A stretch of DNA of 64,000 nucleotides from the NCBI GenBank assembly GCA_963843455.1, contig CAWJKE010000007.1, positions 102,501 to 166,500 on the forward strand, read 5' to 3'. Numbering within the stretch: position 1 is the stretch's first letter; every line of letters begins with the position of its first letter. The position numbers and the translations under genes are program-made. The notes under the pieces are model-generated. The model ran no database searches. It was not told the origin of the DNA and saw only the letters and a list, made by a program, of their open reading frames with translations. Of this stretch, positions 1-64,000 are shown piece by piece. This stretch comes from an uncultured Actinomycetota bacterium. GTDB taxonomy: Bacteria > Actinomycetota > Thermoleophilia > RBG-16-64-13.

Positions 1-921
1 GTCGCGGGCAGTGGGCGCAAGAACGCCGAGCACAGCGTAGAGGGAGGAGTACATCAGGTAGCCGAATAGGAAGTACGCGAGCGTCCAGGGGATCACTCGG
101 GCCGCGACCTCGCCGCTGATGTTCAAGTCGACACCGGCAAGGCTTCCCCTCCCTATGAGCACACCGAAGAAGACCGCCAACCAGACCGCCACCTGCAGCA
201 ACCCCACGACCGAGAGACCGGCCATCTTGCCCAGCATCAGACTCCGGGGGCTCAAGGTCACCAGCAGGACCTCGGCCGTACGGTTCTCCTTCTCCTTGGA
301 AACGCTCTGAAGCATGAAGCCGCTGGTCATCGCCAGGGCCAGGTAGAGGATGAACATCAGCAGGTAGGGGAGGAGGTAGGCAGCAGTTGGATCGTTGGGA
401 GCTCTGGCAGCGACGGGGGCCAGGGCTAACGACTCCAACCCGGGAGAGGGATCGACGAGCAGTGCTGCCAGCCTCTCGTCGCCGGTGATACCGGTGTTGA
501 TGACGTACGTGATCAGCTGGGTGCCGTCCACGGCTCGCAGGGGTTGGTACCGCGTCTCGACGACGGTCAACCGGCCCGATGCCACGTAGTCGCTGGGGAT
601 GAGGTAGTAGCGGCCGATCTCACCCCGAGCGAGGGCCGCTTGCGCCTGGGTTTCGTCTTTGTAGCTTCGCGCGAGGCCCGGCGGAAGGTCGGTGGGTAAG
701 GTGTGGAGTAGACCGGCCGGGTCCACGTAGCCGATCGGGCCGGTGCCGGCATCGACCCCGGGGGCCAAGGTCCCTTGATCCTGGCCGCCGGGGGAGAAGA
801 TCTGAGTGGCGAACACAACGAGAAGGAACGCGGCCGGCAGCAGCAAGGTAACGAGCCAGAACGACCTCCGGCCCAGGGTGGCGCGCAGCTCATATCTGGC
901 CGTCAGCCACACATGCCGCAT
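1..921 (-). CDS. ABC-2 family transporter permease (N-terminal ~300 aa; C-terminus beyond window edge)
   Basis: Minus-strand translation from ATG at 921 gives MRHVWLTARYELRATLGRRSFWLVTLLLPAAFLL... with an extracytoplasmic domain paralogous to the permease at 929-2119 and the motif LQSVSKEKENRTAEVLL typical of ABC-2 permeases. Absent from ORF track because no stop occurs before window edge. Confidence 0.7.
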   Translation of the reverse strand, partial: MRHVWLTARYELRATLGRRSFWLVTLLLPAAFLLVVFATQIFSPGGQDQGTLAPGVDAGTGPIGYVDPAGLLHTLPTDLPPGLARSYKDETQAQAALARGEIGRYYLIPSDYVASGRLTVVETRYQPLRAVDGTQLITYVINTGITGDERLAALLVDPSPGLESLALAPVAARAPNDPTAAYLLPYLLMFILYLALAMTSGFMLQSVSKEKENRTAEVLLVTLSPRSLMLGKMAGLSVVGLLQVAVWLAVFFGVLIGRGSLAGVDLNISGEVAARVIPWTLAYFLFGYLMYSSLYAVLGVLAPTARD

Positions 922-928
922 GGTGCGA

Positions 929-2119
929 TCACCCCCGCGCCCGGATGGCTTCGAAGACGCCTCGCAGAGTCATCCGTTGTCCGTAGCGCAGCATGCCCCG
1001 GCGGAACACCTTTGGTGCCGCCCAGAGGGCGAAGCCCGCGCAGCCGGCCAGGATCACCCAGCTCAGGATGAGTTGCCAGAGAGGTACCACGGTGGCGCCC
1101 CAGCGGATGGCGATGGTCAGCAGCGAGGTGGTGGGAAACAGGGTGAGCGCGACCATCAACGGTCCGTCCGGGTCGCTGCCGAGGAGCGGGGAGAAGAACA
1201 AAGGGAGCAGGAAGAGAATGCTGATGGCCCCTGCAAGCTGCTGCCCCTGGCGGGTGTCGGTCACCGCGACGCCCAGAGTGACGACCATGCCGGCTGCCAG
1301 AGTGAACAGAGGCACAAAGTAGAGCACAAGAACCGGGACCAGACCCCCGGAGATCTGCATCCCCCGAAGGGAGTCGACGAAGTTGGAGGCCACGGCGAGC
1401 CCGCCCAGCACCACCACAGCCCACAGGAACACCTGGGTGAGGGCCACACCCACCAAGCCGACCGCCTTGCCCGCTATGAGCTGCTCGGGCGAGACCGAAG
1501 TGGTCACGATCTCAATGGTGCGGCTCTCCTTTTCGTCGGCGACCGCCCGCACGAGGTAGCCTGCCGCGCTCATGAGGGCGAAAGAGATGAAGAGGCCCAG
1601 AGCGAAGGGCAGGATGATGCCGACGATGCCGCTGCCCTGCATCTCCCGGCTCCCGTCGGCAGAGCGGACCGCGAAGTCGCTGGGGCCGCTCAGCACCCGG
1701 TCGGCGACATCGGGCGCGAGCCCGGCGACCAGGTTGGCCCTGAGAAAGGAGTCGAAGCGGTTCTGTAACCGGGTCGCAGGCTGGCGGTCCCAATAGAGGA
1801 GCTGCGTCTTGCCCGAAGCCCGGTAGTCGGAAGAGATGACATAGAGGCCGCGCAACTTCCCGGCTTCCAGCTCCGCTCTCGCGGCATCGATGCTTGCGTA
1901 GGGGCGAAACCCCGGGTTCTCCCGGGCGGCGGCGAGCACTCCGCTCTGATCGACGTAGCCTACGGTGGTCGCGTCACCTCCGCTGGCGTCGCTTGCCAGG
2001 ATGCTCAGACCCATCATGGCGAGGATCAGCAGAGGTACGCCAAAGGTGGCCAGCAAGAAGCTGCGTCGGCGGACGTTCTTGAGGTACTCGCGGCGGGCGA
2101 TGAGGCGGAACTTACGCAC
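929..2119 (-). CDS. ABC-2 family transporter permease
   Basis: Multiple TM helices, KESRTIEIVTTS motif, follows ATPase gene on same strand. Start trimmed from ORF-track 2440 to in-frame GTG at 2119 (2 nt after the ATPase stop), because the long N-extension overlaps the ATPase gene and is Arg/Ser/Pro junk. Confidence 0.75.
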   Translation of the reverse strand: MRKFRLIARREYLKNVRRRSFLLATFGVPLLILAMMGLSILASDASGGDATTVGYVDQSGVLAAARENPGFRPYASIDAARAELEAGKLRGLYVISSDYRASGKTQLLYWDRQPATRLQNRFDSFLRANLVAGLAPDVADRVLSGPSDFAVRSADGSREMQGSGIVGIILPFALGLFISFALMSAAGYLVRAVADEKESRTIEIVTTSVSPEQLIAGKAVGLVGVALTQVFLWAVVVLGGLAVASNFVDSLRGMQISGGLVPVLVLYFVPLFTLAAGMVVTLGVAVTDTRQGQQLAGAISILFLLPLFFSPLLGSDPDGPLMVALTLFPTTSLLTIAIRWGATVVPLWQLILSWVILAGCAGFALWAAPKVFRRGMLRYGQRMTLRGVFEAIRARG

Positions 2120-3062
2120 CGTCGCCCACCGGCTTGTTCGTGCTCGCCGGGGTCGCCGGAGACGTACCGCCGGTGACCACCGTGATGAAGATGTCGTCCA
2201 GCGACGGCTCGGCCAGCTCGAAGCGCTCCACCTTGACCCCGGTGCGGGCGACCAGCGCCCTGAGCACCTCCTGCGGATCGGCTCCCGTCTCCAGCGACAG
2301 ACGCCACTCACCGTTTTCCTGCCGGGACTCAAGCACGTGAGGAAGTCCGGAGAGATCTCCCTCGGCCTGCAACACGACGGCGTTCGCGGCAAAGTCCCGC
2401 CTGATCTCGTCCACGCGTCCGTAGAGCACGGTGCGCCCATGATCGATGAGGACGATGCGGTCGCACAGGGCCTCCACCTGGTACATCTGGTGGGTGGACA
2501 TGATCACCGTCCGTCCGGCCTTCACCTGCTCCTGGATTATCTCTTCGATCAAGCGGGTGTTCACCGGGTCGAGCCCCGAGAAGGGCTCGTCCACGACGAT
2601 GAGATCGGGTTCGTGCATGAGCGCGGCGATGAGCTGGGCCTTCTGCTGCATCCCCTTGCTGAGCTCCTGGACCTTCTTGTGCCGGTGCTCGTAGAGGTCC
2701 ATGCGCTCCAGCCACGGCACCAGGCGGCTCTTGGCCTCGCCGTCACCCAACCCCTTGAGGGTGGCGAGGAAGACCAGTACCTGTTCGAGCGCAACATCCT
2801 TGTACAGGCCGCGGTCTTCGGGGAGGTACCCGATGCGGTCTTTGCTGACCTTGTCCGGGGTGGCGCCCAGTATCTCCACCGAGCCTGAATCGGGCTTGAA
2901 GATGTCGAGCATGACGCGGATGGTGGTGGTCTTGCCGGCGCCGTTCGGACCGAGAAGGCCGAACACCTGACCGGGCCCGACCTCGAACGATACGTCCTCC
3001 ACAGCCCGGGTGTCACCGAACGACTTGCTCAGATGCTCGACCACTACAGACGACATCGGCAT
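2112..3062 (-). CDS. ABC transporter ATP-binding protein
   Basis: Walker A GPNGAGKTT, signature LSKGMQQK, Walker B IVVDEPFSGLD; C-terminal extra domain. First gene of a 3-gene exporter operon. Confidence 0.9.
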   Translation of the reverse strand: MPMSSVVVEHLSKSFGDTRAVEDVSFEVGPGQVFGLLGPNGAGKTTTIRVMLDIFKPDSGSVEILGATPDKVSKDRIGYLPEDRGLYKDVALEQVLVFLATLKGLGDGEAKSRLVPWLERMDLYEHRHKKVQELSKGMQQKAQLIAALMHEPDLIVVDEPFSGLDPVNTRLIEEIIQEQVKAGRTVIMSTHQMYQVEALCDRIVLIDHGRTVLYGRVDEIRRDFAANAVVLQAEGDLSGLPHVLESRQENGEWRLSLETGADPQEVLRALVARTGVKVERFELAEPSLDDIFITVVTGGTSPATPASTNKPVGDGA

Positions 3063-3279
3063 GGCCTTCGCTCCTCCTGGGGCTACGTGAGAACAACCCG
3101 CGCTTCCATCATAGTGCGCAGCAGGCCGCCCGCACTATCCAAGTATCGGTGACAGCGTTGCCGGATAGACCCGGCAGGTGGGGAGTCTCCAACTGGTCGG
3201 CCAGGGGAGGATCACGGACTCCGTGCGATGATGAAGCGGTAAGAAATGGCGCCGCCGGCCGGTCCAAAAAGGAGGCAGC

Positions 3280-3795
3280 ATGCCCACTTCGATCCTGGTG
3301 GCCTACGCCACCCACGCCGGCTCGACGAAGGAAGTCGCTGAGGCGGTCGCCTCCACCCTGCGCGAAATCGGCCTCGCGGTGGATATCCAGCTCCTGCGCG
3401 ACGTGAAGAGCCTCGAGGGCTACCAGGCGGTGGTGATGGGGGCGCCGCTCTACATGTTCCGCTGGCACAAAGACGCCCTCCACTTCCTGAAGCGGCACCG
3501 CCAAGCTTTGGCGGATCGGCCCACGGCGGTCTTCGCACTTGGCCCTTTCAACGATGTGGAGAAGGAATGGACCGACGTGCGGGCGCAACTCGACAAGGCG
3601 CTGGCGAAGTTCCCGTGGTTCGCACCGCTGGCCGTGCAGGTATTCGGCGGCAAGTTCGATCCGGCCACACTCCGCCCGCCCTACAGCTTGCTGCCGGCCA
3701 TGAAGAGACTGCCGGTGTCGGATCTGCGGGACTGGGAGGCCATCGCGGGGTGGGCCAGGGAGTTGGCGACTACCCTCGGTTCGGACTCACGCTGA
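3280..3795 (+). CDS. flavodoxin-domain protein
   Basis: ILVAYATHAGSTKEVAEAVA... flavodoxin-like FMN-binding N-terminus, ~170 aa; GGAGG RBS upstream. Confidence 0.75.
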   Translation: MPTSILVAYATHAGSTKEVAEAVASTLREIGLAVDIQLLRDVKSLEGYQAVVMGAPLYMFRWHKDALHFLKRHRQALADRPTAVFALGPFNDVEKEWTDVRAQLDKALAKFPWFAPLAVQVFGGKFDPATLRPPYSLLPAMKRLPVSDLRDWEAIAGWARELATTLGSDSR

Positions 3796-3803
3796 TCCTT
3801 CAG

Positions 3804-4265
3804 ATGAAGAGGCGACTACTCGCGGCCGCCATCCTCATGGTGGCCCTCAGTGGGGTCATGCTCTGCGGCTGCGCCACAGCCGCCCAACCGGCGGCGACCT
3901 CCGCAGACAGCACGGCCCCGTCCGCCAGCGCGGGGGACGCCGTCCTGGCGCGCGCGTTTGCCGAACGCGCCACCGGTCTAGAGGTCGAGGGCCAGGGAAC
4001 GGTGACCAAGCTGCTCGCCGACGACACCGAGGGAGACAGGCATCAGCGGTTCATCGTCCAACTGGCCTCCGGCCAGACCCTCTTGGTGACGCACAACATC
4101 GACGTTGCTCGGCGAGTCGATCCGCTGCCGGTCGGCGACACGGTCTCGTTCAAGGGCGAGTACAAGTGGAACGCACAGGGCGGCCTCATACACTGGACGC
4201 ATCACGACCCCAACGGCAGTCACGCCGCCGGCTGGATCAAACACAACGGCCGGACGTACCAGTGA
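3804..4265 (+). CDS. DUF3465-family lipoprotein
   Basis: Signal peptide plus lipobox (LCGCATA), C-terminal HWTHHDPNGSHAAGWIKHNG motif. Start moved from 3567 to ATG 3804, since upstream part overlaps the flavodoxin gene. Confidence 0.55.
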   Translation: MKRRLLAAAILMVALSGVMLCGCATAAQPAATSADSTAPSASAGDAVLARAFAERATGLEVEGQGTVTKLLADDTEGDRHQRFIVQLASGQTLLVTHNIDVARRVDPLPVGDTVSFKGEYKWNAQGGLIHWTHHDPNGSHAAGWIKHNGRTYQ

Positions 4266-4273
4266 GGTCTTTG

Positions 4274-5218
4274 TCAGCGACCGGCTTTTGGGCGCCGTGT
4301 GAGCCGGTTCACGAGCAGGTAGATCAAGGTCCCCAGTATCGCCAGGAACGCCACCGCCGCCCAGCCGAGGCCCAGTAGCACCACGATCGCGCCTGTCGGA
4401 AGGCCCACCGGCCCGTCCGGCGGCAGGCGGCGAGTGGTGCTGGTGCTGGTCAGAGTAGTCGTCGTGGTCACCGAAAGCCCGGCCTGCTCCAGAAGGGGCT
4501 GCCACCGGGTCCTCTCGAGACCCACATCGAAGGGCATCGGATACTGCACGCCGCCGGAGCCCACCGTGAGGGTCTGACCGGCCGTGGCCGGAACTCGCGC
4601 GTCGCCGGCCGCGGGAAGCACCTTCACCGGTCCGTCGAGGACCTTCACCACCGAGGCGTCTTGCGACGCGCCGAAGCTGAAGCTACCCGCCTCCAGGGCC
4701 GACACGGTCGCGTGGGGTAGAGCGATCGCGTCACGCTGGTTCAGGGTCACGTAGTCGAAGCGCACCCACGCCTCTCCCGCAAGCACGGCCAACCGTAACT
4801 TCGCTCCCGGCGGCAGGATCTGGATGGTCGTGCCCGGCTTCACGGCCGCCACACTGTGGTCTTCGAAGGCGAGGACACAACCGCCGTTGGGGCCCGTTCT
4901 AAGGAGTGATTCTCGAGGGAGCCTAGATCCCAACGACGGAGTTGCCCAGGTGACTCCTCCGTCGGTGCTGTGCTCCACCTGCCCGGACATGAAGCCGACC
5001 AGAGGGGGGACCTCGCGGATATTCGGCTCCGGAGACCATGCGTGGGCGGCGCCGGCCCCTGCGAGGGCCGGCCAGGCGACCAGGCAGAGGCCGACGACCA
5101 GCAAGGCTCGCGAGAGGCGCGGGTTCCGAAAACGCCGGTGTCGGAAGAGCGGCTGCGTTGCCCTTGCCTCCTGCGTATCCGAAGCGATGGTCACCTGAGG
5201 GCAAGTGACTTCTTTCAA
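4274..5218 (-). CDS. FecR-domain protein with C-terminal membrane anchor
   Basis: Central region (ILPPGAKLRLAVLAGEAWVRFD...) resembles FecR sensor domain; poly-Thr linker; C-terminal TM helix. Confidence 0.45.
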   Translation of the reverse strand: MKEVTCPQVTIASDTQEARATQPLFRHRRFRNPRLSRALLVVGLCLVAWPALAGAGAAHAWSPEPNIREVPPLVGFMSGQVEHSTDGGVTWATPSLGSRLPRESLLRTGPNGGCVLAFEDHSVAAVKPGTTIQILPPGAKLRLAVLAGEAWVRFDYVTLNQRDAIALPHATVSALEAGSFSFGASQDASVVKVLDGPVKVLPAAGDARVPATAGQTLTVGSGGVQYPMPFDVGLERTRWQPLLEQAGLSVTTTTTLTSTSTTRRLPPDGPVGLPTGAIVVLLGLGWAAVAFLAILGTLIYLLVNRLTRRPKAGR

Positions 5219-5386
5219 CGATAGTGAGTCCGACCGGCAAGACTGTCAAGGTTGGGGTTGGCGGCTGGCCGGGTCTAGCATCAATGCGTTCGGGGGCAGC
5301 TGTCGGCCTCAAGCACCTAACCTCGAGCGCCGATAGGGGACACGTAAGTCTCTGGCCCAGCTGGGCCTCCATACTCGAGGTGGCTG

Positions 5387-6367
5387 ATGTTGCGGCGTCG
5401 GGTTCTCATCCTGGTTCTTGGGGTGCTCGTTGCGTTCCTGGTGGCCGGCATGCTCGCTCCGGTGGCCTTGGCCGGACGGATGGCCGTCCCCGTTTGGAAG
5501 CAGAGCGACTCCCGCTGGGCCAGTCTCCACCTCGGCAGCAGCTCTTACACCATGTCCGGCTCTGGCTGCGCCGTCACGGCATGTGCCATGGTGGCCTCAT
5601 ACTTCGGCTCCTCCAAGGATCCGGGCGGGCTCTGCAAGGCGCTCAGCTCCGCTGGGGGGTTCACATCCGGCGGGGCCATCTACTGGCAGAGCGTGCCTAA
5701 GGCCGCGGGGGGCACCATCAGCTATGTCGGCCGCTGGGACTCCTGCTCTCTCACCCGGATCAACCAAGAACTGGACTCCGGCTATCCGGTGATAGTCCAG
5801 GTGAGCCTGAAGGGATCCACTCACTTCGTGGTCTTGACCGGCCGCGACGGCTCCACCTACTACATCAACGATCCCGGCTACGGCGACCAGACCACCCTCA
5901 ACGCACGCTATGGCACGCCGAGCACGGCCATCAAGGGGTTCCGCGTCTACCGCGGCACCCACGCGGCTCCCCCGCCACCAAGCCCGTACACCCGCTACCA
6001 GCAGACCGACTCCCACCTGGTGTATGCGGGAACCTGGTACACGTTCTCGACGAGCGGTCCCTCCGGTGGCAGCTACAAGCGGGCCGACACCAGCGGAGCC
6101 TCGGTCACGGCGACGTTCACCGGCACCTACCTGGCCTGGATCGCCACCGCGGGGACCACCCTGAGCAAGGCCTATGTGTCTTTGGACGGCGGGACCCCCG
6201 TCAATATCAACCTCGCGAGGACCGCGGTGGCCTATCAGCAGAAGGTGTGGAACACCGGTACCCTCGCCACGGGCAAACACACCGTCAAGATCTGGTGGGA
6301 CCTGGCCAATGCAGCCGGCAAGTTCATCAGCATCGATGCTTTCGACCTGCTGGGAGCTCTCAACTGA
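5387..6367 (+). CDS. secreted peptidase C39-like cysteine peptidase with C-terminal beta-rich module
   Basis: Signal peptide. Cys motif (GSGCAVTACAMVASYFG), His (THFVVLTG) and NDP as in C39-like/BtrH-like peptidases. C-terminal ~95 aa module (SGGSYKRADTSGASVTATFTGTYLAWIA...VSLDGGTPVNINL...GKHTVKIWW) is homologous to the four repeats in 36970-38868. Confidence 0.6.
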   Translation: MLRRRVLILVLGVLVAFLVAGMLAPVALAGRMAVPVWKQSDSRWASLHLGSSSYTMSGSGCAVTACAMVASYFGSSKDPGGLCKALSSAGGFTSGGAIYWQSVPKAAGGTISYVGRWDSCSLTRINQELDSGYPVIVQVSLKGSTHFVVLTGRDGSTYYINDPGYGDQTTLNARYGTPSTAIKGFRVYRGTHAAPPPPSPYTRYQQTDSHLVYAGTWYTFSTSGPSGGSYKRADTSGASVTATFTGTYLAWIATAGTTLSKAYVSLDGGTPVNINLARTAVAYQQKVWNTGTLATGKHTVKIWWDLANAAGKFISIDAFDLLGALN

Positions 6368-6608
6368 CCTAACGCCGGTTACCGCGCCGTTTAGGAATGT
6401 CGAACCGGAGGAATACGCCCACTGTGAGTCCCAAGAGGTAGCGCGTCCCGATCAGTCGAGACCGGCGCGGCGAGCATCCGCAAGAAAGCGGAATCCGCAC
6501 GACAAGCGGCGCAAGCCAGTCGGTTGCTGTAGTCGAGAGGGAAAAGCGGGTCAGTTGGGGCTCACTTTCTAGTGCTTGTCTCAGCCAACACGCATCGGGA
6601 GGTGCCTC

Positions 6609-6929
6609 ATGAGGTTCTTGGTGGTCACAAAGCAGACGGCTCCCATGCCCCCGGAGATGGTGCCGGGTCTGTTTGCAGCCATGAAGGCGTTCAGCGCGCG
6701 CTACACGGAGGCGGGCAAGATAGAACAGTCGTGGAGCTTCGCGGGTCTGCAAGGAGGCGGGGCCATCCTTGATGTCGGCTCTCTGGACGAACTCGATGAG
6801 ATCATGGCAGAGTTCCCCTTGGGACCCTTTTCGAAAATAAAGATCTATGGTCTGGTGCACCTGGATACATCGGTCGACCACGTCACGAAGGCGTTTGACG
6901 CCATGATGGGCGGCGGGGCCCAGCACTGA
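6609..6929 (+). CDS. muconolactone delta-isomerase family protein
   Basis: MRFLVVTKQTAPMPPEMVPGLFAA...DELDEIMAEFPL ~105 aa, fold and length of muconolactone isomerase family. Start chosen at ATG 6609, which has a GGGAGG RBS. Confidence 0.5.
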   Translation: MRFLVVTKQTAPMPPEMVPGLFAAMKAFSARYTEAGKIEQSWSFAGLQGGGAILDVGSLDELDEIMAEFPLGPFSKIKIYGLVHLDTSVDHVTKAFDAMMGGGAQH

Positions 6930-7038
6930 CCGCCGGCTACCACGACCACCAGCCCCCGCTCGAGTGACCGGGCGGGGGCTTTTTCCTGGCCGGGGAACAA
7001 TTCGAGCGACTTGTTGTCAAACGCCCGGGAGGAACGTC

Positions 7039-7704
7039 ATGGACTTACGCGAAGTGCTTGCCCTCAGACACTCCAGCCGCGCCTTCAAGCAGAAGGCCGT
7101 GCCCCGCGACGTGCTGGTGCGAATCGTGGAGGCCGCCACGCGCGCCCCCTCCTGGGGAAATACGCAGCCGTGGGAGATCTTTGTCGCGGTCGGAGACACA
7201 ATGAACGCCATCCGCGCTGCATACCTCGGGAACTTGCAGAACCAGGTCGCGCCGAATCCCGAGTACGGCCCGATCGAGGCCTGGCCCGAGCACGTCCTCC
7301 AGAGGTACACGGAAAGGGTGGCCGCGATTTGCGCCTATCTCGGAGTGGACCCGGCGGACCCGGCCGGTCAGAAAGCAGCCGCCGAGGGGCAGATGGCCTT
7401 CTTCGGGGCTCCGGCGGCCATCTTCCTCTGCAGCCATCCTGGACTCGAGCCTTGGTCTCTGTTCGACCTGGGCCTGGTTGCTCAGGGCATCATGCTGGGA
7501 GCCGTTGAGGAGGGCCTGAGCACGATCCCGGCATACTCGTCCGTCTCCTACCCAGACGTTCTTAGGCAGCAGCTTGAAATCCCGGGGGAGTACAAGATCG
7601 TTCTGGGGATACCGATAGGCTACGAGGATGAGGACAGCCCTGTGAACGCGTGCCGGAGCGAGCGTCGGCCCATCGACGAGGTGCTCAGAATCAAGGGGGC
7701 GTAG
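7039..7704 (+). CDS. nitroreductase family protein
   Basis: LALRHSSRAFKQKAVPRDVLVRIVEAATRAPSWGNTQPWEIFV - classic nitroreductase N-terminal motif. Start at ATG 7039. Confidence 0.8.
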   Translation: MDLREVLALRHSSRAFKQKAVPRDVLVRIVEAATRAPSWGNTQPWEIFVAVGDTMNAIRAAYLGNLQNQVAPNPEYGPIEAWPEHVLQRYTERVAAICAYLGVDPADPAGQKAAAEGQMAFFGAPAAIFLCSHPGLEPWSLFDLGLVAQGIMLGAVEEGLSTIPAYSSVSYPDVLRQQLEIPGEYKIVLGIPIGYEDEDSPVNACRSERRPIDEVLRIKGA

Positions 7705-7745
7705 CTCAGACTGCGTGTTTCAACGACGGCCGGGGGGCGTAGCGC

Positions 7746-8207
7746 TCACTCACTCGACCTCTCCACCCGGGCCAGTTCCGCCTCGTCGCCCTGCTGCTCA
7801 TAGGCCTCGGACATGAGCGGCGAGGAGATCAAGAAGTCGGCGGTAGAGCGGTTACAGGCGATGGGGACGTTGTAGACGACGGCGATGCGCAGCAGCGCCT
7901 TCACGTCCACGTCATGCGGGTGCGGCTCGAGCGGATCCCAGAAGAAGATGACCGCGTCGACTTCTCCTTCGGCGATCTTGGCTCCGATCTGCTGGTCGCC
8001 GCCCAGAGGACCGCTCCTGAGTTTCTTGATGCGAAGTCCGAGTTCGCGCTCGAGAAGCCCGCCCGTGGTGCCGGTGGCAAACAGCCTGTGGGCGGCCAAA
8101 GTGTCCCGGTTAAAGCGGGTCCAGTCGAGCAGATCCTCCTTCTTATTGTCGTGGGCGATAAGGGCGATGGTCTTTCGCGCGCCCGGTGGAATTCGTTTGG
8201 GACTCAT
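7746..8207 (-). CDS. mgsA: methylglyoxal synthase
   Basis: [19 protein letters not shown]...ATGTTGGLL...[11 protein letters not shown]...VIFFWDPL...PHDVDV - full MgsA motif set, ~153 aa. Start trimmed to the in-frame ATG (residue 112 of ORF-track ORF). Confidence 0.85.
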
Positions 8208-8412
8208 ACGGTTGTACACCTCGGGGGTCAGTGTTGTGTTGGAGGGGAGGAGGCGGCGGAAGAATTGCCTCTGTCTGTTCAACGCGAAGGGGGAGCCGGT
8301 GGTTCCCGCCCGGCCGCCACGGGACGGGTACGCGGTCGCGGTGACCGGCCGGCAGGGCCGGGCAAACCCCGGGGGAGGGGAAGAAGGAACGTTATCTTGG
8401 ATCAGGGCGCGA

Positions 8413-8643
8413 CTAAGCGCCGTCGACGGCCGCCAGCCCCTTGTCGGTGATGCGGATCCAGATGTTGCTGAGCAACGGATCCCACGCCACCAGGCCCTGG
8501 CGGGCCAACTCGGCCACCTGGGCCCGCACCGTGGCGGCATCGAGCCCCAAGGACTGCTGCAGTTCGGGGCCGCTCACCTCTGCGTCCGGGTTGGCCCGGT
8601 GGGCGGTGGCGAGGTAGGAGAGGATGGAGGCAGCAGGCGGCAC
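8413..8643 (-). CDS. small hypothetical protein (possible winged-helix DNA-binding)
   Basis: 76-aa ORF upstream of mgsA on same strand; helix-rich ([12 protein letters not shown]). No recognisable family; weak evidence. Confidence 0.3.
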
Positions 8644-8717
8644 GACCGACCCCCGAAACCCGGAGACTGTTAAGCTACGTCAGACAACGATTATAGACGT
8701 AGGGTCTGAGGGGCAGG

Positions 8718-9908
8718 TTGATGACAAAGCTGAACAGCGTCCAGCGCGCGCGCGGAGGTCGGAGCGGCCTGCAGAAGTTCATCCTGGCCGCGTCCGCGGT
8801 CCTCGTCCTGGGCGGTGCGGTGGCCGTCACGGGCTGCGGCGGCTCCCAGGGCACCGCGAAGACGACGACCACTCACAAACCCGCTACCACCACCTCGACC
8901 ACTCTCAGCCTGGAACAGATACTCGCCCGTCGGGATCAGTCCTACCGGCCCCTCAAGGGTCTGTATCTGACCGCCAGCTCCGCCGCCAACCCCACGGTGC
9001 TGGCCAACCTCATCAAGATCGCCGACGATACCGAGATCAACGCGTTCGTGGTGGACGTCAAGGACAACTCGGGCTACGTGGCGTACGACAGCGGCTCGCC
9101 TCTCGCCAAGAGCCTGGGCCTTATCAAGCCCCGGATCAAGGACATCGACGGCCTCATCGCCACGCTCAAAGAGCACGACATCACGCCCATCGCCCGTGTC
9201 GTCTGCTTCCAGGACTCGGTGCTGGCGAAGAAGCGGCCCGATCTGGCCGTCAAGAGCAAGAAGACCGGCAATAACTTCCTGGACAACAAGAAGGCCATGT
9301 ACACCAACCCCTATAAAAAGCAGGTGTGGGAGTACTTGGTGCAGGTGGCCGAGGACGCCGCCAAGCACGGTTTTCGCGAGATCCAGTTCGACTACGTGCG
9401 CTTCCCCAGTGGGGGGGTGAAGGATGCCGTCTATCCGGGGGCAGGTACCATGCCCAAAGAAGATGCCATAGCGGGGTTTCTCGCCTACGCCCGGCCGCGG
9501 CTGCAGAAGCTGGGGGTGTGGGTGTCGGCCGACGTGTTTGGGGTGATCCTGCAGGTTAAGGATGACGCCGCCATCGGGCAGAGGCTCGAGAAAATGGCGT
9601 CCAACGTAGACATCGTCTGTCCCATGATCTACCCGTCGCACTATGCGAAGGGGAACTACGGGTTCACCAACCCCAATGCCCATCCCTACGAGGTCATGAG
9701 TGGTGCCCTGGAGCAGATGAATACCAGGATGGTGGGCACGGGCGCGAAGGGCCGGCCGTGGCTCCAGGACTTCACCTTAGGAAAGCCGGCCTACGGCGTT
9801 GCCGAGGTGAAGGCTCAGATCAAGGCGGTCAAGGATCAGGGCCTCGACGAATGGATCCTCTGGAACGCCAGCAACAAGTACACGGTGGGGGCGCTCGGGC
9901 CCGAGTAG
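8718..9908 (+). CDS. lipoprotein, putative glycoside-hydrolase-like (TIM-barrel, DUF4015/GHL-type)
   Basis: Lipobox VTGCGG, Thr-rich linker, conserved EIQFDYVRFP and CPMIYPSHY motifs typical of putative glycosyl-hydrolase-like lipoproteins. Confidence 0.5.
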   Translation: MMTKLNSVQRARGGRSGLQKFILAASAVLVLGGAVAVTGCGGSQGTAKTTTTHKPATTTSTTLSLEQILARRDQSYRPLKGLYLTASSAANPTVLANLIKIADDTEINAFVVDVKDNSGYVAYDSGSPLAKSLGLIKPRIKDIDGLIATLKEHDITPIARVVCFQDSVLAKKRPDLAVKSKKTGNNFLDNKKAMYTNPYKKQVWEYLVQVAEDAAKHGFREIQFDYVRFPSGGVKDAVYPGAGTMPKEDAIAGFLAYARPRLQKLGVWVSADVFGVILQVKDDAAIGQRLEKMASNVDIVCPMIYPSHYAKGNYGFTNPNAHPYEVMSGALEQMNTRMVGTGAKGRPWLQDFTLGKPAYGVAEVKAQIKAVKDQGLDEWILWNASNKYTVGALGPE

Positions 9909-10007
9909 CGGGACGCTCGCGCGGCCGCGGGGCTCTCAAACGTGTGAGTGACGATCACCGGGAGTCGACGCACTTCTTCAGTTGCAGGACCGCGAGAAGA
10001 AGAGAGG

Positions 10008-10590
10008 CTATCCGGGCTGCAGGCTCGGTCCGGCGTCCTTGACGATCGCACGTCCCCGGTCGGAGATGCGCGCATCCAGGTGTCGCTGAGCAGCGGCACT
10101 AGCCCACTTCATCACGCCCTGCGGGCTAGCTAGGGGCCACGTCCTGTCAAGTGGTGCACGAAGTCTGATACTCCATCCTATGGTGTCTCGACCTGCAAGA
10201 GGCCGGGTAGGCCTGATGCAGCTCTCCCGGTCCAGGAAGATCCGGAAACCCCCCCAGGTGCGCCGCTTGATCTCCTTGTTGACCCCCCACGTTGGTGCTC
10301 TTGAGATGCTTGTGATGGCCGAGGAGCGCCCGGTAGAAGGCGAGCATCTCTTAGATGTTCCACTCCAGCCACTCGCAAAGCTTCGGATGGGTTTTCTGCC
10401 AGCGGGCAAGGCGGGCCGAGGGACTTCTGGGCCTCCGCCAGATTGCGCCGGTCATAGAGCCAGCGGAGCTCCTGCAGGCAGTCGTCGCTTGCCTTGCTCG
10501 GCGTGGGATCAAGGGCGTCCTCTTACATCACTTCCTGGACAAGAGTCCGCCTGAGTTTCGGATCGTACGCGATCAGGGCCATATGTGTGG
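10008..10590 (-). pseudogene. IS256 (mutator) family transposase relic, C-terminal ~180 aa, frameshifted with internal stop
   Basis: Minus-strand frames give ...LQELRWLYDRRNLAEAQKSLG / LARWQKTHPKLCEWLEWNI / LAFYRALLGHHKHLKSTN / VNKEIKRRTWGGFRIFLDRESCIRP. These match the conserved IS256/IS1081 C-terminal region (ITFYRFPAEHWKHLRTTN...LNREIRRRTRVVGIFPNRES) but are spread over three frames. No N-terminal part or inverted repeats found. Confidence 0.55.
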
Positions 10591-11254
10591 GCGTCACTCT
10601 CGCGCTCTTCTCCAGGGGTCGTGCCGTGCTCCCCTCCTAGGGTTGATTGATCATCACGGGCAAGAGCATGACTTTCCTTCTGGCCCTTCTCCGGAAACTT
10701 GTGCACTAGGGTCAGCGCGCTGTTGATTATCCCGCTAGGGAGATTATTTCTGGCGAAAGCATGCTCCTCTGAGTAGAAATATCCGCTCCAACCACATGTC
10801 CAAAGTATGGACTTTCGACACAGAGCGATTATAAATTCGCTCATAGGCCCATTATACTTCTAGAACGAGGAAAATATCGCAATAACAGCATGATCCAAGA
10901 AGAGACGATTGAGAAGGGAGATGTTTGACAACAGTGATGGCTCAAGTTACGCTGTTCAAGATATCCTGAGTTGTCGACGGACGAGATGCAGTAGGTCGAC
11001 GATTCCGGATAGGCCGTGACAGGGAGTGAGTCTTCGGGCGGACGAGTGGGGTCTGCCGGAGGCGGGCGTGGAACACGGTATGTCAAGTCACGGCTGTACG
11101 CGCGGTTGGTGTCTTGTGGATTGGTGAGATGGGCCTCGAGAGGAGAAGAGCCGTGGTCTACAAAGTCTGGTAGCTGGCTACTCGTTAGTCACTAACCTTC
11201 GAAGGGAGGTCAGCCGATAGACTAGAGGTCGGAAGGTGAGACCAATGCTTTCGT

Positions 11255-12769
11255 ATGGCCAAGACTAACACTATCAGCATAGATGGCCGTTCTGCTCTCG
11301 TGTGGGGCAGGAGTCGGGGTTTCTGGGCCAGGTTGTACGTGGCCACTTTGGCTGTGCTTGCGTTCTGTCTCCTGGGTTGGATTGTGTACAGTCAGATTCG
11401 GGCACGCTCAGAAAATCTGGAAATGAGTTTTTCGTGGTACGGCTTTGTGCTCTTACTTCTCGTCGGAGCTTTCGCGGAGAAGTACACAGTCCGAATTGGA
11501 TCGGGCCAGGAGGTTTCAGCCGCTTTTCTTGCGTTCTTCTTAGGCGCGGCGATCATTGGCCCACTGGCAAGTTTTCTGATCGCGGCGGCAAGCCAACTCC
11601 CTCTTCTTAGAAGGAACGACCTGGAGCGGACATCATGTTTCGCCTCAGTACTCGCGCTTGTTGCCGCAGGAACAGCTCTATTCTACAGCGGCTTGATGGG
11701 TTCACTTAGTGACCACGGGGACAACTCGGCGGTCAGTGTGGCCGCCGTCGGACTTGCTGCTGGGGTATTTTTTCAAATTCTGAACTACCTCTTGTTTGTT
11801 CCTGTCGGCTGGCTGCGCCGCGGCCTCAGCCCTGTGAAAGTCTGGCGAGAGGGCTTCCAGCCCTTTATCCCGTTCCACTTCTTCTTCCTGGCCATCAGCC
11901 TGGGTCTCATTTACATATATCGCGCCTATGCCCTCAAGCCCGGCGGTGTCTCCCAGGTTTACTCCACCTTGCTCATCATGTTGTGCCTGCTACCAGTGCT
12001 CGGCCTTATTTACGCTTTCCGCGCCTTCGCCCACGAGCGCGAGCTGTCCCGCCACAACGCCGCCTTGGCCCTCCGCAACGAGCGCCTGTTCCTGCAGGCG
12101 GTCAAGAGCCAGGTGACCGCCCTCGACGTCAAGGACAACTACACCGCCCGCCATTCGGCCGCCGTCGCTCGCTGGGCCACCGACATCGCCCAGGCCATGG
12201 CCCTCTCCAAGCACGATCAGAACATCACCCACCTCGCCAGCCTGGTCCACGATGTGGGCAAGATCGGCGTGCCCGACGAAGTGCTCAACTTCCCGGGGAA
12301 GCTGGAACACGACGCCTGGCTGCTGGTGGAGACCCATTGTCAGAACGGTCACAAGATCTTGAAGACCATCGACCAGTTCGGCGAGCTGGCCGAGGTGATC
12401 CTCTATCACCACGAGCGTTACGACGGCTCCGGTTATCCGGTGGGGCTGGTGGGGGAGGCCATCCCGCTCATAAGCCGCATCATCTGCGTGGCCGACAGCT
12501 ACTCCGCCATGGTGAGCGACCGTCCCTACCGCAAGGCCCTCTCCGCCGAGATAGCCCAGGGCGAACTGCGCAAGCACTCGGGCAAACAGTTCGACCCGGC
12601 CCTGGTGGACGTGTTCCTCAAGGTGCTCGCCGAGCACGACCTCGCCTACCAGCGCGGGGAGCTGGCCGACTTCGACCTGGAGTTCTCCAGCGACCGCTTT
12701 TTGCGCGAGTTGCCGGCCGAACTGGTGGACGAAGAGCCAGGATTAGCGGCGCCCGTCCCGAACTCGTAG
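11255..12769 (+). CDS. membrane-anchored HD-GYP domain phosphodiesterase (7TM receptor with HD hydrolase)
   Basis: N-terminal ~8 TM helices, then the HD-GYP motifs HSAAVARWA, HDVGKIGVPDEVL and HHERYDGSGYP. Confidence 0.85.
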   Translation: MAKTNTISIDGRSALVWGRSRGFWARLYVATLAVLAFCLLGWIVYSQIRARSENLEMSFSWYGFVLLLLVGAFAEKYTVRIGSGQEVSAAFLAFFLGAAIIGPLASFLIAAASQLPLLRRNDLERTSCFASVLALVAAGTALFYSGLMGSLSDHGDNSAVSVAAVGLAAGVFFQILNYLLFVPVGWLRRGLSPVKVWREGFQPFIPFHFFFLAISLGLIYIYRAYALKPGGVSQVYSTLLIMLCLLPVLGLIYAFRAFAHERELSRHNAALALRNERLFLQAVKSQVTALDVKDNYTARHSAAVARWATDIAQAMALSKHDQNITHLASLVHDVGKIGVPDEVLNFPGKLEHDAWLLVETHCQNGHKILKTIDQFGELAEVILYHHERYDGSGYPVGLVGEAIPLISRIICVADSYSAMVSDRPYRKALSAEIAQGELRKHSGKQFDPALVDVFLKVLAEHDLAYQRGELADFDLEFSSDRFLRELPAELVDEEPGLAAPVPNS

Positions 12770-12815
12770 CTGGTATTGTGATGGCCGCGGCTGCGCCGGC
12801 AGATGGGCGTGGCGG

Positions 12816-14207
12816 TTGCATCTTTTAGGGGGAACATTGGGCTTCCGCGTGGTCGGGCGCATACTCCTGGCCCAAGGGCTCTCCAGTCTCGGCACCTCCA
12901 TGTCGACGGTGGCCCTGGCCATCATGGTGTACAAGATCACCGGTTCGGTGCTGCACATGGGCGGCGTCCTGGCAGCCGCCACCCTGCCTCTGGTGGTGAC
13001 GGCCTGGATCGGGGGCGCCTTCCTGGACCGCTACAGCGCCCGCAACGTCATGGTGCTGGCCGACGGAGCCCGGGCGGTGCTGATCTTCGCCATGCCCTTT
13101 GTGGCCGTACGGGCCGTCAGTCTCATCTACGTGGTGGCCGCCCTCATGGGCATCTTCTCGGCGGTGTTCAACCCCGGACAGATCAAGCTCATCGGGGAGC
13201 TTCTGCCGAAGGAGCGCTTGGTCAAGGCCAACTCGTATCTAGGTGTGTCCCGGGATGGGGCGGAGTTGGTCGGGTATCTGCTGGGGGGCGTGGTCGCGTC
13301 CATAGCCACTGTGACCATACTCGGCACGACCATCACCGGCTATACCCTGGCCTTCATCGTGGATGCCATCAGCTACGCGGTATCCGGCGTCTTGCTCATC
13401 GGGTTGCCGCGCGGCCTGGCGCATGTGGGGCCGGTACCCAAGGTGCGGACGCTGGTAGCCGAATCGCCGGCGGTTCTGGGCCGCCTGTGGCGCAGCCCGG
13501 CCCTGCGCACCAACCTGCTGTTGGCGGTGTTCGCCGCTGGGGCGCTGATGATGTATATGCCCAACTCCTACGGCCTGGCCCTGCAGGTGTTCGACAAGGG
13601 AGCAGAGGGATTGGCGGCGCTCGAGGTGTTCGTGGCCGTGGGGCTTATCGCGGGAGGGTTGGTCTTTAGCCGGACGCGACTCAAGGGTGATAGGAATGCC
13701 TACGTGATTCTCTCTCTGGTGGCGATGGCTACGTGCCTGATAGCGGTGAGCTTCAGTGGACTGTTCTGGGTATCGGTCGTGCTGATGGGACTCGGCGGGC
13801 TGGCCAACGTGGGGATCTTCGTGCCGTCTATCACCATGTTCCAGGAGATCCCGCCCACTCCGGACAAGGGGCGGCTGATAGCCCTGCGGTCGGGCCTGGG
13901 CCAGTTGGGCGTGGCCGCGGGTCTGGTCCTCGGCGGGTTGCTAGGGGCGCAGATTGGCATCAAACCGGCATTCTTTGTGGCGGGGGCGGGCGCCATCGTC
14001 ATCGGCGTGCTTATCTACCTGCCCTACCGGTTGGGCGCCTCTCGCCGGGCCAGCACCGCCTGGAGCGCGGCCACGCAGGCGGGGGCCACGCGGAGCAGCG
14101 CGCGTAACCTTGCGCACGAAGCCGCGTATAACGGAGCAGCGGCCTGGGCCGCGGCCGCCGAGGCGGCCGCCGCAGCAAGCGACACGCTCGCCCTGGAGGA
14201 AGTATGA
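12816..14207 (+). CDS. MFS transporter
   Basis: 12 predicted TM helices, N-terminal FRVVGRILLAQGLSSLGTSM... (EntS/YbdA-like MFS signature); C-terminal Ala-rich tail. Confidence 0.8.
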   Translation: MHLLGGTLGFRVVGRILLAQGLSSLGTSMSTVALAIMVYKITGSVLHMGGVLAAATLPLVVTAWIGGAFLDRYSARNVMVLADGARAVLIFAMPFVAVRAVSLIYVVAALMGIFSAVFNPGQIKLIGELLPKERLVKANSYLGVSRDGAELVGYLLGGVVASIATVTILGTTITGYTLAFIVDAISYAVSGVLLIGLPRGLAHVGPVPKVRTLVAESPAVLGRLWRSPALRTNLLLAVFAAGALMMYMPNSYGLALQVFDKGAEGLAALEVFVAVGLIAGGLVFSRTRLKGDRNAYVILSLVAMATCLIAVSFSGLFWVSVVLMGLGGLANVGIFVPSITMFQEIPPTPDKGRLIALRSGLGQLGVAAGLVLGGLLGAQIGIKPAFFVAGAGAIVIGVLIYLPYRLGASRRASTAWSAATQAGATRSSARNLAHEAAYNGAAAWAAAAEAAAAASDTLALEEV

Positions 14208-15163
14208 AAGATGTTCGCGAGTTGCTGCCCCGCATGGGCGGCATCGCCCTCAAGAACGGCCTGGTGCTGGTCTCCGACGATCACTGGGCCGCGGCCCTCA
14301 GAGAGAGCGACGGGAGTATCAGCGTCACCTCGGGCCGCAAGACCCGGTTGCCGTCTGGGGGGTCCCGGCGCGGCGCCCGGGCGGGTGCGGGCGCGGGGTT
14401 GGGCGCCGGCGCGCAGCCCGGCGCGCAGCCGCAGGTGGGCGACCTGCAAGGTCTCCCCATGGTGCGCGGCTTGGCCCGCTTCGCCGAGACCCTCCTGGTG
14501 CTGGCCCAGGTCAAGCTGCGGGTGCCTCAGGCCGAACTGCCCCTTGAAGGTGGACGGGTCGTCCTGGCTCTCGCCGCGGGCTACGCTGCCACGTCGACGG
14601 TGCGGAATCTGGGCCCCAAGTCGACCATCGTGCAGGAGACCGGCGCCGCGCTTGCCGCCTTCGTGCCCGCGGTCCTCTCTCTGAGGAATTCCGCCATCAC
14701 CGGGTATCACGGCGCGGAGCATAAGGTGATCGCCGGACGCGAAGCGGAGTTGCGGGCGGCCGCGGCCGGAGTCTCATACAGTCCGCGAGCCGGGCAGCCT
14801 TCGGCGGCTGCCGGGGCGGCGAAAGAGCACGATCGTTGCGGCTCGAACATCGTCGGCCCGTTGCTCCTGAGCACCATCGCGGCCAATGCCCTCATCCGAG
14901 GTAGGTCGGGACGTATGACGCCGGCCGGTTCGGCGGTGGCCACCGTGGTCAGCCTCGGGGCCGCGCTGGAGGCCCTGCGCTGGTCCACCCGGCACGGCGA
15001 CTCGCTGGCCGCCCGGCTGCTCATGTCGCCGGGGAGGATCATCCAGAAGACGCTCACCACCTCCGAGCCCACCCCGCAACAACTCGAAGTGGCCGAGCGG
15101 GCTATGAAGGAGTTGCTCAGGCTGGAGGCCGCGGGGGCCCGAAGCCCGGCGGTTCCTAGTTGA
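14204..15163 (+). CDS. DUF1385 (YqhQ-like) family protein
   Basis: YHGAEHKVIAGRE and HDRCGSNIVG motifs diagnostic of DUF1385; ATGA start/stop overlap with the MFS gene suggests translational coupling. Gly/Ala/Arg-rich low-complexity insertion. Confidence 0.6.
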   Translation: MKDVRELLPRMGGIALKNGLVLVSDDHWAAALRESDGSISVTSGRKTRLPSGGSRRGARAGAGAGLGAGAQPGAQPQVGDLQGLPMVRGLARFAETLLVLAQVKLRVPQAELPLEGGRVVLALAAGYAATSTVRNLGPKSTIVQETGAALAAFVPAVLSLRNSAITGYHGAEHKVIAGREAELRAAAAGVSYSPRAGQPSAAAGAAKEHDRCGSNIVGPLLLSTIAANALIRGRSGRMTPAGSAVATVVSLGAALEALRWSTRHGDSLAARLLMSPGRIIQKTLTTSEPTPQQLEVAERAMKELLRLEAAGARSPAVPS

Positions 15164-16254
15164 GCGGCGCTCCGGTCTGGGCCATCTGCGCAAGATACCC
15201 AAGGGCGCCCGTGTAGTCTTGGGAAGCCACCAGGAAGCCGAAGCCGCCGTACCAAAAGACCCACACCTGCTCTTCGCTCACGTCGTACCTCTCGACGGCG
15301 CCGGCCTTGAGATTATCGAGCAGGGCGGGCGTGGCGGCTTCGGTCCTCTTCACGGAGCGGGATTCGATGATGTCCCAGAGCAGAACCACGTCGCCGTTGG
15401 CGAACCGGTAGCCTTTGGCCGCGGTCATGGTGAGCGGCTGGGCGGCCTCAGGCAGCCAGTCCAGTTCCGCGCCGGCCATCACCTCGTAGGGCAGAGTGTC
15501 CGGAAGCCGCTTGCCCTGCACCCGGTCCTCGAACCTCCAGGCCTTGCCCTCGAAGCTCGACATCCCCGGGGGAAGTGTGGTCGAGGTGTTCTTCGGTCCG
15601 ACGGTGGTCCGGACCTGTTCGAGGGTCGTGAAGGCGAAAGGCGCCAGGATGTTGACGAACCGGTCTCCGGCCGCGAGGAATATCCCGTAGTTGTCGTTCC
15701 AGGGGAAGTACGCCCCCTGTGCTCCGGAGCCGATCGGCAGGTCTTTGTCACTGTGGTAGGAGAAGAAGAGCACCTTGTCCCCCCTCGACACTGGTGACTC
15801 GGCGGCGCCTCCCACCGGAGCCAGCAGCGCTAAGGCCACCGGGGTCCCGAAGCTGGGGCGACCCCTTGAGCACCTCATCGGGCTTGACGTAGAACACGAT
15901 GTAGGGGTTGGAAACGTCGCCGGCTGCGCTGTGAGGCGCATCGACCTTGGTCACGGTGCCCTGAACGATGAGCTGAGACTCGTTGGTGCAGTCTTCCACG
16001 GAAGGTGTGGCGACGAAGAGTTTGATGCCGGTCAACTGGGTCTGCGCGATCTCGCGGGCCTGCTCCAGTTGCTGCCGCTGCCGCGCCGTGGCCGCGGCGG
16101 TGGCGGGAGTGTTCGAGGTCGTCGGGGGGCCGACCTCGGCTGTGGGGGGCACGGCGGCGGTGCCGATACGGGTGCAGCCGGCCAGCGTCGGGACCGCCGC
16201 CAGTAGCAGTGCGCCACAGAGGATAGCCAAGGTCAAGCGTGCGGCCCGCGTCAT
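15156..16254 (-). CDS. lipoprotein (hypothetical), reading frame interrupted by one frameshift near 15860
   Basis: ORFs 15748-16296 and 15156-15941 are adjacent frames of one gene. N-terminal part has lipobox LAGCTRIG; protein-like sequence switches frame at ...YVKPDEVLKG / RPSFGTPVALALLAPVGG... in a G/C homopolymer at ~15856-15866. ATGA overlap with the upstream small gene at 16251-16254. Confidence 0.4.
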
Positions 16255-16601
16255 GGCCCCCCCACCAGTCCGTACGTCCGGTACTTGTGATCCCACGTGT
16301 AGACGACGATGCCGGTGGGGTCGGCGCCGGGAATGGGCGGCGCGGTAGTGAAGACCTCACGATCGGGCCATGGCGCGCGGCCCAAACGCACTGCGCCGGC
16401 CATAGACTCCGGCGACACCTCCGCGCCGCCTCTGTACTCGCGCGAGTGGAAGACGATCTGGTCTGAGGGGGACCAAGGATTGAGGGTGTGGCGGAAGAAG
16501 AACTGGTACCCGAAGAAGACGAGACAAAGAGCGACCACGGCGACGATCGCGACCCTCGCGACGCGTCTGGCGGTAAGGGGACGGCCTCTGAACTGTGGCA
16601 T
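16251..16601 (-). CDS. small membrane-anchored hypothetical protein
   Basis: 116 aa, one N-terminal TM helix (VARVAIVAVVALCLVFFGYQFFF); sits between the helical-domain gene and the lipoprotein on the same strand. Confidence 0.4.
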   Translation of the reverse strand: MPQFRGRPLTARRVARVAIVAVVALCLVFFGYQFFFRHTLNPWSPSDQIVFHSREYRGGAEVSPESMAGAVRLGRAPWPDREVFTTAPPIPGADPTGIVVYTWDHKYRTYGLVGGP

Positions 16602-16685
16602 GCCTCGCTCCTGCCGGTCCGTTTCCCGGCTCAGATACTACGCGAGCAAGTCGGGACGCGATAGGCCGAGGCGCGAGCGGTACTT

Positions 16686-17246
16686 CTATTTCTCGGGTAT
16701 CGAGTTTGTTCTTGCGACGCTCGTGTCGCTCCCGGTCACCAGATCGACGCTTATGCCGTTGGACACGCCAAGGTACTTGTCGATTAGAGCGGTTATCTGG
16801 GCCTTGGTCGTCTGAAGGGCGGCCTGTGCCTGGCTGACCGCGACCTGCTCCTGGGCGGCGATAGCGCGCAGTTGGTCGAACGTCGTCTTGTCGTCGGCGG
16901 TCATCTTCTCACCGATCAGGTCGAGGATCGCATTCTCCTTGGCCTGCTGCAGTTGCAGGTCGGCGGCGGCCGCGGCCGCCACGGCCGCCGCGGGCGTCGT
17001 GTCGACGGTCGGGAGTTGGAGGGCGGGAAGGGAGGTCGTGGACGAGGAGGAGGTGACGGCCGCCTGAGTGACGGCTGCTTGGGTGAGCGCGGTCGTGGAT
17101 GAGGCCGTAGCCGGGGTGAGAGAGTAGTTGTCGCCCGTGCCCGTGCTCGCGAGCGCGAAGGAGCCGATGCATAGGGTCAAGACAATGGCCAACACGGGGA
17201 CCACCCATTTGTTCTGGAAGAACCGCCCCCCGAAGAATCGCTTCAT
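16686..17246 (-). CDS. secreted/membrane-anchored helical protein, paralogue of the N-terminal domain of the adjacent M23 peptidase (alternative start at 17417 gives a 57-aa duplicated N-terminus)
   Basis: MKRFFGGRFFQNKWVVPVLAIVLTLCIGSFALA signal anchor; AGGGGG RBS; helical region ILDLIGEKMTADDKTTFDQLRAIAAQEQVAVSQAQ aligns with IVLKLVREKMSPADREALDKLVAAAATQQLDVGLSQS of the M23 protein. Two in-frame ATGs (17246, 17417) created by a 171-bp tandem duplication. Confidence 0.5.
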   Translation of the reverse strand: MKRFFGGRFFQNKWVVPVLAIVLTLCIGSFALASTGTGDNYSLTPATASSTTALTQAAVTQAAVTSSSSTTSLPALQLPTVDTTPAAAVAAAAAADLQLQQAKENAILDLIGEKMTADDKTTFDQLRAIAAQEQVAVSQAQAALQTTKAQITALIDKYLGVSNGISVDLVTGSDTSVARTNSIPEK

Positions 17247-17480
17247 TTCTGCCCCCTGGCTATCCCGGATTGCTCGTGGTGGTCGTCGACCCGGTGCCGG
17301 TGGTCGTGGGCGGATGGACCAGAGCGCGAAGGAGGCGATGCAGAGGGTCAAGACAATGGCCGACACGGGGACCACCCATTTGTTCTGGAAGAACCGCCCT
17401 CCGAAGAATCGCTTCATTTCTGCCCCCTGGCTATCCCGGATTGCTCGTGGCGGTCGTCGACCCGGTGCCGATGGTCGTCG
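17153..17480. repeat. tandem direct duplication, 2 x ~171 bp
   Basis: Unit gcgcgaaggagccgatgcatagggtcaagacaatggcc...gattgctcgtgg repeated head-to-tail with a few substitutions (period 171 = 57 codons). Each copy contains a pseudo/real stop of the M23 gene, the RBS, ATG and signal-anchor coding start of the downstream gene. Confidence 0.85.
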
Positions 17481-18681
17481 GGGGACCGACGAGCGTCGTG
17501 TCCGTCGTCGATGTCTCCGGCGCGGTCGTGGTCGACGTGGTCGACGTGGTGCCTGTCGACTCCGTAGTCGTGGTGTCGGTCGTGGACGGAGTCGTCGAAG
17601 ACGTATCCGTCGTGATCGTCGTCGTGGTTGTCGTGGTCGTAGGGGTCGTCGTGGTGGTTGTAGTGGTTGTAGTCGTTGTAGTGGTTGTGGTGGTCGCTGT
17701 CGTGGTGGTAGTGGTTGTGGTCGAGGTGCTCCCGACCACATCGGCTATGGTTGCCGCTCCCCGCAGAACCAGGTATGGATCGATGGCGATCCCGCCCCCT
17801 GGGTGGATCTCGAAGTGCAGATGGACGGCGCTGGCGCGCGCATCCCCGGAATTCCCGGCGTAGCCGACCACCTGTCCGGCCGCCACACGCACGCCGGTGC
17901 GCATCCCTTCGCCGAGAGATTCCAGATGGGCGTAGTAGTAGGAGTTGCCGTCGGCGCCCCGCAGCCAGACCGTCCGGCCTCCCAGACCGATGTCCAGGGG
18001 GTTCGCCCGGCCGATCACGCCGTCGACGACCGCGACGAGGGGGGTATTGCGGGCGCAGAAGATATCGGCACCCCGATGGGGATGGTAGCCGCCGGCGTAC
18101 CGGGGCGCGCCGAAGCTATCGCCGAAGCTGTTGCGGCCGGCCACGGGGAAGATCCAGTCGAGACCCACCTGGAAGATGGCGGCTGGCACCTCCGGATCCG
18201 GATATAACCCGACGGCTCCCTGTGCCCCGGTCGCCCCTTCGGGGGGCTCCAGCAGGTACGCGTCCGCGAGGTCCATCAGTTCCTCCTGGGCGGTGTCCAC
18301 GATGCTCTGGCTCAGCCCGACATCCAGTTGCTGTGTCGCGGCCGCGGCCACAAGCTTGTCGAGAGCCTCGCGGTCTGCCGGGCTCATCTTCTCTCTGACG
18401 AGCTTCAGTACGATCTCATCCTGGACAGCGGCCCCCTGCGATGCGGGCGCGGTGTCGGTGAAGCCGAGCAACGCCGAACTTTCGGTCACTTGGGGAAAGA
18501 GGTCCAGGGGTCCGAGCACGCCCTCGGTCTCGAGGATGCCCGAGGTCTGCGGAGGGGGAGCGGGCGCGTCGCCCCGCATCTCGGTCGTAGCGGCCAGTGC
18601 CGCCGGCGTACCGCCCATGACAAGGACGGCGGCTGCCGCGGGTATGACCAACATCGTCCAACGAGGTAGTCTTGGGCGCAT
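17431..18681 (-). CDS. M23 family metallopeptidase (LytM-like) with N-terminal helical domain and C-terminal poly-Thr tail
   Basis: GYHPHRGADIF ... NSGDARASAVHLHFEIH (HxxxD / HxH LytM motifs); signal peptide; C-terminal ~90 aa almost pure Thr/Ser. Confidence 0.85.
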   Translation of the reverse strand: MRPRLPRWTMLVIPAAAAVLVMGGTPAALAATTEMRGDAPAPPPQTSGILETEGVLGPLDLFPQVTESSALLGFTDTAPASQGAAVQDEIVLKLVREKMSPADREALDKLVAAAATQQLDVGLSQSIVDTAQEELMDLADAYLLEPPEGATGAQGAVGLYPDPEVPAAIFQVGLDWIFPVAGRNSFGDSFGAPRYAGGYHPHRGADIFCARNTPLVAVVDGVIGRANPLDIGLGGRTVWLRGADGNSYYYAHLESLGEGMRTGVRVAAGQVVGYAGNSGDARASAVHLHFEIHPGGGIAIDPYLVLRGAATIADVVGSTSTTTTTTTTATTTTTTTTTTTTTTTTTPTTTTTTTTITTDTSSTTPSTTDTTTTESTGTTSTTSTTTAPETSTTDTTLVGPPTTIGTGSTTATSNPG

Positions 18682-18812
18682 CCGACTCCGACCACCAAGG
18701 TTTGCACGTACAAATAGCTACACCGACATGGATCGGTGCACAACGGTTACCCTGGGGCGCTTCAGGCCAAACCCGGCACAGGGGGTTTTGGCCTGGGTAA
18801 AGTCCTCGCGAG

Positions 18813-19076
18813 ATGGAAAGGACCTGGCTCCATTCCGATGTCAGCAGGCATCAGACGCTCGCGGGCGCGTGGGTCACGCCTGAGCCGAGCCGCTGCGTAC
18901 AGTGCGGCATCTGCTCGTTCCACTGCCCGATGGACATCGACGTGCGCCGTTCGGTGTGGCTGGGCGAGCCGGTCGCGGACAGGCACTGTCTCACGTGCGG
19001 CCAGTGTGTGGAGCGCTGCCCCCGAGGTCTGTTGCGTTTCGAAGCGATCACCGGTGACGGCCAGGAGGCTAGATGA
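18813..19076 (+). CDS. 2x[4Fe-4S] ferredoxin
   Basis: Two CxxCxxCxxxCP motifs (CVQCGICSFHCP, CLTCGQCVERCP); ATGA overlap with downstream oxidoreductase. Confidence 0.7.
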   Translation: MERTWLHSDVSRHQTLAGAWVTPEPSRCVQCGICSFHCPMDIDVRRSVWLGEPVADRHCLTCGQCVERCPRGLLRFEAITGDGQEAR

Positions 19077-20395
19077 GCCGCCGCTACGTGGTGGTGGGGA
19101 GCGGCCCGGCAGCCTTCCAGGCCTGCGAGTCCATCAGGACCGTCGACACAACCGGCGACATCACCGTCATCGGTCGGGAGCCCGAGGCCTACTACTCTCG
19201 GCCCGGCCTCGCGTACTACCTGGCGGACGAGGTCAGCGAGGACGGGCTTTTCCCCTTGCGCGGGCAGGCATTGGCGCGGGTGGGGGCAGCATTCGTCTTG
19301 GGCACCGCTGAGGAAGTGCGCCCAGCGCACCATCAGGTGGCCCTCGACGACGGACAGGTCTTCGACTACGACCGCCTGCTTCTCGCTACGGGCTCCACGG
19401 CCATTATTCCGGCTGTGGAGGGCGTGGAACTGGATGGTGTGGTCACGCTGGACGACATGGGGGATGCCCGGGCCATCATCGCGCGCAGCCGGCAGGCTAA
19501 GGCCGCGGTCGTGGTCGGGGGCGGCATCACGGCTCTGGAGATCGTCGAAGGGTTGCTCGCCCGCAAGGTCAAGGTCCACTACCTGATGCGCAAAGAGCGC
19601 TACTGGAGCAACGTGCTCGCGGAGGCTGAGTCGCGGCTGGTCGAAGATCGTCTGCGCCGGTGCGGGGTGGCCATCCACTACTTCAGCGAGCTCGGGCGGA
19701 TCCTGGGACGCAAAGGACGGGTGGCCGGCGTGGAGACCACTGAGGGAGAGGTCATCCCCTGCCAGATGGTCGGCTTGGCCATCGGGGTGACGCCGCGGAA
19801 GCGACTGGCCGAAGCAGCCGGACTGGTGTGCGGGCGCGGAGTGATAGTGGACGAGCACCTTCGGTCGAGCGATCCCGACATCTTCGCTGCCGGCGACCTC
19901 GCGGAGACCCGGGACGCGGCCACCGGCCGCTCCACCATGGAGGTGTTGTGGAGTTCGGCCGTCGATAAGGGCCGGGTGGCGGGACTGAACATGGCAGCGA
20001 CGACGGCCCCGGAGCACGTCTACAGCAAGGCGTTGCCGCTCAATGTCACGCGGCTGGCCGGCTACCGGGTGACGATCATGGGCCGCGTGGGAAGCGGCGA
20101 GGACGCCGACCTCAAAGGCATTGCCCGAGGCGACAGCGAGACCTGGCGCCGAATGGGCGAGGCGACCACGGTGACGTCCGATTCGAAAGACACACACCTC
20201 CGCCTGGTCCTCGAGGACGACACGATTGGAGGGGCTGTGGTGATGGGCGACCAAGAGGCGTCGTTCCCTCTGCAGGGTCTCACCGCTTTCCGTGTCCCTC
20301 TGGGGGCCGCAAGGGACCGGTTACTGGAGCCGCGCGCCGATCTGGTCCCGCTGCTCGATCAGACGTGGCAGGCGTACCGGAGGCGCCATGCTTAG
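19073..20395 (+). CDS. FAD-dependent pyridine nucleotide-disulfide oxidoreductase (ferredoxin/rubredoxin reductase-like)
   Basis: Two Rossmann dinucleotide motifs (VVVGSGPAAF, AVVVGGGITALE), AAGDLAE FAD motif; class-I FAD/NAD(P)H oxidoreductase architecture. Confidence 0.8.
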   Translation: MSRRYVVVGSGPAAFQACESIRTVDTTGDITVIGREPEAYYSRPGLAYYLADEVSEDGLFPLRGQALARVGAAFVLGTAEEVRPAHHQVALDDGQVFDYDRLLLATGSTAIIPAVEGVELDGVVTLDDMGDARAIIARSRQAKAAVVVGGGITALEIVEGLLARKVKVHYLMRKERYWSNVLAEAESRLVEDRLRRCGVAIHYFSELGRILGRKGRVAGVETTEGEVIPCQMVGLAIGVTPRKRLAEAAGLVCGRGVIVDEHLRSSDPDIFAAGDLAETRDAATGRSTMEVLWSSAVDKGRVAGLNMAATTAPEHVYSKALPLNVTRLAGYRVTIMGRVGSGEDADLKGIARGDSETWRRMGEATTVTSDSKDTHLRLVLEDDTIGGAVVMGDQEASFPLQGLTAFRVPLGAARDRLLEPRADLVPLLDQTWQAYRRRHA

Positions 20396-20984
20396 CAGGA
20401 ACAAGGAGCTGTGGTTCGCGCTAGCCGCCATCGTTGTGATCACCGCGGGCTATTCCGCTTTCACCGCGGCCGCCAGCCGGCTGCCTGCTGCCTCCCATCT
20501 GCTCGGCCACGGCATCGGCATTCTGGGATTCGTGCTGATGCTCATGACCGAGACCCTCTACACGCTGAGGAAGCGCGCGAAGAGCGCGCGCTGGGGGAGG
20601 GTCTCGAAGTGGCTGAAGTTTCACATCTTCACGGGGCTGGTTGGTCCTTACATGGTGCTTCTTCATCCCGCGATGAGGTTCCGGGGTCTCGCCGCGGTGC
20701 TGAGTTTGCTGACGGTCGTCGTGGTTGCCAGCGGCGTTGTCGGCCGTTACATCTACACGCGCGTCCCGCGGACCGTCGAGATCCCGGTGGTGGGGCAGGC
20801 CGTCACGCCACCAGGCGTCGCTCCGGGGCCGGCGAGCGCGGTCCTGCCGTTGGCGCGCGTGACGCCCGCCAGGAAAGGCCTCGCCACCTGGCGCGCTGTG
20901 CACGTGCCGCTCACGTTTGTGCTCTTCATCGTCGCCTTCGTCCACATCGTCGGAGCCGTGTATTATGCGACGCTTCTCCGCTGA
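20388..20984 (+). CDS. 5-TM membrane protein with conserved His, putative di-heme b-type cytochrome (DUF4405-like)
   Basis: Five TM helices carrying HLLGH, FHIF, LLHP, AVHV, FVHIV; sits between the oxidoreductase and the multiheme cytochrome. Start at internal ATG 20388 (8-nt overlap with upstream gene). Confidence 0.4.
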   Translation: MLSRNKELWFALAAIVVITAGYSAFTAAASRLPAASHLLGHGIGILGFVLMLMTETLYTLRKRAKSARWGRVSKWLKFHIFTGLVGPYMVLLHPAMRFRGLAAVLSLLTVVVVASGVVGRYIYTRVPRTVEIPVVGQAVTPPGVAPGPASAVLPLARVTPARKGLATWRAVHVPLTFVLFIVAFVHIVGAVYYATLLR

Positions 20985-21038
20985 GTCCGGCCGGGCAGCG
21001 CCCGGGCCCACCGGGCCTGAGTCCCACCGGGAGGACCT

Positions 21039-22274
21039 ATGAGCCGCCGCCGGTTGGTGACTCCCCTCGGCGTAGCGCTGCTGATTCTTGCGGTGGCCGG
21101 GCTCATCGGGTGGGGCCTTACCCGGGGATCATCGATGTTCAGCCCCGGCGCGCTGAACGCGCAGGCCAAGACGCTGACCCTCGGGGGGGTCAGTTCTCAC
21201 GCGGCCCTCGCCGACGACTGCAGCGCCTGCCACGCCATCCCATTCTCGGCGGAGACGATGGCGAGCCGCTGCCTTGGCTGCCACGAGGACGTACAGCAAG
21301 AGATCTCCTCCCGTGCCGGCCTGCATGGCCGACTCGTCGCCCGCGGCTGGAGCGGGGCGTCGTGCGTAGCCTGCCACCCTGAGCATCAGGGAGCGACGGG
21401 CGCTCTAACCGCACTCGACAAGTCTTTTCCGCACGATATCGTGGACTTCTCCCTGCGGGCTCATAGAGGGGAGACAAGTTGCCAAGACTGCCACCCCGCG
21501 GATTTCAGGACCTTCGACATGACGACCTGCGCCGCCTGTCACGAGCAGATGGACCAGGCCTTCATGGCCCAGCACACCGCAGCCTTTGGGACCAAGTGCG
21601 TGCCCTGTCACGACGGGGTCGATCGGTACGGCGAGAACTTCGATCACAACAAGCTGGCGTTCCCACTCACCGGAGGCCACGCGGGGGTCGAGTGCGGTTC
21701 TTGTCACGCCAACGCGACCTCGGTGGAAGCGCTGCAGAACACTTCCCAGGATTGCTACTCCTGCCACGCCAAGGACGACGAGCACGCCGGTGAGTTCGGC
21801 ACTGACTGCGGGAGTTGCCATACCGCCAATGGCTGGTCTGAGGTCACGTTCGACCACTCGAAGTCGTCGTTCCCGCTGGTAGGGGGGCATGCCGGTATCG
21901 CCTGCGACAAGTGCCACGTAGGTGGCAAGTTCTCCGGGACGACGGCCGACTGCGTGTCGTGCCACGCCGAGCCCGCTTTCCACGCGGGGGCCTTTGGCTC
22001 CCAGAGCACGCAGTGCGCTTCTTGTCACACTGCTACAGCCTGGACGCCGGCCAAGTCGGACTTCGACCATAGCGTCTTCCCGCTCGATCATGGTAGCGAG
22101 GAGCAGGTACCCACGTGCAAGACCTGCCATCCCACCACGGTCACCGAATACACCTGTCTGGGGTGTCACGCCCATTCGGCAGACAACGTCGTGGCTGAGC
22201 ACGAGGGCACCCCGCTAGACCAGTTGCTGAAGGATTGCGTCCGTTGCCATCCGAGGGGTCGCAACGCCGACTAG
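21039..22274 (+). CDS. membrane-anchored multiheme cytochrome c, 15 CxxCH, c7/c3-type triheme repeats
   Basis: 15 CxxCH motifs in 411 aa; repeated F-D-H-x-K-x-x-F-P-L-x-G-G-H-A-G-x-x-C-x-x-C-H modules as in poly-c7 cytochromes; N-terminal signal anchor. Confidence 0.9.
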   Translation: MSRRRLVTPLGVALLILAVAGLIGWGLTRGSSMFSPGALNAQAKTLTLGGVSSHAALADDCSACHAIPFSAETMASRCLGCHEDVQQEISSRAGLHGRLVARGWSGASCVACHPEHQGATGALTALDKSFPHDIVDFSLRAHRGETSCQDCHPADFRTFDMTTCAACHEQMDQAFMAQHTAAFGTKCVPCHDGVDRYGENFDHNKLAFPLTGGHAGVECGSCHANATSVEALQNTSQDCYSCHAKDDEHAGEFGTDCGSCHTANGWSEVTFDHSKSSFPLVGGHAGIACDKCHVGGKFSGTTADCVSCHAEPAFHAGAFGSQSTQCASCHTATAWTPAKSDFDHSVFPLDHGSEEQVPTCKTCHPTTVTEYTCLGCHAHSADNVVAEHEGTPLDQLLKDCVRCHPRGRNAD

Positions 22275-22494
22275 CCGCGGCCGATAGCAGCCGCGCTGGA
22301 TGCATGTTTAGAGTCGCAGCTTTGGTGGTAGCGAAGAACCACTTGCGCAGCAGTGAACAATCGGTTTGTCCTGGTGTGGAAGGATTCTACCTGGGTGCCG
22401 AGAGTGAAGGGAGGGCTCAAGCGTCGCGGGGTGTAGCGTTCATCATCGAAGGGGTGCTGATTCGTTCTTGTAGTGTCTCGGATGGGTTGAAGGG

Positions 22495-24086
22495 GTGACA
22501 AGTGTGAAGATGCTGATCTCTCTCGGTAAGCCACTCGCTCGCCGGAGGTGGCCCTTGGCCATCCTGGCGATCGTGGCGGTCGGAGCGCTCGCCGGAGGCC
22601 TGCTGTTCGTGTTCGCCGCGTCGCCGGCCATCGCCACCGGCGCCCGCCGGGACCACGGTGGTATACAACATGTTCGCCACCGACGGCTACGTCGCGCTTC
22701 CGGACGGCGGGGCCATCTACAACTACGGCTTCGTAGGCGGTCGCGCGGGCAAGCCCCTGACCTACGCCAAGAGCGTGACTCCGTCGGACTCCGGACGGTG
22801 GCAGACGGCGCGTACGGTGGCTTCACCTACAATGGCAACGGTACTTTGGCGGGCGGCGCTCCGACGCCGACCCCGGGGATCGCCGTGGGTGACGAGAAGG
22901 AGCTCGCCGGGAACGCGCAGTGGCCGGCCCCGATCGTGTACGCAACCGTGGGTGACGTGGTGCAGATCCGGTTCAAGAACCTTGGTGTTGTTGCCAACCC
23001 GAGGCGCCGAACGACCCGCACAGCATCCACCTGCACGGGCTCGACGTGAACGCGGCCAATGACGGCGTCCCCGAGACGTCCGTCGGCGCTGTGCCGGCAA
23101 ACGCCATTGACGCCCAAGGCCACAGTATCCCTGGTGCGGGCAACGTCATCGTCTACATGTTCTCGCCGAAGAACGCGGGGACGTACATGTATCACTGCCA
23201 TCAGGAAGCCGACATCCACGTGCAGATGGGCATGTACGGCGCTCTGGTGATCTACAACCAGGGTGACGCCGCCGCCGCCACCGGCCCCGGTGCGGGCAAG
23301 GGCGGCCAGCTCTTCGGCTGGACCTACGACAAGGACTACGTGCAGTTGCTCACGGAGATAGACACCCGCCAGCACGGCGACGAGGATGGCCAGCCCGGCA
23401 TCTTCAAGGGAGACTACCAGGGTGGCTGGAACCCGGTCAACTACCATCCCCAGTACTGGCAGATCAACGGTCTGTCGTTCCCCAACACCATCCACGTGGG
23501 ACTGCCGGGCGCCAACGGATGGGCCGACTGGATAGCCGCGCACCCGGGATACGACCCGTTCATCACTGGGAGCGTGAGCAAGACCCACACGAACCCTGCG
23601 ATCCCCAAAGGGGACAAGGTCCTCCTGCGGATGATCAACATGGGTTTCGAGACCCAGCCCATCCACATGCACGGCTTCCACGCGAAGGTCATCGGCTCCG
23701 ACCAACGCGGCTGGACCTGGGCGAACAAAGCTCTGGTCACCCCGTGGGGCCAGGGCGACGAGAAGCAGACCCTCACCATCGGATCCGGTGAGACGTACGA
23801 GTGGCTGATCAACATGGGTCAGCAGAGCGTGCAGTCCACCTACCCGGCGGGAACCCAGACGCGCTACGATGCGAACGGCTTGCCGGTAGCCAACACCGAC
23901 ACCTCGAAGACGCCGATAACGAACCCCGATGGTACCGACTACATCGCGGGTCCGCCTGTCTTTGGAGCTAACGGTCTGCCGACGCCAGGGCAGTTGTTCC
24001 CCATGCACAACCACGACGACTACAAAGCGACCAACAACGGTGTGTACCCAGGTGGGATGTTCACGATGATCGAGACGCTCCCGTAG
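22495..24086 (+). pseudogene. multicopper oxidase (signal peptide + cupredoxin domains), reading frame broken by three frameshifts
   Basis: MCO sequence is continuous only when read in frame A (22495-~22640), then B (~22640-~22790), then A (~22790-~23000), then C (to 24086). It contains HSIHLHGL, YMYHCHQEADIHVQMGMYG (T1 Cu HCH...H...M) and IHMHGFH copper motifs. Confidence 0.7.
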
Positions 24087-24169
24087 TGTCTCGATCCCGG
24101 GCGGTAGCTGCCTCCGGCGGGGGCAGCTACCGCCGTTTCAGCGTCATCGACCAACACTCCTGAGAGGGG

Positions 24170-25048
24170 GTGGGTGCAGTGGTTTCAAGTGCCGTGAGGC
24201 CTCTGATCGTCGTCGCCGGGCTTGTTCTCGCGTTTCTCGGACTCGCCGGTTGCGGCGCTCAGGTGACCACAGCCCCCGAGTCCGACAAGGTGCTGGCCGT
24301 CCAGTCGCAGATGCCATTCCAGATCATGATCCCCAGTTATCTCCCCAAGGAGTTCGACCGCAAGATCATGGAGATAACCGTGGACCAGGCCGGTCCGGGC
24401 GGCGAACCGATGGTGCAGCTCGCTTATCGCACCAAGAAGGGGGCTACGGTGACCCTCCAGGAGTGGGTCCCCGTCAATCCCGACCAGGAGATCCTGAACG
24501 CCTCGCGCCCCATCCAGACGAAGTGGGGCCGGGGCTGGAACCTTGACCAGGGAGATCAACTCGCGGCCATCTGGGCGGACGTGGGGCCCACACGGGTGTC
24601 GCTGTACACAGCCGACGTGGGCACCGTGTCGAACGAGCGGCTTCTCGCGATCGCTGAGACCCTCGGGCCGGCCTCGAACAAGGTGGTGTTCTCCTTCGAC
24701 GCGGCGCCCAAACAGATCGAGGAAATGGCCGCTCCTCCCGCGTACGTGGTGCCGACGAACGCCGTGGGGGTGCAGGAGGTGACCCTGGTGGTGACGCCGG
24801 GGGGCTACTCGCCCCTCCGCTTCTCGGTGAAGGCGGGCGTTCCGGTCAAACTCACCTTCAGGCAATTGGGCGAGGTGGGGTGCGGCAGCGAGCTTATCTT
24901 CCCCGCGGACCCGAACAACCCGGCATCGCTCCAACTGGTCAAGCCCACCGACGAGCAGACGATCGAGTTCACGCCCACCCAGGTGGGGGTTTTCGAGTTC
25001 CACTGCTCGCATCAGATGTATCGCGGTCTGATGACGGTGCGGGAGTGA
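24170..25048 (+). CDS. lipoprotein with C-terminal cupredoxin-like domain
   Basis: Lipobox LAGCGA; C-terminal EFTPTQVGVFEFHCSHQMYRGLMTV resembles the Cys-His-Met copper site of cupredoxin_1-type domains. Confidence 0.55.
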   Translation: MGAVVSSAVRPLIVVAGLVLAFLGLAGCGAQVTTAPESDKVLAVQSQMPFQIMIPSYLPKEFDRKIMEITVDQAGPGGEPMVQLAYRTKKGATVTLQEWVPVNPDQEILNASRPIQTKWGRGWNLDQGDQLAAIWADVGPTRVSLYTADVGTVSNERLLAIAETLGPASNKVVFSFDAAPKQIEEMAAPPAYVVPTNAVGVQEVTLVVTPGGYSPLRFSVKAGVPVKLTFRQLGEVGCGSELIFPADPNNPASLQLVKPTDEQTIEFTPTQVGVFEFHCSHQMYRGLMTVRE

Positions 25049-25650
25049 TCCTGAACGCCGTCGGGACCTTTCTCCACCCCCGCCGGGCGCTCCTCGCGCC
25101 GGCCGCTCTCGCCGCGACCACGTTCCTCATGGCGGCCGTGCTCTTTCTCGCGGGTTGGTCTCTGACCGGCTGCGGGGGGGAGGCGGGCGCCGCGGTTTCC
25201 ACGTCGGGATCTGAGGCCGAGAACCAGGCGCCCATCGGCACCTACACGGATTCGCCGGCGCCCTCGGGCTCGCTCCCGGGCGCTTCCAACGCAGACGGGG
25301 CGACCGCCTCGCAGACGAGCGACCCCGAGGAGGAGGCGGATCTCAAGAAGGTCGAACTGCTCGGGGTTGCGCTCGCCGCCGACGGGGCGTACGTTACGGT
25401 GCAGTTCAAAGCGCCGCCACGTCTCGCCAAGACCTGGCAGACGGGAGAGGTGTGGGTGACCGACGAGTCCACTCAGACCGTGTACGACCACATCCCCGTT
25501 ATGCCTGTGCTGGGGGCGCTGTTCGGCCGGCCTGTCGAAGACGGCCAGATCGGCTACGTCATGTTCAGCAACCTGCCGCCGCTGGCGGCCGGGGCCCAGG
25601 TGACCGTCGTGCTCGGGGGTTTCACCCAGGAACATGTCAGGGTGCAGTAG
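25045..25650 (+). CDS. lipoprotein (hypothetical)
   Basis: In-frame GTG at 25045 overlapping the upstream stop; signal HPRRALLAPAALAATTFLMAAVLFLAGWSLTGCGG with lipobox. No recognised domain. Confidence 0.4.
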   Translation: MILNAVGTFLHPRRALLAPAALAATTFLMAAVLFLAGWSLTGCGGEAGAAVSTSGSEAENQAPIGTYTDSPAPSGSLPGASNADGATASQTSDPEEEADLKKVELLGVALAADGAYVTVQFKAPPRLAKTWQTGEVWVTDESTQTVYDHIPVMPVLGALFGRPVEDGQIGYVMFSNLPPLAAGAQVTVVLGGFTQEHVRVQ

Positions 25651-25690
25651 AAAGTAGTGGTCCAGTAGAAACGACCGGGAGGGAGTCCGC

Positions 25691-26215
25691 ATGAACGTCG
25701 CGCTGAAAGTCATCGCAGTGGTGATCATAGTCCTCGCGCTGGTCATTGGCATCGTGCCGCAGTTCACCAACTGCGAGTACGCCAAGAGTATGGCGACTCC
25801 GGCGAGCACGGCGACTACCATGGCGACCCCGACGACCATGATGGGATCGCAATCGACCACGCCTACAACGATGGCTAAGGCTGCGACGACGACCAAACCC
25901 CGCTGCTTCTACACGGCCCGCGGGGAAATCGCGGTTGCCGTTCCGCTTCTCATCATCGGTATCTTCATGCTCATCAGTTCCCGCAAGGAGACATGGCGGG
26001 CCCTTTCGGTTCTGGGGATCGTCGAAGGATTGTTCGTTATCCTGCTGCCTACCGTGCTCATTGGCATCTGCATGAAGAGCACCATGACCTGCCGACAGGA
26101 GATGGAGCCGACACTCTATGCCGCCGGCGGGCTGGTGATCGTCGCCAGTCTGGCCGCCTTGATCATGAACGAGCTTCGCGGACGGGCGGCTCGCAACGCG
26201 GAAGTCACAGACTAG
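25691..26215 (+). CDS. DUF4418 family membrane protein
   Basis: Four TM helices and conserved Cys pattern (PQFTNC, KPRC, LIGICMKSTMTC) characteristic of DUF4418, which typically precedes FtsX-type ABC permeases. Confidence 0.55.
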   Translation: MNVALKVIAVVIIVLALVIGIVPQFTNCEYAKSMATPASTATTMATPTTMMGSQSTTPTTMAKAATTTKPRCFYTARGEIAVAVPLLIIGIFMLISSRKETWRALSVLGIVEGLFVILLPTVLIGICMKSTMTCRQEMEPTLYAAGGLVIVASLAALIMNELRGRAARNAEVTD

Positions 26216-26236
26216 CCGGGGCCGAGGAGCATCTGG

Positions 26237-27436
26237 GTGAAGTTCAAGCCCCTCCTGCTTCTCGCGCTACGCGGGATATCGGGCAGCGCCTTCCGGAGTT
26301 GGCTGATCGGCTTCTGCGCGCTTGTGATCGCGGGGTTCGCGCTCTCCACTGTCTTGGTGATGCAGGGGGCCCGCAGCAGCCTCGACCTGACGTTGACCCG
26401 TCTGGGAGCCGACATACTTGTGGTCCCGCAGGGCGCGGAAGAGCAGACCCAGGGGGCGTTGCTCATGGGACAGGCGGTCAAGGAATTCATGCCCATGAGC
26501 AAGCTGGCGGAGATAGCGGCCGTCCCGGGCGTGGAGAAGGCCTCCCCGCAGCTCTACCTCGAGTCGCTCGCCGATGCGCCCTGCTGTTCAGTGGCCAACA
26601 TGTTCATGGTCGCCTACGACCCCGACACCGATTTCACGCTCGGCCCCTGGCTCACGCAGAAGATCGGGCGGGATCTGACGCTGGGTGAGGCCGTCGGGGG
26701 TAACTACGTGTTCGTCCCCGAAGGCGAAGAGAATATCGAGCTCTACGGCTACATCCTCTCCCTGGAAAGCAACCTCGAGCCGACCGGCACCAACCTGGAC
26801 AACAGCATCTTCATCACCTTCGAGACGGCGCGCGAAATGGCGCGCCTGTCTCAGCACAACGCCGTGACGCCTCTCGTCGTGCCCGATGATTCCACTTCGT
26901 CCGTGCTGGTCAAGGTGGCGCCCGGCTACGACCCCAAGGCCGTGGCGGTGGACATCTTCAACCGGGTGCAAGGCGTTACTCCCGTCCAAAGTCCCGAGAT
27001 GTTCGGCACGTTCCGCAACCAGGTATCCGGGGTGCTGCGGGCGATGCTCCTGGTACTCGGACTGGCTCTCGGCCTGTCGCTGCTGCTCATCGGCTTCGTG
27101 TTCTCCATCGCCGTCAACGAGCGACGCCGCCATATAGGGGTGCTCCGGGCGCTGGGGGCTACCCGCGGGGCTGTGATCGTCTCGCTCCTGACCGAAGCCA
27201 CGATCCTCGCCACGGCGGGGGCGGTCGTCGGCGTGATACTTGCCGCGGTGGGGATCTACCTGTTCCGCGACCTGCTGGGGACTTCTCTGGGCTTCTTCGT
27301 CTTTCCCTCGCCAGGGGTGGTCGTCGGGATGGTCTTCGCCGGGCTGGTGCTGGCCATCGCCTGCGTGGCCGTTGCCGCCGCTGTGCCTGCGCTGCGGATC
27401 AGTCGCCAGGAACCCGCCATCTCCATGAGAGAGTGA
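26237..27436 (+). CDS. ABC transporter permease, FtsX-like (MacB-type)
   Basis: N-terminal TM, large extracytoplasmic domain, C-terminal FtsX 3-TM bundle (...NERRRHIGVLRALGATRGAVIVSLLTEA...). Confidence 0.8.
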   Translation: MKFKPLLLLALRGISGSAFRSWLIGFCALVIAGFALSTVLVMQGARSSLDLTLTRLGADILVVPQGAEEQTQGALLMGQAVKEFMPMSKLAEIAAVPGVEKASPQLYLESLADAPCCSVANMFMVAYDPDTDFTLGPWLTQKIGRDLTLGEAVGGNYVFVPEGEENIELYGYILSLESNLEPTGTNLDNSIFITFETAREMARLSQHNAVTPLVVPDDSTSSVLVKVAPGYDPKAVAVDIFNRVQGVTPVQSPEMFGTFRNQVSGVLRAMLLVLGLALGLSLLLIGFVFSIAVNERRRHIGVLRALGATRGAVIVSLLTEATILATAGAVVGVILAAVGIYLFRDLLGTSLGFFVFPSPGVVVGMVFAGLVLAIACVAVAAAVPALRISRQEPAISMRE

Positions 27437-27479
27437 GGCGGTCGGGCATGAGGCTGGCACGAGCATCGAGACGCGCGAC

Positions 27480-28178
27480 GTGATCTCACTCAAGAACATC
27501 AACAAGGTCTACACCCTCCGCGACGGGCCCACCATTGCGGCGCTGCACGACGTCGACCTGGAGATTGGCCATGGCGAGTTCCTGGTCATCATCGGCCGAT
27601 CGGGCTCGGGCAAGACGACCCTTCTAAACGTTGCGGCCGGGCTCACCAAACCTACGTCGGGCACTGTCCTGCTCGACGGCACCGACGTCTGGGGCCTGTC
27701 GGACAAGCAGCAATCCCGATTACGCAACCGCAAGCTGGGATTCGTCTTCCAGTTCCCGAGTCTCATCCCGACCTTGTCCGCCTTGGAGAACGTCATGCTT
27801 CCTGTATCGCTCGGGGACCGTAACGGGAACAACGGGCACGGGCCCCCCACCGATGGCGGCCGGGCAAAGGCCGTGGAACTGCTGGAGACAGTCGGGCTGG
27901 GAGACCGCCTGGCTTCGTTCCCCCGGCAGATGTCCGCGGGCCAGCAGCAGCGGGTGGTCATAGCCCGGGCACTCATGAACGAGCCGGAGCTACTGTTCGC
28001 CGACGAGCCCAGCAGCGACCTGGACGAACAGACCGAGACAGAGATCATGACCTTGTTTGCAGACATCCACGCGCGCACCGGGGTGTCGATCATGATGGTG
28101 ACGCACGCCAGCCAGTTGATCGAGTACGGCACGCGGGCCGTGGAGATGTCGGCAGGCAGGCTGCGGGAACTCACCTAG
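27480..28178 (+). CDS. ABC transporter ATP-binding protein (MacB/LolD-type)
   Basis: Walker A GRSGSGKTT, Q-loop, signature MSAGQQQR, Walker B LLFADEPSSDLD; GTG start. Confidence 0.9.
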   Translation: MISLKNINKVYTLRDGPTIAALHDVDLEIGHGEFLVIIGRSGSGKTTLLNVAAGLTKPTSGTVLLDGTDVWGLSDKQQSRLRNRKLGFVFQFPSLIPTLSALENVMLPVSLGDRNGNNGHGPPTDGGRAKAVELLETVGLGDRLASFPRQMSAGQQQRVVIARALMNEPELLFADEPSSDLDEQTETEIMTLFADIHARTGVSIMMVTHASQLIEYGTRAVEMSAGRLRELT

Positions 28179-28503
28179 GGGGCGCCTGGGCGGCGAGCGC
28201 CGCGCGCGTCTTCCGAGCATGGGGCGCCGAGCGCCGCGTGCGTCAAGCCACCGGTTCACTCCTTCAGACACGCCACCGCTCCGGACCCACCAAGTCCCTC
28301 GCGAGCACGATGGCCGCTCGGCGTTCGGCCGTGGGCCGCGTGATAGGGCGTAGACGTGAGTGCTCACTCCAATCGGCAGCAAGCGCGATACATGCGATTA
28401 TGCAGGCTATATAGCAGTGTTTTGCAGGAAAAACAGCGGCACGATGACCTCACGATGTATAGCAACTAATGGGGAAGTGCGCTATAAGAAGTAACGGCTA
28501 CCA

Positions 28504-28532
28504 TTGACAAGAGGTCCTGTCGTCACTATCCT
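28504..28532 (+). promoter_or_regulatory. sigma-70-like promoter for the liv operon
   Basis: TTGACA (28504-28509), 17-nt spacer, TATCCT (28527-28532), in the only AT-richer intergenic stretch before the substrate-binding protein gene. Confidence 0.35.
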
Positions 28533-28604
28533 GAGGCCATCGCCTGGCCACAGGCGGTCCCGTCGTAATGGGACGGCGGGTAACGTTCAAGAAGGGGGGA
28601 TCTT

Positions 28605-29933
28605 TTGAAACATAAATCCATTCTGCTCGTCTGCCTTGCTCTCGTTCTGGTCCTGGCCGCGGCTATGTTCGCTGTCGCCTGCGGTTCGAGCGGGGCGACC
28701 ACCACTACGGCCGCCGCTCCGGCGACGACCGGCAGCACGGCCGCTCCGGGGACCGACACCACGGCCGCTCCGGCCTCGAGCACCACCGTCGCCAACGCGG
28801 CGCCCATCAAGATCGGGACCTCGCTGCCGCTGACCGGCGGCAAGAGCGTCCCGGGCTCGGCTGCCAGACAGGGCTACGAAGTCTGGCAAGACATGATCAA
28901 TAAGGCCGGCGGGCTTCTAGGCCGTCAGGTCGAACTGGTGATAAAGGATGACGCCAGCGACCAGAACACCATCGTGGCCGACTACAACGCCCTGATCGCT
29001 CAGGACAAGGTGGACCTGCTGCTGGGGACGTTCTCCTCGCTGCTGGTGCTGCCTTCTTCGGCCGTGGCCGAGAAGAACAACATGGTCTACGTGACTCCGA
29101 CTGGGGCCGCTCCGGAGATCTACGAGCGCGGCTTTACCAAGACGTTCATGTCGCAGCAGGCCCTGGCTCCCGATGCCGGCAAGGTATGGGCGAACTACAT
29201 CGTCGGCCTGCCCGAAGACCAGCGCCCCAAGACCGCCGCCTACCCGACCATGGACGACCCCTTCACGGCGCCCGTGATCCAGGGGATCAAGAAGACCTTC
29301 GAGGCTGCCGGGATTCGGACGGTCTACGACATCATCTACCCTGAAGGCACCACCGACTTCGACTCCATTGTGAACGCCATCAAAAGCGCCAATCCCGACG
29401 CGGTCGTGCACGGCGCCATCTTCGAAGACGGCGTCGCCCTGGTGCGCGGCATGCTGAAGGCCGGCTTCCAGCCGAAATGGCTGTTCCAGACCACGGCTCC
29501 GAGCACGGGCGACCAGTATGCTCAGGCTATCGGTCCCGAAAACACCGAGGGCATCTTCTACCACATGAGCCATAGTCCCAAGGCCGGTACCCCGGGCAAC
29601 GCCGAGTTCGTCAAGCGCTACTACGAGATGTTCCCCGACGCCAAAGACCTGCCTGAAGACGTCGCCGACGCGTACGCCGCCGGCGAGGTCCTCGCCGCCG
29701 CCGTCACCGCCGTGGGCAGTCTCGACCAAGACGCCATAGCGAACTGGCTGCATGCCAACAAGGTCGAGACGATCCTTGGCCCCCTGTCCTGGGATGCCCA
29801 GGGCCGTCCGCAGGGCGAATTCATGATCGCCCAGTGGCAGAAGGGCACCAGCGAGATCGTCCTGCCGGAATTGGCTGCGACCGCCCCGGTAATCATGGGC
29901 TGGAAGCCGGGCACTGCGGTACCGGCTCAGTAA
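28605..29933 (+). CDS. branched-chain/hydrophobic amino acid ABC transporter substrate-binding lipoprotein (LivJ/LivK family)
   Basis: Lipobox AVACGSS, Thr/Ala linker, type-I periplasmic binding fold motifs (IKIGTSLPLTGG..., DKVDLLLGTFSS). Confidence 0.85.
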   Translation: MKHKSILLVCLALVLVLAAAMFAVACGSSGATTTTAAAPATTGSTAAPGTDTTAAPASSTTVANAAPIKIGTSLPLTGGKSVPGSAARQGYEVWQDMINKAGGLLGRQVELVIKDDASDQNTIVADYNALIAQDKVDLLLGTFSSLLVLPSSAVAEKNNMVYVTPTGAAPEIYERGFTKTFMSQQALAPDAGKVWANYIVGLPEDQRPKTAAYPTMDDPFTAPVIQGIKKTFEAAGIRTVYDIIYPEGTTDFDSIVNAIKSANPDAVVHGAIFEDGVALVRGMLKAGFQPKWLFQTTAPSTGDQYAQAIGPENTEGIFYHMSHSPKAGTPGNAEFVKRYYEMFPDAKDLPEDVADAYAAGEVLAAAVTAVGSLDQDAIANWLHANKVETILGPLSWDAQGRPQGEFMIAQWQKGTSEIVLPELAATAPVIMGWKPGTAVPAQ

Positions 29934-29979
29934 TCCGACTTCGACGACCGTAGCGATCAGAGGGTAGGGGCAGGCTGCA

Positions 29980-30861
29980 TTGACCATGTTCGTGCAGACG
30001 CTCATCCTGGGCATCCTGGTGGGTGGGGTATACGCCCTCCTGGCCTCGGGGTTGACGGTGATCTTCGGGGTGATGCGCATAATCAACATCGCCCAGGGCG
30101 CCTTCATCATCATGGGCGGTTTCATCACCTACACGGCGTGGAAGAGGCTTGGCCTCGACCCTCTGATCGTGGTCGTCATCAGCATGGTCGCGATGTACGC
30201 GATCGGCTGGGGTATCTACTTCGTGGCCGTGCGCCCGGTCCGCCGGGCGCCGGTCACGACCTCCGTTCTCCTCACCTTCGGGCTTGCCTTCTTCCTAGAG
30301 GGCGTTATGGGCTTCATCTGGGGCAACAACTCGGTGACGGTGAGGCCGAGTTACGTCGACACCTCGCTCAACCTGGGAAAGTTCTACCTGCCCCAGAACC
30401 TTCTCTACGGCTTCATCCTCGCGGTAGTCATCATGGCCGCGCTTCAACTCATCTTCACGCGGACCTGGCTGGGCCGGTCCATCCGGGCGGCCGCCTCCAG
30501 TGAGGACGCTGCCCGCCTGGTAGGCGTGAAGATATCGGCGGTAGCGGCGGTCACCTTTGCGCTCGGCGCCGCCAGCGCGGGCGCGGGCGGCGCCATCGTC
30601 AGTCTCATGGGTCCGTTCGTGCCCGGCTCGCAGATCCTCTGGATCACCCGGCTGCTCAGCATCGTCGTGCTCGGCGGCCTGGGCAGCGTTCCCGGCGCGG
30701 TCATCGCTGCGCTCATCCTCGGCGTCGGCGAGGCCCTCATGTCCACGTACGTCTCGCCGCTGTGGTCGCCGGCGCTGTCCATCTTCCTGATCTTCTTCAT
30801 CCTCGCAGTCCGGCCTCAGGGCATTCTGGGCACCAGGCTAAGAGAAGACGTGGCCCAGTGA
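29980..30861 (+). CDS. livH: branched-chain amino acid ABC transporter permease
   Basis: LivH-type 8-TM permease; N-terminus LILGILVGGVYALLASGLTVIFGVMRIINIAQGAF. Confidence 0.85.
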   Translation: MTMFVQTLILGILVGGVYALLASGLTVIFGVMRIINIAQGAFIIMGGFITYTAWKRLGLDPLIVVVISMVAMYAIGWGIYFVAVRPVRRAPVTTSVLLTFGLAFFLEGVMGFIWGNNSVTVRPSYVDTSLNLGKFYLPQNLLYGFILAVVIMAALQLIFTRTWLGRSIRAAASSEDAARLVGVKISAVAAVTFALGAASAGAGGAIVSLMGPFVPGSQILWITRLLSIVVLGGLGSVPGAVIAALILGVGEALMSTYVSPLWSPALSIFLIFFILAVRPQGILGTRLREDVAQ

Positions 30862-32708
30862 GCGCCGGCACGCCCGGCCCCGCCGCGACCGGCCCCGGCG
30901 CGACCACCGCCCGCGGGCTCTCCCGCCGGGCCCTGCTACTCCCGGTAGGCGTCGTCGCCGTACTCATCGCCATCTTCCCGGTGCTCACCGGCAATCAGTA
31001 CTACCAGAACATGGTGATCATCTCGCTGGTGATCGCCGTGGGAGCCGTGGGACTGAACATCATCACCGGCTTCGCCGGCTATCCGTCGCTCGCCCAGGGC
31101 GCCTTCCTGGGGGTGGGCGCCTACACCGCGGCTATCGGCTCGGTGAAGGTGGGTGGCTCGCCCTTCTACTGGATGGTGCTGGCGGGCATCGTCGCCGGCT
31201 TCCTGGCCTTCCTTCTGGGCCTGCTCTCGCTGCGGACGCGCGGGTTCTCGTTCGCCATCATCACCGTGTCGTTTCTTTTGTTGACCAGGATCATCGTCCA
31301 GAACTGGCGGGGGCTGACCAACGGATCCAATGGGCTGACCCTCCCGCTCCCCTACTGGGACAGGGCCTACATGAACTGGCCCTTCCACTTCGCCCTGGTG
31401 GCGCTCCTGATCCTCTCCATGCTCCTAGCCTGGCGGATACGGCGCACCAAGTTCGGCGTGGGGCTCATCGCCATGCGCGAGGACGAAGACAAGGCCGGCG
31501 CCGTGGGCATCAACGCCCCCACGTACAAGCTGGTGGGCTTCGTGTGCAGCGCGGTGTTCGTCGGCATGGCCGGAGCGGTCTACGGCTATTACCTGACCTT
31601 CGTCGATCCCATCGGCATGCTCGGCCTCCTGTTCAGCGTGCAGATCATCCTGGCCGTGCTCCTGGGGGGGAAGGGCACCATCTGGGGTCCCGTGCTGGGC
31701 GCGTTCATCATCGAGCCGCTCAACGAAGTCGCGAACAACCAGTTGGGCGGGGGGAACATCCGGCTGGTGATCTTTGGAGGGGGGTTGGTGCTTGTGGTGC
31801 TTTTGCTGCCCCAAGGCATAATCCCAACGCTCAAGAAGAAGATCACCCTCTATCAAGAGCGCAAGCGTCCGGGCCTGACCGGCGCGCGTATCGAGCTATG
31901 CGAGCGGCCCGTCCCGGCCGTCCGGCCCGAGCCCTCGCCGGTCAACATCCTCGAAGTGCGGGGTCTCAACAAACGGTTCGGCGGGTTGCAGGCGGTGAAC
32001 TGCTGCTCCTTCGGCGTGCCCGAGGGATCCATCACCGGGCTCATCGGTCCCAACGGCTCGGGCAAGACCACGGTCTTCAACATCATCACCGGGATGATGA
32101 AGGCCGACTCCGGCGAGGTGTACCTGGATGGCAAGCGCATCGACGGTCTGTCGCCCTGGAACCGAGCTCATCTGGGCCTGGGGCGAACCTTCCAGATCAC
32201 GAGGCTCTTTGGGGAGATGACGGTGCTCGAGAACCTGGTGGCGCCCCTTCGCGATTTTTCCGCGGGGCAGCTCAATCGCAGGGCCATGACCGGCGAAGAG
32301 GCCGCCAAGGCGGAAGAGTTGCTGGCGCTGGTGGGTATGACCGCCTATCGCGATCGGCCCTGCTCGGCCCTCAGCTACGGCCAGCGCAAGCTGGTGGAAC
32401 TGGCCCAGGTGCTGGCACTGGAGCCCCGGGTCATCCTCCTGGACGAACCGGCGGGCGGGATCAACCCCACTCTCATCGAGCGTTTGGGAGAGCTTATCGT
32501 GGAGCTCAACGGTGCCGGCAAGACCTTCCTCATCGTCGAGCACAACATGCCGTTCGTCATGAACCTCTGCGATCCCATCCGCGTGCTTGCGCGGGGAGCG
32601 ACCATCTGTGAGGGCTCTCCCGAGTACGTGCAGCAGGACCAGTGCGTCCTGGAGGCATACCTGGGCGGCGACTACGCCGCCGAGCGGAAAGGTGACGCTG
32701 TTGCTTGA
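30858..32708 (+). CDS. fused branched-chain amino acid ABC permease (LivM-like) and ATP-binding (LivG-like) protein
   Basis: N-terminal LivM-type permease (...NIITGFAGYPSLAQGAFLGVGAY...) continues without stop into an ABC ATPase (GPNGSGKTT, LSYGQRKLVELAQ, LLDEPAGG). GTG at 30858 overlaps livH stop. Confidence 0.85.
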   Translation: MSAGTPGPAATGPGATTARGLSRRALLLPVGVVAVLIAIFPVLTGNQYYQNMVIISLVIAVGAVGLNIITGFAGYPSLAQGAFLGVGAYTAAIGSVKVGGSPFYWMVLAGIVAGFLAFLLGLLSLRTRGFSFAIITVSFLLLTRIIVQNWRGLTNGSNGLTLPLPYWDRAYMNWPFHFALVALLILSMLLAWRIRRTKFGVGLIAMREDEDKAGAVGINAPTYKLVGFVCSAVFVGMAGAVYGYYLTFVDPIGMLGLLFSVQIILAVLLGGKGTIWGPVLGAFIIEPLNEVANNQLGGGNIRLVIFGGGLVLVVLLLPQGIIPTLKKKITLYQERKRPGLTGARIELCERPVPAVRPEPSPVNILEVRGLNKRFGGLQAVNCCSFGVPEGSITGLIGPNGSGKTTVFNIITGMMKADSGEVYLDGKRIDGLSPWNRAHLGLGRTFQITRLFGEMTVLENLVAPLRDFSAGQLNRRAMTGEEAAKAEELLALVGMTAYRDRPCSALSYGQRKLVELAQVLALEPRVILLDEPAGGINPTLIERLGELIVELNGAGKTFLIVEHNMPFVMNLCDPIRVLARGATICEGSPEYVQQDQCVLEAYLGGDYAAERKGDAVA

Positions 32709-33456
32709 GCTCGTGGATCTCACGGCCGGCTACGGCGGGGGCGCCGTGCTGCGCGGGGTCAACCTCAAGGTCGAACGAGGAACGATCGCCTGCATCGTGG
32801 GCCCCAACGGGGCCGGCAAATCGACGGTGTTCCGCGCAGTCAGCGGGCTGCTGGAGATCATGGGCGGTTCCATCCTGGTTGACGGAGAGCGAATCGACCA
32901 CCTGACGTCGGCCGAGATCACCAAGGCGGGCATCGCACAGGTCCCGCAGTCAAACGGGCTCTTCCCGACCCTCACCGTCAAAGAGAACGTCCTCATGGGC
33001 GCCTACCTCATCAGGCGTCAGCGGGCGTTGGTGAAGGAGCGCTACGAGCAGGTGGCCGCGCTGTACCCGGTGGTGCGCGAGCGCGCTCGCGACAAAGCCG
33101 GCAACTTGTCCGGCGGCCAGCGGCGCATGGTGGAGTTCGCCCGGGCGCTGATGCTCGATCCCAAGCTGGTGTTGCTCGACGAGCCGTCGGTTGGTCTCGA
33201 CCCGATCATCCTCGCCCAAGTCAAAGAGGCCATCCTGACCATGAACCAAACGGGCAAGACCGTGATACTCGTGGAGCAGAATGTCCGCTTCGGCTTCAGT
33301 GTCTCGACGGAGGGCATCGTGATGGAGAGCGGGCGGGTACTGATGCAGGCGCCGGCCAAGGAGCTGCTCGAGAACCCCGAGATGGGCCAACTGTTCTTTG
33401 GGGGCGTGGTGAAGACCCCGGCCGCCGACGACGAGGAGTTGACCGATGTGTGCTGA
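32692..33456 (+). CDS. livF: branched-chain amino acid ABC transporter ATP-binding protein
   Basis: GPNGAGKST Walker A, LSGGQRRMVEFARAL signature, LLDEPSVGLD Walker B; GTG start overlapping upstream stop. Confidence 0.85.
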   Translation: MTLLLELVDLTAGYGGGAVLRGVNLKVERGTIACIVGPNGAGKSTVFRAVSGLLEIMGGSILVDGERIDHLTSAEITKAGIAQVPQSNGLFPTLTVKENVLMGAYLIRRQRALVKERYEQVAALYPVVRERARDKAGNLSGGQRRMVEFARALMLDPKLVLLDEPSVGLDPIILAQVKEAILTMNQTGKTVILVEQNVRFGFSVSTEGIVMESGRVLMQAPAKELLENPEMGQLFFGGVVKTPAADDEELTDVC

Positions 33457-33548
33457 CGAGGAGCGACCCGCACAGTATTCTTAGAAGCCGGCCGGTGCGG
33501 TGGCCACCGGCGGCGTGAGTCCCCTGACAACGAAGAGCAAGGCGGTGG

Positions 33549-34367
33549 ATGAGCATGTTCTATCCCGTGGAAATCGACATGGTGGATCCCTCCAAGATGA
33601 AGCAGGCGGTCGTGGTATTGAACCCGGCCGAGTCCAAGCGGCTGCTGGCCCAGACGGTCGCCGGCCTGCCGGAGATCCAGGACGCGTTCAGGAACGGCAG
33701 ACTCTCGGTGTCGACCTGCTCTACCAGCGCCTTCGTCCTAGAGGAGTTGACCGGCGAGAAACTGGCTCCGCACTGCTACTGCATCGGGATGGTGGCCGAC
33801 GGCATGCTCACCACCAGCGTCAAAGACGACCGGGAGGCGGCCCGCTTCTTTGTCAAAGGCGAGCGCGTGACCATGGACGCCCTGCCTTTCCTGGATCAGT
33901 TCCAGAAGGGTGACGCGGTCATCAAGGGCGCCAACGCCGTGGACCTCGACGGCAACGCCGGCGTGCTGGCCAGCAACCCGCAGGCGGGGACCGTCGGGGC
34001 CCTCCTCAGTTTCATCGCGGTGCGCGGCCTGCCCATCATCATGCCTATCGGTCTGGAAAAGCTCATCCCGTCTGTTCCCGATGCGTGTACCGGTTGGGGC
34101 CAGTTGACGCTGCACAAGAGCATGGGCGAAAAGGTGTGGCTGGTTCCCGTGGTCAGCGGTCTGGTGATCACCGAGATCCAGGCGCTCGCCATGCTCGCGG
34201 GAGTCGAGGCCCGGATGATAGCGAGCGGCGGCATAGGGGGAAGCGAAGGGGCGGTCGTCCTGCTCATCGAGGGGACCGAGAAGAACGTGGACAAGGCCTA
34301 CGAGATCGTCGAGAGCGTGAAGGGCGAGGCCCCCATCGGGGTACCTCGGCACCAGTTCTCCTGTTGA
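33549..34367 (+). CDS. conserved hypothetical protein (272 aa, cytoplasmic, Gly-rich loops)
   Basis: Good coding statistics and GGAG-type RBS. Motifs GANAVDLDGNAGVLASNP / AVRGLPIIMPIGLEKLIP; I cannot assign a family. Confidence 0.5.
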   Translation: MSMFYPVEIDMVDPSKMKQAVVVLNPAESKRLLAQTVAGLPEIQDAFRNGRLSVSTCSTSAFVLEELTGEKLAPHCYCIGMVADGMLTTSVKDDREAARFFVKGERVTMDALPFLDQFQKGDAVIKGANAVDLDGNAGVLASNPQAGTVGALLSFIAVRGLPIIMPIGLEKLIPSVPDACTGWGQLTLHKSMGEKVWLVPVVSGLVITEIQALAMLAGVEARMIASGGIGGSEGAVVLLIEGTEKNVDKAYEIVESVKGEAPIGVPRHQFSC

Positions 34368-34371
34368 GGGG

Positions 34372-35016
34372 GTGAGCGTGGCGCGGGCTGGAAGGAGGAT
34401 CTCGGTCGCCGACAGGCGCGACAGGATAATCGAGGTCACGCTTCGTCTGGTCGCCGACGAGGGGATCGAAGGAGCCACGACCGCGAGGATCGCGGCTGCC
34501 GCCGGAGTGTCCGAAGGGACGCTCTACCGGATGTTCGGCAGCAAGAAAGGCATCCTGCTGGCCGCGGTCGACCGAGTGCACCAGAACTTCCTGCAGTCGA
34601 TGCAAGCGGCCCACAGGGAGAATCCGCTCGAGACTCTCGAGGAACTGGGCCGGCTTCACACGGAGTCGATGGTCTCCACGGGGGTGGACCACTTCATCGC
34701 CCCGCTCTTTGCTTTCATGACTGCCCCGGCCCAGATGGGACTTCGCGAGGCCATGGCGAAGGGGCAGCAGCGCATCATCGACACCTACGCCGAGATGCTC
34801 GAAGCTGGAAAGGCCAAGGGATTTGTCGCCCCTGCCGCCGATGTGCGGCAGGCGGCGTGGATGATCGCGGCAGTGCTCTGGGCCGAAGACCTCACCTCGT
34901 TGGTGGGTATGCCGGGGTTCGTCCTCGAGGGGCGATCTCGCAAGGGCCTTCAGGCCCTTCTTCGCAACCTAGGCCTTCGCAGTGGCTGCCCGGATACGAC
35001 CGAGCCAGGTGCGTGA
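34372..35016 (+). CDS. TetR/AcrR family transcriptional regulator
   Basis: N-terminal HTH RDRIIEVTLRLVADEGIEGATTARIAAAAGVSEGTLYRMFGSK. Confidence 0.8.
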   Translation: MSVARAGRRISVADRRDRIIEVTLRLVADEGIEGATTARIAAAAGVSEGTLYRMFGSKKGILLAAVDRVHQNFLQSMQAAHRENPLETLEELGRLHTESMVSTGVDHFIAPLFAFMTAPAQMGLREAMAKGQQRIIDTYAEMLEAGKAKGFVAPAADVRQAAWMIAAVLWAEDLTSLVGMPGFVLEGRSRKGLQALLRNLGLRSGCPDTTEPGA

Positions 35017-35055
35017 GCCCCCGGCTCTACTGACCGGCCTTGTAGGTGAGCACGG

Positions 35056-35862
35056 TCACACCGAAGTCCAACTGGCCGTGTATTCCAGACCCGCGGGCGG
35101 CGCGTCGAACGCGGGTTGGTCGAGCGCCCAGCCGCCGACCAGGCCGTGTTCGCGTGACGCCAGCTCAAAATGGCACATGGCGATGCCCATATCCACACGC
35201 TGCAGATCGGCAAGCCTGAGTAGCGAGAAGACCGCGCTGCCCTTGCCGTAGCCTTTGGTCCGCTGAAGGCAAAAATGCCAGGTCTCTGCCGCCCGGATCA
35301 GCCGCCAGGGCTGCTTGTTCGAAGCCGAGGGCGCCCAGCGCACCGCCTCGAGCACCTCGGCATATCCGGCGGCGTTGGAGAGAGCGAGGACCTCTCCCGG
35401 TTTCCCGTCCCAAAAGAGCTGCTCGGGGGGGAGCCGGCGCTCGCTACCTGCCCGCTGCCTGACCCGCCCCGCTCTGCTCCCGGGCGCCGCGTATCCTAGG
35501 GCAACGACCGCGGGCACGGTCTCGCTCCGCGTGGCTCCGATCTTTCGGGCGAAAGAGCTCTTGGTGAAGCTGCCGCCGAGCCAACAGGTTCCCAGCCCCA
35601 GGTCGGTGGCGGCCAGGACCGCCTGCTCCAGTCCGTGACCGTAGTCTTCCATGTCCCGCGGACCGGGCTCCACAGCCCCCACGATGAACCCGGCGGCTCC
35701 CTTGATGAAGCCGTACGTTCCTAACCCCTTGAGAGACTTCCGGTCCTTCTCGGTGGCCGCGACGAGCGAGAACCTCACACGGCTGCCGAGGGGGCCGGGG
35801 CCAAGGGAGGCCAGGAACTCCGACAGGGTCTGCCGGTCCGCGGCGTCCAGGGGCCGGTCCAC
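35056..35862 (-). CDS. nitroreductase-like family protein
   Basis: RWAPSASNKQPWRLI and C-terminal GLGTCWLGG motifs of the nitroreductase superfamily. Confidence 0.65.
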   Translation of the reverse strand: MDRPLDAADRQTLSEFLASLGPGPLGSRVRFSLVAATEKDRKSLKGLGTYGFIKGAAGFIVGAVEPGPRDMEDYGHGLEQAVLAATDLGLGTCWLGGSFTKSSFARKIGATRSETVPAVVALGYAAPGSRAGRVRQRAGSERRLPPEQLFWDGKPGEVLALSNAAGYAEVLEAVRWAPSASNKQPWRLIRAAETWHFCLQRTKGYGKGSAVFSLLRLADLQRVDMGIAMCHFELASREHGLVGGWALDQPAFDAPPAGLEYTASWTSV

Positions 35863-35929
35863 GTAGGTGCGGCAGGAATACCTCCGCTTGACCAGATCGT
35901 CGATGGAGCTTCGCAGGATATCCCCCCGC

Positions 35930-36415
35930 TCAGTCCAGCGACCGGAACGCCGCGGTCAGCTTGTCGAACGTCTGCTCGAGCGACTCGGGGATGACCCGCA
36001 CATCGCCGATGACCGGCATGAAGTTGGTGTCGCCCACCCAGCGGGGCACCAGGTGCATATGCAGATGGTCCTTGATTCCGGCGCCGGCTGCGGCGCCAAG
36101 GTTGAAGCCCGCGTTGAGGCCATCCGGGTTGAAGCTACTCTTGAGCGCCCGAGTGGCCAACTGAGCGAGGTCCATCATCTCGTGGAGCGTCTCGGGTGGC
36201 AACGCCTCCAGATCCGCGATATGGGCGTAGGGCGCCACCATGATGTGGCCGTTGTTGTAGGGGAAGGCGTTGAGCATGACGTAGGCGAGGGTCCCCCGGT
36301 GGACGATGTACGCGGCCCGATCGTCTCCGGCGAGGGGCTTGTGGCAGAAGATGCAGCCCTCTTCCTTCTCTTTTGTCACGTATTGCAGCCGCCACGGTGC
36401 CCACAGCCGTTCCAT
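35930..36415 (-). CDS. HIT family protein (histidine triad nucleotide hydrolase/transferase)
   Basis: CIFC Zn-like motif and HLHMHLVPRW histidine triad. Confidence 0.85.
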   Translation of the reverse strand: MERLWAPWRLQYVTKEKEEGCIFCHKPLAGDDRAAYIVHRGTLAYVMLNAFPYNNGHIMVAPYAHIADLEALPPETLHEMMDLAQLATRALKSSFNPDGLNAGFNLGAAAGAGIKDHLHMHLVPRWVGDTNFMPVIGDVRVIPESLEQTFDKLTAAFRSLD

Positions 36416-36969
36416 GCACTCTCCTCTTCAGCAGCCTGTTAGACCGTGCCCGGATTGTACCGCCCTGGAGGCGCATTATGGGCGCAGGGCGCGTGGTAGA
36501 GACCGTACGGTCGGCTGGCCCGCTTGGACGCGCGCCACCCCTCTTGCCTATACCTCCAGCGACTGCGTGAGCGAGATGGCCTACATCGCTACGACGGACC
36601 TGGAAAGCCTCGCCCCCTACCGCGCGCTGCTTGGTCGCGCGAGGTCTGTTCAAATCCAGTAGCGCCCACTTATCATGAACCAGAGCCCCATCCTGGTCGG
36701 TTTGCATGGTACGCACTGGACAAGGCAGGCAATGTCTGGTGCCTGGGCGGAGCCACTGCTACCCCGCCGCGTCAGCCAGAGCCACCGCACCGGTTCGACG
36801 ACGGTCATCTCTCCGGACCCCCTCGCGGGGGCCTTTCCTTTGCGCCCCGGAGTTCATATTATGGTTAGACAGTAGCCTTCACCCGGTCTGCGCTGATGAC
36901 TGACCTGAGGGAAAGGCGCCAAAGCAGTCCGGCTGGTGCGTCGGACGGCAGGATCAGAGAAGAGATGAT

Positions 36970-38868
36970 ATGAAGAATTCCTCCCGCGTCCCGACTGAGG
37001 CCGGGTGTGGCCGACGGTTCCTCGTTGTGGTTGCGGCCATTGTTGTGTTCGCCGCCGGTTGGATTGGGCTGGGGTCGATTACGGCCGATGTGGCACAGGC
37101 AGCGGCGGATGTCACTCGCTACGGCGTCGACTACTCCATGACGAACGTCGACTGGCCGGTATTCTTTAGTGAGCTCAAAGCTTCAGGGCGCGATTTCATC
37201 GGGCGCTATCTGCCATCGCCCGGATCGACGTGGCGGCAGGTCACTACTACCGAACTCAAGGCGGCAAGGGCCGCCGGCGTCGACTTCTTCTTCTGGTTTG
37301 AGGATTCCCGCAACCACTATCGGGCACGTGACGGCGGTTTCGCGGCCGGGGTGGCAGATGCTCAGGAAGCTCTGCGCGCCCTCGCGAGCCTTGGAGTTCC
37401 CAGCACGACCCCCGTCTACTACACGGTGGACTATCCCGCCGCGGATGGCAGCGAGATTGACCAGTATTTCCGCGGCGTCGTGTCGGTGGTGCCCGTCGCT
37501 CAAGTCGGCGCGTATGGCAACTACACCACAATCGATTGGCTGTATCAGCGCCGACTCGCGACCTACTTTTGCGAGTCCAACGCGTGGCCTGAACCACAAG
37601 GCTGGCACCCTCAGGCCCAGATGCGCCAGAACGTCAGCAGCTTCTACGTTGGCGGCGTCCATGTAGACAGGCTCACTGTGACGACGGCCGATTTCGGGCA
37701 GTGTCGTCGCTACGAGCAGTCCGACCCCCGCCTCTTCTTCTCCGGCACCTGGACCACCGGAACAAGCACCTCCTACTCCGGCGGCTCCTACGCGTACACG
37801 AACAAAGCCGGCTCCTCGGTCACCCTCGCCTTTTCCGGCACCAGCCTGGCCCTCATGGCCAAGAAGAGCCCGAGCCAGGGCAAAGCCTCGGTGTCGGTGG
37901 ACGGCGGCACCCCGGTCAGCGTCGACCTCTACCGCTCCGCCACCGCCTACAAGCAGACGGTGTTCTCGACCACCCTGCCCGCCGGTCTCCACGTGGTCAA
38001 GATCACCCGAGCCGGTACCAAGAACGCCCGCTCCAGCGGCTACACCGTCAACCTGGACGCCGCCTCCATCGTGGGCAGCCTCACCACCTTCACGAGAGCC
38101 GAACAGTCAGACACCCGCCCCACCTACTCCGGCTCCTGGTCGACCGCGTCTAACTCCGGGGCCTCCGGCGGCACATGGAAGTATATGAACGCCTCCGGCG
38201 GCTCGGTGACGGTGCCCTTCAAAGGCACCTCTCTGGCCTGGGTGACGGTGAAGAGCCCCAACTACGGCATAGCCCAGGTGACGCTGGACGGCGGTACCCC
38301 GGCGAGCGTCGACCTCTACAGTGCGAGCACCCTCTGGCGGCAGAACGTATGGAACACCGGCACCCTTCTCGCCGGCCCGCATACCGTCACCATCGCCTGG
38401 ACCGGGGAGAAGAACCCCGCGGCCGCGGGCACCTACATCGGCGTGGACGCCTTCGAGGTGGTGGGCGCCCTGACCGCGGGCACCCGGGTGGAGGAGACCG
38501 ACTCTCATATGGTGTGGGCCGGGACCTGGACCCCGGCCGCAAGCAGCCTCTACTCCGGAGGCAGCTTCAGCTATGCGAACACCTCCGGGGCTTCGGTCAC
38601 CATCAATTTCACCGGGGTGAAGCTGAGTCTCATCGGTACCACGGCCTACTCCTACGGCAAGATGAAGGTGACCCTGGACGGTACCACCACCTCCATCATC
38701 GACCTCTACACCCCCGCCGCCCTCTACAAGCAGACCATGTACTCCACCGGCCTGCTTCCTCTCGGCGACCACTGGGTCACGCTCGAGTGGACCGGGGAGA
38801 AGAACTCCCTCTCCAGTAACGCCTATGTGAGCCTCGATGCGGTGGATGTGATCGGGTGGCTGAGATAG
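36970..38868 (+). CDS. secreted DUF1906 (Rv2525c-like glycoside-hydrolase-like) domain protein with four C-terminal ~95-aa beta-rich repeats
   Basis: Signal peptide; N-domain YGVDYSMTNVDWPVFFSELKASGRDFIGRYL...AARAAGVDFFFWFE like DUF1906 / lysin-type TIM barrels. Then 4 repeats each with W.T....SGGSY.Y.N..G.SVT..F.GT.L.L......G...V.LDG.T......Y.......Q........L..G.H.V.I...G.KN. Confidence 0.55.
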   Translation: MKNSSRVPTEAGCGRRFLVVVAAIVVFAAGWIGLGSITADVAQAAADVTRYGVDYSMTNVDWPVFFSELKASGRDFIGRYLPSPGSTWRQVTTTELKAARAAGVDFFFWFEDSRNHYRARDGGFAAGVADAQEALRALASLGVPSTTPVYYTVDYPAADGSEIDQYFRGVVSVVPVAQVGAYGNYTTIDWLYQRRLATYFCESNAWPEPQGWHPQAQMRQNVSSFYVGGVHVDRLTVTTADFGQCRRYEQSDPRLFFSGTWTTGTSTSYSGGSYAYTNKAGSSVTLAFSGTSLALMAKKSPSQGKASVSVDGGTPVSVDLYRSATAYKQTVFSTTLPAGLHVVKITRAGTKNARSSGYTVNLDAASIVGSLTTFTRAEQSDTRPTYSGSWSTASNSGASGGTWKYMNASGGSVTVPFKGTSLAWVTVKSPNYGIAQVTLDGGTPASVDLYSASTLWRQNVWNTGTLLAGPHTVTIAWTGEKNPAAAGTYIGVDAFEVVGALTAGTRVEETDSHMVWAGTWTPAASSLYSGGSFSYANTSGASVTINFTGVKLSLIGTTAYSYGKMKVTLDGTTTSIIDLYTPAALYKQTMYSTGLLPLGDHWVTLEWTGEKNSLSSNAYVSLDAVDVIGWLR

Positions 38869-38949
38869 GGGCTGGGTTCAAGAGGTCAAGTCGTGACGAT
38901 TCTGGACCCTAGGCCTGAACGTACGTGTTCGAGAACCAGTGCTGGGTGG

Positions 38950-39879
38950 ATGCCATGGCCGGGAACTCGACCCGGATCAGGGGGATTCGATGAAACGCTG
39001 GGTATTGGTCATGTCCGTCTCGTAGGCATCTGCCTAGCCTCGCTTCTGGTATTGCTCGCTTTGGTCCTGGCCGCCTGCGGGGCAGGTGTCGCAGATACGG
39101 GCAGCGCCTCGAAGACCGGTACATCTACTGCCTCAGGGACGACCGCCTCGTCTGGAGACGCAACCGCAGGCTCCTTGCCGGTCCCCGTGAGCAGTGGCCA
39201 GGAGGGGATGTGGGACACCACCACGACGACGGGCAACGGCCGGGCGGACCTCTATTGTTCTGTGTCGTTCGCGGCGTCGCCGCCGAAAGACTTCGTGAGC
39301 GTGAGCCTCTTCAACGAGGCCGGGGAGATGGTCGACCGGCGGGCCGGCATGCCATTCAGCTTCGAGGGGCTCCAGCCGGGGAAGTACCGTCTGGGCGCAT
39401 CCGGTGAGGGCACAGGCTACATCTCGCAGTGGTACGGGGGCCTGCCGACACAGGGACATGACATATCCGAGTCCCAGGTTCTCGAGCTCAAGCCCGGGCG
39501 GAATGTCGCCGAGTTCGTGCTACAGCCGGGCCTCAGCATCCAAGGGGAGGTGTCGTGGACCCAAGGGACCCAGCTGAGCGGATACATCCAGATTTACGAC
39601 CTGGAGCATCGCGACACGGGGCGGGGAGCCTCAATCGGGGGAGGAACAAGCCCTATGCAGCCCGGCACCGGCTACCTCTTCCTTATCGTCGGCCTGCTCC
39701 CCGGGCGGTATAGGATCGGCGCCAGCTTCGACACCAATGACCTAGCACCTCAGGTATGGGACGGCGGTGGGTCGTTCGAGGACGCACCCGTGATCAATCT
39801 GACATCTGGTGACGTCGCGGGTATCCACGTGGAGCTTGGTGTGCTTCCGAGTACTACGACGACCGGCAGCCCTCACTAA
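38950..39879 (+). CDS. lipoprotein (hypothetical)
   Basis: Signal peptide with lipobox LAACGAG, Ser/Thr-rich linker, no recognised domain. Start chosen at first in-frame ATG giving a plausible signal. Confidence 0.4.
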   Translation: MPWPGTRPGSGGFDETLGIGHVRLVGICLASLLVLLALVLAACGAGVADTGSASKTGTSTASGTTASSGDATAGSLPVPVSSGQEGMWDTTTTTGNGRADLYCSVSFAASPPKDFVSVSLFNEAGEMVDRRAGMPFSFEGLQPGKYRLGASGEGTGYISQWYGGLPTQGHDISESQVLELKPGRNVAEFVLQPGLSIQGEVSWTQGTQLSGYIQIYDLEHRDTGRGASIGGGTSPMQPGTGYLFLIVGLLPGRYRIGASFDTNDLAPQVWDGGGSFEDAPVINLTSGDVAGIHVELGVLPSTTTTGSPH

Positions 39880-40335
39880 CTTGCATCGAGGTACTGGGGG
39901 AAGGCTCCCCGCATGGGCGAGGCCCGGGGACTGGGCGGGGCTCTTGTTCCTAGGAACCAGGATGGGAAGGAGTTTCCGTCGTCCACCCCGGGCACCGAGC
40001 CGACCCGCTACACCAACGCCTACTTCTGCGCCTTCAAGCGGCAAGTGCAAGACGCCGAGTCGTAGCTCCGAACGGTGGGAGCAGCGAAGATCGATGGCTT
40101 CCAGCAAGAAGGCCACCCCGACGGATGGCCCTCGAAACTGGTCGCTGAGAAGACCGCACCAAGTCCGGATCAGTTACTGGACTGCGGGAACCACCCTGTC
40201 ACCATGCGGCCAGCGACCGGCCCCCGGGTTCCAAGCACCCCCCTTACCCGGGGTCGAGGCTCGACTAGACTGGCCCACAATCGGGAACGTGTCCCGCATG
40301 TGCAGCGGTGGGACCGACCAGTGGGAGCAAACGTC

Positions 40336-40737
40336 ATGATTGCCTGCCAGATATGCGGCGCCGATAACCCCGTGGACGCGAAGTTCTGCGGTCGATGTGG
40401 GAAACCGATCGGTGAGTACGGCGACTACCGGTATAAAGACATGCGGGCGCTGTCAGGCGAGGAGCGGGTGCTCTGGGACAACGGCGAATTGCAGCTGACG
40501 ACGGAAGCGGTACTCATCGGCATGCACTCTGACGCCCCGGACGTCTTGCCGTTGGACACCATCTACGAGGTAAAGCGCGAGAAGGACTGCCTCGTATTTT
40601 CCGTCAAGGATGGTGAAGACCGTTACTGCCGCCTTGACGATCCCGAGGAGCTCGGGACCCTGGTCGAGGAGCAGATGGCCAAGAGGCGCAGGCTGCTGAC
40701 CGGGGAGTGGATGGTGAGCCCGCACCCCGAGCACTGA
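40336..40737 (+). CDS. zinc-ribbon domain protein with PH-like C-terminal domain
   Basis: MIACQICGADNPVDAKFCGRCGKPIG (CxxC...CxxC zinc ribbon), followed by ~100 aa globular domain. Start trimmed to ATG 40336; upstream part of ORF-track ORF is junk. Confidence 0.5.
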   Translation: MIACQICGADNPVDAKFCGRCGKPIGEYGDYRYKDMRALSGEERVLWDNGELQLTTEAVLIGMHSDAPDVLPLDTIYEVKREKDCLVFSVKDGEDRYCRLDDPEELGTLVEEQMAKRRRLLTGEWMVSPHPEH

Positions 40738-40929
40738 GCCGTCGGAGGCGTCACGGGTGCGAGTCGCGTTGTCAGACGCTCTCGGTCGTACGTGCGGATG
40801 GTGGTTCCATAGATATCCCTGTGCGTAGGCCTCGAAACGGGTCAGCGACATTTCTTTCGCTCCAGGCCGGCCGGAGTAGTGCTGGTGGGAGTGCGTCCGC
40901 ATCACCGGTAGCCACTCCCGAGTTCGCGG

Positions 40930-41409
40930 CTACTCGAGGGCCCGAGGAGCAACGCTCGTCGCGTCTCCAGCCTTGGGTCCTCCCGCCGCCAGCAGGAAAT
41001 TCTTGCTGAATCCCTTGACGCCAAAAACCCCGTCCTCGTGGCCGGCCGCCGTGAGGGGCACCAAGGACATGAAGTGCGCGATCACGGCCGCGAAGAAGAG
41101 GGCGACGGTGGCGAATACGCAAGCGCGATTGAAATGCGTCGCGATGGCGGCAATCAGGAGAGCCCCGAATAGCGCCCACATCACGAGCGCGGCTCGTTTC
41201 CTCAGCCTGAGCGAGCGGTCATCCTGCGCACACAGCGAGTAGCTGATCTCCAAGGGCCTTCTGGCCGCGTAGTAGAGCAGGGCAACGGGGACGACGCCCC
41301 ACAAGATGCCCACCCATATCCATCGCGGGTGCCAGTAGAGTCTCGTATCGACACGCCGACCGCCGGAGGCATCTTTGCCACATTCCACGCAGCGATCCGG
41401 CAACTCCAT
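40930..41409 (-). CDS. membrane protein with N-terminal zinc-ribbon-like motif
   Basis: MELPDRCVECGK then three or more TM helices; convergent with the zinc-ribbon gene. Confidence 0.4.
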   Translation of the reverse strand: MELPDRCVECGKDASGGRRVDTRLYWHPRWIWVGILWGVVPVALLYYAARRPLEISYSLCAQDDRSLRLRKRAALVMWALFGALLIAAIATHFNRACVFATVALFFAAVIAHFMSLVPLTAAGHEDGVFGVKGFSKNFLLAAGGPKAGDATSVAPRALE

Positions 41410-41667
41410 CGGTGACGTACCGATGATCGCGTTCTTGTCAACGATCCAGTCCGACACCGGAGCCTCCCCTTGCCGCGCGCGTCCAGGCCTCGCCTTAGTC
41501 CAGCCTACCACCGACCGTGTTTGCATCCAGAGGCGAATCTCACGCTCCAGCAGAAGCGCAAGGAACCGTCACTCATGTCAGGGTGTTGGGATCAGGCTGG
41601 CGTTCAACGACCATCCCGCAGCCCCTGTCTGGCAGCAGTCCGTACGGCAGCTCTGATTTGATACTGT

Positions 41668-42402
41668 TTGGCGATGAACCGGCAGCTCTATTGGAGGCAC
41701 ATCTACAAGGAACGCCGGCCCGAGTGGGATTCCAGCACGACGGTGTACCGGCGACTGATCGGTGAGAAGGTCGACGGGACGACCCGGGTGCTCGATATCG
41801 GCTGTGGCCGCCACGCCGGCTATCTCAAAGATGTGTACGACCGAACGCCGTTCAGCTATGGCGTAGACCTGGACGCGGACGCGCTGGCCAAGAACACGAC
41901 GATCAGGAACACCGTGGTTGCGAACGCCGACGACCTTCCGTTCCAGGACGAGTTCTTCGATATCGTAACGCTCGCCTGGGTCCTCGAACATCTGGAAAGC
42001 CCCGAGCAGGTCTTCCGTGAGATATACCGCGTGCTGAAACCGCACGGCACAGTGTTCTTCCTCACCCCCAACACATGGAACTACAACGTGTGGCTCATTC
42101 GTGCCCTGCCCAACGCCTCTCACCAGTATCTTGCCCGAAGGCTCTACCAACGGCCGGAGCATGACGCGTTTCCCACCCGCTATGAGATCAACGCGCCGGC
42201 GCGGGTGGAGAGACTGTTGACGAAGGTCGGCTTCGAACGGGAACGCCTGATCCTCAACGGAGATCCCACGTACATCTCCTTCAACAGGCCCTCGTTCGCG
42301 ATTGCCTGCCTCCTGGAGCGCGTCCTGGATATCGGCTTTGCCAAGAGGGCCAGGGTCCATATCATCGGGGCGTACCGAAAAGGGGTGGTATCACCGGCCT
42401 GA
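41668..42402 (+). CDS. class I SAM-dependent methyltransferase
   Basis: VLDIGCGRHAGY motif I, DLPFQDEFFDIVTLAWVLEHL, KPHGTVFF - Methyltransf_11-type. Confidence 0.75.
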   Translation: MAMNRQLYWRHIYKERRPEWDSSTTVYRRLIGEKVDGTTRVLDIGCGRHAGYLKDVYDRTPFSYGVDLDADALAKNTTIRNTVVANADDLPFQDEFFDIVTLAWVLEHLESPEQVFREIYRVLKPHGTVFFLTPNTWNYNVWLIRALPNASHQYLARRLYQRPEHDAFPTRYEINAPARVERLLTKVGFERERLILNGDPTYISFNRPSFAIACLLERVLDIGFAKRARVHIIGAYRKGVVSPA

Positions 42403-42434
42403 ATTCCGCTCGCACCGGGACTGCGTGCGGTATT

Positions 42435-43040
42435 GTGCCTCCAAGTGGGCCCATCCGCGCGACCCAAGGAGTTGCGGGCGTGCCGCTGGAAGAACCACAA
42501 TCGAGAAGCCGAGCGACTGCCGTCAAGGGGATCGTGGCGGCACTTCTCGTGTTCGGTATCGTGATCGCGTTGGTGGTGAAAGGCTGCACCACGCCGGACG
42601 AGCTGGGCTGGATAGGCACCACCTCGGGGCCGAGCACCACGGCCCACACGCCCCCTTGGTTTGGTGACACGGTCAGCGCGTGGGGTGTTGAGCTGGGCCT
42701 GTGGGGCCCGACGTCCTACGACAACGTTTCGACCACCCTCGTAGTCGGCGACGGCAACGAGCTGCTGATCATGGGCGCGAACATCAACAACACCGAAAGC
42801 GAAGACTTCACGTACAGACTCGCCGGCTGGGAGGGTCGGGATGCGGCCAACCGCGTCTACCCCGCGACGGTCCATTTCCCCGAGTCGGCCCTGACCGACG
42901 GCACCCTTCGGCCCGGCGAGAGTGCTAGCGGTTACATCGGTTTTGAACTCCCGAAGGGGACCTATCTGGCCTCGGTAACCTACCGTCCGATCGGCGTTGG
43001 TCAGGACCCCGCGTACGTCAGGTGGGAAGGGCGATATTGA
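42435..43040 (+). CDS. membrane-anchored hypothetical protein (DUF4352-like beta domain)
   Basis: N-terminal anchor/lipobox-like VVKGCTT. C-terminal domain with ...GESASGYIGFELPKGTYLASVTY pattern reminiscent of DUF4352. Confidence 0.4.
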   Translation: MPPSGPIRATQGVAGVPLEEPQSRSRATAVKGIVAALLVFGIVIALVVKGCTTPDELGWIGTTSGPSTTAHTPPWFGDTVSAWGVELGLWGPTSYDNVSTTLVVGDGNELLIMGANINNTESEDFTYRLAGWEGRDAANRVYPATVHFPESALTDGTLRPGESASGYIGFELPKGTYLASVTYRPIGVGQDPAYVRWEGRY

Positions 43041-43062
43041 TCGCTCCTGGTACTCTCGTAGG

Positions 43063-43566
43063 GTGACCAAGATCCGTCCAGAACTGCCGGCCGATATCGA
43101 TAGCATCCGGGAGCTCGTGTGCCTGGCCTTCACCGGGCATCCGTACAGCAGCGGCACGGAGCCCCTCATCATCGACGCGTTGAGAGCGGATGGCGCTCTG
43201 GAGTTGTCGCTCGTCGTTGAGGTGGACGGCAGGGTGGTGGCTCATATCGCGTTCTCGGCGGGGGCGATCGGCGACTCGTCGTCGGGGTGGTTTGTCGTGG
43301 GTCCGGTGGCGGTCCATCCGGACTACCAGGGCAGGGGGATCGGGCGGACCCTGATTGAGGCTGGCCTCGACATCATGCGGTCGCGGAACGCCACCGGATG
43401 CATGCTCGTTGGTGATCCGGATCTCTATCGCCGCTTCGGCTTCGGGCAATACCCGCGGATCACCTGGCCCGGCGTCCCGGACGAGTACGTCCTTTGCCTG
43501 CCTTTTGGAGATGAGGAGCCGGCCGGAGAGATCGCCTACCATCCGGCCTTTCTGGCCGGAACCTGA
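43063..43566 (+). CDS. GNAT family N-acetyltransferase
   Basis: VHPDYQGRGIGRTLIEAGLDIM (acetyl-CoA-binding motif A). GTG start after upstream stop. Confidence 0.75.
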   Translation: MTKIRPELPADIDSIRELVCLAFTGHPYSSGTEPLIIDALRADGALELSLVVEVDGRVVAHIAFSAGAIGDSSSGWFVVGPVAVHPDYQGRGIGRTLIEAGLDIMRSRNATGCMLVGDPDLYRRFGFGQYPRITWPGVPDEYVLCLPFGDEEPAGEIAYHPAFLAGT

Positions 43567-43579
43567 CAGGTCGCCGGGC

Positions 43580-44689
43580 TCACCGCACCAGGCCGGAAGC
43601 CAGCAGGCTATCGGCGTCGTAGAACACTTCTTCACGGGTGATCAGGCCATTGGGATCGACGGAGAAGTACCTCCCCAGCCTGGTGCCGAGCTGGAGGGTG
43701 GTGAGGCCCTCGATGGTCTTCGGCGTGCCGTTTGCGGCCAGGGTGCTCTGGTAGTGGATGCCGACCGCGATGATGGCGCCCTTCCGAGGGGACTGGCTGT
43801 CGGGCGGATAGGGACCGTCGGTCTGGGCGTAGAGGTCGAGGATCTTGAAGGTGACGTTGTCGGCCGAGCCGAAACGCTTCTCGAGAAGTTCACTGATGGC
43901 CGCCGGTCCCTTCGCGCTGAGACCCAGCATGGTGTCGACGAACGCGGCCTCGTCCCCGTAGAGGGCGGCGATCCGGGCTTTGTCTCCCGAGGACCAGGCC
44001 GCGAGATACTGGTCGGCGATCTTCTGGAGTTGCTCGGGGCCACCTTTGCCTGGGGCGAACGCTCCGAAGGACACCATCGCAAGCGTAGGACCGGAGAACC
44101 ACATATCCCAACTGGTCGCCAAGCCATCCTTGAACCGAAATACGCCCAGCTCGTCGACCGGAGGATGGCTCGCAGGTTCCGGCACCCACGGGGGCCACAT
44201 GTTCTCCTCGGCGTTGACGTACGCGAACCCGTCGCCCGACAGGTACAGGCCTTTCCTTTCAGCCTTGAAGTTAGGCATGTACTGCAGGAAATCGCGCTGC
44301 ATGGCGACGATGGCGGCTTTGCCGTCGAAGAAGGCACCATCGGACGGGTCGTAGTTGGTCGCATTCTCGGCGAAAGCGGCAAACTGCTGATCCACATCCG
44401 ACCCGGCCGCGGCGAAGCGGTCGGCGAAGGCGATCGCGGCGGTCTTCCATTGTGCGATCTCCGCCGCCGACAGCGGAGCCGTTCCGGCTGCCTCAGTACT
44501 TGTTGTCGTCGCTTGCCTGGTCGTCGAGGTAGTGGTCACGACCTGGTTGGTCGCGCTCGTGGTAGTGGCCGCAGCCTCAGTACCGCCGCAAGCAGCCGCG
44601 ATAGCGCTCAGCCCGATGACAGGGACAACGAGCAGCAGAACCAGCCACCGGCCACCCTCGTAGTTGTGAATCGACCTGGCTCCCATCAC
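43580..44689 (-). CDS. lipoprotein (hypothetical)
   Basis: Lipobox AAACGG, Thr-rich linker, ~300-aa globular domain without recognisable motifs. Confidence 0.45.
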   Translation of the reverse strand: MMGARSIHNYEGGRWLVLLLVVPVIGLSAIAAACGGTEAAATTTSATNQVVTTTSTTRQATTTSTEAAGTAPLSAAEIAQWKTAAIAFADRFAAAGSDVDQQFAAFAENATNYDPSDGAFFDGKAAIVAMQRDFLQYMPNFKAERKGLYLSGDGFAYVNAEENMWPPWVPEPASHPPVDELGVFRFKDGLATSWDMWFSGPTLAMVSFGAFAPGKGGPEQLQKIADQYLAAWSSGDKARIAALYGDEAAFVDTMLGLSAKGPAAISELLEKRFGSADNVTFKILDLYAQTDGPYPPDSQSPRKGAIIAVGIHYQSTLAANGTPKTIEGLTTLQLGTRLGRYFSVDPNGLITREEVFYDADSLLASGLVR

Positions 44690-44710
44690 ACACCTCCTCC
44701 GCCGCAGACC

Positions 44711-45274
44711 TCACGGCGCCTTCTGGATCCACCCGGACACGGCGACGAGCGGGAGTGCCGCCGAGAAGGAACTCGTATTCAGGGGCCAATACCACTGCCA
44801 CAACGAGACTAGGCCGTCGTATGCGCCGGTGCCCTTTGCCGAGCCGAAGACGAACGTATGCCCTTTCGCATCGAGGGCTCCGCGCATGGCGTCGCAGACC
44901 CAGGTGCCCTTGTTGTTCGTGACCGTCCAGGTCCCCCACATTGAGCCGCTCCCGTCGGCGGCTTGGTCCAGGTTGTAGATCACGTCGAAGGTCCCGGCCG
45001 CGCGCGGGTCGGTGGCCTCGACCGTGTACGAGACCGTGGCGTTGCGGACTTGGGTGATGTCGCCGGCCTTGGTGCTCGTCCCTTCCCCTTGCGCTCCAGG
45101 CGCGGCCGATGCCACGAAGGCCTCGGAGTTGGACAGCGGGGATGTCTCGGCGCTGGAGCGGCTGCTGCCGCATCCCGCCCAGACCAGGCTTCCGATCAGA
45201 AGCAACGAGACGAGGATCAGAATGCACGTGATGGTTCTTGTCGCTCTCATTGGTCCTCTCCGTGTGGGCGTCAT
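44711..45274 (-). CDS. lipoprotein sharing a domain with the adjacent anti-sigma factor
   Basis: Lipobox WAGCGSS; C-terminal GTWTVTNNKGTWVCDAMRGA...VAVSGWIQKAP aligns with GSWVLHTDQGVWECPSWKGS...IAVSGWIQSTK of 45271-46002. Confidence 0.45.
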   Translation of the reverse strand: MTPTRRGPMRATRTITCILILVSLLLIGSLVWAGCGSSRSSAETSPLSNSEAFVASAAPGAQGEGTSTKAGDITQVRNATVSYTVEATDPRAAGTFDVIYNLDQAADGSGSMWGTWTVTNNKGTWVCDAMRGALDAKGHTFVFGSAKGTGAYDGLVSLWQWYWPLNTSSFSAALPLVAVSGWIQKAP

Positions 45275-46002
45275 TTGGTCGATTGGATCCAGCCACTGAC
45301 GGCGATAGGCTCAGATGATTCTGCCCCAATTGCCGACGACCCCCGGTTCTTGGCCACGTGCCACTGGAGTAGCAGCGTCAACCCCTCGAGTCCGCCGGCA
45401 CCGCTCGCGTTCCCGAAGTAGAACTGTTCGGAATCGTTCGCTGTCAAACTGCCCTTCCAGGACGGGCACTCCCACACGCCCTGGTCGGTGTGTAGGACCC
45501 ATGAACCCTCGATGTCGGTGCTGCCGTCCGGGCGGGTGGCGAGGTTGGACCTGATCTCCATGGTGCCGGTGACCAAGGGTTGCGACATGCTCAGACGGTA
45601 GACCTCCACTCGATCCCGCACCCGGTGGATGCCATCCGCCGCGTTTCCGGGGTCGCTGGTACCCTCGTTCTTCACCTGCTCCAGAACCGCCGTCCCCATG
45701 ACCGGTGACACTCTGGCCAACAAGGGACCGCCGGGACCGCGGTTGAGGTCTGTGAAGACGAGTCGCGGCTGGCGCTGGAAGTGGTCCACCGCCGTGTATG
45801 CCCCCAAGGCCGCCGCCCCGACCAGCACGATGGAGGCGAATCCCAACGCGACGGCTCGCGCGATCCGGTTCCTCCGCCTTTTTCTTCGCCTGGGCCGCAG
45901 CCTGGCGGTGATGCGCTCGCTCAGGGCCTGTTCGTTCACGGAGGGAGCGTTGCCCTTGAACAAATCGGCCAGCAGCTTGTCGGTCTCTCGCTCGCCCATC
46001 AT
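45271..46002 (-). CDS. putative anti-sigma factor (single-pass membrane protein)
   Basis: ATGA overlap with ECF sigma gene; short cytoplasmic N-terminus, Arg-rich stop-transfer + TM (RRRKRRRNRIARAVALGFASIVLVGAAALG), ~170-aa extracytoplasmic domain. Confidence 0.55.
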   Translation of the reverse strand: MMGERETDKLLADLFKGNAPSVNEQALSERITARLRPRRRKRRRNRIARAVALGFASIVLVGAAALGAYTAVDHFQRQPRLVFTDLNRGPGGPLLARVSPVMGTAVLEQVKNEGTSDPGNAADGIHRVRDRVEVYRLSMSQPLVTGTMEIRSNLATRPDGSTDIEGSWVLHTDQGVWECPSWKGSLTANDSEQFYFGNASGAGGLEGLTLLLQWHVAKNRGSSAIGAESSEPIAVSGWIQSTK

Positions 46003-46526
46003 CCCGCCTCCACCAGCCCCTTGAGAGCCTCACGCGCCCTGTGCAGATGGCTGTTCACGGCCCCTTCAGAGATGTTCATGATCCGGGCTATCTCGCCCAC
46101 GGAAAGGTCGTTCAGGTAGTAGAGAGCGGCCGCCGTGCGCTGGCGTTTGGGGAGCGACCGAAACACCGAGGCGAAGTCCGGGTCCGGCGTCCACACCACC
46201 AGTTCGCCCTCCACCGCCTGCCGGTCCTGCGCCGCGCCCAGACGCTCGACCACCCGGGCGGTGCGCGTCATGAATCGGCGGTAGTCCTTGCAGCGATTTA
46301 TGCCCACCCGGTACAGCCAAGCGACCGGGTCGCGGTACTCGCCGAGGTTGTCCCAGCGCAGGAACAGCTGAATGAACGCTTCCTGAGCAGCGTCGGCCGC
46401 CGCCTCGCGGTCGAGGGAGATCATGGTAAGGGCCTGAACCAAGCGTGCACGATGGCCCTGCATAAAGGACTCGAAGCCATCGGCTTGGGCCTTGGAACGA
46501 ACGGCTATGGAATCGGCCGCTCCCAC
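45999..46526 (-). CDS. ECF (sigma-70 family) RNA polymerase sigma factor
   Basis: Region 2 (AQEAFIQLFLRW...DPVAWLYRVGINRCKD) and region 4 HTH (LYYLNDLSVGEIARIMNISEGAVNSHLHRAR). Confidence 0.85.
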   Translation of the reverse strand: MGAADSIAVRSKAQADGFESFMQGHRARLVQALTMISLDREAAADAAQEAFIQLFLRWDNLGEYRDPVAWLYRVGINRCKDYRRFMTRTARVVERLGAAQDRQAVEGELVVWTPDPDFASVFRSLPKRQRTAAALYYLNDLSVGEIARIMNISEGAVNSHLHRAREALKGLVEAG

Positions 46527-46617
46527 GCGTTCCCCTATGACCTCCGCCAGTCCCGTGGCTCCTCCTCGGATCGTCTGGGCCTTCTACCTATTCAGACGCC
46601 CGAGGAGCGCACGCGCT

Positions 46618-47691
46618 TTACATCGCCGGCCCAGTCGGCTCGCCGGGGTCCGGCTCCTCTCTTGACCGGGACCGACTCCTCTTCAGGATCCCGGACGCTC
46701 CACCATAGAGTCTCGCCCAGTCGTCGGCATCCAATTCGGCGGCCCCCAACAGCAACGGGTCTTCAACAAGTACCGCGTATTCGTAGGGCTGCACGGCTTT
46801 CCCGCTCAGGTGCTGGGTCACTCGGTTCAGTCTGACGCCCAAAAGGACGATGATCGCCATGTAATCCGCCCAGATGAGGAGGGCCAGCAGCGCTCCCACC
46901 GAGCCTAAGCCCTGCTCGTTCCAGAGCATGAACGCCCCGTAGATTCGCGTGCCCAGAGCGCAGAGTACTGCGGTGAGCAGAGCTCCCTTCCAGCAATCGC
47001 GTGGGGAAATGCGGATGTCAGGAAGGACGGTGAAGATGAGTATCAGCAATCCCCACGTGAGCAGGAAGCCCGCGACCCACTGCGAGACGTCCAGCAAGAA
47101 CCCGTGGCCGACAACAGCGCTCAACAAGCCGCTCCCGGATTGGAGCGCGACCGCAAAGAGAAGAACAGCGCTGGGAATGAGCAATAGGCCGTACAACAGG
47201 AGCCGGGACAGGAGTCTCCGAAGAGAAAAACGCGACGGCCTGACCCGGATGTCCCACATGACGTTGAAGGCAATCTGAGTTCTCACCACGAGCCCCCGCG
47301 CCCCATATAGAAGCAGGAGGCCGCCAACTATGGCCGTTTGCGTAGCCCAACCGGGAGAGCTCGAGCGAATCAGCAGGCTCAGGAATAAGTCTGCGAGTTC
47401 GGGTCCCAGGTATGTTGTGAGAATCTCTCGTAGTTGCCCCGCGGCCGCGATCGGGTCGACGAAGTGGCCGACAATCCGGAGTGTAAGGAAGGTGAGCGGG
47501 GCCAAGGAGAACAGAAGATAGTAGGCGATGCCGGCGGCGAGGAGGGAGCCGTTGCGTCGCGAGTAGCCCCGGTACAAGGCCCACAAGGGGCGGACGACAG
47601 CCACTCTTTGGAGCCGGTTCCTCCACTTTGCGCGCCAACCGGCAGCGGCTGAAACGCCGGCTGATTGCTGATCGGTCTCGTCGGCATCCAT
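46618..47691 (-). CDS. YihY/BrkB family inner-membrane protein
   Basis: LLAAGIAYYLLFSLAPLTFLTLRIVGHF signature and 6 TM helices; C-terminal cytoplasmic extension. Confidence 0.8.
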   Translation of the reverse strand: MDADETDQQSAGVSAAAGWRAKWRNRLQRVAVVRPLWALYRGYSRRNGSLLAAGIAYYLLFSLAPLTFLTLRIVGHFVDPIAAAGQLREILTTYLGPELADLFLSLLIRSSSPGWATQTAIVGGLLLLYGARGLVVRTQIAFNVMWDIRVRPSRFSLRRLLSRLLLYGLLLIPSAVLLFAVALQSGSGLLSAVVGHGFLLDVSQWVAGFLLTWGLLILIFTVLPDIRISPRDCWKGALLTAVLCALGTRIYGAFMLWNEQGLGSVGALLALLIWADYMAIIVLLGVRLNRVTQHLSGKAVQPYEYAVLVEDPLLLGAAELDADDWARLYGGASGILKRSRSRSREEPDPGEPTGPAM

Positions 47692-47729
47692 ATCTCGAGA
47701 TCTCCGTTCATGCGGCTTCCGGCGCCCGG

Positions 47730-48677
47730 TTACTCGAACACGGTTCTCCAGTCGCGTTTCATGCTCACGACCGTCCAGCCGTACTGTCTCGCCAGTTCCA
47801 GCGATCTTTCTGCGCCGGTCACATAGTCGAATTCACGGGCCGGGTCATCATGTAGGACAAGTAGGCGCAGGGCCGGCCGCGGCGGCTTGTTGGCGAACTG
47901 AAGCATAGGTATGTCGCCGTTGGAGTTTCCCGCTGCGAAGATAGGACGCTTCCCGATGCGGCTCCAGATGCGCGGCGGCTTTTCGGGACCGTCGTCCAGC
48001 ACGTCGAGTTGGGGTTGGGTCAGTAGGTCCCCACCGTCCCCATCTTCGCGAAAGGCGAGGGAGATACTGCTACCGATCACGCGCTCCGGTGGTATGCCAT
48101 ATATCTCCTGGGTGATCGGACGGATGAAGTCCCTTCCGCCGCCCGACGCGATGAACGTGGTGAAGTCATTCGCCTCGAGATAACGCAGTAGGTCGATCAT
48201 GGGTGCGTAACCACAGGCGCGATATGGCCGCTTCAGGGTGGGATGCGACTGCGTTCGCAAGAAGCCGCCTGCGCGTTGGGCGAACTCTTCGGTCGTGACA
48301 CCCTCAAACGCGGTGAGCAGACCCTGTATCACCACGGGCAGATCGCTGTCGTCACCCGCATAGTGCTTGTTGATCACACCGCCCAGCCAGGCGTAGTCCC
48401 TTTCTACAGCGGCTTTCCAGGGCTGTTGATCGCGTAACGCAGGATCTTGCCCCGCCATTTCTACCCAGCGCCGAAGGATGAAATCGAGTTGGATGGGCAT
48501 GGGCTTTTCGCACCACAGTGTGCCGTCGTTGTCGAAGGTGGCGATTCGGTCCGCGGGTGGCATAAACGTCGCGCTGTTCGGTGTGGCCACCCCGGTGACA
48601 AAGTCGACGATGGCGCTCTTGGCAGCGCCATCGTTCCAAGACTCGAGTAGCAGCGACATGATGATTGCCCCGTTCAT
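47730..48677 (-). CDS. HAD-superfamily hydrolase
   Basis: FDNDGTLW (DxDGT motif I), IASGGGRDF, AAGNSNGDIPML (motif III/IV-like). Confidence 0.65.
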   Translation of the reverse strand: MNGAIIMSLLLESWNDGAAKSAIVDFVTGVATPNSATFMPPADRIATFDNDGTLWCEKPMPIQLDFILRRWVEMAGQDPALRDQQPWKAAVERDYAWLGGVINKHYAGDDSDLPVVIQGLLTAFEGVTTEEFAQRAGGFLRTQSHPTLKRPYRACGYAPMIDLLRYLEANDFTTFIASGGGRDFIRPITQEIYGIPPERVIGSSISLAFREDGDGGDLLTQPQLDVLDDGPEKPPRIWSRIGKRPIFAAGNSNGDIPMLQFANKPPRPALRLLVLHDDPAREFDYVTGAERSLELARQYGWTVVSMKRDWRTVFE

Positions 48678-48715
48678 CTGTTGGAGTCGTCTGAGAACGC
48701 TATCTACTCACTATG

Positions 48716-49438
48716 TCAGATACGGCTGGAGCAAGGCGGAGCCGTGACCCTGCTCGGGCTGTCGACCGGCCGTGAAGTCGTGCGCAGCATGACCATGCCC
48801 AGCCACACGAACCACACGATCTGCAGCAGCCCAAAGCCGTATGCCAAGTCCCTGAGTGCCGGCACGAGTGAGAGGACACCCGCGGCGCCGATCGCCACTC
48901 CGAGCCAGTTCAGCACCTTGGGCAGTCCCCCGGTGCGCAGCGCAGCCACGCTCACCAGCAGGACCCACAGACCACCGAGAAGCTCACCGCCGGATCCGCC
49001 GAGGCCCTGAGCCACCGGCTCGATCGCCTGCCAGGCCGACACGGCCTGAACCGGATCGGTGCCATGGAGCCCGACGACCGCCGCCATGCCGGCGTTGAAG
49101 ATCATCCCGCTCGCGACTAGCGCGAAAGCCCATATGAGTCCTACGGCGGTCGCCGCCTGGGCCAAGATTGGGGCACCGTCCTTCAGGCGGGGGTAGAGCG
49201 TCAGCGCCAAGACGGCCACGATGACGCCGAAGATGATGTACGTGAACAGATACATGGCCTGCATGCTGTTGTGGCTGCCCACAAGCAGGGCGACCTTCTC
49301 AAAGGGATCCACCGCATTCGGGTACTTCACGAATACCAGGAAGTATGGCATCGCCACCACATAGGCTAGAGCTAGGTAGAGCGCCGCGAGGCCTCCAACC
49401 TTGTGCTGCCGCGCATTTCCACCGACGGACGAGTTCAT
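48716..49438 (-). CDS. membrane protein (DUF4386-like)
   Basis: Six predicted TM helices; start at internal ATG (MNSSVGG...). Divergent from the TetR gene. Confidence 0.45.
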   Translation of the reverse strand: MNSSVGGNARQHKVGGLAALYLALAYVVAMPYFLVFVKYPNAVDPFEKVALLVGSHNSMQAMYLFTYIIFGVIVAVLALTLYPRLKDGAPILAQAATAVGLIWAFALVASGMIFNAGMAAVVGLHGTDPVQAVSAWQAIEPVAQGLGGSGGELLGGLWVLLVSVAALRTGGLPKVLNWLGVAIGAAGVLSLVPALRDLAYGFGLLQIVWFVWLGMVMLRTTSRPVDSPSRVTAPPCSSRI

Positions 49439-49495
49439 TCGAGTCTCCTCTCTGGTCAAGGCACGCGGGCCTTGCGGTCCAGACACGTGCGATGT

Positions 49496-49531
49496 AAACT
49501 TATGATGTAAGTATAAACTTACTATGTAAGT
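49496..49531. promoter_or_regulatory. tandem palindromic operator-like sites (TetR-type) in divergent promoter region
   Basis: aaACTTATgatGTAAGT and aaACTTACtatGTAAGT: two direct copies of a 17-bp unit, each a 6-bp inverted repeat with 3-nt spacer, in the 107-bp AT-richer gap between divergent genes 48716-49438(-) and 49546-50220(+). Confidence 0.35.
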
Positions 49532-49545
49532 CTGTCAAGTGGGAG

Positions 49546-50220
49546 TTGCCTGTGCCGTCCCGACCCACGCCGAGTCCAGGGTCCCGCGCGCCGCTCAGCA
49601 GGGAGCGAGTCCTGATGGCTGCCGTTGTGCTTGCCGACGAGAAGGGCATCGAGTCACTCACCATGCGAGAGCTCGGACTCAGACTAGGCGTCGAGGCGAT
49701 GTCGCTGTACAACCACGTGGCCAACAAGGAGGACATCCTCGACGGCATGGTCGATCTGGTGGTGAGCGAGATCGACCTTCCTTCGGACACGGTCGATTGG
49801 AAAGGGGCTATGCGCCGGAGGGCGATCTCGGCCCAGTCGGTCTTCTCGCGTCACCCGTGGGCGAGCGGTCTGATCGATTCGCGAGAGAGCAGCGGACCCG
49901 CGAGGTTACGTTACTTCGACTGGGTCATCGGGACGCTTCGGCGGGCCGGGTTCACGCTCGAGATGGCCGCTCATGCGTTTTCGATCCTCGACAGCTACAT
50001 CTATGGCTTCGGTCGACAGAAACTCAACATGTCCGCCGGACCGGACGTCAAGCCCGAGCAAATGGGGGAGGCCTTCCTGCGCGCGATACCGGCCGATGAG
50101 TATCCCTACCTCAGGGAGATGGTCGTCGAGTACGCGATGAACTCCGGCCACGATGAAAGCGCTGACTTCGAATTCGGGCTCGACCTGATTCTTGATGGGC
50201 TTCAGAGGCTTCTGGACTGA
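49546..50220 (+). CDS. TetR/AcrR family transcriptional regulator
   Basis: LSRERVLMAAVVLADEKGIESLTMRELGLRLGVEAMSLYNHVANKEDIL HTH; TetR_C-type C-terminal domain. Confidence 0.8.
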   Translation: MPVPSRPTPSPGSRAPLSRERVLMAAVVLADEKGIESLTMRELGLRLGVEAMSLYNHVANKEDILDGMVDLVVSEIDLPSDTVDWKGAMRRRAISAQSVFSRHPWASGLIDSRESSGPARLRYFDWVIGTLRRAGFTLEMAAHAFSILDSYIYGFGRQKLNMSAGPDVKPEQMGEAFLRAIPADEYPYLREMVVEYAMNSGHDESADFEFGLDLILDGLQRLLD

Positions 50221-50316
50221 ACCAGCCGTTCATTGGTTGGCCAGGTGTTCTCAGGCACAGAGAGTGCGATACTCCCTGCCGACACAAGTCAACCCACTCC
50301 GAGAGGACCGAGGCCA

Positions 50317-51330
50317 ATGGTCGGCGGAACTCGCCTTGCCCAAGCAAAGAGCCTGCTGGCGATAGCCGGCTTGGCGGCTGTCGCCGTCGCGCTGGTTGGT
50401 GCCAGTTTCGCGTGCGCTGCCAACATCACGACCGCACCGATCACCGCTGCTTCATCAAGCACTCTTGCCTCCACTACGACCACGCCATCCACCTCCTCCA
50501 TGCCGGAGACCACCACGTCGGTGCCGCAGAACACCACGTCGGTACCGCAGACCACCACGTCGGTACCGCAGACCACCAGCTCCGTGTCGCAGACCACCAG
50601 CTCCGTGTCGCAGACCACCACCTCGCTGGCCCCTGCCTCGACCACGACGGTCTCGTCTGTTGTGCGCCCGGTGATAGTCCTGGACCCCGGTCACAGCGGC
50701 ACCAGCCTCACGACCATCGATCCGGCGACACAGATACGCGATGAGGAGTACCTCAACACTCCCGAGACGAAGAACATGTTCGAAGTGGCCGTGCTGCTCA
50801 AGGCCAAGTTGGAAGCGGCGGGGTACACGGTCCTCATGACCAAGAAGGCGTGGAACGACACGGTCAGTAAGCGGGACAGAGTGAACTTTGCCAACAAGAA
50901 TCATGCTGCTCTTGGCGTAAGCATCCATACTTCTGGTCATACGTTTGGTGGCTACGGTGAGATCTACGTTCAGAGGATGGACTCGTACCGAGAGGACATC
51001 CACGGGAAGAAGGTCTACTTCGCGTTACCCGATGTGGCCGCTCTCAGCGCAAAGTACGGGCAGATATTTCTGGCAGAGCGCCGCAAGATAGAAGGCTCCA
51101 GCATCCGGATCACCGTGAACACCAGCTGGGGAGGGCGGGGGCTCGCTCCAGGCAACATCCCCATCGTCCAGTTGTTCTCGAAGGTGCCCTGGATCCTCAA
51201 TGAAGCCGGTGTGCCTGGGAATGCGAAAGAGAAAGAGCGCTATGCCCAGAGTCTGTTCAACAGCATCGTGAAGTGCGTCCCTATCGGCGACGCGGCTTCG
51301 CCGCCTGAGTCTTCCACGCCCGCCTCCTAG
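50317..51330 (+). CDS. N-acetylmuramoyl-L-alanine amidase (Amidase_3 family) with Thr/Ser/Pro-rich repeat linker
   Basis: Signal peptide; IVLDPGHSG...E...H Amidase_3 motifs; linker of TTSVPQ repeats. Start at internal ATG (MVGGTRL...). Confidence 0.8.
   Translation: MVGGTRLAQAKSLLAIAGLAAVAVALVGASFACAANITTAPITAASSSTLASTTTTPSTSSMPETTTSVPQNTTSVPQTTTSVPQTTSSVSQTTSSVSQTTTSLAPASTTTVSSVVRPVIVLDPGHSGTSLTTIDPATQIRDEEYLNTPETKNMFEVAVLLKAKLEAAGYTVLMTKKAWNDTVSKRDRVNFANKNHAALGVSIHTSGHTFGGYGEIYVQRMDSYREDIHGKKVYFALPDVAALSAKYGQIFLAERRKIEGSSIRITVNTSWGGRGLAPGNIPIVQLFSKVPWILNEAGVPGNAKEKERYAQSLFNSIVKCVPIGDAASPPESSTPAS
50509..50613 (+). repeat. 5 x 21-bp tandem coding repeat (TTSVPQT/TSSVSQT)
   Basis: accaccacgtcggtgccgcag / aacaccacgtcggtaccgcag / accaccacgtcggtaccgcag / accaccagctccgtgtcgcag x2, inside the amidase linker. 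Confidence 0.75.
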
Positions 51331-51451
51331 CACGTCACCTTGGTGGGCGGCTATCTGTGGTTGGTCGATGAAGCTCCACGCCGACGACATCTCCACTATA
51401 GGACAGAGATGGCCGATAGGTAGAGCAACCCTCCCATCGAGGAGCGAGGTG

Positions 51452-51916
51452 ATGAACGCCGACCGTGATCAGACCTCTCATGCTGCCGGGACGACAATCG
51501 TCGTTCTGCTCGGCCTTGTCGGCCTCTTCTGGATAGTGGTCGCTGCTGTGCAGATCTCGGCCGGGTTGGCCAACCGCCCGGGAGGCGATGCGCTTCTCAT
51601 AGCCATCATCGGCGCCTGCAACCTGCTTGTGGCCGGATACATCCTTTCCGCCATCAGAGGGGTGCTGCGGCGCAGCTACCACGCGCAGGGCTCGCTGGTG
51701 CTGATATCCGTTGTCGGTGCCGTCTGGGGACTCTTTGCCGCCATCTTTCCCGGCGGCTGGTTCCATCTACTCGTTGTTCCGCTCAACGTGGGCGTCGGCG
51801 TGTTGGCGTTGACCAGCTCGGCCTACTTCGCGCCCACCCACAGTCGAGGAGACGAGTCGGCGCCGCGACTCCGGCTGCCCGCGCCGCCGGCGCCGCCTCC
51901 CTGGGAGTCGCCGTAG
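51452..51916 (+). CDS. membrane protein (hypothetical, 4 TM)
   Basis: Hydrophobic helices; RBS GGAG..AGGTG before ATG 51452; Pro-rich C-terminus. Confidence 0.4.
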   Translation: MNADRDQTSHAAGTTIVVLLGLVGLFWIVVAAVQISAGLANRPGGDALLIAIIGACNLLVAGYILSAIRGVLRRSYHAQGSLVLISVVGAVWGLFAAIFPGGWFHLLVVPLNVGVGVLALTSSAYFAPTHSRGDESAPRLRLPAPPAPPPWESP

Positions 51917-52075
51917 TGGGATAGACCGTGATGCGGGAGGTGCCACCTGATGTCGCGCCGGCGCTGGGCCTCGCCTACCTGGTGAATGAAGCCCCCGGCA
52001 TGTGGGTCTGTGACAGGTCTTGCCCCTGCCTGGCGCGCGCCCTAGGATAGGAGTAGGACTACGGGGGAGGGGATC

Positions 52076-52654
52076 ATGCTCAAGACATGGGCCGTTCTTA
52101 TAGTGGTCGCCCTTGTGCTGATCGCCATTGCTCTCGGCGTCGATCTGGTACTCGCAGGCAGCCTGAACTCCGACGCCGACTCTCGCCTTCAGCGGCTGGC
52201 CATGGACCAGAGCCGCGCGATAAGCGTCAACGAGGGTGTGGTGAGCCTGCCGGCGCCGTCCGGAGAGCCCGCCGACCTCGGGTCGCAGACGTGGGTGTTC
52301 GCGGACGGCCAGACGGTCACCGGCCCCACCGGTGTCGATCCTGACACCGTCGCTGCGGCGAAAGCCCTGGACGGAAGACCGTCGCAGTTCGTCGATGTGC
52401 CCGGTCATGAAGTGCGTCTCTACGCGGTTCCCCTTTACTTTCAAGACAAGCAGATCGGCACCGTCGTGACAGGCCTATCCACGGCCTCCTACCACCGCGC
52501 CCAGAGGCTGATGCTCATCGCCACGGGCGTTTTCACGGCAGCAGTCCTCATGATCGTCGGTTTGGCGGGGTTGTGGGTCCGCAGGAGCCGCCCCGCCCTG
52601 CCGCCGGGAGCCGGCGAGCACGCGGACAAGTCGGCAGCCGCCTCCACGCCCTAG
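52076..52654 (+). CDS. membrane protein resembling the TM-periplasmic-TM sensor module of a histidine kinase, no kinase core
   Basis: TM1 (WAVLIVVALVLIAIALGV), ~120-aa extracytoplasmic segment, TM2 (LMLIATGVFTAAVLMIVGLAGLWV) then RRSRP... and stop after 25 more residues. Confidence 0.35.
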   Translation: MLKTWAVLIVVALVLIAIALGVDLVLAGSLNSDADSRLQRLAMDQSRAISVNEGVVSLPAPSGEPADLGSQTWVFADGQTVTGPTGVDPDTVAAAKALDGRPSQFVDVPGHEVRLYAVPLYFQDKQIGTVVTGLSTASYHRAQRLMLIATGVFTAAVLMIVGLAGLWVRRSRPALPPGAGEHADKSAAASTP

Positions 52655-52719
52655 GCCAAGGCGGCCTGGCAGCCGCTCTTGGGGACGGTAGCTCCGTCAC
52701 CAGCGTTCCCTGACCGGGG

Positions 52720-54906
52720 ATGCGATATCATCAGACGGTTGACCGACAGTCTCAAGGGAGGCACCTGGTGGGAACGCCCCAACCGCCGGAAATGGCAGTG
52801 CGCGAGCCGCTCTTGGCTCTCACCGATAGATACAGCGGCCCTTCCAGCGAGCAGGTGCTGGCCCGGCTGCAGCAGCCCGACATGCAGGGGATCAAGGGCG
52901 TGGTGTCCTGGCGGGGCGCCTTTCTTACCGATGACGCCTGCCCGGTGGAGATGGGCCTGGCGTACCTGAGGCTTCTCCAGCAGGAGTCCTGCGGCCGCTG
53001 CGGTCCCTGCCGTATAGGTGTGGACATCCTGATAGAGCTCATCGAGAAGCTCGTGGCCGGCACTGCCGTGACCGTCGACGGGGAAGACGCGGTCGCCCGT
53101 ATCCGCCGGTTGGCCGAGTCCATCGACGACGCGGCGTGGTGTGGCATCGGCAACACCATCGGACCGCCCATCGTGGCCCTGCTCGATCTGGCTCCCGAGC
53201 ACTTCGCCGCTCACGCCGAGGGGAGCACCTGCGAGCCCTCCACCAAGCACGGCTGGGTGACGGCTCCCTGCCGCTCCACCTGTCCCTCCACGCTCGACAT
53301 CCCCTGGTATATCTTCCACGGGCTCGAAGAGCATCCGCATCTGGCCACGCGGATCATCAAGCGCGACAATCCGCTGCCGGCCATCATCGGGCGGACGTGC
53401 CCACATCCCTGTGAAGCGAACTGCAGCCTGGCGCCGATGGGGCAGCCCATCGCCATCAACAACATCAAGCGCTGGTGCGCCGACCGGGCCGAAGACCTGA
53501 CCACCGACCAGTGCGCCTCCGGCTGTTTGCTGGACCCGACCAAGGGCGCCTCGTCCGAGGCCACCGCCGTCGGCGGCGCCCTGGCCGACGCCGCCGCTCT
53601 CATCGAGGGCGGCCCGCACGAAGTCACCGAATTGGTCACGGCGCAGCCTGGTCATTGGCCGCTCGGGTCGCCGGCCGCGTCGGCAGGGGGCAACGGCAAC
53701 GGCGGCGCCCCGGCAGGGGCGCCCCGCAGAAAGGTGGCAGTCATCGGTGCCGGGCCGGCGGGCCTCTCCGCCGCCTACTTCCTGGCCCGCATGGGTTACG
53801 CCCCGACCATCTTCGAAGACCTGCCCGTCCCGGGGGGCATGGTGCACGTAGGCATCCCCGAATACCGGCTGCCCCGCCACGTGATCCGCCGCGAGACCGA
53901 GCTCATCCAGCAGCAGGGCGTCGAAATCCGCTACAACACCCGTCTGGGTCGCGACATCCAGTTCGCGGACCTGGAGAAACAGGGGTTCGAAGCCACCTTC
54001 GTCGCCGTAGGCGCTCACTTGGGGCGGCCGCTGGGAATCCCGGGAGAAGACCTTCCTGGTTCCATGGACGCCATCGTGTTCCTGAGGAAAGTGGCGCTGG
54101 GCGAGAAGGTCGATATCGGCGAGACCGTGCTGGTGCTGGGCGGCGGTAACTCCGCCATGGACGCGGCCCGCACCTCGGTCCGGCTGGGCGCGAAAAAGGT
54201 GCAGGTGGTCTATCGCCGCACGCGGAACGAGATGCCTGCCAACGTGTGGGAGATCGAGGAGGCCGAAGAAGAAGGGGTGGAATTCCTGTACCTGGCCGCG
54301 CCGGTGGAGTGCCAGGGCGTCGAGGGCGTACAGGGATTGGTCTGCCAGCAGATGGAACTCGGGGAGCCCGATGCCAGCGGCAGGAGGAGACCGGTCCCGT
54401 CGGACATGGCCCCGTTCGTTCTCACCGCCGACAGCATCATCGCCGCGGTAGGACAGCAGCCGGATTTTGACCCTTTCAAAGGGGATGAGGGGATCAAGCT
54501 CAACAAGTATGGCTATATGGAGGTCGATCCCTACACGCTCATGACCACCAAGCCCGGTGTGTTCGTCGGGGGCGACGCGGTGAGCGGCGGCGGCACCATC
54601 ATCGAGGCGATCAATGCTGGCAAAGTCGTGGCCAAGTATATGGACAAGCACCTGCGGGGCGAGCCGGTGGAAGAGGATCTCGAGGACAAGACCAAGAGGT
54701 TGGCCGTCTACCTGGGCGCCCAGGACAGCCGCGAGCCCTTGGCCGAGAACGTCGACTACGGCATACGCGAGAAGATGCCCATGGTGGAGCCGGAGGTGCG
54801 CAAGCACAACTTCGAGGCGACCGAACTGGGCTACACGCTCGAGCAGTGTAAGAACGAAGCGGACCGCTGCCTGAGGTGCCATAGGCCCATCCTTGTCGCA
54901 GTGTAG
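52720..54906 (+). CDS. NAD(P)H-dependent FAD oxidoreductase, GltD (glutamate synthase small subunit)-like, with N-terminal NuoF-type SLBB/4Fe-4S domain
   Basis: ESCGRCGPCRIG...AAWCGIG (NuoF C-terminal 4Fe-4S motif), then GltD N-domain CPSTLDIPWYI...GRTCPHPCEANC, then KVAVIGAGPAGLSAAYFLARMGY FAD and LVLGGGNSAMDAAR NAD(P) Rossmann motifs. Confidence 0.8.
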   Translation: MRYHQTVDRQSQGRHLVGTPQPPEMAVREPLLALTDRYSGPSSEQVLARLQQPDMQGIKGVVSWRGAFLTDDACPVEMGLAYLRLLQQESCGRCGPCRIGVDILIELIEKLVAGTAVTVDGEDAVARIRRLAESIDDAAWCGIGNTIGPPIVALLDLAPEHFAAHAEGSTCEPSTKHGWVTAPCRSTCPSTLDIPWYIFHGLEEHPHLATRIIKRDNPLPAIIGRTCPHPCEANCSLAPMGQPIAINNIKRWCADRAEDLTTDQCASGCLLDPTKGASSEATAVGGALADAAALIEGGPHEVTELVTAQPGHWPLGSPAASAGGNGNGGAPAGAPRRKVAVIGAGPAGLSAAYFLARMGYAPTIFEDLPVPGGMVHVGIPEYRLPRHVIRRETELIQQQGVEIRYNTRLGRDIQFADLEKQGFEATFVAVGAHLGRPLGIPGEDLPGSMDAIVFLRKVALGEKVDIGETVLVLGGGNSAMDAARTSVRLGAKKVQVVYRRTRNEMPANVWEIEEAEEEGVEFLYLAAPVECQGVEGVQGLVCQQMELGEPDASGRRRPVPSDMAPFVLTADSIIAAVGQQPDFDPFKGDEGIKLNKYGYMEVDPYTLMTTKPGVFVGGDAVSGGGTIIEAINAGKVVAKYMDKHLRGEPVEEDLEDKTKRLAVYLGAQDSREPLAENVDYGIREKMPMVEPEVRKHNFEATELGYTLEQCKNEADRCLRCHRPILVAV

Positions 54907-54921
54907 CGAGGGGCCGGCGCC

Positions 54922-56028
54922 GTGGCGCTGAACTACCCGTTCCCCGGCCCGCCGGCGCCGGGCGAATCGCTGGAGATACTCCCGGGTATCCACTGGGTGC
55001 GGCTGCCACTGCCGTTGAAGCTCGACCACGTCAACGTCTGGGTCCTGGAGGACGGCGACGGGCTGACCGTGGTCGACACCGGAGTGGGGGATGAAAGGAC
55101 CGGCGCGCTGCTGCGGCAGGTGCGTGCCACGCTACCCCGGCGGCCGTTCACCCGCATCCTGGTGACCCACCATCACCCCGACCATTGCGGCCGCGCCGAC
55201 CGGCTGAGCGAGGAGAACGGCGCCGAGGTCCTGATGAGCGCTCAGGCTCACGAGGCGGGGCTGGTGCTGCGGCGCCTGGAGAAGGGCACCGATGCCAGAT
55301 CGACCGCGGCTCGGCTGGCCGGACACGGGCTGTCGGCGGACGCACAGCGGTTCCTGGTCGAGAATGAGGCATCGTTTCAGATCCTCAAGCCGGGGCTGCC
55401 CCCCGATTTCACGCCTCTCGCCGAGGGCGACACCGTCTCGACGGGCGCTTATTCCTGGCAGGTGATCTTCGGCCAGGGCCACGCGCCCGACCACGTGTGC
55501 CTGTATTGCGCGGACCCGCCGGCGGCCGGCGGGGCGCCCGTGGGCGCGGGAGGGGCCGCGGCTGGGGATCTGGGCGACGCTGCCCGGGCCAAGCGGCCCG
55601 GGATCCTGATCTCCGGTGACATGGTCCTGCCGCATATCTCCACTCACGTCGGATCCCCGGCCGCGTGGCTGCCGGGCAATCCGGTGGCTTTGTTCCAGGA
55701 ATCGGTGCGCCGTCTGGCCGAACTTCCGCCCGACACGCTCGTCCTGCCGTCTCACGGGGTTCCGTTCGTGGGGCTGCGGGAGCGGGTGGCCGAGTTGGAG
55801 CTGCATCACGAGGAGCGTTGTAGAACGATCGCGGCGGCCCTCGGTGGACCCCGGACCGCGGCGGAACTTCTGAGGGTCGTCTTCCAGCGGGAATTGGATC
55901 CCCTGCAACTGATGCTCGCCATGAACGAGGCCGTAGCCCACCTTGAGTACATGACCGACCGGGGTGAGCTGGAGCGGGTTGCGGGGGAGGACGGCATCAC
56001 GCGCTACGTGCGAAGGGACGCCGAATGA
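54922..56028 (+). CDS. MBL-fold metallo-hydrolase
   Basis: ILVTHHHPDHCG (HxHxDH), GDTV...GH downstream His/Asp ligands. Confidence 0.8.
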   Translation: MALNYPFPGPPAPGESLEILPGIHWVRLPLPLKLDHVNVWVLEDGDGLTVVDTGVGDERTGALLRQVRATLPRRPFTRILVTHHHPDHCGRADRLSEENGAEVLMSAQAHEAGLVLRRLEKGTDARSTAARLAGHGLSADAQRFLVENEASFQILKPGLPPDFTPLAEGDTVSTGAYSWQVIFGQGHAPDHVCLYCADPPAAGGAPVGAGGAAAGDLGDAARAKRPGILISGDMVLPHISTHVGSPAAWLPGNPVALFQESVRRLAELPPDTLVLPSHGVPFVGLRERVAELELHHEERCRTIAAALGGPRTAAELLRVVFQRELDPLQLMLAMNEAVAHLEYMTDRGELERVAGEDGITRYVRRDAE

Positions 56029-57143
56029 CACCGGGGATATCGGTGCTCTTCGAACCGACGGCCATTCGGGGAATGACACTGGCGAATCGTTTCGTGCGGT
56101 CGGCTACCTGGGAAGGTTTGGCCGACGCGGAGGGTGGCGCCACGCCGGAGCTGGCCCGCCTCTACGCGGGATTCGCCCGGGGCAAGGTGGGACTCATCAT
56201 CAGCAGCCACGCCTTCGTGAGCCCTGAGGGGAGAGCGGGCAGCCTGCAGCTCGGGGTACACGAGGATTCCATGATCCCCGGTCTGCGGAGCGTGGCGGCG
56301 GCGATACACGAGGCCGGCGGCAAGTTGGCGCTGCAGATAGCGCACGCCGGGCTGTGGGCAGCCGCGACGCCCACCGAGGCGGCGCAGCCCCTCGGCCCCT
56401 CGGTGCGGCAGACCGAGACAGGCCCCGTCGGCCGGGAGATGTCGCGGGCCGACATCGCGGTTGTTACCGAGGTGTTCGCTGCAGCGGCTGGCCGGGCGAA
56501 GGTCGCGGGTTGCGACGCGGTCCAGATCCACGGCGCTCACGGCTACCTGCTGAGCGAGTTCCTTTCGCCGCTGTTCAACAAACGGGAGGACAAGTACGGA
56601 GGCAGCGTGGCCAACCGGGCTCGATTGGTCGTCGAGGTGATCAGGGCGGTGCGGGCCGAGGTCGGTGCCGACTACCCGGTGCTCATCAAGACGAACTCCG
56701 AGGACTTTGTAGCCGGCGGGCTGAGTGTTGACGACATGCTGGAGAGCGCGGTGCTTATCGCCGAGGCCGGGGTGGACGCCATCGAGCTCAGCGGGGGCAC
56801 CAGTCTTTCCGGCGATCTAGGCCCCATCCGCACCCGCGCCGGCATCCCTCAGGATCGCGAAGCCTACTACCAGGACGCCGGTCTAAGGCTCAAGCAGAAG
56901 GTGAGTGTATCCGTCATGCTGGTCGGCGGCATCAGAACCTTTGAGGAGGCGGAGAGGCTCGTCGCCGGTGAATATGCCGACTATCTCGCCTTGTCGCGCC
57001 CGTTCATCTGCGAGCCAGACCTCGTGGCCCGCTGGGAAGGCGGCGACCGAGCCCCATCAGCCTGCCGGTCGGACAACCGCTGCTACTACAAGGGCCTGAA
57101 GCGGGAGGGGATGTACTGCGTACACGTCAAGGCCAAGCAATGA
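56025..57143 (+). CDS. NADH:flavin oxidoreductase (Old Yellow Enzyme family)
   Basis: LANRFVRSATWEG, HGAHGYLLSEFLSPLFNKREDKYGGS, catalytic triad region - OYE/NemA-type. ATGA overlap with MBL gene. Confidence 0.85.
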   Translation: MTPGISVLFEPTAIRGMTLANRFVRSATWEGLADAEGGATPELARLYAGFARGKVGLIISSHAFVSPEGRAGSLQLGVHEDSMIPGLRSVAAAIHEAGGKLALQIAHAGLWAAATPTEAAQPLGPSVRQTETGPVGREMSRADIAVVTEVFAAAAGRAKVAGCDAVQIHGAHGYLLSEFLSPLFNKREDKYGGSVANRARLVVEVIRAVRAEVGADYPVLIKTNSEDFVAGGLSVDDMLESAVLIAEAGVDAIELSGGTSLSGDLGPIRTRAGIPQDREAYYQDAGLRLKQKVSVSVMLVGGIRTFEEAERLVAGEYADYLALSRPFICEPDLVARWEGGDRAPSACRSDNRCYYKGLKREGMYCVHVKAKQ

Positions 57144-58117
57144 GCGAGCCGAAAAAGCCACGAATCGCCGTGATCGGCGCCGGCATGATGGGGCAGGGGT
57201 GTAGCCAGGCCTTCGCGACGGCCGGCTTCGAGGTTCGACTGCAGAGCCTCGACGACCAACTGTTTCGCGGGGTCCGCGATCGTATCCGCGGCGACCTGGC
57301 CTTTCTCGCCGAACGCGGCCTTGGCTCCCCCGAGGAAGTCGACGGAACCCTCGCGCTGATCACTACCACGACGCGGCTCCACGAGGCTCTCGAGGGCGCC
57401 GATTTCGTCCTCGAGTGCATCTTCGAGGACCTCGAGGCCAAGCGGAGCCTCTTCCGGCAGATGGAGGCGGTCGTCGCTCCAAACACCATCTTGGCGACCA
57501 ACACGTCGGTCATCCGGATATCGGAGATCGCGGAGGCCTGCTTGCTGCCTGAGCGGGTGGTGGGCGCCCACTGGTGGAACCCCGCCTACCTCATCCCCAT
57601 CGTGGAGATAATCCCGGGGGAGAGGACCACCGAGGAGACCGTCGAGCGGACCACCCGCCTGATGCGGCAGGCCGGCAAATTGCCTGTCTACGTTAAGAAG
57701 GACGTTCCCGGGTTCGTTGGCAACCGCCTGCTTCACGCCCTCTACCGGGAAGCGATGTCCATCGTCGAGCAAGGGATCGCCGACGCCGATACCGTCGACC
57801 TGGTACTCAAGTACGGGCCGGGGATGCGCTTTCAGGTCATGGCACCCTTCGAGCACATGGACATGGTGGGCCTGGATCTCGCCATCGCAGTGGAGAGCTA
57901 TCTGTGGCCGCATCTGGAAGACTCGCACGAGGTGCTACCGATGCTCACCGACAAGGTGGCCAAGGGTGAGTTGGGATTCAAGACCGGGGGCATCGGCTTC
58001 CACACCTGGACGCCCGAGGAACAGACGGCATTCCGGGAGAACCTGCTGGATCATCTGGCCAAGCAGGCGGCCGCAGGCGCGCTCGAGCGAGGCAGGCGCG
58101 CCACTTCGGGCTCCTGA
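57140..58117 (+). CDS. 3-hydroxyacyl-CoA dehydrogenase family protein
   Basis: IAVIGAGMMGQG NAD-binding, NTSVIRISEI, GFVGNRLL (3HCDH N- and C-domains). ATGA overlap with OYE gene. Confidence 0.85.
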   Translation: MSEPKKPRIAVIGAGMMGQGCSQAFATAGFEVRLQSLDDQLFRGVRDRIRGDLAFLAERGLGSPEEVDGTLALITTTTRLHEALEGADFVLECIFEDLEAKRSLFRQMEAVVAPNTILATNTSVIRISEIAEACLLPERVVGAHWWNPAYLIPIVEIIPGERTTEETVERTTRLMRQAGKLPVYVKKDVPGFVGNRLLHALYREAMSIVEQGIADADTVDLVLKYGPGMRFQVMAPFEHMDMVGLDLAIAVESYLWPHLEDSHEVLPMLTDKVAKGELGFKTGGIGFHTWTPEEQTAFRENLLDHLAKQAAAGALERGRRATSGS

Positions 58118-58188
58118 CCGAGGTATATCCGCCTCCTGCACGATCGTACTCCGACTTGAAAGGGTCCTTGCATCTGGCGCGAGGGGAG

Positions 58189-58212
58189 CGTTATACTTCC
58201 AGCAATATAACC
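58189..58212. promoter_or_regulatory. palindromic operator-like motif upstream of modA (possible ModE-type molybdate-responsive site)
   Basis: cgTTATACttccagcaaTATAACc, a 6-bp inverted repeat; a near-identical site precedes modB. Confidence 0.3.
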
Positions 58213-58249
58213 CTCCGGCCGGCGAGGCCGGGCCGACAAGGAGTGGTCC

Positions 58250-59167
58250 ATGCGTCACAGGTTGTCCCGTACGTCCTTCACAGCGATGGCAGTCACGATA
58301 CTGCTGGTCTTGCTCGTCACCGCGTTAGCGGCCTGCGGGTCCGAGGGAGTAACCACGACCAGTTCGGGCGCGGCCACCACGACCACCAACGCGCCGACCG
58401 ACACCACCGGCGCCCCGAGCACGACGACGAGTGCCGCAAGCACCAGCACGTCGGCGGCCGCGGAGGTACAGGAAATCATCGTCTCCGCCGCCTCCAGCCT
58501 GAAAGCGGCCTTCACCGAGATAGGCAAGGCGTACGACGCCACCAATAATTCCAAGACGACCTTCAACTTTGACGCGTCGGGGACCCTGCAGAAGCAGATA
58601 GAGGGGGGTGCGCCGGTTGACGTGTTCGCCTCGGCCGCCACGAAACAGGTCAAAGCCCTCGTGGACCAGAAACTGGTCGATGCCGATTCGGTCAAGACGT
58701 TCGCCGGCAACCAGATCGTGCTGGTCGTCCCAGCCGATTCGAAGCTGGGGATCACAGGCTTCCAGGACCTGACCAGAGCCGACGTCAAGAAGATCACCTA
58801 CGGAGACCCGAAAGTCGCTCCTCATGGCGTGGCCGCCGAGCAGATCCTTAACAAGCTGGGCATCTTCGACCAGGTGAAGCCCAAGGTCATCTACGCTACT
58901 AACGTCTCCCAAGCGCTGGAGTACGTCTCCACTGGTGAGGTTGACGCCGCAATCATCTTCGCGACCGAAGCCAAGGCCGGAGGGGACAAGGTCAAGGTCA
59001 TCGCCGCGGCCGACCAGAGTTGGTTCACCCCGGTCGCCTACCCCATTGGCATCGTCACGGCAAGCAAGGCGAAGGCCCTAGGTCAGTCGTTCATCGACTA
59101 CGTGGTGGGACCCGACGGCCAGTCGATTCTCCAGAAGTACGGATTCCTTCCGGCTCCGACCCAGTAG
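58250..59167 (+). CDS. modA: molybdate ABC transporter substrate-binding protein
   Basis: Lipobox LAACGS, Thr-rich linker, ModA-type PBP-II motifs (IIVSAASSLKAAFTEIG..., DVFASA, AAIIFATEA). Confidence 0.85.
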   Translation: MRHRLSRTSFTAMAVTILLVLLVTALAACGSEGVTTTSSGAATTTTNAPTDTTGAPSTTTSAASTSTSAAAEVQEIIVSAASSLKAAFTEIGKAYDATNNSKTTFNFDASGTLQKQIEGGAPVDVFASAATKQVKALVDQKLVDADSVKTFAGNQIVLVVPADSKLGITGFQDLTRADVKKITYGDPKVAPHGVAAEQILNKLGIFDQVKPKVIYATNVSQALEYVSTGEVDAAIIFATEAKAGGDKVKVIAAADQSWFTPVAYPIGIVTASKAKALGQSFIDYVVGPDGQSILQKYGFLPAPTQ

Positions 59168-59188
59168 CGCCCGAGACAATCCCCCGTC

Positions 59189-59229
59189 ACTGGGAGAGGG
59201 CGGCGCTCGACCCGCTGTCCTCTCCCAGT
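59189..59229 (+). promoter_or_regulatory. intercistronic stem-loop between modA and modB
   Basis: Perfect 11-bp inverted repeat ACTGGGAGAGG ... CCTCTCCCAGT with 19-nt loop, 22 nt after modA stop; no U-tract, so likely an mRNA stability/processing element rather than a terminator. Confidence 0.4.
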
Positions 59230-59258
59230 CTGTCTCGCTTGCAGGGTCCGCCCCCTGG

Positions 59259-59282
59259 CCTTATACTGCCGACGGTATAACG
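59259..59282. promoter_or_regulatory. second palindromic operator-like motif, upstream of modB
   Basis: ccTTATACtgccgacgGTATAAcg, same half-sites as the site before modA, 27 nt before the modB start. Confidence 0.3.
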
Positions 59283-59308
59283 CTAAGCTCGCGTGTGGCA
59301 GGTGTGTC

Positions 59309-59980
59309 ATGAGCGTTCTCTTCCCGCTACGTCTCTCTTTGCAGGTCGCCGCCGTGGCGACTGTTTTCGGGCTCATCATCGGCGTCCCCCTTTCCTATGT
59401 GCTTGCCAGGAAGCGCTTTTGGGGCAAGGAGTTCCTCGACCTGGTCCTGACCTTGCCCATGGTGCTTCCTCCGGTCGTGACCGGCTACATACTTCTCCTG
59501 CTGATCGGTAACAACGGGGTCATCGGGAGGGCGTTCGAATCAGTGACGGGTCGTGAGCTCGGCATCGTGTTCACGTGGCAAGCAGCCGCCCTCGCCTCGT
59601 TCGTGGTCTCGTTCCCCTTCCTGATCAAGACGGCCCGCGTGGCCATGGAGGCGGTCGATCAGAACCTTCTGAACGCGTCGTACACTTTGGGGCGTGGCGA
59701 GATCTACACGGCCGCCCATGTGGTGCTGCCCCTCTCGGCGCGAGGTGTCATGGCGGGCGCGACACTCGCGTTCGCTCGGGCCATGGGCGAGTTCGGGGCC
59801 ACTATCATGGTGGCGGGGAACTTCCCGGGACACACTACGACCATGCCGATCGCCATCTACTCGGAGACGATGGGGGGTTCGTGGAGCTCCGCGTGGTGGA
59901 TGGTGGCGATCTTCGTCCTCGTCGCCGGCGTGGTGATGTATGTCTCCAACCGGCTGGGGCGAAAGGCCGTCAAGGCCTAG
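59309..59980 (+). CDS. modB: molybdate ABC transporter permease
   Basis: ModB-type 5-TM permease with EAA-like loop (ASYTLGRGEIYTAAHVVLPLSARGVMAGATLAFARAMGEFGAT). Confidence 0.85.
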   Translation: MSVLFPLRLSLQVAAVATVFGLIIGVPLSYVLARKRFWGKEFLDLVLTLPMVLPPVVTGYILLLLIGNNGVIGRAFESVTGRELGIVFTWQAAALASFVVSFPFLIKTARVAMEAVDQNLLNASYTLGRGEIYTAAHVVLPLSARGVMAGATLAFARAMGEFGATIMVAGNFPGHTTTMPIAIYSETMGGSWSSAWWMVAIFVLVAGVVMYVSNRLGRKAVKA

Positions 59981-60055
59981 GAAGGCGGGGCTAGGCGGGG
60001 TCGCTTCATACGGGGTGGAAGGCTGCGCTCAATCTGCTCGAAGCACTTGTTGGGG

Positions 60056-60853
60056 TCATCCGAATCTTTGCGAGATCTCCCTTGCAGCGCTCCGGAGCGT
60101 CGCGGCGTGCTTCAGCATAGCCTCTTCCGAAGCCCGCTCGATGGGTACGACTATGGTGAGCGCCCCGACCAAGTGGCCTCGCCGGTCGAAGAGCGGGACG
60201 CCCACCGCTGGGGCGTCGGCGTTCCATTCCGACCAGTCGAACGCGACCCCGTCGCGTCGGATGGCGCTCCACTTGACACGCAGGGCCTCGGGATCGGTGA
60301 CGGTGCTGACCGTACGAGGTTGGATAGGCTTGGCAAGGATCCGGTCCCAATTCTCTTCGGGGCCGAAGGCAATGAGCACCATCGCATCGGCACTGGCCAC
60401 TCCTTCGAGAAGCATGCCGTTGAACGTGAGCGACTTGAACGAACGCATGGTCGGCACCGTGTCGAGGATCAGCGGGCCTTGGTCCGTCCAGACCGAGAGG
60501 ATGGAGGTCTCGGTGGTTTCCTTCATAAGGCTGACCAGATAGGGGTGGATGATCCGGACGAGCTCATTGTGGGACGTCGCCAGGTAGAGGGCTTTGAGCA
60601 CTGCGGATCCGAGATGATATTTCCCCGCGTCAGCGTCATAGGCCACCCAGTTAGAGGCTTCCAGCGTCTTCATGAGGCGGCGCGTGGTGGCCTTGGGCAG
60701 TCCGGCCCGCTCGCGCAGTTCGCGTAGCGTCCATTCCGGATGGTCGTGATCGAAGATGCCGAGAAGGAACAGGCCCTTCTCGAGTGTCTTCGTGGGCGCT
60801 CCCTGGGCGGTGTCCGTGGACGTCTCGGTCCTGTTCTCCAACATATCGGTCAT
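60056..60853 (-). CDS. IclR family transcriptional regulator
   Basis: N-terminal wHTH (LEKGLFLLGIFDHDHPEWTLRELRERAGLPKATTRRLMKTLE) and C-terminal IclR effector domain. Confidence 0.85.
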   Translation of the reverse strand: MTDMLENRTETSTDTAQGAPTKTLEKGLFLLGIFDHDHPEWTLRELRERAGLPKATTRRLMKTLEASNWVAYDADAGKYHLGSAVLKALYLATSHNELVRIIHPYLVSLMKETTETSILSVWTDQGPLILDTVPTMRSFKSLTFNGMLLEGVASADAMVLIAFGPEENWDRILAKPIQPRTVSTVTDPEALRVKWSAIRRDGVAFDWSEWNADAPAVGVPLFDRRGHLVGALTIVVPIERASEEAMLKHAATLRSAAREISQRFG

Positions 60854-60996
60854 GGTTCCTCACCCGTTGACAGGTAATCGGCGCGGTGCTAGCGTGTGCA
60901 TCAGGTTCAAATAGTAGCACCACCAGGGTCAGAAAATGAACCAGTTGAGCAGCGGGTCAAGAGCAACATTCTGTTTCTTAGGAGGAGGGGGTTCTG

Positions 60997-62442
60997 ATGT
61001 TCGAGGAGAGCAAGAGCGTCAGCCGGCGTGAATTCTTGAAGGTCGCGGGGATCGCGGGAGCGACCCTAGGGGCAGGCGCCGGCCTCGGCGGACTACTGGC
61101 GGCCTGCGGTAGTGAAGAGACCACCACGACCACCGCGGCGCCGGCTACCACGACCACCGCGGCGCCGGCTACCACCACTACCGCCGCGGCTGCGGAAACC
61201 ACCACCACGAGTGTCGGTGTCGAGACCGGCCGGCCGATCAAGGTAGGTTTCGTGGACCCGATCACCGGCCCGTTGGCGGCCTTCGGCGTGGCGGGCAGCT
61301 ACTGCGTCGCCAAATGGACCGAGGAGACCGCCAAAGGCGTCTTGCTCGGCGACGGCAAGAGCCACACCTTCGAGTTCGAGGTCGTCGACAGCCAGTCGGA
61401 CACCAATCGCGCCTCCCAGGTCACTGCGGACCTGATCAACAACACCAAGGTCGACCTGGTCATGGCCGCGGCGACGGGCGACACCGTGGCGCCGGTCGCG
61501 GATATGTGCGAGGGCAGCGGGATGCCGTGCCTCTCCATCGACGTCCCCGTCGAAGTCTTCGTCTTCCAGCGCGGCGGCGCCCCGGACAAACCGTTCAAGT
61601 GGACGTACAACCTGTTCTGGGGGCTGACCGAGCAGCAGACGGTCGAGTGGGACATGTTCGCCCAGGTGGACAACAACAAGAAGATCGGCGCCGTGTGGCC
61701 CAACAGCGGTCCCGGTAACGCGTACCGGCAGGCGTACGGCGGCAGCAAGGACTGGCCGGCCAAGGGCTACACGTTCGTCGACAGCGGCCCCTACGTGCAG
61801 CCGAGCGAGGACTTCACCAAGCAGATCGCCCAGTTCAAGAAGGAAGGCTGCGAGATCATGCAGGGCGTCATGATCGACCCCGACTGGAACACGTTTACCA
61901 AGCAGGCCGCGCAGCAGGGCTTCAAGCCGAAGATCATGGAGGGGATCATCCCTACCCTGTTCCCGACCAGCATGGAGTCCTACGGAAAAGCGGCCGACGG
62001 GCAGTGCGGCGTGCAGTGGTTCCATCCCACCTTCCCGTTCAAGTCGTCGCTGACCGGCGCCACCTGCCAGGAGATGTGCGACGACTTCGAGAAGGTCAAG
62101 GGCATGCAGTGGCAGCAGTGCATCATGCACTACGCCGTCGGCGAATGGGCTGTCGACTGCTTCAAGCGGACCACGAACATCGACGACAGGGAAGAGTTCA
62201 TCAAACGGGTGCAGGAGACCAAGATGGCCGACTCGCTCGCCGGCCCCATCGACTACACGGTGCCGGTACAGTGGGGTACGTCGCATCCGACGCTCAACTG
62301 CGTCACCACTCCCACGTACGGTGGCCAGTGGCGGCTCTCGAACGGTGGCAAGTACATGTTTGACCTGGTGGTCGTGAGCAACGTCACCACCCCGGTCGTC
62401 GAGGTGCAGAACAAACTGCAGCCTATGCCCTGGGTCGGATAG
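60997..62442 (+). CDS. ABC transporter substrate-binding lipoprotein (type-I periplasmic binding fold, substrate unknown)
   Basis: Tat-like signal SRREFLKVAGIAGA plus lipobox LAACGS, Thr/Ala repeat linker, PBP-type I domain (IKVGFVDPITGPLAAFG...). Confidence 0.7.
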   Translation: MFEESKSVSRREFLKVAGIAGATLGAGAGLGGLLAACGSEETTTTTAAPATTTTAAPATTTTAAAAETTTTSVGVETGRPIKVGFVDPITGPLAAFGVAGSYCVAKWTEETAKGVLLGDGKSHTFEFEVVDSQSDTNRASQVTADLINNTKVDLVMAAATGDTVAPVADMCEGSGMPCLSIDVPVEVFVFQRGGAPDKPFKWTYNLFWGLTEQQTVEWDMFAQVDNNKKIGAVWPNSGPGNAYRQAYGGSKDWPAKGYTFVDSGPYVQPSEDFTKQIAQFKKEGCEIMQGVMIDPDWNTFTKQAAQQGFKPKIMEGIIPTLFPTSMESYGKAADGQCGVQWFHPTFPFKSSLTGATCQEMCDDFEKVKGMQWQQCIMHYAVGEWAVDCFKRTTNIDDREEFIKRVQETKMADSLAGPIDYTVPVQWGTSHPTLNCVTTPTYGGQWRLSNGGKYMFDLVVVSNVTTPVVEVQNKLQPMPWVG

Positions 62443-62617
62443 CGCGTTATCAACCCTTGCGGCCGCGGCGCCCCAGGCGCCGCGGCCGCATCCGCATCGT
62501 CTGGTGTACCCTCGCAGATAGCAGAGGATACGGCGGCACCCTCGAGGTCGTGATCGACACTGCCAAACGATACGGCCGTTACAGCTTACCGCTGGCACCG
62601 ATAGAAGGGACATGTTG

Positions 62618-64000
62618 ATGGGAAACGCTTTCCCCCGTCTGTTCGAGGCGGGCCACATCGCCGATATCGCGCTCAAGAACCGCATCGTCAAGGCCCCGCA
62701 GCACACGGGCCTGGCCAACCCCGACGGCTCCATCACCGAGCGTCTGCTCCGCTACTACAAAGAGGTGGCGCAGGGCGGCTGCGCGATGGTGGTCGTGGAG
62801 TACGCCTGGGTGGACGATCTGTACAGCCGGGCCTCTCCTTGCCAGCTGGGGATTTCGCGCATGGATCATCTTCCCGGCCTGTCACTTCTGTGCGACACCA
62901 TCAAAGCCCAGGGAGCGGTCGCCGGCATCCAGATCTCGCACGCCGGCCGGCAGCGGTTCATACTCGAGCAGCCGAAGGCAGCATCTGAGGTGCCCTGGCC
63001 GGAGATCACCGCCATGGGTTGCCCTATCCCCATCCCACTCACCATTGAGGAGATCGGGGAGATTATCAAGGCCTTCGGCCAGGCGGCCAAGCGCGCGCAG
63101 ACGGCCGGGTTCGACCTGGTGGAGATCCACGCCTGCCACGGCTATCTCATCTCTAACTTCCTTTCGCCCTACTCCAACAAGCGCACAGACTGGTACGGCG
63201 GGGATTTTGAGAACCGCATCCGCCTGCTGATGAACATCGTCAAGGAGATCAAGACCCAGGTAGGTCCCGATTTTCCCGTGGTCTGCCGCCTGAGCGGGAC
63301 CGACTACGAGCCGGACGGGTACGGCATCGAGGAGACCGTGGAACTGGCCAAGCGGCTCGAGATCCGGGGAGTGGCCGCCATCCACATGTCGGGCGGCATC
63401 CACCACACCACCATCCACGAAGTAAGCCCCATGGGCATGTCTCTCGCTCACAACGTCTGGTGCGCCGAAGCGGCGAAGAAAGCGGTATCGATCCCGGTGA
63501 TCGCCTCGGGCTCCATCAACCTGCCCGCGCTTGCCGAAAGCATCCTGGAAGAGGGCAAAGGCGACTTCATCGGCCTAGGCCGGCCGCTCTGGGCCGACCC
63601 GCAGTGGCCGCTCAAGGCCAAGGAAGGGCGTTCCGAGGACATTCGGCCCTGCATCCGCTGCAACGACGGCTGCCTGGCCCGTGGCGACCATATCGCCAAC
63701 ACCGTCAGGTGCACGGTCAACGTGGCCCTATGCCGGGAGGCCGAGTTCGAGATTACGGCCGCCAAACGTCCGATGAAGGTGGCTGTGGTCGGCGGCGGAC
63801 CGGCCGGGATGGAAGCGGCGCGGGTGGCGGCCCTCAAAGGCCACAACGTCACCCTCTACGAAAAGCGCGAACTGGGCGGCGCCCTCGTCGAAGCGGCGCT
63901 TCCTGAGTTCAAGGCGCCTGACCTCGGGCCTCTGAAGGAATACCTCAAGACGCAGGTGCACAAGACCGGGGTCAGGGTGATCGCGAGAGAAGCGACGCTC
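62618..64000 (+). CDS. 2,4-dienoyl-CoA reductase-like NADH:flavin oxidoreductase fused to FAD/NAD(P)-binding domain (3' end beyond window)
   Basis: OYE-type TIM barrel (HACHGYLISNFLSPYSNKRTDWYGG), Cys cluster CIRCNDGC...C, then VAVVGGGPAGMEAAR Rossmann motif. No stop before window end; GAAGGGA RBS. Confidence 0.75.
   Translation, partial: MGNAFPRLFEAGHIADIALKNRIVKAPQHTGLANPDGSITERLLRYYKEVAQGGCAMVVVEYAWVDDLYSRASPCQLGISRMDHLPGLSLLCDTIKAQGAVAGIQISHAGRQRFILEQPKAASEVPWPEITAMGCPIPIPLTIEEIGEIIKAFGQAAKRAQTAGFDLVEIHACHGYLISNFLSPYSNKRTDWYGGDFENRIRLLMNIVKEIKTQVGPDFPVVCRLSGTDYEPDGYGIEETVELAKRLEIRGVAAIHMSGGIHHTTIHEVSPMGMSLAHNVWCAEAAKKAVSIPVIASGSINLPALAESILEEGKGDFIGLGRPLWADPQWPLKAKEGRSEDIRPCIRCNDGCLARGDHIANTVRCTVNVALCREAEFEITAAKRPMKVAVVGGGPAGMEAARVAALKGHNVTLYEKRELGGALVEAALPEFKAPDLGPLKEYLKTQVHKTGVRVIAREATL

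Follow-up and report, generated by a model that had tools for sequence, protein, structure and literature searches.

A CE2_N-like β-jelly-roll module shared by a C39-like peptidase and an Rv2525c-like protein of an uncultured Actinomycetota bacterium

The module described here belongs to a known fold family (CE2_N/CBM35-like) and occurs in a setting unlike that of the CE2 enzymes on which the family was founded. In CE2 enzymes such as CjCE2C (2waa) and CtCE2 (2wao), a jelly-roll lies N-terminal to an SGNH esterase domain and is fixed against it. The jelly-roll of CtCE2 is not a cellulose binder, and that of CjCE2A only extends the catalytic cleft (PMC2661963). CBM35, CBM6, CBM36, and CBM84 (MiXBM) are proven carbohydrate-binding jelly-rolls that are carried as non-catalytic appendages by polysaccharide depolymerases, and a review assigns the modules with which two Microbacterium enzymes, MXL and MiXen, bind xanthan to CBM family 84 (PMC10881899). 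In the peptidoglycan O-acetylesterase Ape1, a CBM35 domain (8gld) is integrated in the SGNH active-site cleft. Terminal and often tandem or triple domains of a different fold, namely, SLH (PF00395), CWB2 (PF04122), LysM, and SH3b, are found on NlpC/P60, amidase, M23, and DUF1906 enzymes.

We analyzed a 64,000-nucleotide stretch of DNA (the window; G+C content, 64.5%) in which two genes, designated A and B, encode proteins ending in one and three copies of a common module, respectively. The module gave a significant HMM match to the CE2_N domains noted above. In contrast to those domains, it is C-terminal, is in tandem in protein B, sits on peptidase- and glycoside hydrolase-like heads, and is detached from the head by a linker in protein A; GDSL, the catalytic partner in CE2 enzymes, was present in only 1 of the 66 module relatives sampled. 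The module is a non-catalytic appendage like CBM35, CBM6, CBM36, and CBM84, but it shares 10 to 22% identity with them, and its partners are wall-remodeling enzymes rather than polysaccharide depolymerases. It also differs from the CBM35 domain of Ape1 in being linker separated and shuffled among heads. The likeness to SLH, CWB2, LysM, and SH3b domains is architectural only; the module had no Pfam match to any of the four and is not homologous to them, although SLH or CWB2 frequently occurs in the same protein. As for the heads, Rv2525c (4pmq) is a single-domain protein without a tail, whereas its relative in protein B carries three modules, and a Bacillus anthracis C39-like peptidase (3erv) is a relative of the protein A head. 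The activities of the 3erv and Rv2525c proteins are unproven; even Rv2525c is not an established peptidoglycan glycosidase (PMC10480492).

Two proteins with a common C-terminal module

The features of the two genes are listed below; all are on the forward strand, and the Y-type and R-type module subtypes are described in a later section.

5387..6367, +: gene A, 326 aa, C39-like cysteine peptidase, predicted to be secreted, single module at the C terminus (open reading frame list)
5387..5476, +: N-terminal signal-like segment of protein A, aa 1-30, with RRR, a hydrophobic core, and ALA-G (by reading the sequence)
5474..5971, +: C39-like papain-fold head of protein A, aa 30-195, with Cys61, His146, and Asn161/Asp162
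5963..5986, +: Pro-rich linker AAPPPPSP of protein A, aa 193-200 (from the translation)
5984..6364, +: module copy A, aa 200-326, R-type CE2_N-like jelly-roll
36970..38868, +: gene B, 632 aa, Rv2525c/DUF1906-like protein, predicted to be secreted, three modules at the C terminus (open reading frame list and Pfam)
36970..37104, +: N-terminal signal-like segment of protein B, aa 1-45, with G-R-R-F-L-V, a hydrophobic core, and AQA-A (sequence and hydropathy)
37165..37701, +: Rv2525c-like, glycoside hydrolase-like head of protein B, aa 66-244 (PDB 4pmq/4pmn and Pfam)
37702..38085, +: module copy B1, aa 245-372, Y-type (own HMM, E = 1.2e-61; BLASTP versus A, 44%, E = 4e-30)
38086..38475, +: module copy B2, aa 373-502, Y-type (own HMM, E = 3e-65; BLASTP versus A, 46%, E = 2e-37)
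38479..38865, +: module copy B3, aa 504-632, Y-type (own HMM, E = 1.2e-65; BLASTP versus A, 43%, E = 3e-29)

Gene A has a GAGGTGG Shine-Dalgarno sequence 5 nt upstream of its ATG. The signal-like N terminus of protein A, in which the Kyte-Doolittle value reached a maximum of 3.1, suggested that the protein is secreted. Residues 34 to 163 matched Peptidase_C39_2 (Pfam PF13529; E = 2.4e-14); the head scored above the HMM cut-off, has a papain-like fold, and retains the conserved catalytic Cys and His. In the case of protein B, G-R-R-F-L-V precedes the hydrophobic core, and export is possibly of the Tat type; the Tat pathway exports both Rv2525c and Cg0955, its homologue in Corynebacterium (bioRxiv 10.1101/2025.07.02.662783). 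Residues 68 to 229 of protein B matched Rv2525c_GlyHyd-like/DUF1906 (PF08924; E = 7.8e-22) with 78.8 bits against a cut-off of 27.2, and aa 66-244 aligned with the solved Mycobacterium tuberculosis Rv2525c (PDB 4pmq) at an E value of 6.6e-15. Judged by these matches, the head is clearly homologous to this Tat-secreted protein of M. tuberculosis. Both heads are putative wall hydrolases, and that of protein B is a putative muramidase.

An earlier note on this DNA, made from the sequence alone, had described a module of about 95 aa that occurred once in protein A and four times in protein B. The homology of the tails was borne out by BLASTP, with identities of 43 to 46% and E values of 2e-37 to 3e-29, which are far beyond chance. 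The size and the copy number were not. When the tail of protein A was compared with protein B, exactly three matches were obtained (aa 374-501, 247-371, and 505-631, with 46, 44, and 43% identity), and an HMM that we built from the four window copies, and used to set the module boundaries, delimited three copies in protein B (aa 245-372, 373-502, and 504-632) and a unit of about 127 aa (125 to 130). The four copies were 42 to 46% identical to one another, and a six-frame tblastn search found no fifth copy in the window. The motifs listed in the note were recovered in the four-way alignment as G-x-W, SGGS, SVT-xx-F-x-GT-x-L, V-x-(L/V)-DGGTP, (Y/W)-(Q/K/R)-Q, and G-x-H-x-V.

Fold and family of the module

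The module had been called uncharacterized and had not been placed in a known CBM or SH3 family from the sequence alone. Pfam searches with the two proteins and with the isolated copies did place it, in CE2_N (PF17996). Protein B as a whole scored 54.5 bits over three stretches, compared to a curated gathering score of 27.9, and each isolated window copy matched with an E value of about 1e-5 to 1e-6 (best, 3.4e-06). Protein A fell below the gathering score, with 24.9 bits for the whole protein and 26.3 bits for the isolated copy, but the match was significant (E = 8e-6). Among 66 family representatives, 65 matched CE2_N at an E value of ≤1e-5. A lone copy scores slightly below the CE2_N cut-off; for this reason, many single copies are absent from precomputed Pfam calls, and censuses of architectures based on Pfam strings under-count the module.

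A structure prediction had also been proposed as a check. An AlphaFold model (pLDDT, 97.2) predicted a CBM-type β-jelly-roll that was superposable on the CE2 N-domain, and the modeled fold is common to the module and the CBM35/CBM6/CBM36 superfamily. Thus, the module is a β-jelly-roll of the galactose-binding-domain-like superfamily, of the CE2_N/CBM35/CBM6 type. Its nearest folds were those of actinophage minor tail or tail-fiber proteins. When the profile of the copies was compared with solved structures, a weak similarity to the xanthan-binding MiXBM (7ehg; E = 0.0013) was found, and the two have ASGG, G-x-H, and a terminal (L/I)-D in common. In NCBIfam, AxeC2, a CE2 esterase, was the sole match, and a weak one. 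Pfam CBM_35 (PF16990) was matched by none of the four window copies at an E value of ≤10 and by 2 of the 66 family relatives.

Neither protein A nor protein B had an SGNH/GDSL match in Pfam or NCBIfam, and the module is C-terminal in both; the two proteins are not CE2 enzymes. Our literature search found no description of PF17996 as a wall module and no binding work on this module subfamily. The sharing of a tail by proteins A and B had been noted correctly, but it is ordinary domain shuffling of a fold that public models already recognize.

Conserved positions, partner domains, and exchange of tails

The family is large. When 1.84 billion cluster representatives (clusters at 50% identity) were searched exhaustively with the profile, the matches comprised 15,906 proteins at an E value of ≤1e-3 and 7,502 at an E value of ≤1e-10. 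Up to 14 matched stretches were present per protein; lengths reached 5,149 aa, and the family includes giant proteins with 8 to 14 module copies. According to our own HMM, the copy number ranged from 1 to 14 among 467 module-bearing proteins that were fetched, and the last module lay within 10 aa of the C terminus in 385 of 465 proteins. The relatives recovered from genomes were all from metagenome-assembled genomes (MAGs) of uncultured Actinomycetota in soil-type metagenomes, and one MAG contained at least three module-bearing loci.

Conservation was assessed with 806 non-redundant modules, which were numbered from P200 of protein A. Positions W18, H99, and D118 (99%), G61 (98%), G47 (97%), F45 and D68 (96%), G124 (95%), and S27 (88%) were near invariant. 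Four co-varying positions split the family, with Y33/P58/Y60/Y78 in one subtype and R33/T58/L60/A78 in the other. Y-type modules (Y33/P58/Y60-G61/D76-L-Y78) form long homotypic arrays, and R-type modules, with R33 (94%), T58 (85%), L60 (72%), (G/S)61, (D/N)76, and A78, are mostly present in one or two copies. The protein A copy is R-type (R33/T58/L60/S61/N76/A78), as are the copies in its closest orthologues, whereas all three protein B copies are Y-type (Y33/P58/Y60-G61/D76/Y78). The idea that the same tail is carried by different heads therefore held at the level of the family but not at that of the subtype.

Partner domains were identified with a Pfam scan of the 66 top representatives. TIG was found most often (14 of 66) and was the commonest partner among multi-copy proteins; it was followed by NlpC/P60 (5), Amidase_3, YkuD, and CAP (4 each), PG_binding_1 and PD40 (3 each), and SpoIID (2), with one occurrence each of M23, polysaccharide deacetylase, CWB2, GH3, GDSL, and S8. 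TIG, Big, and fn3 domains frequently accompany the module. Full-length searches with proteins A and B also placed the module, at 55 to 84% identity, on other heads. Among the matches listed, these were CAP/YkwD (about 47), C39-like (about 23 clusters), NlpC/P60 with or without CWB2 (about 20), SpoIID (9), and M23 (6), as well as Amidase_3, YkuD, M28, and DUF1906. CAP/YkwD, which is not clearly a wall enzyme, was the commonest partner of the protein A subtype (about 47 of the 120 matches listed). Overall, the module occurs on at least a dozen unrelated heads and on either side of them.

The module was also sought on phage lysins, but a tblastn search of 50,697 phage genomes gave no match. Apart from the fold-level matches to actinophage tail proteins, the only viral hits were three IMG/VR loci with a fiber-like protein. 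On one of these viral contigs (L017, 3974-5956), a 660-aa protein begins with one module copy (about 29% identity), and the remainder is a long Ser/Ala/Gly/Thr-rich repetitive region with the look of a tail fiber. On a 1.78-Mb MAG contig (L016, 3757-12123), four adjacent wall-protein genes lie beside a split heliorhodopsin gene; they encode an M23 protein with the module, an NlpC/P60 protein with CWB2 and the module (1,096 aa), a CWB2 protein, and a 653-aa protein that consists of modules only.

P0277, a protein of another organism with a C39-like head, is 65% identical to protein A overall, and its two modules are 76% identical to modules 2 and 3 of protein B in a gap-free, colinear alignment. 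Thus, one two-module cassette serves both the C39 and the DUF1906 head families, and the match also indicates that the tandem copies of protein B are old position-specific paralogues rather than products of a recent duplication. At another locus (L001), a C39-like head that is 89% identical to that of protein A is followed by two modules that are only 47 to 48% identical to the protein A copy. By these alignments, tails move between the C39-like and DUF1906 head families. The four homologous copies, the Pro-rich linker in protein A, and the shuffling of tails supported the view of the module as an independent, portable unit on unrelated catalytic heads.

In four C39-like relatives, the head was 66% identical to that of protein A up to residue 195, and an SLH domain started at residue 205 in the place of the module; the similarity between protein A and the SLH-tailed P0329, for example, stops at aa 195. 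Precomputed Pfam strings suggested that SLH also takes the place of the module in dozens of DUF1906 relatives, but the architecture counts based on them were misleading. In a recount of P0409 to P0449 with our own HMM, 26 of 37 SLH-bearing proteins kept one C-terminal module, in the order SLH, DUF1906, module, and only nine lacked any module. The apparent substitution arose because single copies score under the Pfam cut-off. Hence, replacement by SLH holds only for the four C39-like relatives and the nine module-free DUF1906 proteins with SLH. Since SLH and the module usually co-occur in the DUF1906 family, they are not interchangeable anchors, and they probably have different ligands or roles.

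Possible roles of the module and its genomic setting

The reading that we prefer, although we regard it as evenly poised between right and wrong, is that the module is a self-folding, non-catalytic, and portable domain that binds a glycan of the cell envelope or targets the attached head to an envelope polymer, with tandem copies adding avidity. The head and tail would be exported to the cell envelope, where one or several module copies would bind an envelope glycan, which could be the strands of peptidoglycan or a secondary polymer of the wall. The bound module would then hold or orient the C39-like peptidase or the Rv2525c-like putative muramidase on its substrate, and additional tandem copies would increase avidity. 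Several observations point in this direction: most prominent among the partners are domains that act on peptidoglycan and anchors to the wall (SLH and CWB2), the fold is of the CBM type, polar and aromatic positions are near invariant, the arrays are terminal and tandem, as is typical of wall-binding repeats, tails are shuffled among heads, and SLH substitutes for the module in C39-like relatives. The fold matches to actinophage tail proteins and the viral fiber-like protein that starts with a module are also consistent with it. Targeting to the cell wall or a glycan had been suggested in the earlier note, and the fold, the wall-active partners, and the anchors fit that suggestion; that the module binds anything, and what its ligand may be, we infer, as we do the role of the two heads as wall hydrolases. 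The same note held that significant similarity to a known non-binding structural domain would speak against targeting, and the finding that the nearest family, CE2_N, is not an established stand-alone binder bears on that condition. Other results also weigh against targeting. The CE2 jelly-roll of the founding esterases is not a cellulose-binding site, CAP/YkwD is a frequent partner of the protein A subtype, and the prevalence of TIG in multi-copy proteins fits a structural role of the module equally well. The retention of the module alongside SLH in most SLH-bearing DUF1906 relatives indicates that the two are not simply equivalent, and the module may have a role other than anchoring.

Three other readings of these data were considered. 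The module might be an accessory domain that assists catalysis, packing on the head so that its loops extend the substrate cleft, with any further copies being secondary. CE2 esterases and Ape1 provide precedents, and module B1, which adjoins the DUF1906 domain almost directly (aa 244 to 245) and belongs to a DUF1906-plus-module unit that was kept despite SLH anchors (26 of 37), is the module for which this explanation is most plausible. As a general account it appears unlikely, given that the module is found on either side of so many unrelated heads, that head and module are set apart by a Pro-rich linker in protein A, that the C39-like head at L001 is nearly identical to that of protein A but bears a quite different tail, that the same two-module cassette occurs on both C39 and DUF1906 heads, and that the copies in an array of up to 14 cannot all contact an active site. 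We consider it quite unlikely that the module is an inert spacer or surface-array block, that is, a rigid β-sandwich bead that projects heads or builds surface proteins without a ligand. The giant 8- to 14-copy proteins of up to 5,149 aa, the frequent TIG, Big, and fn3 companions, and the standing of CE2_N as a family that is not a proven stand-alone binder speak for such a bead, but the near-invariant Trp, His, and Asp residues speak against it, and the four-position switch resembles a change of specificity, not neutral drift. Moreover, a single-copy tail on a small enzyme such as protein A gives little spacing, and SLH stands in the place of the module in C39-like relatives. Finally, proteins A and B could be foraging or antagonistic enzymes, and the module could be a true CBM for a foreign polysaccharide from fungi, plants, soil organic matter, or the wall of a competitor. 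Most of the characterized fold neighbors do bind exogenous xylan, mannan, xanthan, or glucuronate-containing glycans, M28, S8, GH3, and CAP are among the partners, and the lineage is from a soil metagenome. This explanation seemed distinctly unlikely, as the YkuD L,D-transpeptidase, SpoIID, and Amidase_3 partners and the co-occurrence with SLH and CWB2 point to the cell's own envelope, and glycoside hydrolase families for plant or fungal polymers were absent among the partners sampled.

If the preferred reading is correct and a glycan of the bacterial envelope is indeed the ligand, the module would be a very abundant addition to the short list of known wall-targeting domains SLH, CWB2, LysM, SH3b, and PG_binding. 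It would help to annotate thousands of secreted proteins of uncultured Actinomycetota that are now labeled hypothetical, and GFP-module fusions would provide a handle on wall chemistry in lineages that resist cultivation. A broader proposal, which we put forward tentatively and with some doubt, is that the module represents a major unrecognized class of wall-polymer-binding repeats, parallel to SLH, CWB2, and LysM, around which uncultured Actinomycetota of soil organize a large part of their secreted wall enzymes. The four-residue switch would then distinguish two ligand classes, and the module would constitute a new CBM family for a glycan of the bacterial envelope.

The neighbors of both genes were functionally unrelated to them, and an operon link was rejected for gene A and gene B. 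Gene A is near genes for a divergent FecR-like membrane protein, a DUF3465 protein, a muconolactone isomerase-like protein, and a nitroreductase, and these neighbors are not conserved beside the C39 gene in L001. Specifically, the divergently transcribed gene at 4274-5218 (- strand), which encodes a membrane protein with a C-terminal transmembrane segment and a weak, below-cut-off FecR match (E = 1.2e-4), is absent beside the gene A orthologue in that locus. Gene B is near genes for a HIT protein, a nitroreductase, and an unannotated membrane protein. A 328-aa open reading frame (38893-39879, + strand) starts 25 nt past the gene B stop codon and is probably co-transcribed with gene B. It has no Pfam match, contains a transmembrane segment, a Ser/Thr-rich stretch, and two internal repeats (GKYRLGASGEGTGYISQWYGG and GRYRIGASFDTNDLAPQVWDGG), and is kept at 93% beside gene B in a near-identical strain (L014; 98 to 100% aa identity).

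An unusually long non-coding stretch of about 550 bp (36416-36969) lies upstream of gene B. Searches for a known RNA element or riboswitch gave no Rfam match at the gathering score in the window and none at an E value of ≤1 in 36400-37000. In the near-identical strain, a 3.1-kb insertion (L014 1202-4346) is located between the HIT gene and gene B, at the site that corresponds to window positions 36672-36704, and it carries a methyltransferase gene and a CitMHS transporter gene. A relative of protein B that is 98% identical and 129 aa shorter (P0384) was considered as a two-module allele and rejected; it aligns to aa 140-632 of protein B with all three modules present, and the L014 DNA encodes the N-terminal part in another frame, so it represents an N-terminally truncated gene call. 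In L014, an apparent frameshift around aa 140-148 splits gene B.

What the first reader, a model, noticed from the sequence alone, without database searches (positions are those of the whole stretch)
17153..17480. 171-bp in-frame tandem duplication spanning a gene boundary, creating two RBS+ATG starts and a duplicated signal anchor
The unit contains, on the minus strand, the last ~18 codons and stop of the M23 peptidase gene, the 13-nt RBS spacer and the first ~38 codons (MKRFFGGRFFQNKWVVPV...signal anchor) of the downstream gene. It is duplicated head-to-tail with ~10 substitutions. Because 171 = 57 codons, translation from the upstream ATG (17417) reads through a 57-aa insert into the second start (17246).
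- The copies have diverged (e.g. ...LCIASFALW vs ...LCIGSFALA), so this is not a trivial assembly artefact of identical repeats.
- It could modulate expression or topology of the downstream helical protein.
Basis: seen in the sequence. Interest (0 to 1): 0.55.

Follow-up and report, generated by a model that had tools for sequence, protein, structure and literature searches.

The report
Small tandem duplication across gene boundary
A 171-base stretch spanning the end of a cell-wall peptidase gene and the start of the next gene is genuinely present twice in a row, giving that gene a spare in-frame start site, but nothing suggests it is more than a tolerated, lineage-specific duplication.

Summary
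Window 17151-17492 holds two head-to-tail copies of a 171-nt unit that differ at 11 positions. It is the only long-period tandem repeat in the 64 kb.

On the minus strand, each unit carries three things:
- the last 19 codons and stop of an M23 peptidase gene;
- a 13-nt spacer with a GGGGG ribosome-binding site;
- the first 32 codons (not about 38) of a small secreted helical protein.

The two ATGs (17417 and 17246) are 57 codons apart, in frame, with identical upstream signals.

An independent assembly of a related Thermoleophilia-type genome (L081) has the same duplication with the same 10 copy-specific substitutions, so it is not an assembly artefact. Twelve more distant loci and 25 homologous proteins have one start and one signal peptide, so the duplication is restricted to this lineage.

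Only the downstream copy keeps the family-invariant Ala-x-Ala cleavage motif. The junction turns it into ALW in the upstream copy.

Best reading: a replication-slippage-type duplication that is tolerated because both genes stay intact and the extra material lies before the signal-peptide cleavage site. An adaptive long isoform is neither excluded nor supported. Interest is low to moderate; this is a new instance of a known kind of event.

The parts
17322..17492 (-). Copy A, the upstream copy on the coding strand. It carries the genuine M23 C-terminus (LVGPPTTIGTGSTTATSNPG*), the spacer with SD-A, ATG-A, and 32 codons of a signal-peptide copy: MKRFFGGRFFQNKWVVPVSAIVLTLCIASFAL.
17151..17321 (-). 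Copy B, the downstream copy. It carries a relic of the M23 tail that still reads LVHPPTTTGTGSTTTTSNPG* in the M23 frame, the spacer with SD-B, ATG-B, and the first 32 codons of the native signal peptide.
17431..18681 (-). M23 (LytM-type) peptidase gene, 416 aa. It has an N-terminal signal peptide, a helical domain, the M23 domain (residues 201-302) and a Thr-rich tail of about 100 aa. Its stop TAG is at 17431-17433, inside copy A.
   Evidence: (Pfam PF01551, E 7.8e-19)
17423..17427 (-). SD-A (GGGGG), 5 nt upstream of ATG-A (17415-17417) and 10 nt downstream of the M23 stop.
17252..17256 (-). SD-B (GGGGG), 5 nt upstream of ATG-B (17244-17246). The 25 nt upstream of ATG-B are identical to those upstream of ATG-A.
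16686..17246 (-). Canonical short form of the downstream gene, 186 aa. It has a signal peptide (cleavage predicted at ALA|STG after residue 33), a Thr/Ser/Ala-rich disordered linker, a helical hairpin (about residues 86-159) and a short tail. This is the form held in public protein collections.
16686..17417 (-). Possible long form, 243 aa, started at ATG-A. It is the short form with a 57-aa N-terminal extension.
   Evidence: this exact sequence is absent from the protein collection
17247..17321 (-). Junction linker of the long form, 25 codons: WSIRPRPPAPGRRPPRAIRDSQGAE. It is the M23 tail relic plus the spacer, read in the +1 frame. It is Arg/Pro-rich and includes the six clustered substitutions.
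17148..17246 (-). Native signal peptide (copy B plus one codon): n-region with 4 K/R, a 19-aa h-region, and the Ala-Leu-Ala cleavage motif.
   Evidence: (A31 and A33 invariant)
16770..16940 (-). Helical domain of the small protein, paralogous to residues 87-143 of the M23 peptidase.
   Evidence: (E 3e-8)

Best explanation
This is a genuine, lineage-restricted tandem duplication of 171 nt across the boundary between an M23 peptidase gene and the downstream gene for a small secreted helical protein.

**Origin (inferred).** The most likely cause is replication slippage or template switching, that is, a microhomology-mediated-type tandem duplication. It is not a mobile element and not an assembly error.

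**Why it persists (inferred).** It appears nearly harmless for three reasons:
- Copy A leaves the M23 reading frame, C-terminus and stop unchanged.
- Copy B leaves the downstream gene with its complete native ribosome-binding site, ATG and cleavable signal peptide.
- All the extra sequence lies upstream of the signal-peptidase site.

**Expected expression (inferred).** Both ATGs have identical initiation signals, and ATG-A also sits 13 nt after the M23 stop. Ribosomes therefore probably start at both.
- The ATG-B product (186 aa) is the functional, exported protein.
- The ATG-A product (243 aa) has an uncleavable first hydrophobic segment (ALW replaces ALA), then a 38-residue loop with 10 Arg/Lys, then the native signal peptide.
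- The long form is expected to be exported poorly or, if the second signal peptide engages Sec, to be cut at the same ALA|STG site to give the same mature protein.

**Shown versus inferred.** Shown: the structure, the reading frames, the presence in two assemblies, the single copy in relatives, and the motif conservation. Inferred: the mechanism of origin, which starts are used, the fate of the long form, and neutrality.

**Confidence.** About 0.95 that the duplication is real and lineage-restricted. About 0.6 for the whole statement, including tolerated and not adaptive.
For: - **The repeat is real and unique.**
- **Independent assembly.** L081 (ENA ERZ25039502, contig_70190, 136 kb) shows both copies. 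Ten of the copy A/B differences are fixed in both genomes, and the ATGs are 171 nt apart in both.
- **Relatives have one copy.** The 38-aa N-terminal peptide hits twice only in L081 and once in each of 12 other loci. L092 and L093 read M23 Thr-rich tail, stop, a 15-19-nt spacer, then a single ATG. Of the 26 database homologs aligned, 25 are 157-198 aa with one signal peptide; P0001, L081's own protein, was called from an internal GTG.
- **Cleavage motif.** A31 and A33 are invariant in the family. Copy B keeps them; copy A ends in ALW.
- **Identical starts.** The SD and the 25 nt upstream are the same for both ATGs. RNA accessibility shows no decisive difference.
- **Long-form loop.** It has 10 K/R and net charge +8. 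Arginine is rate-limiting for Sec transport (PMC9110029).
- **Annotation.** Public annotation uses the 186-aa form. The 243-aa form is not on record.
- **Copy evolution.** Each copy has one derived amino-acid change relative to the family consensus: S19L in B and G28A in A. Neither copy looks specially protected.
- **Known mechanism.** Tandem duplications of 10-500 bp are reported as common de novo events in bacteria (bioRxiv 10.64898/2026.02.28.708716).
Against: - **No clean microhomology.** The boundaries now share at most 2 nt in register. A CGCTCG/CGCTCT/CGCTCG triplet exists but is spaced 169 + 171 nt, 2 nt out of register. The microhomology model is therefore neither confirmed nor refuted.
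- **Clustered differences.** Six of the 11 differences fall in the 22 nt next to the junction (binomial p about 1e-3, own estimate). Simple neutral decay does not explain this.
- **The upstream start is still intact.** If the long form were harmful and ATG-A were used efficiently, one would expect ATG-A or SD-A to be lost or the frame to be broken. Both are intact in two lineages, though those lineages share a nearly identical block, so little time may have passed.
- **No direct data.** There is no expression, read-level or export data.
Confidence: 0.6

Rival explanations
1. Adaptive dual-isoform gene. The duplication gives two proteins from one gene. ATG-B yields a secreted form with a cleaved signal peptide. 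ATG-A yields a membrane-retained or differently oriented form, because the first hydrophobic segment has lost its cleavage site. This would, for example, tether a partner or regulator of the neighbouring M23 peptidase.
For: - The two starts are in frame, with identical SDs and no stop between them.
- Copy A loses the AxA motif specifically (ALW), while its h-region remains strongly hydrophobic (Kyte-Doolittle 2.27 over 19 aa).
- ATG-A, SD-A and the open frame are kept in both genomes.
- The small protein shares a helical domain with the M23 peptidase, so a functional link with the neighbour is plausible.
Against: - Being in frame and stop-free has a chance probability of about 0.18 (own estimate).
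- The two genomes share a block that is about 99.3% identical, so conservation carries almost no weight.
- None of the 12 other loci or 25 homologs has a second start.
- The Arg-rich +8 loop between two hydrophobic segments conflicts with placing the C-terminal domain outside the cell (positive-inside rule, established knowledge; PMC9110029).
Confidence: 0.13
2. Expression tuning. The duplicated start acts as an in-frame leader. Ribosomes that finish M23 re-initiate at ATG-A and read through SD-B. This changes the yield of the downstream protein relative to M23, or couples the two more tightly.
For: - The M23 stop lies 13 nt before ATG-A, the same coupling geometry as in single-copy relatives, where the spacer is 15-19 nt.
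- In a 560-nt fold, SD-B is somewhat less accessible than SD-A (0.13 against 0.40 mean unpaired probability).
Against: - The accessibility difference is small and depends on the model. Local folding energies are similar.
- No relative uses such an arrangement.
- Any effect on yield would come together with an altered N-terminus.
Confidence: 0.1
3. The copies were already divergent when they were joined. An unequal or illegitimate recombination between two diverged alleles, for instance incoming DNA from a related lineage, created the tandem arrangement. A related variant is that a later recombination tract ending near 17470 replaced the M23 side. This is a rival account of the origin and of the divergence pattern only. 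It says nothing different about function.
For: - Recombination between lineages is evident at this very locus: a 3.2-kb block at about 0.7% divergence sits inside flanks at 5-20%.
- The six clustered differences in the 22 junction-proximal nt include three that are synonymous in the M23 frame (CTC/CTG, CCC/CCG, CCG/CCC). Copy B still reads as a good M23 tail in that frame. This is what two functional alleles would look like.
Against: - The same synonymous bias arises if the substitutions simply occurred in copy A, which is still under selection as the M23 tail.
- Only 22 nt are involved.
- No single-copy genome close enough to serve as a donor or recipient reference was found.
Confidence: 0.15
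4. Assembly or polishing artefact, for example two strain variants concatenated or a mis-expanded repeat.
For: - The window shows at least one likely homopolymer indel: C4 against C3 at 15858 splits an ORF that is intact in L081. The assembly is therefore not error-free.
- No reads are available.
Against: - A second assembly from a genome that is about 7.6% divergent outside the shared block has the same two copies, the same 10 diagnostic differences and the same 171-nt spacing.
- The whole repeat is only 342 nt, shorter than single long reads.
- The copies are diverged, so a repeat-collapse or repeat-expansion error is unlikely.
Confidence: 0.03

Closest known systems
Short tandem duplications formed by replication slippage or microhomology-mediated tandem duplication (MTD; bioRxiv 10.64898/2026.02.28.708716; also PMC8639346)
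   Same: A single-copy segment in the 10-500 bp size range has been duplicated head to tail with no spacer. There are no mobile-element features. Relatives have one copy.
   Different: The microhomology arm of at least 4 bp that defines this class is not present in register. A CGCTC(G/T) motif is 2 nt out of register. The copies have diverged by 6%, with differences clustered at the junction, so this is an old, fixed event rather than a reversible subclonal one.
Duplication join-points that create fused or extended reading frames in bacteria (classical tandem-duplication genetics, Anderson and Roth; own knowledge)
   Same: The join-point places the 5' part of one gene in front of sequence from the upstream gene's 3' end. 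This creates a novel in-frame coding junction, here ALW-SIRPRPP...
   Different: The unit is only 171 nt and lies within a single gene boundary. No new gene fusion results, only an N-terminal extension of the same gene.
Engineered tandem or internalised signal peptides (for example the work of Coleman, Inukai and Inouye, 1985; own knowledge, not checked here)
   Same: Two signal-peptide-like segments lie in series at the N-terminus. The second keeps its signal-peptidase site.
   Different: This is a natural case. The first segment has lost its cleavage site, and the two are separated by a very basic 38-residue loop. The outcome has not been tested.
In-frame alternative translation starts that give N-terminal isoforms in bacteria (for example IF2 and ClpB; own knowledge)
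   Same: Two in-frame ATGs each have a Shine-Dalgarno sequence in one mRNA.
   Different: In the known cases the arrangement is conserved and both products are demonstrated. Here it is confined to one lineage and no product is demonstrated.

Membership tests
Simple tandem duplication (slippage / MTD type) | Two head-to-tail copies with no spacer and a constant period | tested here: met
   Period 171, 2.0 copies, 0% indels. The offset-171 comparison agrees.
Simple tandem duplication (slippage / MTD type) | The segment is single-copy in related genomes | tested here: met
   One signal-peptide hit in each of 12 related loci and two only in L081. L092 and L093 were read directly.
Simple tandem duplication (slippage / MTD type) | Microhomology arm of at least 4 bp at both ends and at the junction, in register | tested here: inconclusive
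   At most 2 nt now match in register. CGCTCG (17495-17490), CGCTCT (17326-21) and CGCTCG (17155-50) are spaced 169 and 171 nt. The junction-proximal 22 nt carry 6 substitutions that could hide the original arm.
Mobile element or dispersed repeat | Further copies elsewhere, terminal inverted repeats, or a transposase or recombinase gene | tested here: not met
   There is no other copy in the 64 kb. No flanking inverted repeat beyond short chance matches was found.
Assembly artefact | Absent from independent assemblies or reads | tested here: not met
   Present in L081 with the same diagnostic substitutions. Read-level data are not available.
Sec-type cleavable signal peptide (signal peptidase I) | Positively charged n-region, hydrophobic h-region, and small residues at -3 and -1 (Ala-x-Ala) | tested here: met
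   Copy B has an n-region with 4 K/R, a 19-aa h-region and ALA|STG. A31 and A33 are invariant in 27 sequences. SignalP was not available. Copy A fails the -1 rule (Trp).
Lipoprotein signal peptide | Lipobox [LVI][ASTVI][GAS]C with an invariant Cys | tested here: not met
   The sequence is LTLC, with Leu at -1. The Cys is replaced by Ser or Ala in several homologs.
Peptidase M23 (upstream gene) | Match to Pfam PF01551 above the gathering score | tested here: met
   68.1 bits against a cut-off of 28.7, E 7.8e-19, residues 201-302.
Conserved dual-start isoform gene | A second in-frame start conserved among homologs, and both products made | tested here: not met
   No other homolog has the second start. 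Whether both products are made cannot be tested with these tools.
Contingency or phase-variable tandem repeat | Copy number varies between close relatives or within a population | tested here: inconclusive
   Both available genomes have exactly two copies. No population reads were available.

The most novel reading that the evidence does not exclude
The duplication has been recruited to make two forms of the small helical protein from one gene. ATG-B gives a secreted form whose signal peptide is cleaved. ATG-A gives a form whose first hydrophobic segment has lost its cleavage site (ALA to ALW) and acts as a permanent membrane anchor or reverses the topology. This would control where a partner of the adjacent M23 cell-wall peptidase acts. 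It would be a natural example of a new membrane-tethered isoform arising in one step from a duplication at a gene boundary.
Probability: 0.1. Interest if true: 0.45.

Novelty: new member of a known kind. Interest (0 to 1): 0.2.

Why it matters
The main value is as a clean natural example of how a small duplication across a gene boundary can add an N-terminal extension and a second start site without damaging either gene. That is raw material for new protein isoforms.

It also matters for annotation. Gene callers must choose between two identical start contexts, and public annotation picked the downstream one.

It does not open a long-standing question, and specialists would not find it surprising.

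Tried and rejected
- **Exact-protein look-ups.** Look-ups of the window's M23 protein and of its short form found no contig on record, so the source record could not be retrieved.
- **First metagenome scan.** A scan with the single protein confirmed no relatives. The second scan, with an alignment, gave only 10 short, distant loci.
- **Missing DNA.** The contigs of the closest other homologs (P0002, P0004 and the 32-kb contig of P0005) were not retrievable.
- **No intermediate lineage.** No single-copy genome of intermediate relatedness (over 70% amino-acid identity) was found. The age and polarity of the duplication could therefore be judged only from distant outgroups.
- **TRF on L081.** Tandem Repeats Finder did not list the 171-nt repeat there. 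The repeat is plain in the sequence and in BLAST and alignment output.
- **Function of the small protein.** Pfam, NCBIfam and PDB sequence searches gave no family. The AlphaFold model has mean pLDDT 55, too low for a meaningful fold search, so none was run.
- **Regulatory signals.** The promoter and terminator scan found nothing between the genes.
- **RNA accessibility.** Comparison of the two starts was not decisive.
- **Literature.** A search for natural tandem signal peptides found nothing relevant.
- **Junction alignment.** A gapped alignment of the junction that would put the CGCTC motif in register was considered. It was rejected as less parsimonious (2 substitutions plus 4 indels, against 6 substitutions). 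The ungapped alignment also preserves the M23-frame reading.
- **Plus-strand ORFs.** The ORFs over the repeat (17128-18207 and 17270-17863) are antisense to a Pfam-supported gene in a 66% G+C genome. They were dismissed as mechanical.

Full report
**1. The observation**

On the plus strand, Tandem Repeats Finder reports a 171-nt period at 17151-17485 with 2.0 copies, 95% matches, no indels and score 614. The repeat finder gives the two copies as 17151-17321 and 17322-17492 at 94% identity.

Comparing every base with the base 171 nt away gives 11 differences. Five lie in a 149-nt core. Six lie in the 22 nt that follow the junction, where 16 of 22 bases match. That weaker end is still homologous. 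Only 3 of about 64,000 positions of the window match the 22-mer that well, and none of 246 in the adjacent Thr-rich tail does.

No other tandem repeat in the window has a period above 21 nt. The unit occurs nowhere else in the window.

**2. Anatomy (minus strand)**

The upstream gene (17431-18681, 416 aa) has a Peptidase_M23 domain (Pfam PF01551, E 7.8e-19). NCBIfam gives weak matches to peptidoglycan endopeptidases. The gene ends in a Thr-rich tail of about 100 aa...LVGPPTTIGTGSTTATSNPG*.

Thirteen nucleotides after its TAG (CCAGGGGGCAGAA, with a GGGGG Shine-Dalgarno 5 nt before the start) comes ATG-A at 17417.

The unit therefore contains:
- 62 nt of the M23 3' end (2 nt, 19 codons and the stop);
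- the 13-nt spacer;
- 96 nt, or 32 codons, of the next gene.

The second copy repeats all of this, so ATG-B (17246) lies exactly 57 codons downstream of ATG-A. It is in frame with no stop between. The 25 nt upstream of the two ATGs are identical.

In the M23 frame, copy B still reads LVHPPTTTGTGSTTTTSNPG*. In the frame of the long ORF it reads WSIRPRPPAPGRRPPRAIRDSQGAE.

**3. The downstream gene and its family**

A search of the large protein collection found 28 relatives. They come from Thermoleophilia and other Actinomycetota metagenome bins. No Pfam, NCBIfam or PDB family matches.

Twenty-six of these relatives were aligned with the window's short form. Twenty-five are 157-198 aa long and have one N-terminal signal peptide of consensus MKRxFxxRxxxNKWVVPxSALxLTLCIGSFALAxTG. 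The exception is P0001, L081's own protein, which was called from an internal GTG. Ala31 and Ala33, the Ala-x-Ala motif of signal peptidase I substrates, are invariant. The Cys is not invariant and the -1 residue before it is Leu, so this is not a lipoprotein.

An AlphaFold model (mean pLDDT 55, low) gives a helix at 8-33, disorder at 34-85 and a helical hairpin at 86-159.

Copy B carries the family-typical ...CIGSFALA|STG. Copy A reads ...CIASFALW, because the junction replaces the -1 alanine with tryptophan.

The public collection holds the 186-aa ATG-B form of this very protein (NCBI and ENA, on a 662-kb contig) but not the 243-aa form. Annotators therefore chose ATG-B.

**4. Is it real, and how widespread is it?**

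The closest relative, P0001 (98% identity), lies on ENA ERZ25039502 contig_70190 (136 kb), fetched as L081. L081 contains the same two copies.

In a four-way alignment, 10 of the A/B differences are fixed in both genomes. Only one substitution in each genome's copy A is lineage-specific. L081's copy B has a G5 run where the window has G6. The ATG-to-ATG distance is 171 nt in both.

The contig name suggests a long-read assembly, but I could not verify this.

Outside a shared block, the two genomes differ by about 7.6%, so they are different genomes. An artefact reproducing the same diverged duplicate in both is implausible.

The duplication lies inside a 3.2-kb block (about 15167-18364) that has only 25 substitutions (about 0.7%), while the flanks are 5-20% divergent. 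The two genomes therefore share this block by recent descent or recombination. Its presence in both proves the duplication is real, but it says little about long-term retention.

More distant relatives have one copy:
- The 38-aa N-terminal peptide hits twice only in L081 and once in each of 12 other loci.
- In L092 and L093 the sequence reads M23 Thr-rich tail, stop, a spacer of 15-19 nt, then a single ATG.

**5. How it probably arose**

A head-to-tail duplication of 171 nt, with no spacer, no other copies and no mobile-element features, fits replication slippage or template switching. Microhomology-mediated tandem duplications of 10-500 bp are reported to be the dominant class in microbes (bioRxiv 10.64898/2026.02.28.708716).

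The defining microhomology arm could not be shown. At most 2 nt match in register. A CGCTCG / CGCTCT / CGCTCG series is present, but it is spaced 169 and 171 nt.

Six of the 11 differences cluster next to the junction (about p = 1e-3 by a binomial estimate of my own). I cannot separate four possible reasons:
- error-prone synthesis at the join;
- gene conversion that has homogenised the rest of the unit;
- faster change in the Thr-rich M23 tail of copy A. Three of the six differences are synonymous in the M23 frame;
- an origin from, or later recombination with, a diverged allele.

Compared with the family consensus and with L093, each copy has two derived changes in the signal-peptide part: GGG and TTG (S19L) in copy B, and CTC and GCC (G28A) in copy A. 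Neither copy appears more constrained, although the outgroup is distant.

**6. How it probably works**

What the sequence shows directly:
- The M23 gene is unchanged by the duplication.
- The downstream gene keeps a full native start and signal peptide.
- A second start with identical signals lies 57 codons upstream, in the position normally coupled to M23 termination.

What I infer is that both starts are used. Predicted RNA accessibility does not clearly favour either one.

The long product would have this layout:
- an n-region with 4 K/R;
- a 19-aa hydrophobic segment without a cleavage site;
- a 38-residue loop with 10 Arg/Lys (net charge +8);
- the native signal peptide and cleavage site.

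By the positive-inside rule (established knowledge), and because arginine is rate-limiting for Sec transport (PMC9110029), that loop should stay in the cytoplasm. Two outcomes follow:
- The second hydrophobic segment acts as the signal peptide and the protein is cut at ALA|STG, giving the normal mature protein.
- Alternatively, export is poor.

In both cases the functional product is the normal mature protein, and the duplication is tolerated rather than required.

Being in frame and stop-free has a prior probability of roughly 0.18. This is one third for the frame, multiplied by about 0.53 for no stop in 25 new codons at this G+C content (my estimate). It is therefore not evidence of selection.

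**7. Rivals**

| Rival | Probability |
|---|---|
| Adaptive secreted / tethered isoform pair | about 0.13 |
| Effect on translational coupling or yield | about 0.10 |
| Inter-allelic origin of the divergence (concerns history, not function) | about 0.15 |
| Assembly artefact | about 0.03 |

None of these is required by the data. The isoform idea is the most interesting of them and is directly testable.

**8. Comparison with known things, and verdict**

This is a new instance of a well-known kind of event: a small tandem duplication whose join-point creates an in-frame extension. It resembles engineered tandem signal peptides and natural dual-start genes in form. It fails the membership test for a conserved dual-start gene, because no homolog shares the second start.

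Its functional suggestion is untested.

Interest is low to moderate (0.2). Novelty: new member of a known kind.

Noticed in passing
window 15167-18364 (against L081 about 5000-8040): A 3.2-kb block is about 99.3% identical between the window and L081 (25 substitutions). The flanking DNA is 5-20% divergent. The block runs from inside the M23 gene, just after its helical domain, to the stop of the 379-aa lipoprotein-like ORF. It looks like a recent recombination or exchange between lineages diverged to roughly species level.
   Followed up: partly
window 18252-18420 (M23 residues 87-143) and 16770-16940 (small protein residues 103-159); also L001 6010-6420 and L092 1438-1836: The N-terminal part of the M23 peptidase (signal peptide, linker and helical domain) is paralogous to the whole downstream small protein (BLASTP E 3e-8 in the window, and up to residues 10-162 in L001). 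The gene pair therefore looks like the product of an older, larger duplication at the same locus. The helical domain has no Pfam, NCBIfam or PDB match.
   Followed up: partly
window 15858 (minus-strand ORFs 15748-16296 and 15156-15941): The window has a CCCC run where L081 has CCC. This splits what is a single lipoprotein-like ORF (LAGC lipobox) into two overlapping ORFs of 182 and 261 aa. The ORF is called as 365 aa in L081 and is 379 aa from the GTG after the correction. It is either a homopolymer sequencing error in the window or a real frameshift.
   Followed up: partly
L081 5960-5966 (equivalent to window 17231): L081 has G5 where the window has G6, in codons 6-7 of copy B. This frameshifts both possible forms of the small protein, so the gene caller started at an internal GTG (169 aa, P0001). 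L081 differs from the window by 81 gap openings over 9 kb, and its M23 gene is not called as one ORF, so sequencing error is likely.
   Followed up: partly
window 17434-17740: The M23 peptidase ends in a tail of about 100 aa that is almost pure Thr (TTTTTTTATTTT...). The underlying DNA shows periodicities of 9, 27 and 30 nt. Relatives (L092, L093) have similar Thr-rich tails ending in ...TTNPS* or ...TSNSQ*. It may be a glycosylated or wall-spanning linker with no domain after it.
   Followed up: no
window 50489-50624: A 21-nt unit is repeated 6.5 times in tandem (87% matches). In plus frame 2 it encodes TTSVPQT-type Thr/Ser-rich heptad repeats. It is another low-complexity linker in a different gene.
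   Followed up: no
window 18800-20400 and the contig of P0005; L081 3097-4380: Gene order is conserved across relatives at 58-98% identity: Pyr_redox_2 oxidoreductase, 4Fe-4S ferredoxin-like gene, M23 peptidase, small helical protein. In L081 the oxidoreductase is called only as a 107-aa fragment.
   Followed up: no

Follow-up and report, generated by a model that had tools for sequence, protein, structure and literature searches.

Comparative genomics supports four co-directional genes in the window (the whole 64,000-nucleotide stretch of DNA analysed here) as one conserved unit, encoding a ferredoxin, a flavoprotein, a membrane protein and a multihaem cytochrome. This cassette is uncharacterised, and we found no description of it or of its wiring in the searchable literature. 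Our tentative reading, to which we give a probability of about 0.45, is that its products form one membrane-bound electron-export complex, in which electrons would pass from NAD(P)H to FAD, to Fe-S clusters, to an inner and then an outer haem b, and along a wire of c-type haems to an extracellular acceptor. From the parts we infer that the four proteins associate, that the membrane protein binds haem b, and which donor, acceptor and direction of flow are involved. The copper oxidase encoded next to the cassette is, judging from sequence comparison, not part of it.

Results

Gene layout

The sequence-only reading had described a single five-gene module ending at 24086. The genes are real but belong to two units, A (18813-22274) and B (22495-28178), and the proposed end falls inside the second of these, which extends to 28178.

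Unit A
18813..19076, + strand: cytoplasmic 2x[4Fe-4S] ferredoxin, 87 aa
19073..20395, + strand: cytoplasmic FAD/NAD(P)H-binding flavoprotein of the ferredoxin-reductase / AorC / PadH type, 440 aa
20388..20984, + strand: integral membrane protein with five helices, 198 aa, two haems b predicted
21039..22274, + strand: signal-anchored cytochrome of the c7/c3 type with 15 CxxCH motifs, 411 aa
Unit B
22495..24086, + strand: multicopper oxidase, disrupted, only 23046-24086 open
24170..25048, + strand: cupredoxin-domain lipoprotein, 292 aa (Pfam Cupredoxin_1 1.1e-10; lipobox-like LAGC)
25045..25650, + strand: second putative lipoprotein, about 200 aa (lipobox-like motif LTGC)
25691..26215, + strand: DUF4418 membrane protein (Pfam DUF4418 6.3e-21)
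26237..27436, + strand: FtsX-type ABC permease (Pfam FtsX 5.8e-17)
27480..28178, + strand: ABC ATPase, LolD/MacB-like (Pfam ABC_tran 8e-35)

Within unit A, the ferredoxin stop and the flavoprotein start share an ATGA and the flavoprotein and membrane protein genes overlap by 8 nt, as had been noted, and both overlaps are kept in relatives. The tight spacing attributed to all five genes does not reach the oxidase, which is separated from the cytochrome gene by 220 nt. Further downstream, Pfam matches agree with the cupredoxin lipoprotein and the FtsX/ABC exporter proposed earlier; the ATPase also matches the NCBIfam LolD model (1.4e-62), under its cut-off. The start of the second lipoprotein (25045) is taken from its orthologue in locus L085, the listed open reading frame being 24880-25650, and the protein has no Pfam match.

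Conservation of the cassette

The order and strand of the four genes are kept in all 66 species loci in which both flanks could be read. Ferredoxin and flavoprotein are both present in 71/71 loci, and a cytochrome of the same family lies 3' of the membrane protein gene in each of the 75 loci with sufficient downstream sequence. The synteny expected of the five-gene module thus holds for four of its members and fails for the oxidase, relatives of which were found in none of 80 species loci carrying the cassette (tblastn, E <= 1e-5). Hundreds of genomes of Chloroflexota and Actinomycetota carry the complete cassette, the species genomes that host it being mostly Anaerolineales, together with Thermoleophilia, Gaiellales and Coriobacteriia. 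Among named relatives, the nearest is a metagenome-assembled genome of Actinomycetota, which fits the high-GC monoderm host that had been suggested. Among the species loci no neighbour other than the four genes is conserved, and the surroundings are housekeeping rather than respiratory genes. Fusions linking any two components were absent from 3,707 family representatives; a single candidate of 548 aa looks like a frameshift read-through.

Components of the cassette

The assignments made from the window for the four proteins were borne out. The ferredoxin carries two CxxCxxCxxxCP motifs and matches Fer4_9 (5e-10) and Fer4_10 (3.4e-9). Across 71 orthologues the core residues of both motifs are at least 90% conserved, the first cysteine of motif 1 falling in the 60-90% class. 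Neither a signal peptide nor a transmembrane segment was seen in its sequence, and its likeness to PadF/PorD delta subunits is weak, with scores far under the family cut-offs.

The flavoprotein matches Pyr_redox_2 (1.5e-45), and both of its dinucleotide motifs are conserved. In 68 orthologues the GxGxxxxxA, YSRPGLAY and GGGxxALE motifs are kept, as is a VHYxxRxxRYW stretch past the second Rossmann strand. Its best solved relative, aligned over the full length, is 8c0z chain E (2.4e-40), which serves as FAD subunit in an aldehyde oxidoreductase complex and is docked there to an Fe-S subunit. Among NCBIfam models PadH scores highest, at 176.9 bits against a cut-off of 475 bits that is not reached.

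In the membrane protein, His41, His79, His93 and His172 are invariant among 32 homologues, and at least 90% of them have His186; a lack of conserved histidine pairs in homologues had been named beforehand as a finding that would refute the proposed module, and this test does not refute it. Helix 3 carries the pair His79/His93 and helix 5 the pair His172/His186, the two members of each pair lying 14 residues apart, and the protein is predicted to bind two haems b. The predicted cytoplasmic loops hold 15 lysines and arginines versus 4 in the outer loops, a distribution that by the positive-inside rule puts the N-terminus inside and one predicted histidine pair near each membrane face. Distant relatives carry N-terminal zinc-ribbon or GYF-like domains, which fit a cytoplasmic N-terminus. 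The Pfam family Ni_hydr_CYTB is matched by 28 of the 32 family members, although the window protein itself, with 24 bits, does not reach the cut-off of 30.1 bits; these profiles assign it to the two-haem cytochrome b561 / Ni_hydr_CYTB superfamily. An AlphaFold model gives five helices with a mediocre pLDDT of 70 and weak fold matches, and a sequence-profile search of solved chains returned no match.

The cytochrome has exactly 15 CxxCH motifs and no CxxCK, and matches Cytochrome_C7 (7.8e-18), Cytochrom_c3_2 (1.6e-15) and Cytochrom_CIII (9e-15). Fourteen of the 15 motifs and 12 further histidines are invariant among 26 homologues, which fits bis-His haems of the c3/c7 type; the C-terminal motif (C400) is absent from some shorter homologues. 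An N-terminal signal anchor is predicted to hold the protein with its haem domain outside the membrane, and a conserved MFSPGxLNAQ stretch lies past the anchor helix. Motif count and profile searches gave no signature of a nitrite or hydroxylamine enzyme, a role that would have set the cytochrome apart from the module. Through gain and loss of repeats, homologues carry from 8 to 33 haems, a variability that one would expect of a wire but not of a catalytic site.

The oxidase and its cluster

The secreted multicopper oxidase proposed earlier is not an intact gene but is frameshifted in the window. Its protein sequence is spread over three reading frames (frame 1 to 2 to 1 to 0), with changes near 22640, 22790-22807 and 23006 located by three-frame translation and by tblastn with an intact orthologue (P0243); these are single-base indels relative to L085 and L086. 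The source assembly holds only a C-terminal open reading frame of 346 aa at 23046-24086 (P0241). The reconstructed protein matches Cu-oxidase_2 (4e-21) and Cu-oxidase_3 (1.6e-12), and the intact orthologues, of 516-525 aa, are labelled 'manganese oxidase' or 'FtsP/CotA-like' by JGI. The oxidase heads a conserved cluster of its own: in L083, L084 and L085 the cupredoxin lipoprotein lies 3' of it, the place of the second lipoprotein is taken by a gene of 172-223 aa, and the DUF4418 gene sits at the equivalent position. In L084, a different multihaem cytochrome is found downstream of this cluster.

Discussion

In the complex that we propose, NAD(P)H would be oxidised at the FAD of the cytoplasmic flavoprotein, and single electrons would move on to the pair of [4Fe-4S] clusters in the small ferredoxin, which might alternatively be charged directly by other ferredoxin-reducing enzymes. 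The ferredoxin would then reduce a haem b near the cytoplasmic face of the membrane protein (His79/His172), from which the electron would cross to the other haem b, close to the outer face (His93/His186), and enter the 15-haem chain of the cytochrome, tethered outside by its one helix. In a cell with a single membrane, such a chain could be of sufficient length to enter or cross the wall and reduce insoluble or large acceptors, for example Fe(III) or Mn(IV) minerals, humics or partner cells. With NAD(P)H at about -320 mV as donor, export is favoured both by the redox gradient and by the membrane potential, whereas both would oppose import to NAD(P)+.

The main rival, which we consider unlikely, couples the module to quinones. 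Members of the membrane protein's superfamily are for the most part quinone-reactive cytochromes b, and quinol could therefore be the actual donor or one more partner. The membrane protein and the cytochrome would then act as a menaquinol:cytochrome c oxidoreductase resembling CbcBA or CbcL, with the ferredoxin-flavoprotein pair reducing menaquinone at the same two-haem anchor, much as succinate:quinone oxidoreductases mount their flavoprotein and Fe-S subunits on a dihaem cytochrome b, and electrons would reach the cytochrome through the quinone pool. Geobacter offers a precedent in CbcL and CbcBA, described quinol oxidases for extracellular electron transfer in which a multihaem cytochrome c partners a dihaem cytochrome b (bioRxiv 10.1101/2021.04.15.440034; PMC6295460), and the invariant cytoplasmic-face residues of our membrane protein (R61, K62, G119-R120-Y121, Y123, T124, P127, R128) might equally well make up a quinone site or a docking site. 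Yet an NAD(P)H flavoprotein and a ferredoxin of its own would be superfluous for a simple quinol oxidase, and here the pair is present in all 71 loci and translationally coupled to the membrane gene; moreover, the window protein stays under the Ni_hydr_CYTB cut-off and its profile matches no solved quinone-reactive cytochrome b. Less probable still is a non-respiratory supply of reductant to the cell surface, akin to ferric reductases or MsrQ, that would keep extracytoplasmic targets reduced, be it Fe(III) or Cu(II) ahead of uptake, oxidants repaired or detoxified at the wall, or extracytoplasmic enzymes. Exporters of the NOX/ferric-reductase type join a cytoplasmic NAD(P)H flavoprotein to a two-haem transmembrane protein with histidine pairs 14 residues apart, a layout that unit A resembles, and the housekeeping surroundings would suit this role. 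Two homologues of the membrane protein are labelled 'predicted ferric reductase' by JGI and seven of the 32 family members faintly match Ferric_reduct, but these matches are not significant (best E 0.064), 8 to 33 haems far exceed what reducing soluble ions at the membrane surface would take, and the cassette has neither an uptake transporter nor a target enzyme as a conserved neighbour.

Very improbable, in our view, is a conduit that includes the oxidase as its terminal enzyme, with NAD(P)H electrons reducing O2 outside or metal oxidation by the oxidase feeding the cytochrome. The oxidase cluster does follow the cytochrome gene, in the same orientation, in the window and in three close relatives (a JGI 3300075153 contig, L085 and L086), the only places where it adjoins unit A, and the multihaem cytochrome near the L084 cluster could be taken in the same sense. 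Against this, the oxidase is missing from L001 and L002, genomes at 62-65% cytochrome identity, and L083 and L084 have its cluster but no cassette. Given also its absence from the 80 species loci and its frameshifted state, and with a 220-nt gap before it, the O2 or Mn(II)/Fe(II)-oxidation reading put forward earlier is left without comparative support, and as a general module the five-gene conduit is largely refuted by synteny. We see the slimmest chance for inward flow, in which the cytochrome would take electrons from Fe(II), reduced humics, cathodes or partner cells and pass them by way of the haems b, the ferredoxin and the flavoprotein to cytoplasmic NAD(P)+ or ferredoxin, by analogy with the Tmc/Hmc transmembrane complexes that carry periplasmic electrons inward in sulfate reducers. 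The cofactor chain is reversible in principle, and flavoproteins of the AorC/PadH type, which ours resembles in sequence, are physiological NAD+ reducers. Cathodic as well as anodic electron transfer has a precedent among Chloroflexota in Ardenticatena (PMC5808234). Inward movement would nonetheless oppose the membrane potential and be uphill to NAD(P)+ or the 2x[4Fe-4S] ferredoxin for most environmental donors, and the cassette holds no energy-coupling subunit.

The electron-export complex that we favour would involve no proton pump. Its role would then be that of an electron sink which balances redox with the aid of the membrane potential, not that of an energy-conserving respiratory chain. 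Giving up NAD(P)H without conserving energy needs an ecological rationale, and a fermentative lifestyle of the hosts is the one suggested here.

Results

A four-gene cassette inherited as a unit

The core of the region is a cassette of four genes, the first three of which overlap:

18813-19076: ferredoxin, 87 aa, two CxxCxxCxxxCP motifs (Pfam Fer4_9, 5e-10)
19073-20395: flavoprotein, 440 aa (Pyr_redox_2, 1.5e-45); its start and the ferredoxin stop overlap as ATGA
20388-20984: membrane protein, 198 aa; 8-nt overlap with the flavoprotein gene
21039-22274: cytochrome, 411 aa, with an N-terminal hydrophobic anchor; 54-nt gap after the membrane gene

Scanning one genome per species with a pattern built from an alignment of 32 homologues of the membrane protein, we found a relative of this protein encoded at 591 of the 599 pattern matches, which corresponds to at least 591 species genomes. 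Loci were compared for the best 80 of these 591. Most of the 80 come from Anaerolineales and other Chloroflexota, and seven from Actinomycetota (four Thermoleophilia, one Gaiellales, one Coriobacteriia and one unclassified); the closest, L003, belongs to an unclassified Actinomycetota MAG (72% identity). By tblastn with the window proteins, the ferredoxin and the flavoprotein are present in all loci with at least 1.8 kb of upstream sequence (71/71). Likewise by tblastn, a cytochrome of the family directly follows the membrane gene wherever at least 1.3 kb is available downstream (75/75), and all four genes, with order and strand kept, are found wherever both flanks are available (66/66). Clustering of every ORF in the loci revealed no further conserved neighbour; the next commonest were a PHP-domain protein, an MFS transporter, a D-Ala-D-Ala ligase and ATP synthase subunits.

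Some features of the surroundings deserve mention in their own right. At 17431-18681, on the minus strand, the window has an M23 peptidase gene and then a gene of about 180 aa, divergent from the cassette, with equivalents in the Actinomycetota relatives (L001, L002 and the JGI 3300075153 contig). A Pfam M23 match is present in the L001 and L002 equivalents and none is recorded on the JGI contig; in the Chloroflexota loci the peptidase had no tblastn match. A 171-nt tandem duplication (17151-17492, two copies 94% identical) lies across the junction of two minus-strand genes, repeating the signal-anchor start of the 16686-17300 gene and overlapping the Thr-rich 3' end of the peptidase gene; it could be real or an assembly artefact. 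Far from the cassette, and separate from it, a redox cluster at 52720-58117 encodes a 728-aa protein with NADH_4Fe-4S, Fer4_20 and Pyr_redox_2 domains and, after it, metallo-beta-lactamase-fold, Old-Yellow-Enzyme and 3-hydroxyacyl-CoA dehydrogenase proteins.

The ferredoxin and the flavoprotein

The ferredoxin belongs to the Pfam Fer4 clan (Fer4_9, 39.7 bits against a cut-off of 27, both cluster motifs present), and core residues of both motifs are conserved in 71 orthologues. The flavoprotein is a clear Pyr_redox_2 member (156.3 bits against 26.1) whose GxGxxxxxA and GGGxxALE dinucleotide motifs are conserved in 68 orthologues. Its YSRPGLAY segment contains no Cys at what we take to be the position of the active Cys in the CoA-disulfide reductase / NADH oxidase branch. 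Its closest relative of solved structure is chain E of 8c0z (2.4e-40, full-length alignment), the FAD subunit that links NAD(H) to the Fe-S subunit of an aldehyde oxidoreductase, and the top NCBIfam model is PadH (NF045765, 6e-52). PadH orthology was rejected at 176.9 bits against an equivalog cut-off of 475 bits, and the ferredoxin resembles PadF/PorD weakly (30 against 150 bits). Being far below the equivalog cut-offs, the two proteins are relatives of the Pad subunits rather than their orthologues. The conserved arginines of a VHYxxRxxRYW motif, found after the second Rossmann strand of the flavoprotein where an acidic residue would be expected, hint at NADPH without being decisive.

A five-helix membrane protein with conserved histidine pairs

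The membrane protein has no NCBIfam match, and single-sequence and profile searches of PDB sequences gave no usable solved relative. Ni_hydr_CYTB (PF01292) is matched by 28 of the 32 homologues at E <= 1 (best 3.4e-8), some of which carry a precomputed PF01292 annotation; the window protein itself misses the gathering cut-off (24.0 against 30.1 bits). Judged by these matches, the family sits at the edge of the cytochrome b561 / Ni_hydr_CYTB superfamily.

The sequence-only reading had proposed that this protein could ligate haems b, and the histidines behave as that proposal requires: His41, His79, His93 and His172 are invariant in the alignment of 32 homologues, and His186 is found in at least 90% of them. 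The AlphaFold model has five helices (pLDDT 70), and the predicted cytoplasmic loops hold 15 basic residues against 4 on the other loops, which gives an N-in, C-out topology. A depth estimate predicts His79 and His172 toward the cytoplasm, and His93 and His186, together with His41, toward the outside. A histidine pair spaced by 14 residues on each of two helices is the arrangement in which bc1 cytochrome b and NOX-type ferric-reductase domains carry two stacked haems b. The four conserved transmembrane histidines that could ligate one haem b toward each membrane face are all present, and haem b binding is predicted. The spacing resembles that of the ferric-reductase family, a likeness that does not by itself confer membership; the corresponding domain (PF01794; NOX/FRE/MsrQ) is matched by only 7 of the 32 homologues, with a best E of 0.064, and membership was rejected.

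In a search of 50%-identity clusters, the family had 3,707 representatives at E <= 1e-3, of which 1,936 also pass E <= 1e-10. None of the 150 best of the 3,707 is a fusion joining cassette components; a 548-aa homologue (P0433) appears to be a frameshift read-through from the membrane gene into the cytochrome gene. Five distant members (P0389, P0392, P0376, P0381 and P0400) are longer at the N-terminus by 60-130 aa, a stretch that contains paired CxxC zinc-ribbon motifs, and in two of them a GYF-like segment also precedes the five-helix domain, which suggests a differently regulated or differently partnered subfamily.

A cytochrome that varies by whole repeats

The cytochrome had been described from sequence as a fifteen-haem, c7-like protein, and so it is: it has exactly 15 CxxCH motifs and passes the cut-offs of Cytochrome_C7 (7.8e-18 in three stretches; 64.5 against 24.8 bits), Cytochrom_c3_2 (1.6e-15; 57.8 against 25) and Cytochrom_CIII (9e-15; 55.3 against 22.9). 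Across 26 homologues, 14 of the 15 CxxCH motifs and 12 further His are invariant, and some shorter homologues lack the C-terminal CxxCH motif. Cytochromes directly after the membrane gene have between 8 and 33 haem motifs, with modes at 15-20 (64 genomes; loci L003-L082), and the number changes as repeats of about 70 aa, each with three haems, are gained or lost, which is how a wire would behave rather than an enzyme active site. An unrelated role in nitrite or hydroxylamine metabolism (NrfA, HAO/ONR) was considered and rejected: the protein has zero CxxCK motifs and matches no such Pfam or NCBIfam family. Its AlphaFold model (pLDDT 67) gave 0 Foldseek matches against the PDB; the best PDB sequence match, to cytochrome c3, is marginal (2e-4), and a match to HmcA is sub-threshold (21 bits against a cut-off of 400).

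Many Anaerolineales cytochromes have a conserved RLGC motif before the anchor helix, which is missing from the window cytochrome. Additional multihaem genes occur in 17 of the cassette loci L003-L082, and L001, from an Actinomycetota MAG that is the closest named relative, has an extra 224-aa cytochrome gene (9291-9965) between the membrane gene and its 410-aa cytochrome gene.

The multicopper oxidase belongs to a cluster of its own

The sequence-only reading had joined the cassette and a secreted multicopper oxidase into a single, tightly spaced five-gene conduit. The genes that it listed are present and the ATGA and 8-nt overlaps are real, but the oxidase begins 220 nt beyond the cytochrome and lacks a continuous reading frame, its conserved sequence being spread over three. 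The 220-nt gap has no consensus site, and a promoter and terminator scan of 18400-28600 was uninformative.

Pieces of the multicopper oxidase, from tblastn with P0243, an intact orthologue of 516 aa
22501-22635: piece 1, frame 1, 78% identity
22649-22789: piece 2, frame 2, 94% identity
22807-23001: piece 3, frame 1, 82% identity
22992-24083: piece 4, frame 3 in BLAST (frame 0 in our own numbering), 84% identity

The four pieces are collinear. As a multicopper oxidase should have HxH, HxH, HxxHxH and HCHxxxHxxxxM motifs together with Cu-oxidase domains, we looked for both, and found the copper-ligand motifs HSIHLH, HCHQEADIHVQMGM, HMH and HNH in the frame-corrected translation and matches to Cu-oxidase_2 (75.6 bits) and Cu-oxidase_3 (48 bits). 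The T1-site motifs are in the N-terminal half and both HxH motifs in the C-terminal half, which is presumably the order of two-domain oxidases whose domain 1 carries the blue copper.

Three frame changes fall between 22640 and 23006, and a nucleotide alignment with L085, the closest intact relative, places single-base length differences near 22642, 22791, 22807 and 23006. In the source assembly the oxidase is represented only by a C-terminal ORF of 346 aa (P0241, 100% identical). A further relative, L086 (ENA ERZ25039502 contig_70190), aligns with window 18700-28207 at about 90.7% identity over 9.6 kb, with 143 gap openings, and nearly all of its genes are called in fragments, as would be expected of a long-read assembly rich in indels; the 1-nt deletion near 23006 is absent from it. 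Such gap openings and shattered gene calls indicate that indel errors are common in this type of data, and call for caution before frameshifts in it are taken as biology. A true pseudogene would fit the fact that the other genes of the region are intact. Given that the correct frames have no in-frame stops, that amino-acid conservation is normal and that the data are prone to indels, we lean somewhat toward assembly error, and a pseudogene seems the slightly less probable of the two.

The oxidase always heads a cluster that continues with a cupredoxin lipoprotein, a second small (lipo)protein (about 170-220 aa), in some cases an LpqE-like protein, a DUF4418 membrane protein, an FtsX permease and an ABC ATPase, and that looks copper-related:

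22495-28178: oxidase cluster in the window
9001-15248: oxidase cluster in L083
9001-14755: oxidase cluster in L084
2833-8500: oxidase cluster in L085

In L083 and L084 the cluster stands without the cytochrome cassette, and it adjoins the cassette only in close relatives of the window (the JGI 3300075153 contig, L085 and L086). Conversely, L001 and L002, with 62-65% cytochrome identity, have the cassette and no oxidase, and tblastn (E <= 1e-5) found no relative of the oxidase in the 80 best cassette loci. Synteny thus keeps four of the five proposed members together and rules out a module that includes the oxidase. The L083 cluster has an added LpqE-like (PF04314) gene, with a second oxidase of 687 aa upstream, and in L084 a 475-aa NapC/NirT-plus-c7 cytochrome is encoded downstream.

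Discussion

The strict co-inheritance and translational coupling of the four genes make a single electron path the simplest reading of the cassette. From gene content and conservation, we infer a complex in which NAD(P)H would be oxidised at the FAD of the flavoprotein, electrons would pass to the 2x[4Fe-4S] ferredoxin, from there to the inner and then the outer haem b of the membrane protein, and finally along 15 haems c to an external acceptor. Outward flow is favoured because, on general bioenergetic grounds, it would be downhill from about -320 mV and helped by the inside-negative membrane potential. As the cassette has no pump, its role would be to balance the redox state of the cell, in fermentative Anaerolineae for instance, rather than to conserve energy.

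Close functional parallels include the bc-type cytochromes of Geobacter. CbcBA and CbcL also have a two-haem b membrane protein, paired or fused with a multihaem cytochrome c at the outer face of the cytoplasmic membrane, and they too provide a first membrane step of extracellular electron transfer, as proposed for the cassette (bioRxiv 10.1101/2021.04.15.440034; PMC6295460). They are, however, described as quinol oxidases without a cytoplasmic partner (bioRxiv 10.1101/2021.04.15.440034; PMC6295460), whereas the cassette has its ferredoxin and NAD(P)H flavoprotein in 71 of 71 loci. The descriptions of CbcB (4 helices and 3 His, with a fourth His from CbcA) and of CbcL (6 helices) (bioRxiv 10.1101/2021.04.15.440034) also set them apart from a five-helix protein with His pairs on helices 3 and 5. 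Through its homologues, this protein falls in the broad Ni_hydr_CYTB family, to which HydC/FdnI-like cytochromes b belong. In a 2018 survey, no homologue of CbcL was found in Chloroflexi or Actinobacteria (PMC6295460). Also, the hosts of the cassette have a single membrane and therefore, unlike Geobacter, neither a periplasmic relay nor an outer-membrane porin.

This parallel gives rise to the strongest rival of a quinone-free path, namely that the membrane protein and the cytochrome act as a quinol oxidase of the CbcBA/CbcL kind, coupled to the quinone pool. The superfamily of the membrane protein is mostly quinone-reactive, the Geobacter pairs of dihaem cytochrome b and multihaem cytochrome c are described as quinol oxidases, and a dihaem cytochrome b encoded beside a multihaem cytochrome c recurs here, the cytochrome following the membrane gene in all 75 loci. 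Yet a quinol oxidase needs no dedicated flavoprotein and ferredoxin, and here both are never missing. It is also possible that the cassette supplies reductant in the manner of a ferric reductase or MsrQ, a role that fits poorly with wires of 8-33 haems. Electron uptake in the opposite direction is thermodynamically unattractive, since reduction of NAD(P)+ would run against both the redox gradient and the membrane potential and the cassette has no coupling subunit.

In the Tmc and Hmc complexes of Desulfovibrio, one gene set encodes an outer multihaem cytochrome of the c3 family together with a cytoplasmic Fe-S protein and a membrane cytochrome b, and these complexes are thought to move electrons across the membrane without the quinone pool as an obligatory route. 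Their cytoplasmic subunit is HdrD-like, with CCG domains, their cytochrome b is of the NarI/HdrE type, and the accepted flow is inward, with periplasmic hydrogen feeding sulfate reduction in the cytoplasm. In the cassette the cytoplasmic side consists instead of a 2x[4Fe-4S] ferredoxin and a flavoprotein, and the sub-threshold HmcA match is the sole sequence link that we saw. The function that we propose is matched by NOX, FRE, SpNOX and MsrQ with Fre, which oxidise cytoplasmic NAD(P)H at a flavin and deliver the electron outside, through two haems b stacked across the membrane and ligated by His pairs that are spaced by about 13-14 residues on two helices. They differ in that their flavin domain is FNR-like (FAD_binding_8/NAD_binding_6), whereas the cassette flavoprotein is a separate polypeptide of the Pyr_redox_2 class with a ferredoxin between flavin and haem, and in that the acceptors of NOX, FRE and MsrQ are O2, Fe(III) and MsrP rather than a multihaem cytochrome. 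The input pair itself has counterparts in AorABC (8c0z) and PadEFGHI, in which an FAD subunit and a small poly-[4Fe-4S] subunit link NAD(H) to an Fe-S chain; those pairs serve soluble tungsten or thiamine enzymes, and this one has genes for a membrane cytochrome b and a multihaem cytochrome as its partners.

At the outer end, Geobacter GSU1996 is a polymeric c7-type cytochrome, and the cassette cytochrome resembles this type in its repeated trihaem c7/c3-like units and linear haem wire. We group with it the surface multihaem cytochromes of monoderm metal reducers such as Thermincola and Ardenticatena, those of A. maritima, a monoderm Chloroflexota, being a proposed conduit (PMC5808234). The cassette cytochrome is distinguished from all of these by its N-terminal-helix anchor and by an electron-input module encoded alongside. 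In cells with no outer membrane, Rnf-MmcA (Methanosarcina acetivorans) and the flavin-based Ndh2/EetAB/PplA route (Listeria) are likewise dedicated to carrying low-potential reducing power, as ferredoxin or NADH, from the cytoplasm to a redox protein outside it (PMC6703419). Rnf is an ion-pumping complex, and the Listeria route relies on a type-II NADH dehydrogenase, a flavinylated lipoprotein and a special quinone; the cassette consists of entirely different parts, with neither a membrane-soluble carrier nor an ion pump. Functionally, then, the cassette blends features of the Geobacter bc-type cytochromes, Tmc/Hmc, the NOX-type exporters and the AorC/AorA or PadH/PadF input pair, while by family definition its proteins belong only to generic families (Fer4, Pyr_redox_2 and c3/c7 cytochromes). 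We class it as a transmembrane b/c-type electron conduit set apart by its built-in cytoplasmic NAD(P)H/ferredoxin input.

We found no description of this cassette in open-access papers and preprints, which is absence of evidence; although widespread and under strong conservation, it is uncharacterised. Sediments, aquifers, digesters and activated sludge count Anaerolineae and related Chloroflexota among their most abundant bacteria. These groups are known to be rich in multihaem cytochromes, but how electrons cross the membrane to these cytochromes in a cell with no outer membrane is unexplained (bioRxiv 10.1101/2021.08.23.457424; PMC5808234). The membrane entry points known to the 2018 survey were CymA, CbcL-type and ImcH only (PMC6295460). 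We tentatively propose, with a probability of roughly 0.4, that the cassette is a fourth, quinone-independent class beside CymA, CbcL/CbcBA and ImcH: a self-contained NAD(P)H (or ferredoxin):multihaem-cytochrome oxidoreductase that lets fermentative single-membrane Chloroflexota and Actinomycetota dump reductant on minerals, humics or partner cells. If quinone-free, it would represent a new design principle for extracellular electron transfer, and, if this proposal is true, a compact set of parts for engineering electroactive cells. The cassette, present in at least 591 species genomes, could then be used as a genomic marker of direct electron-dumping capacity, for which the membrane protein, 50-60% identical across phyla, is better suited than the poorly conserved cytochromes. 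It offers a specific and testable candidate for the missing membrane step to the surface cytochromes of Chloroflexota and Actinomycetota.
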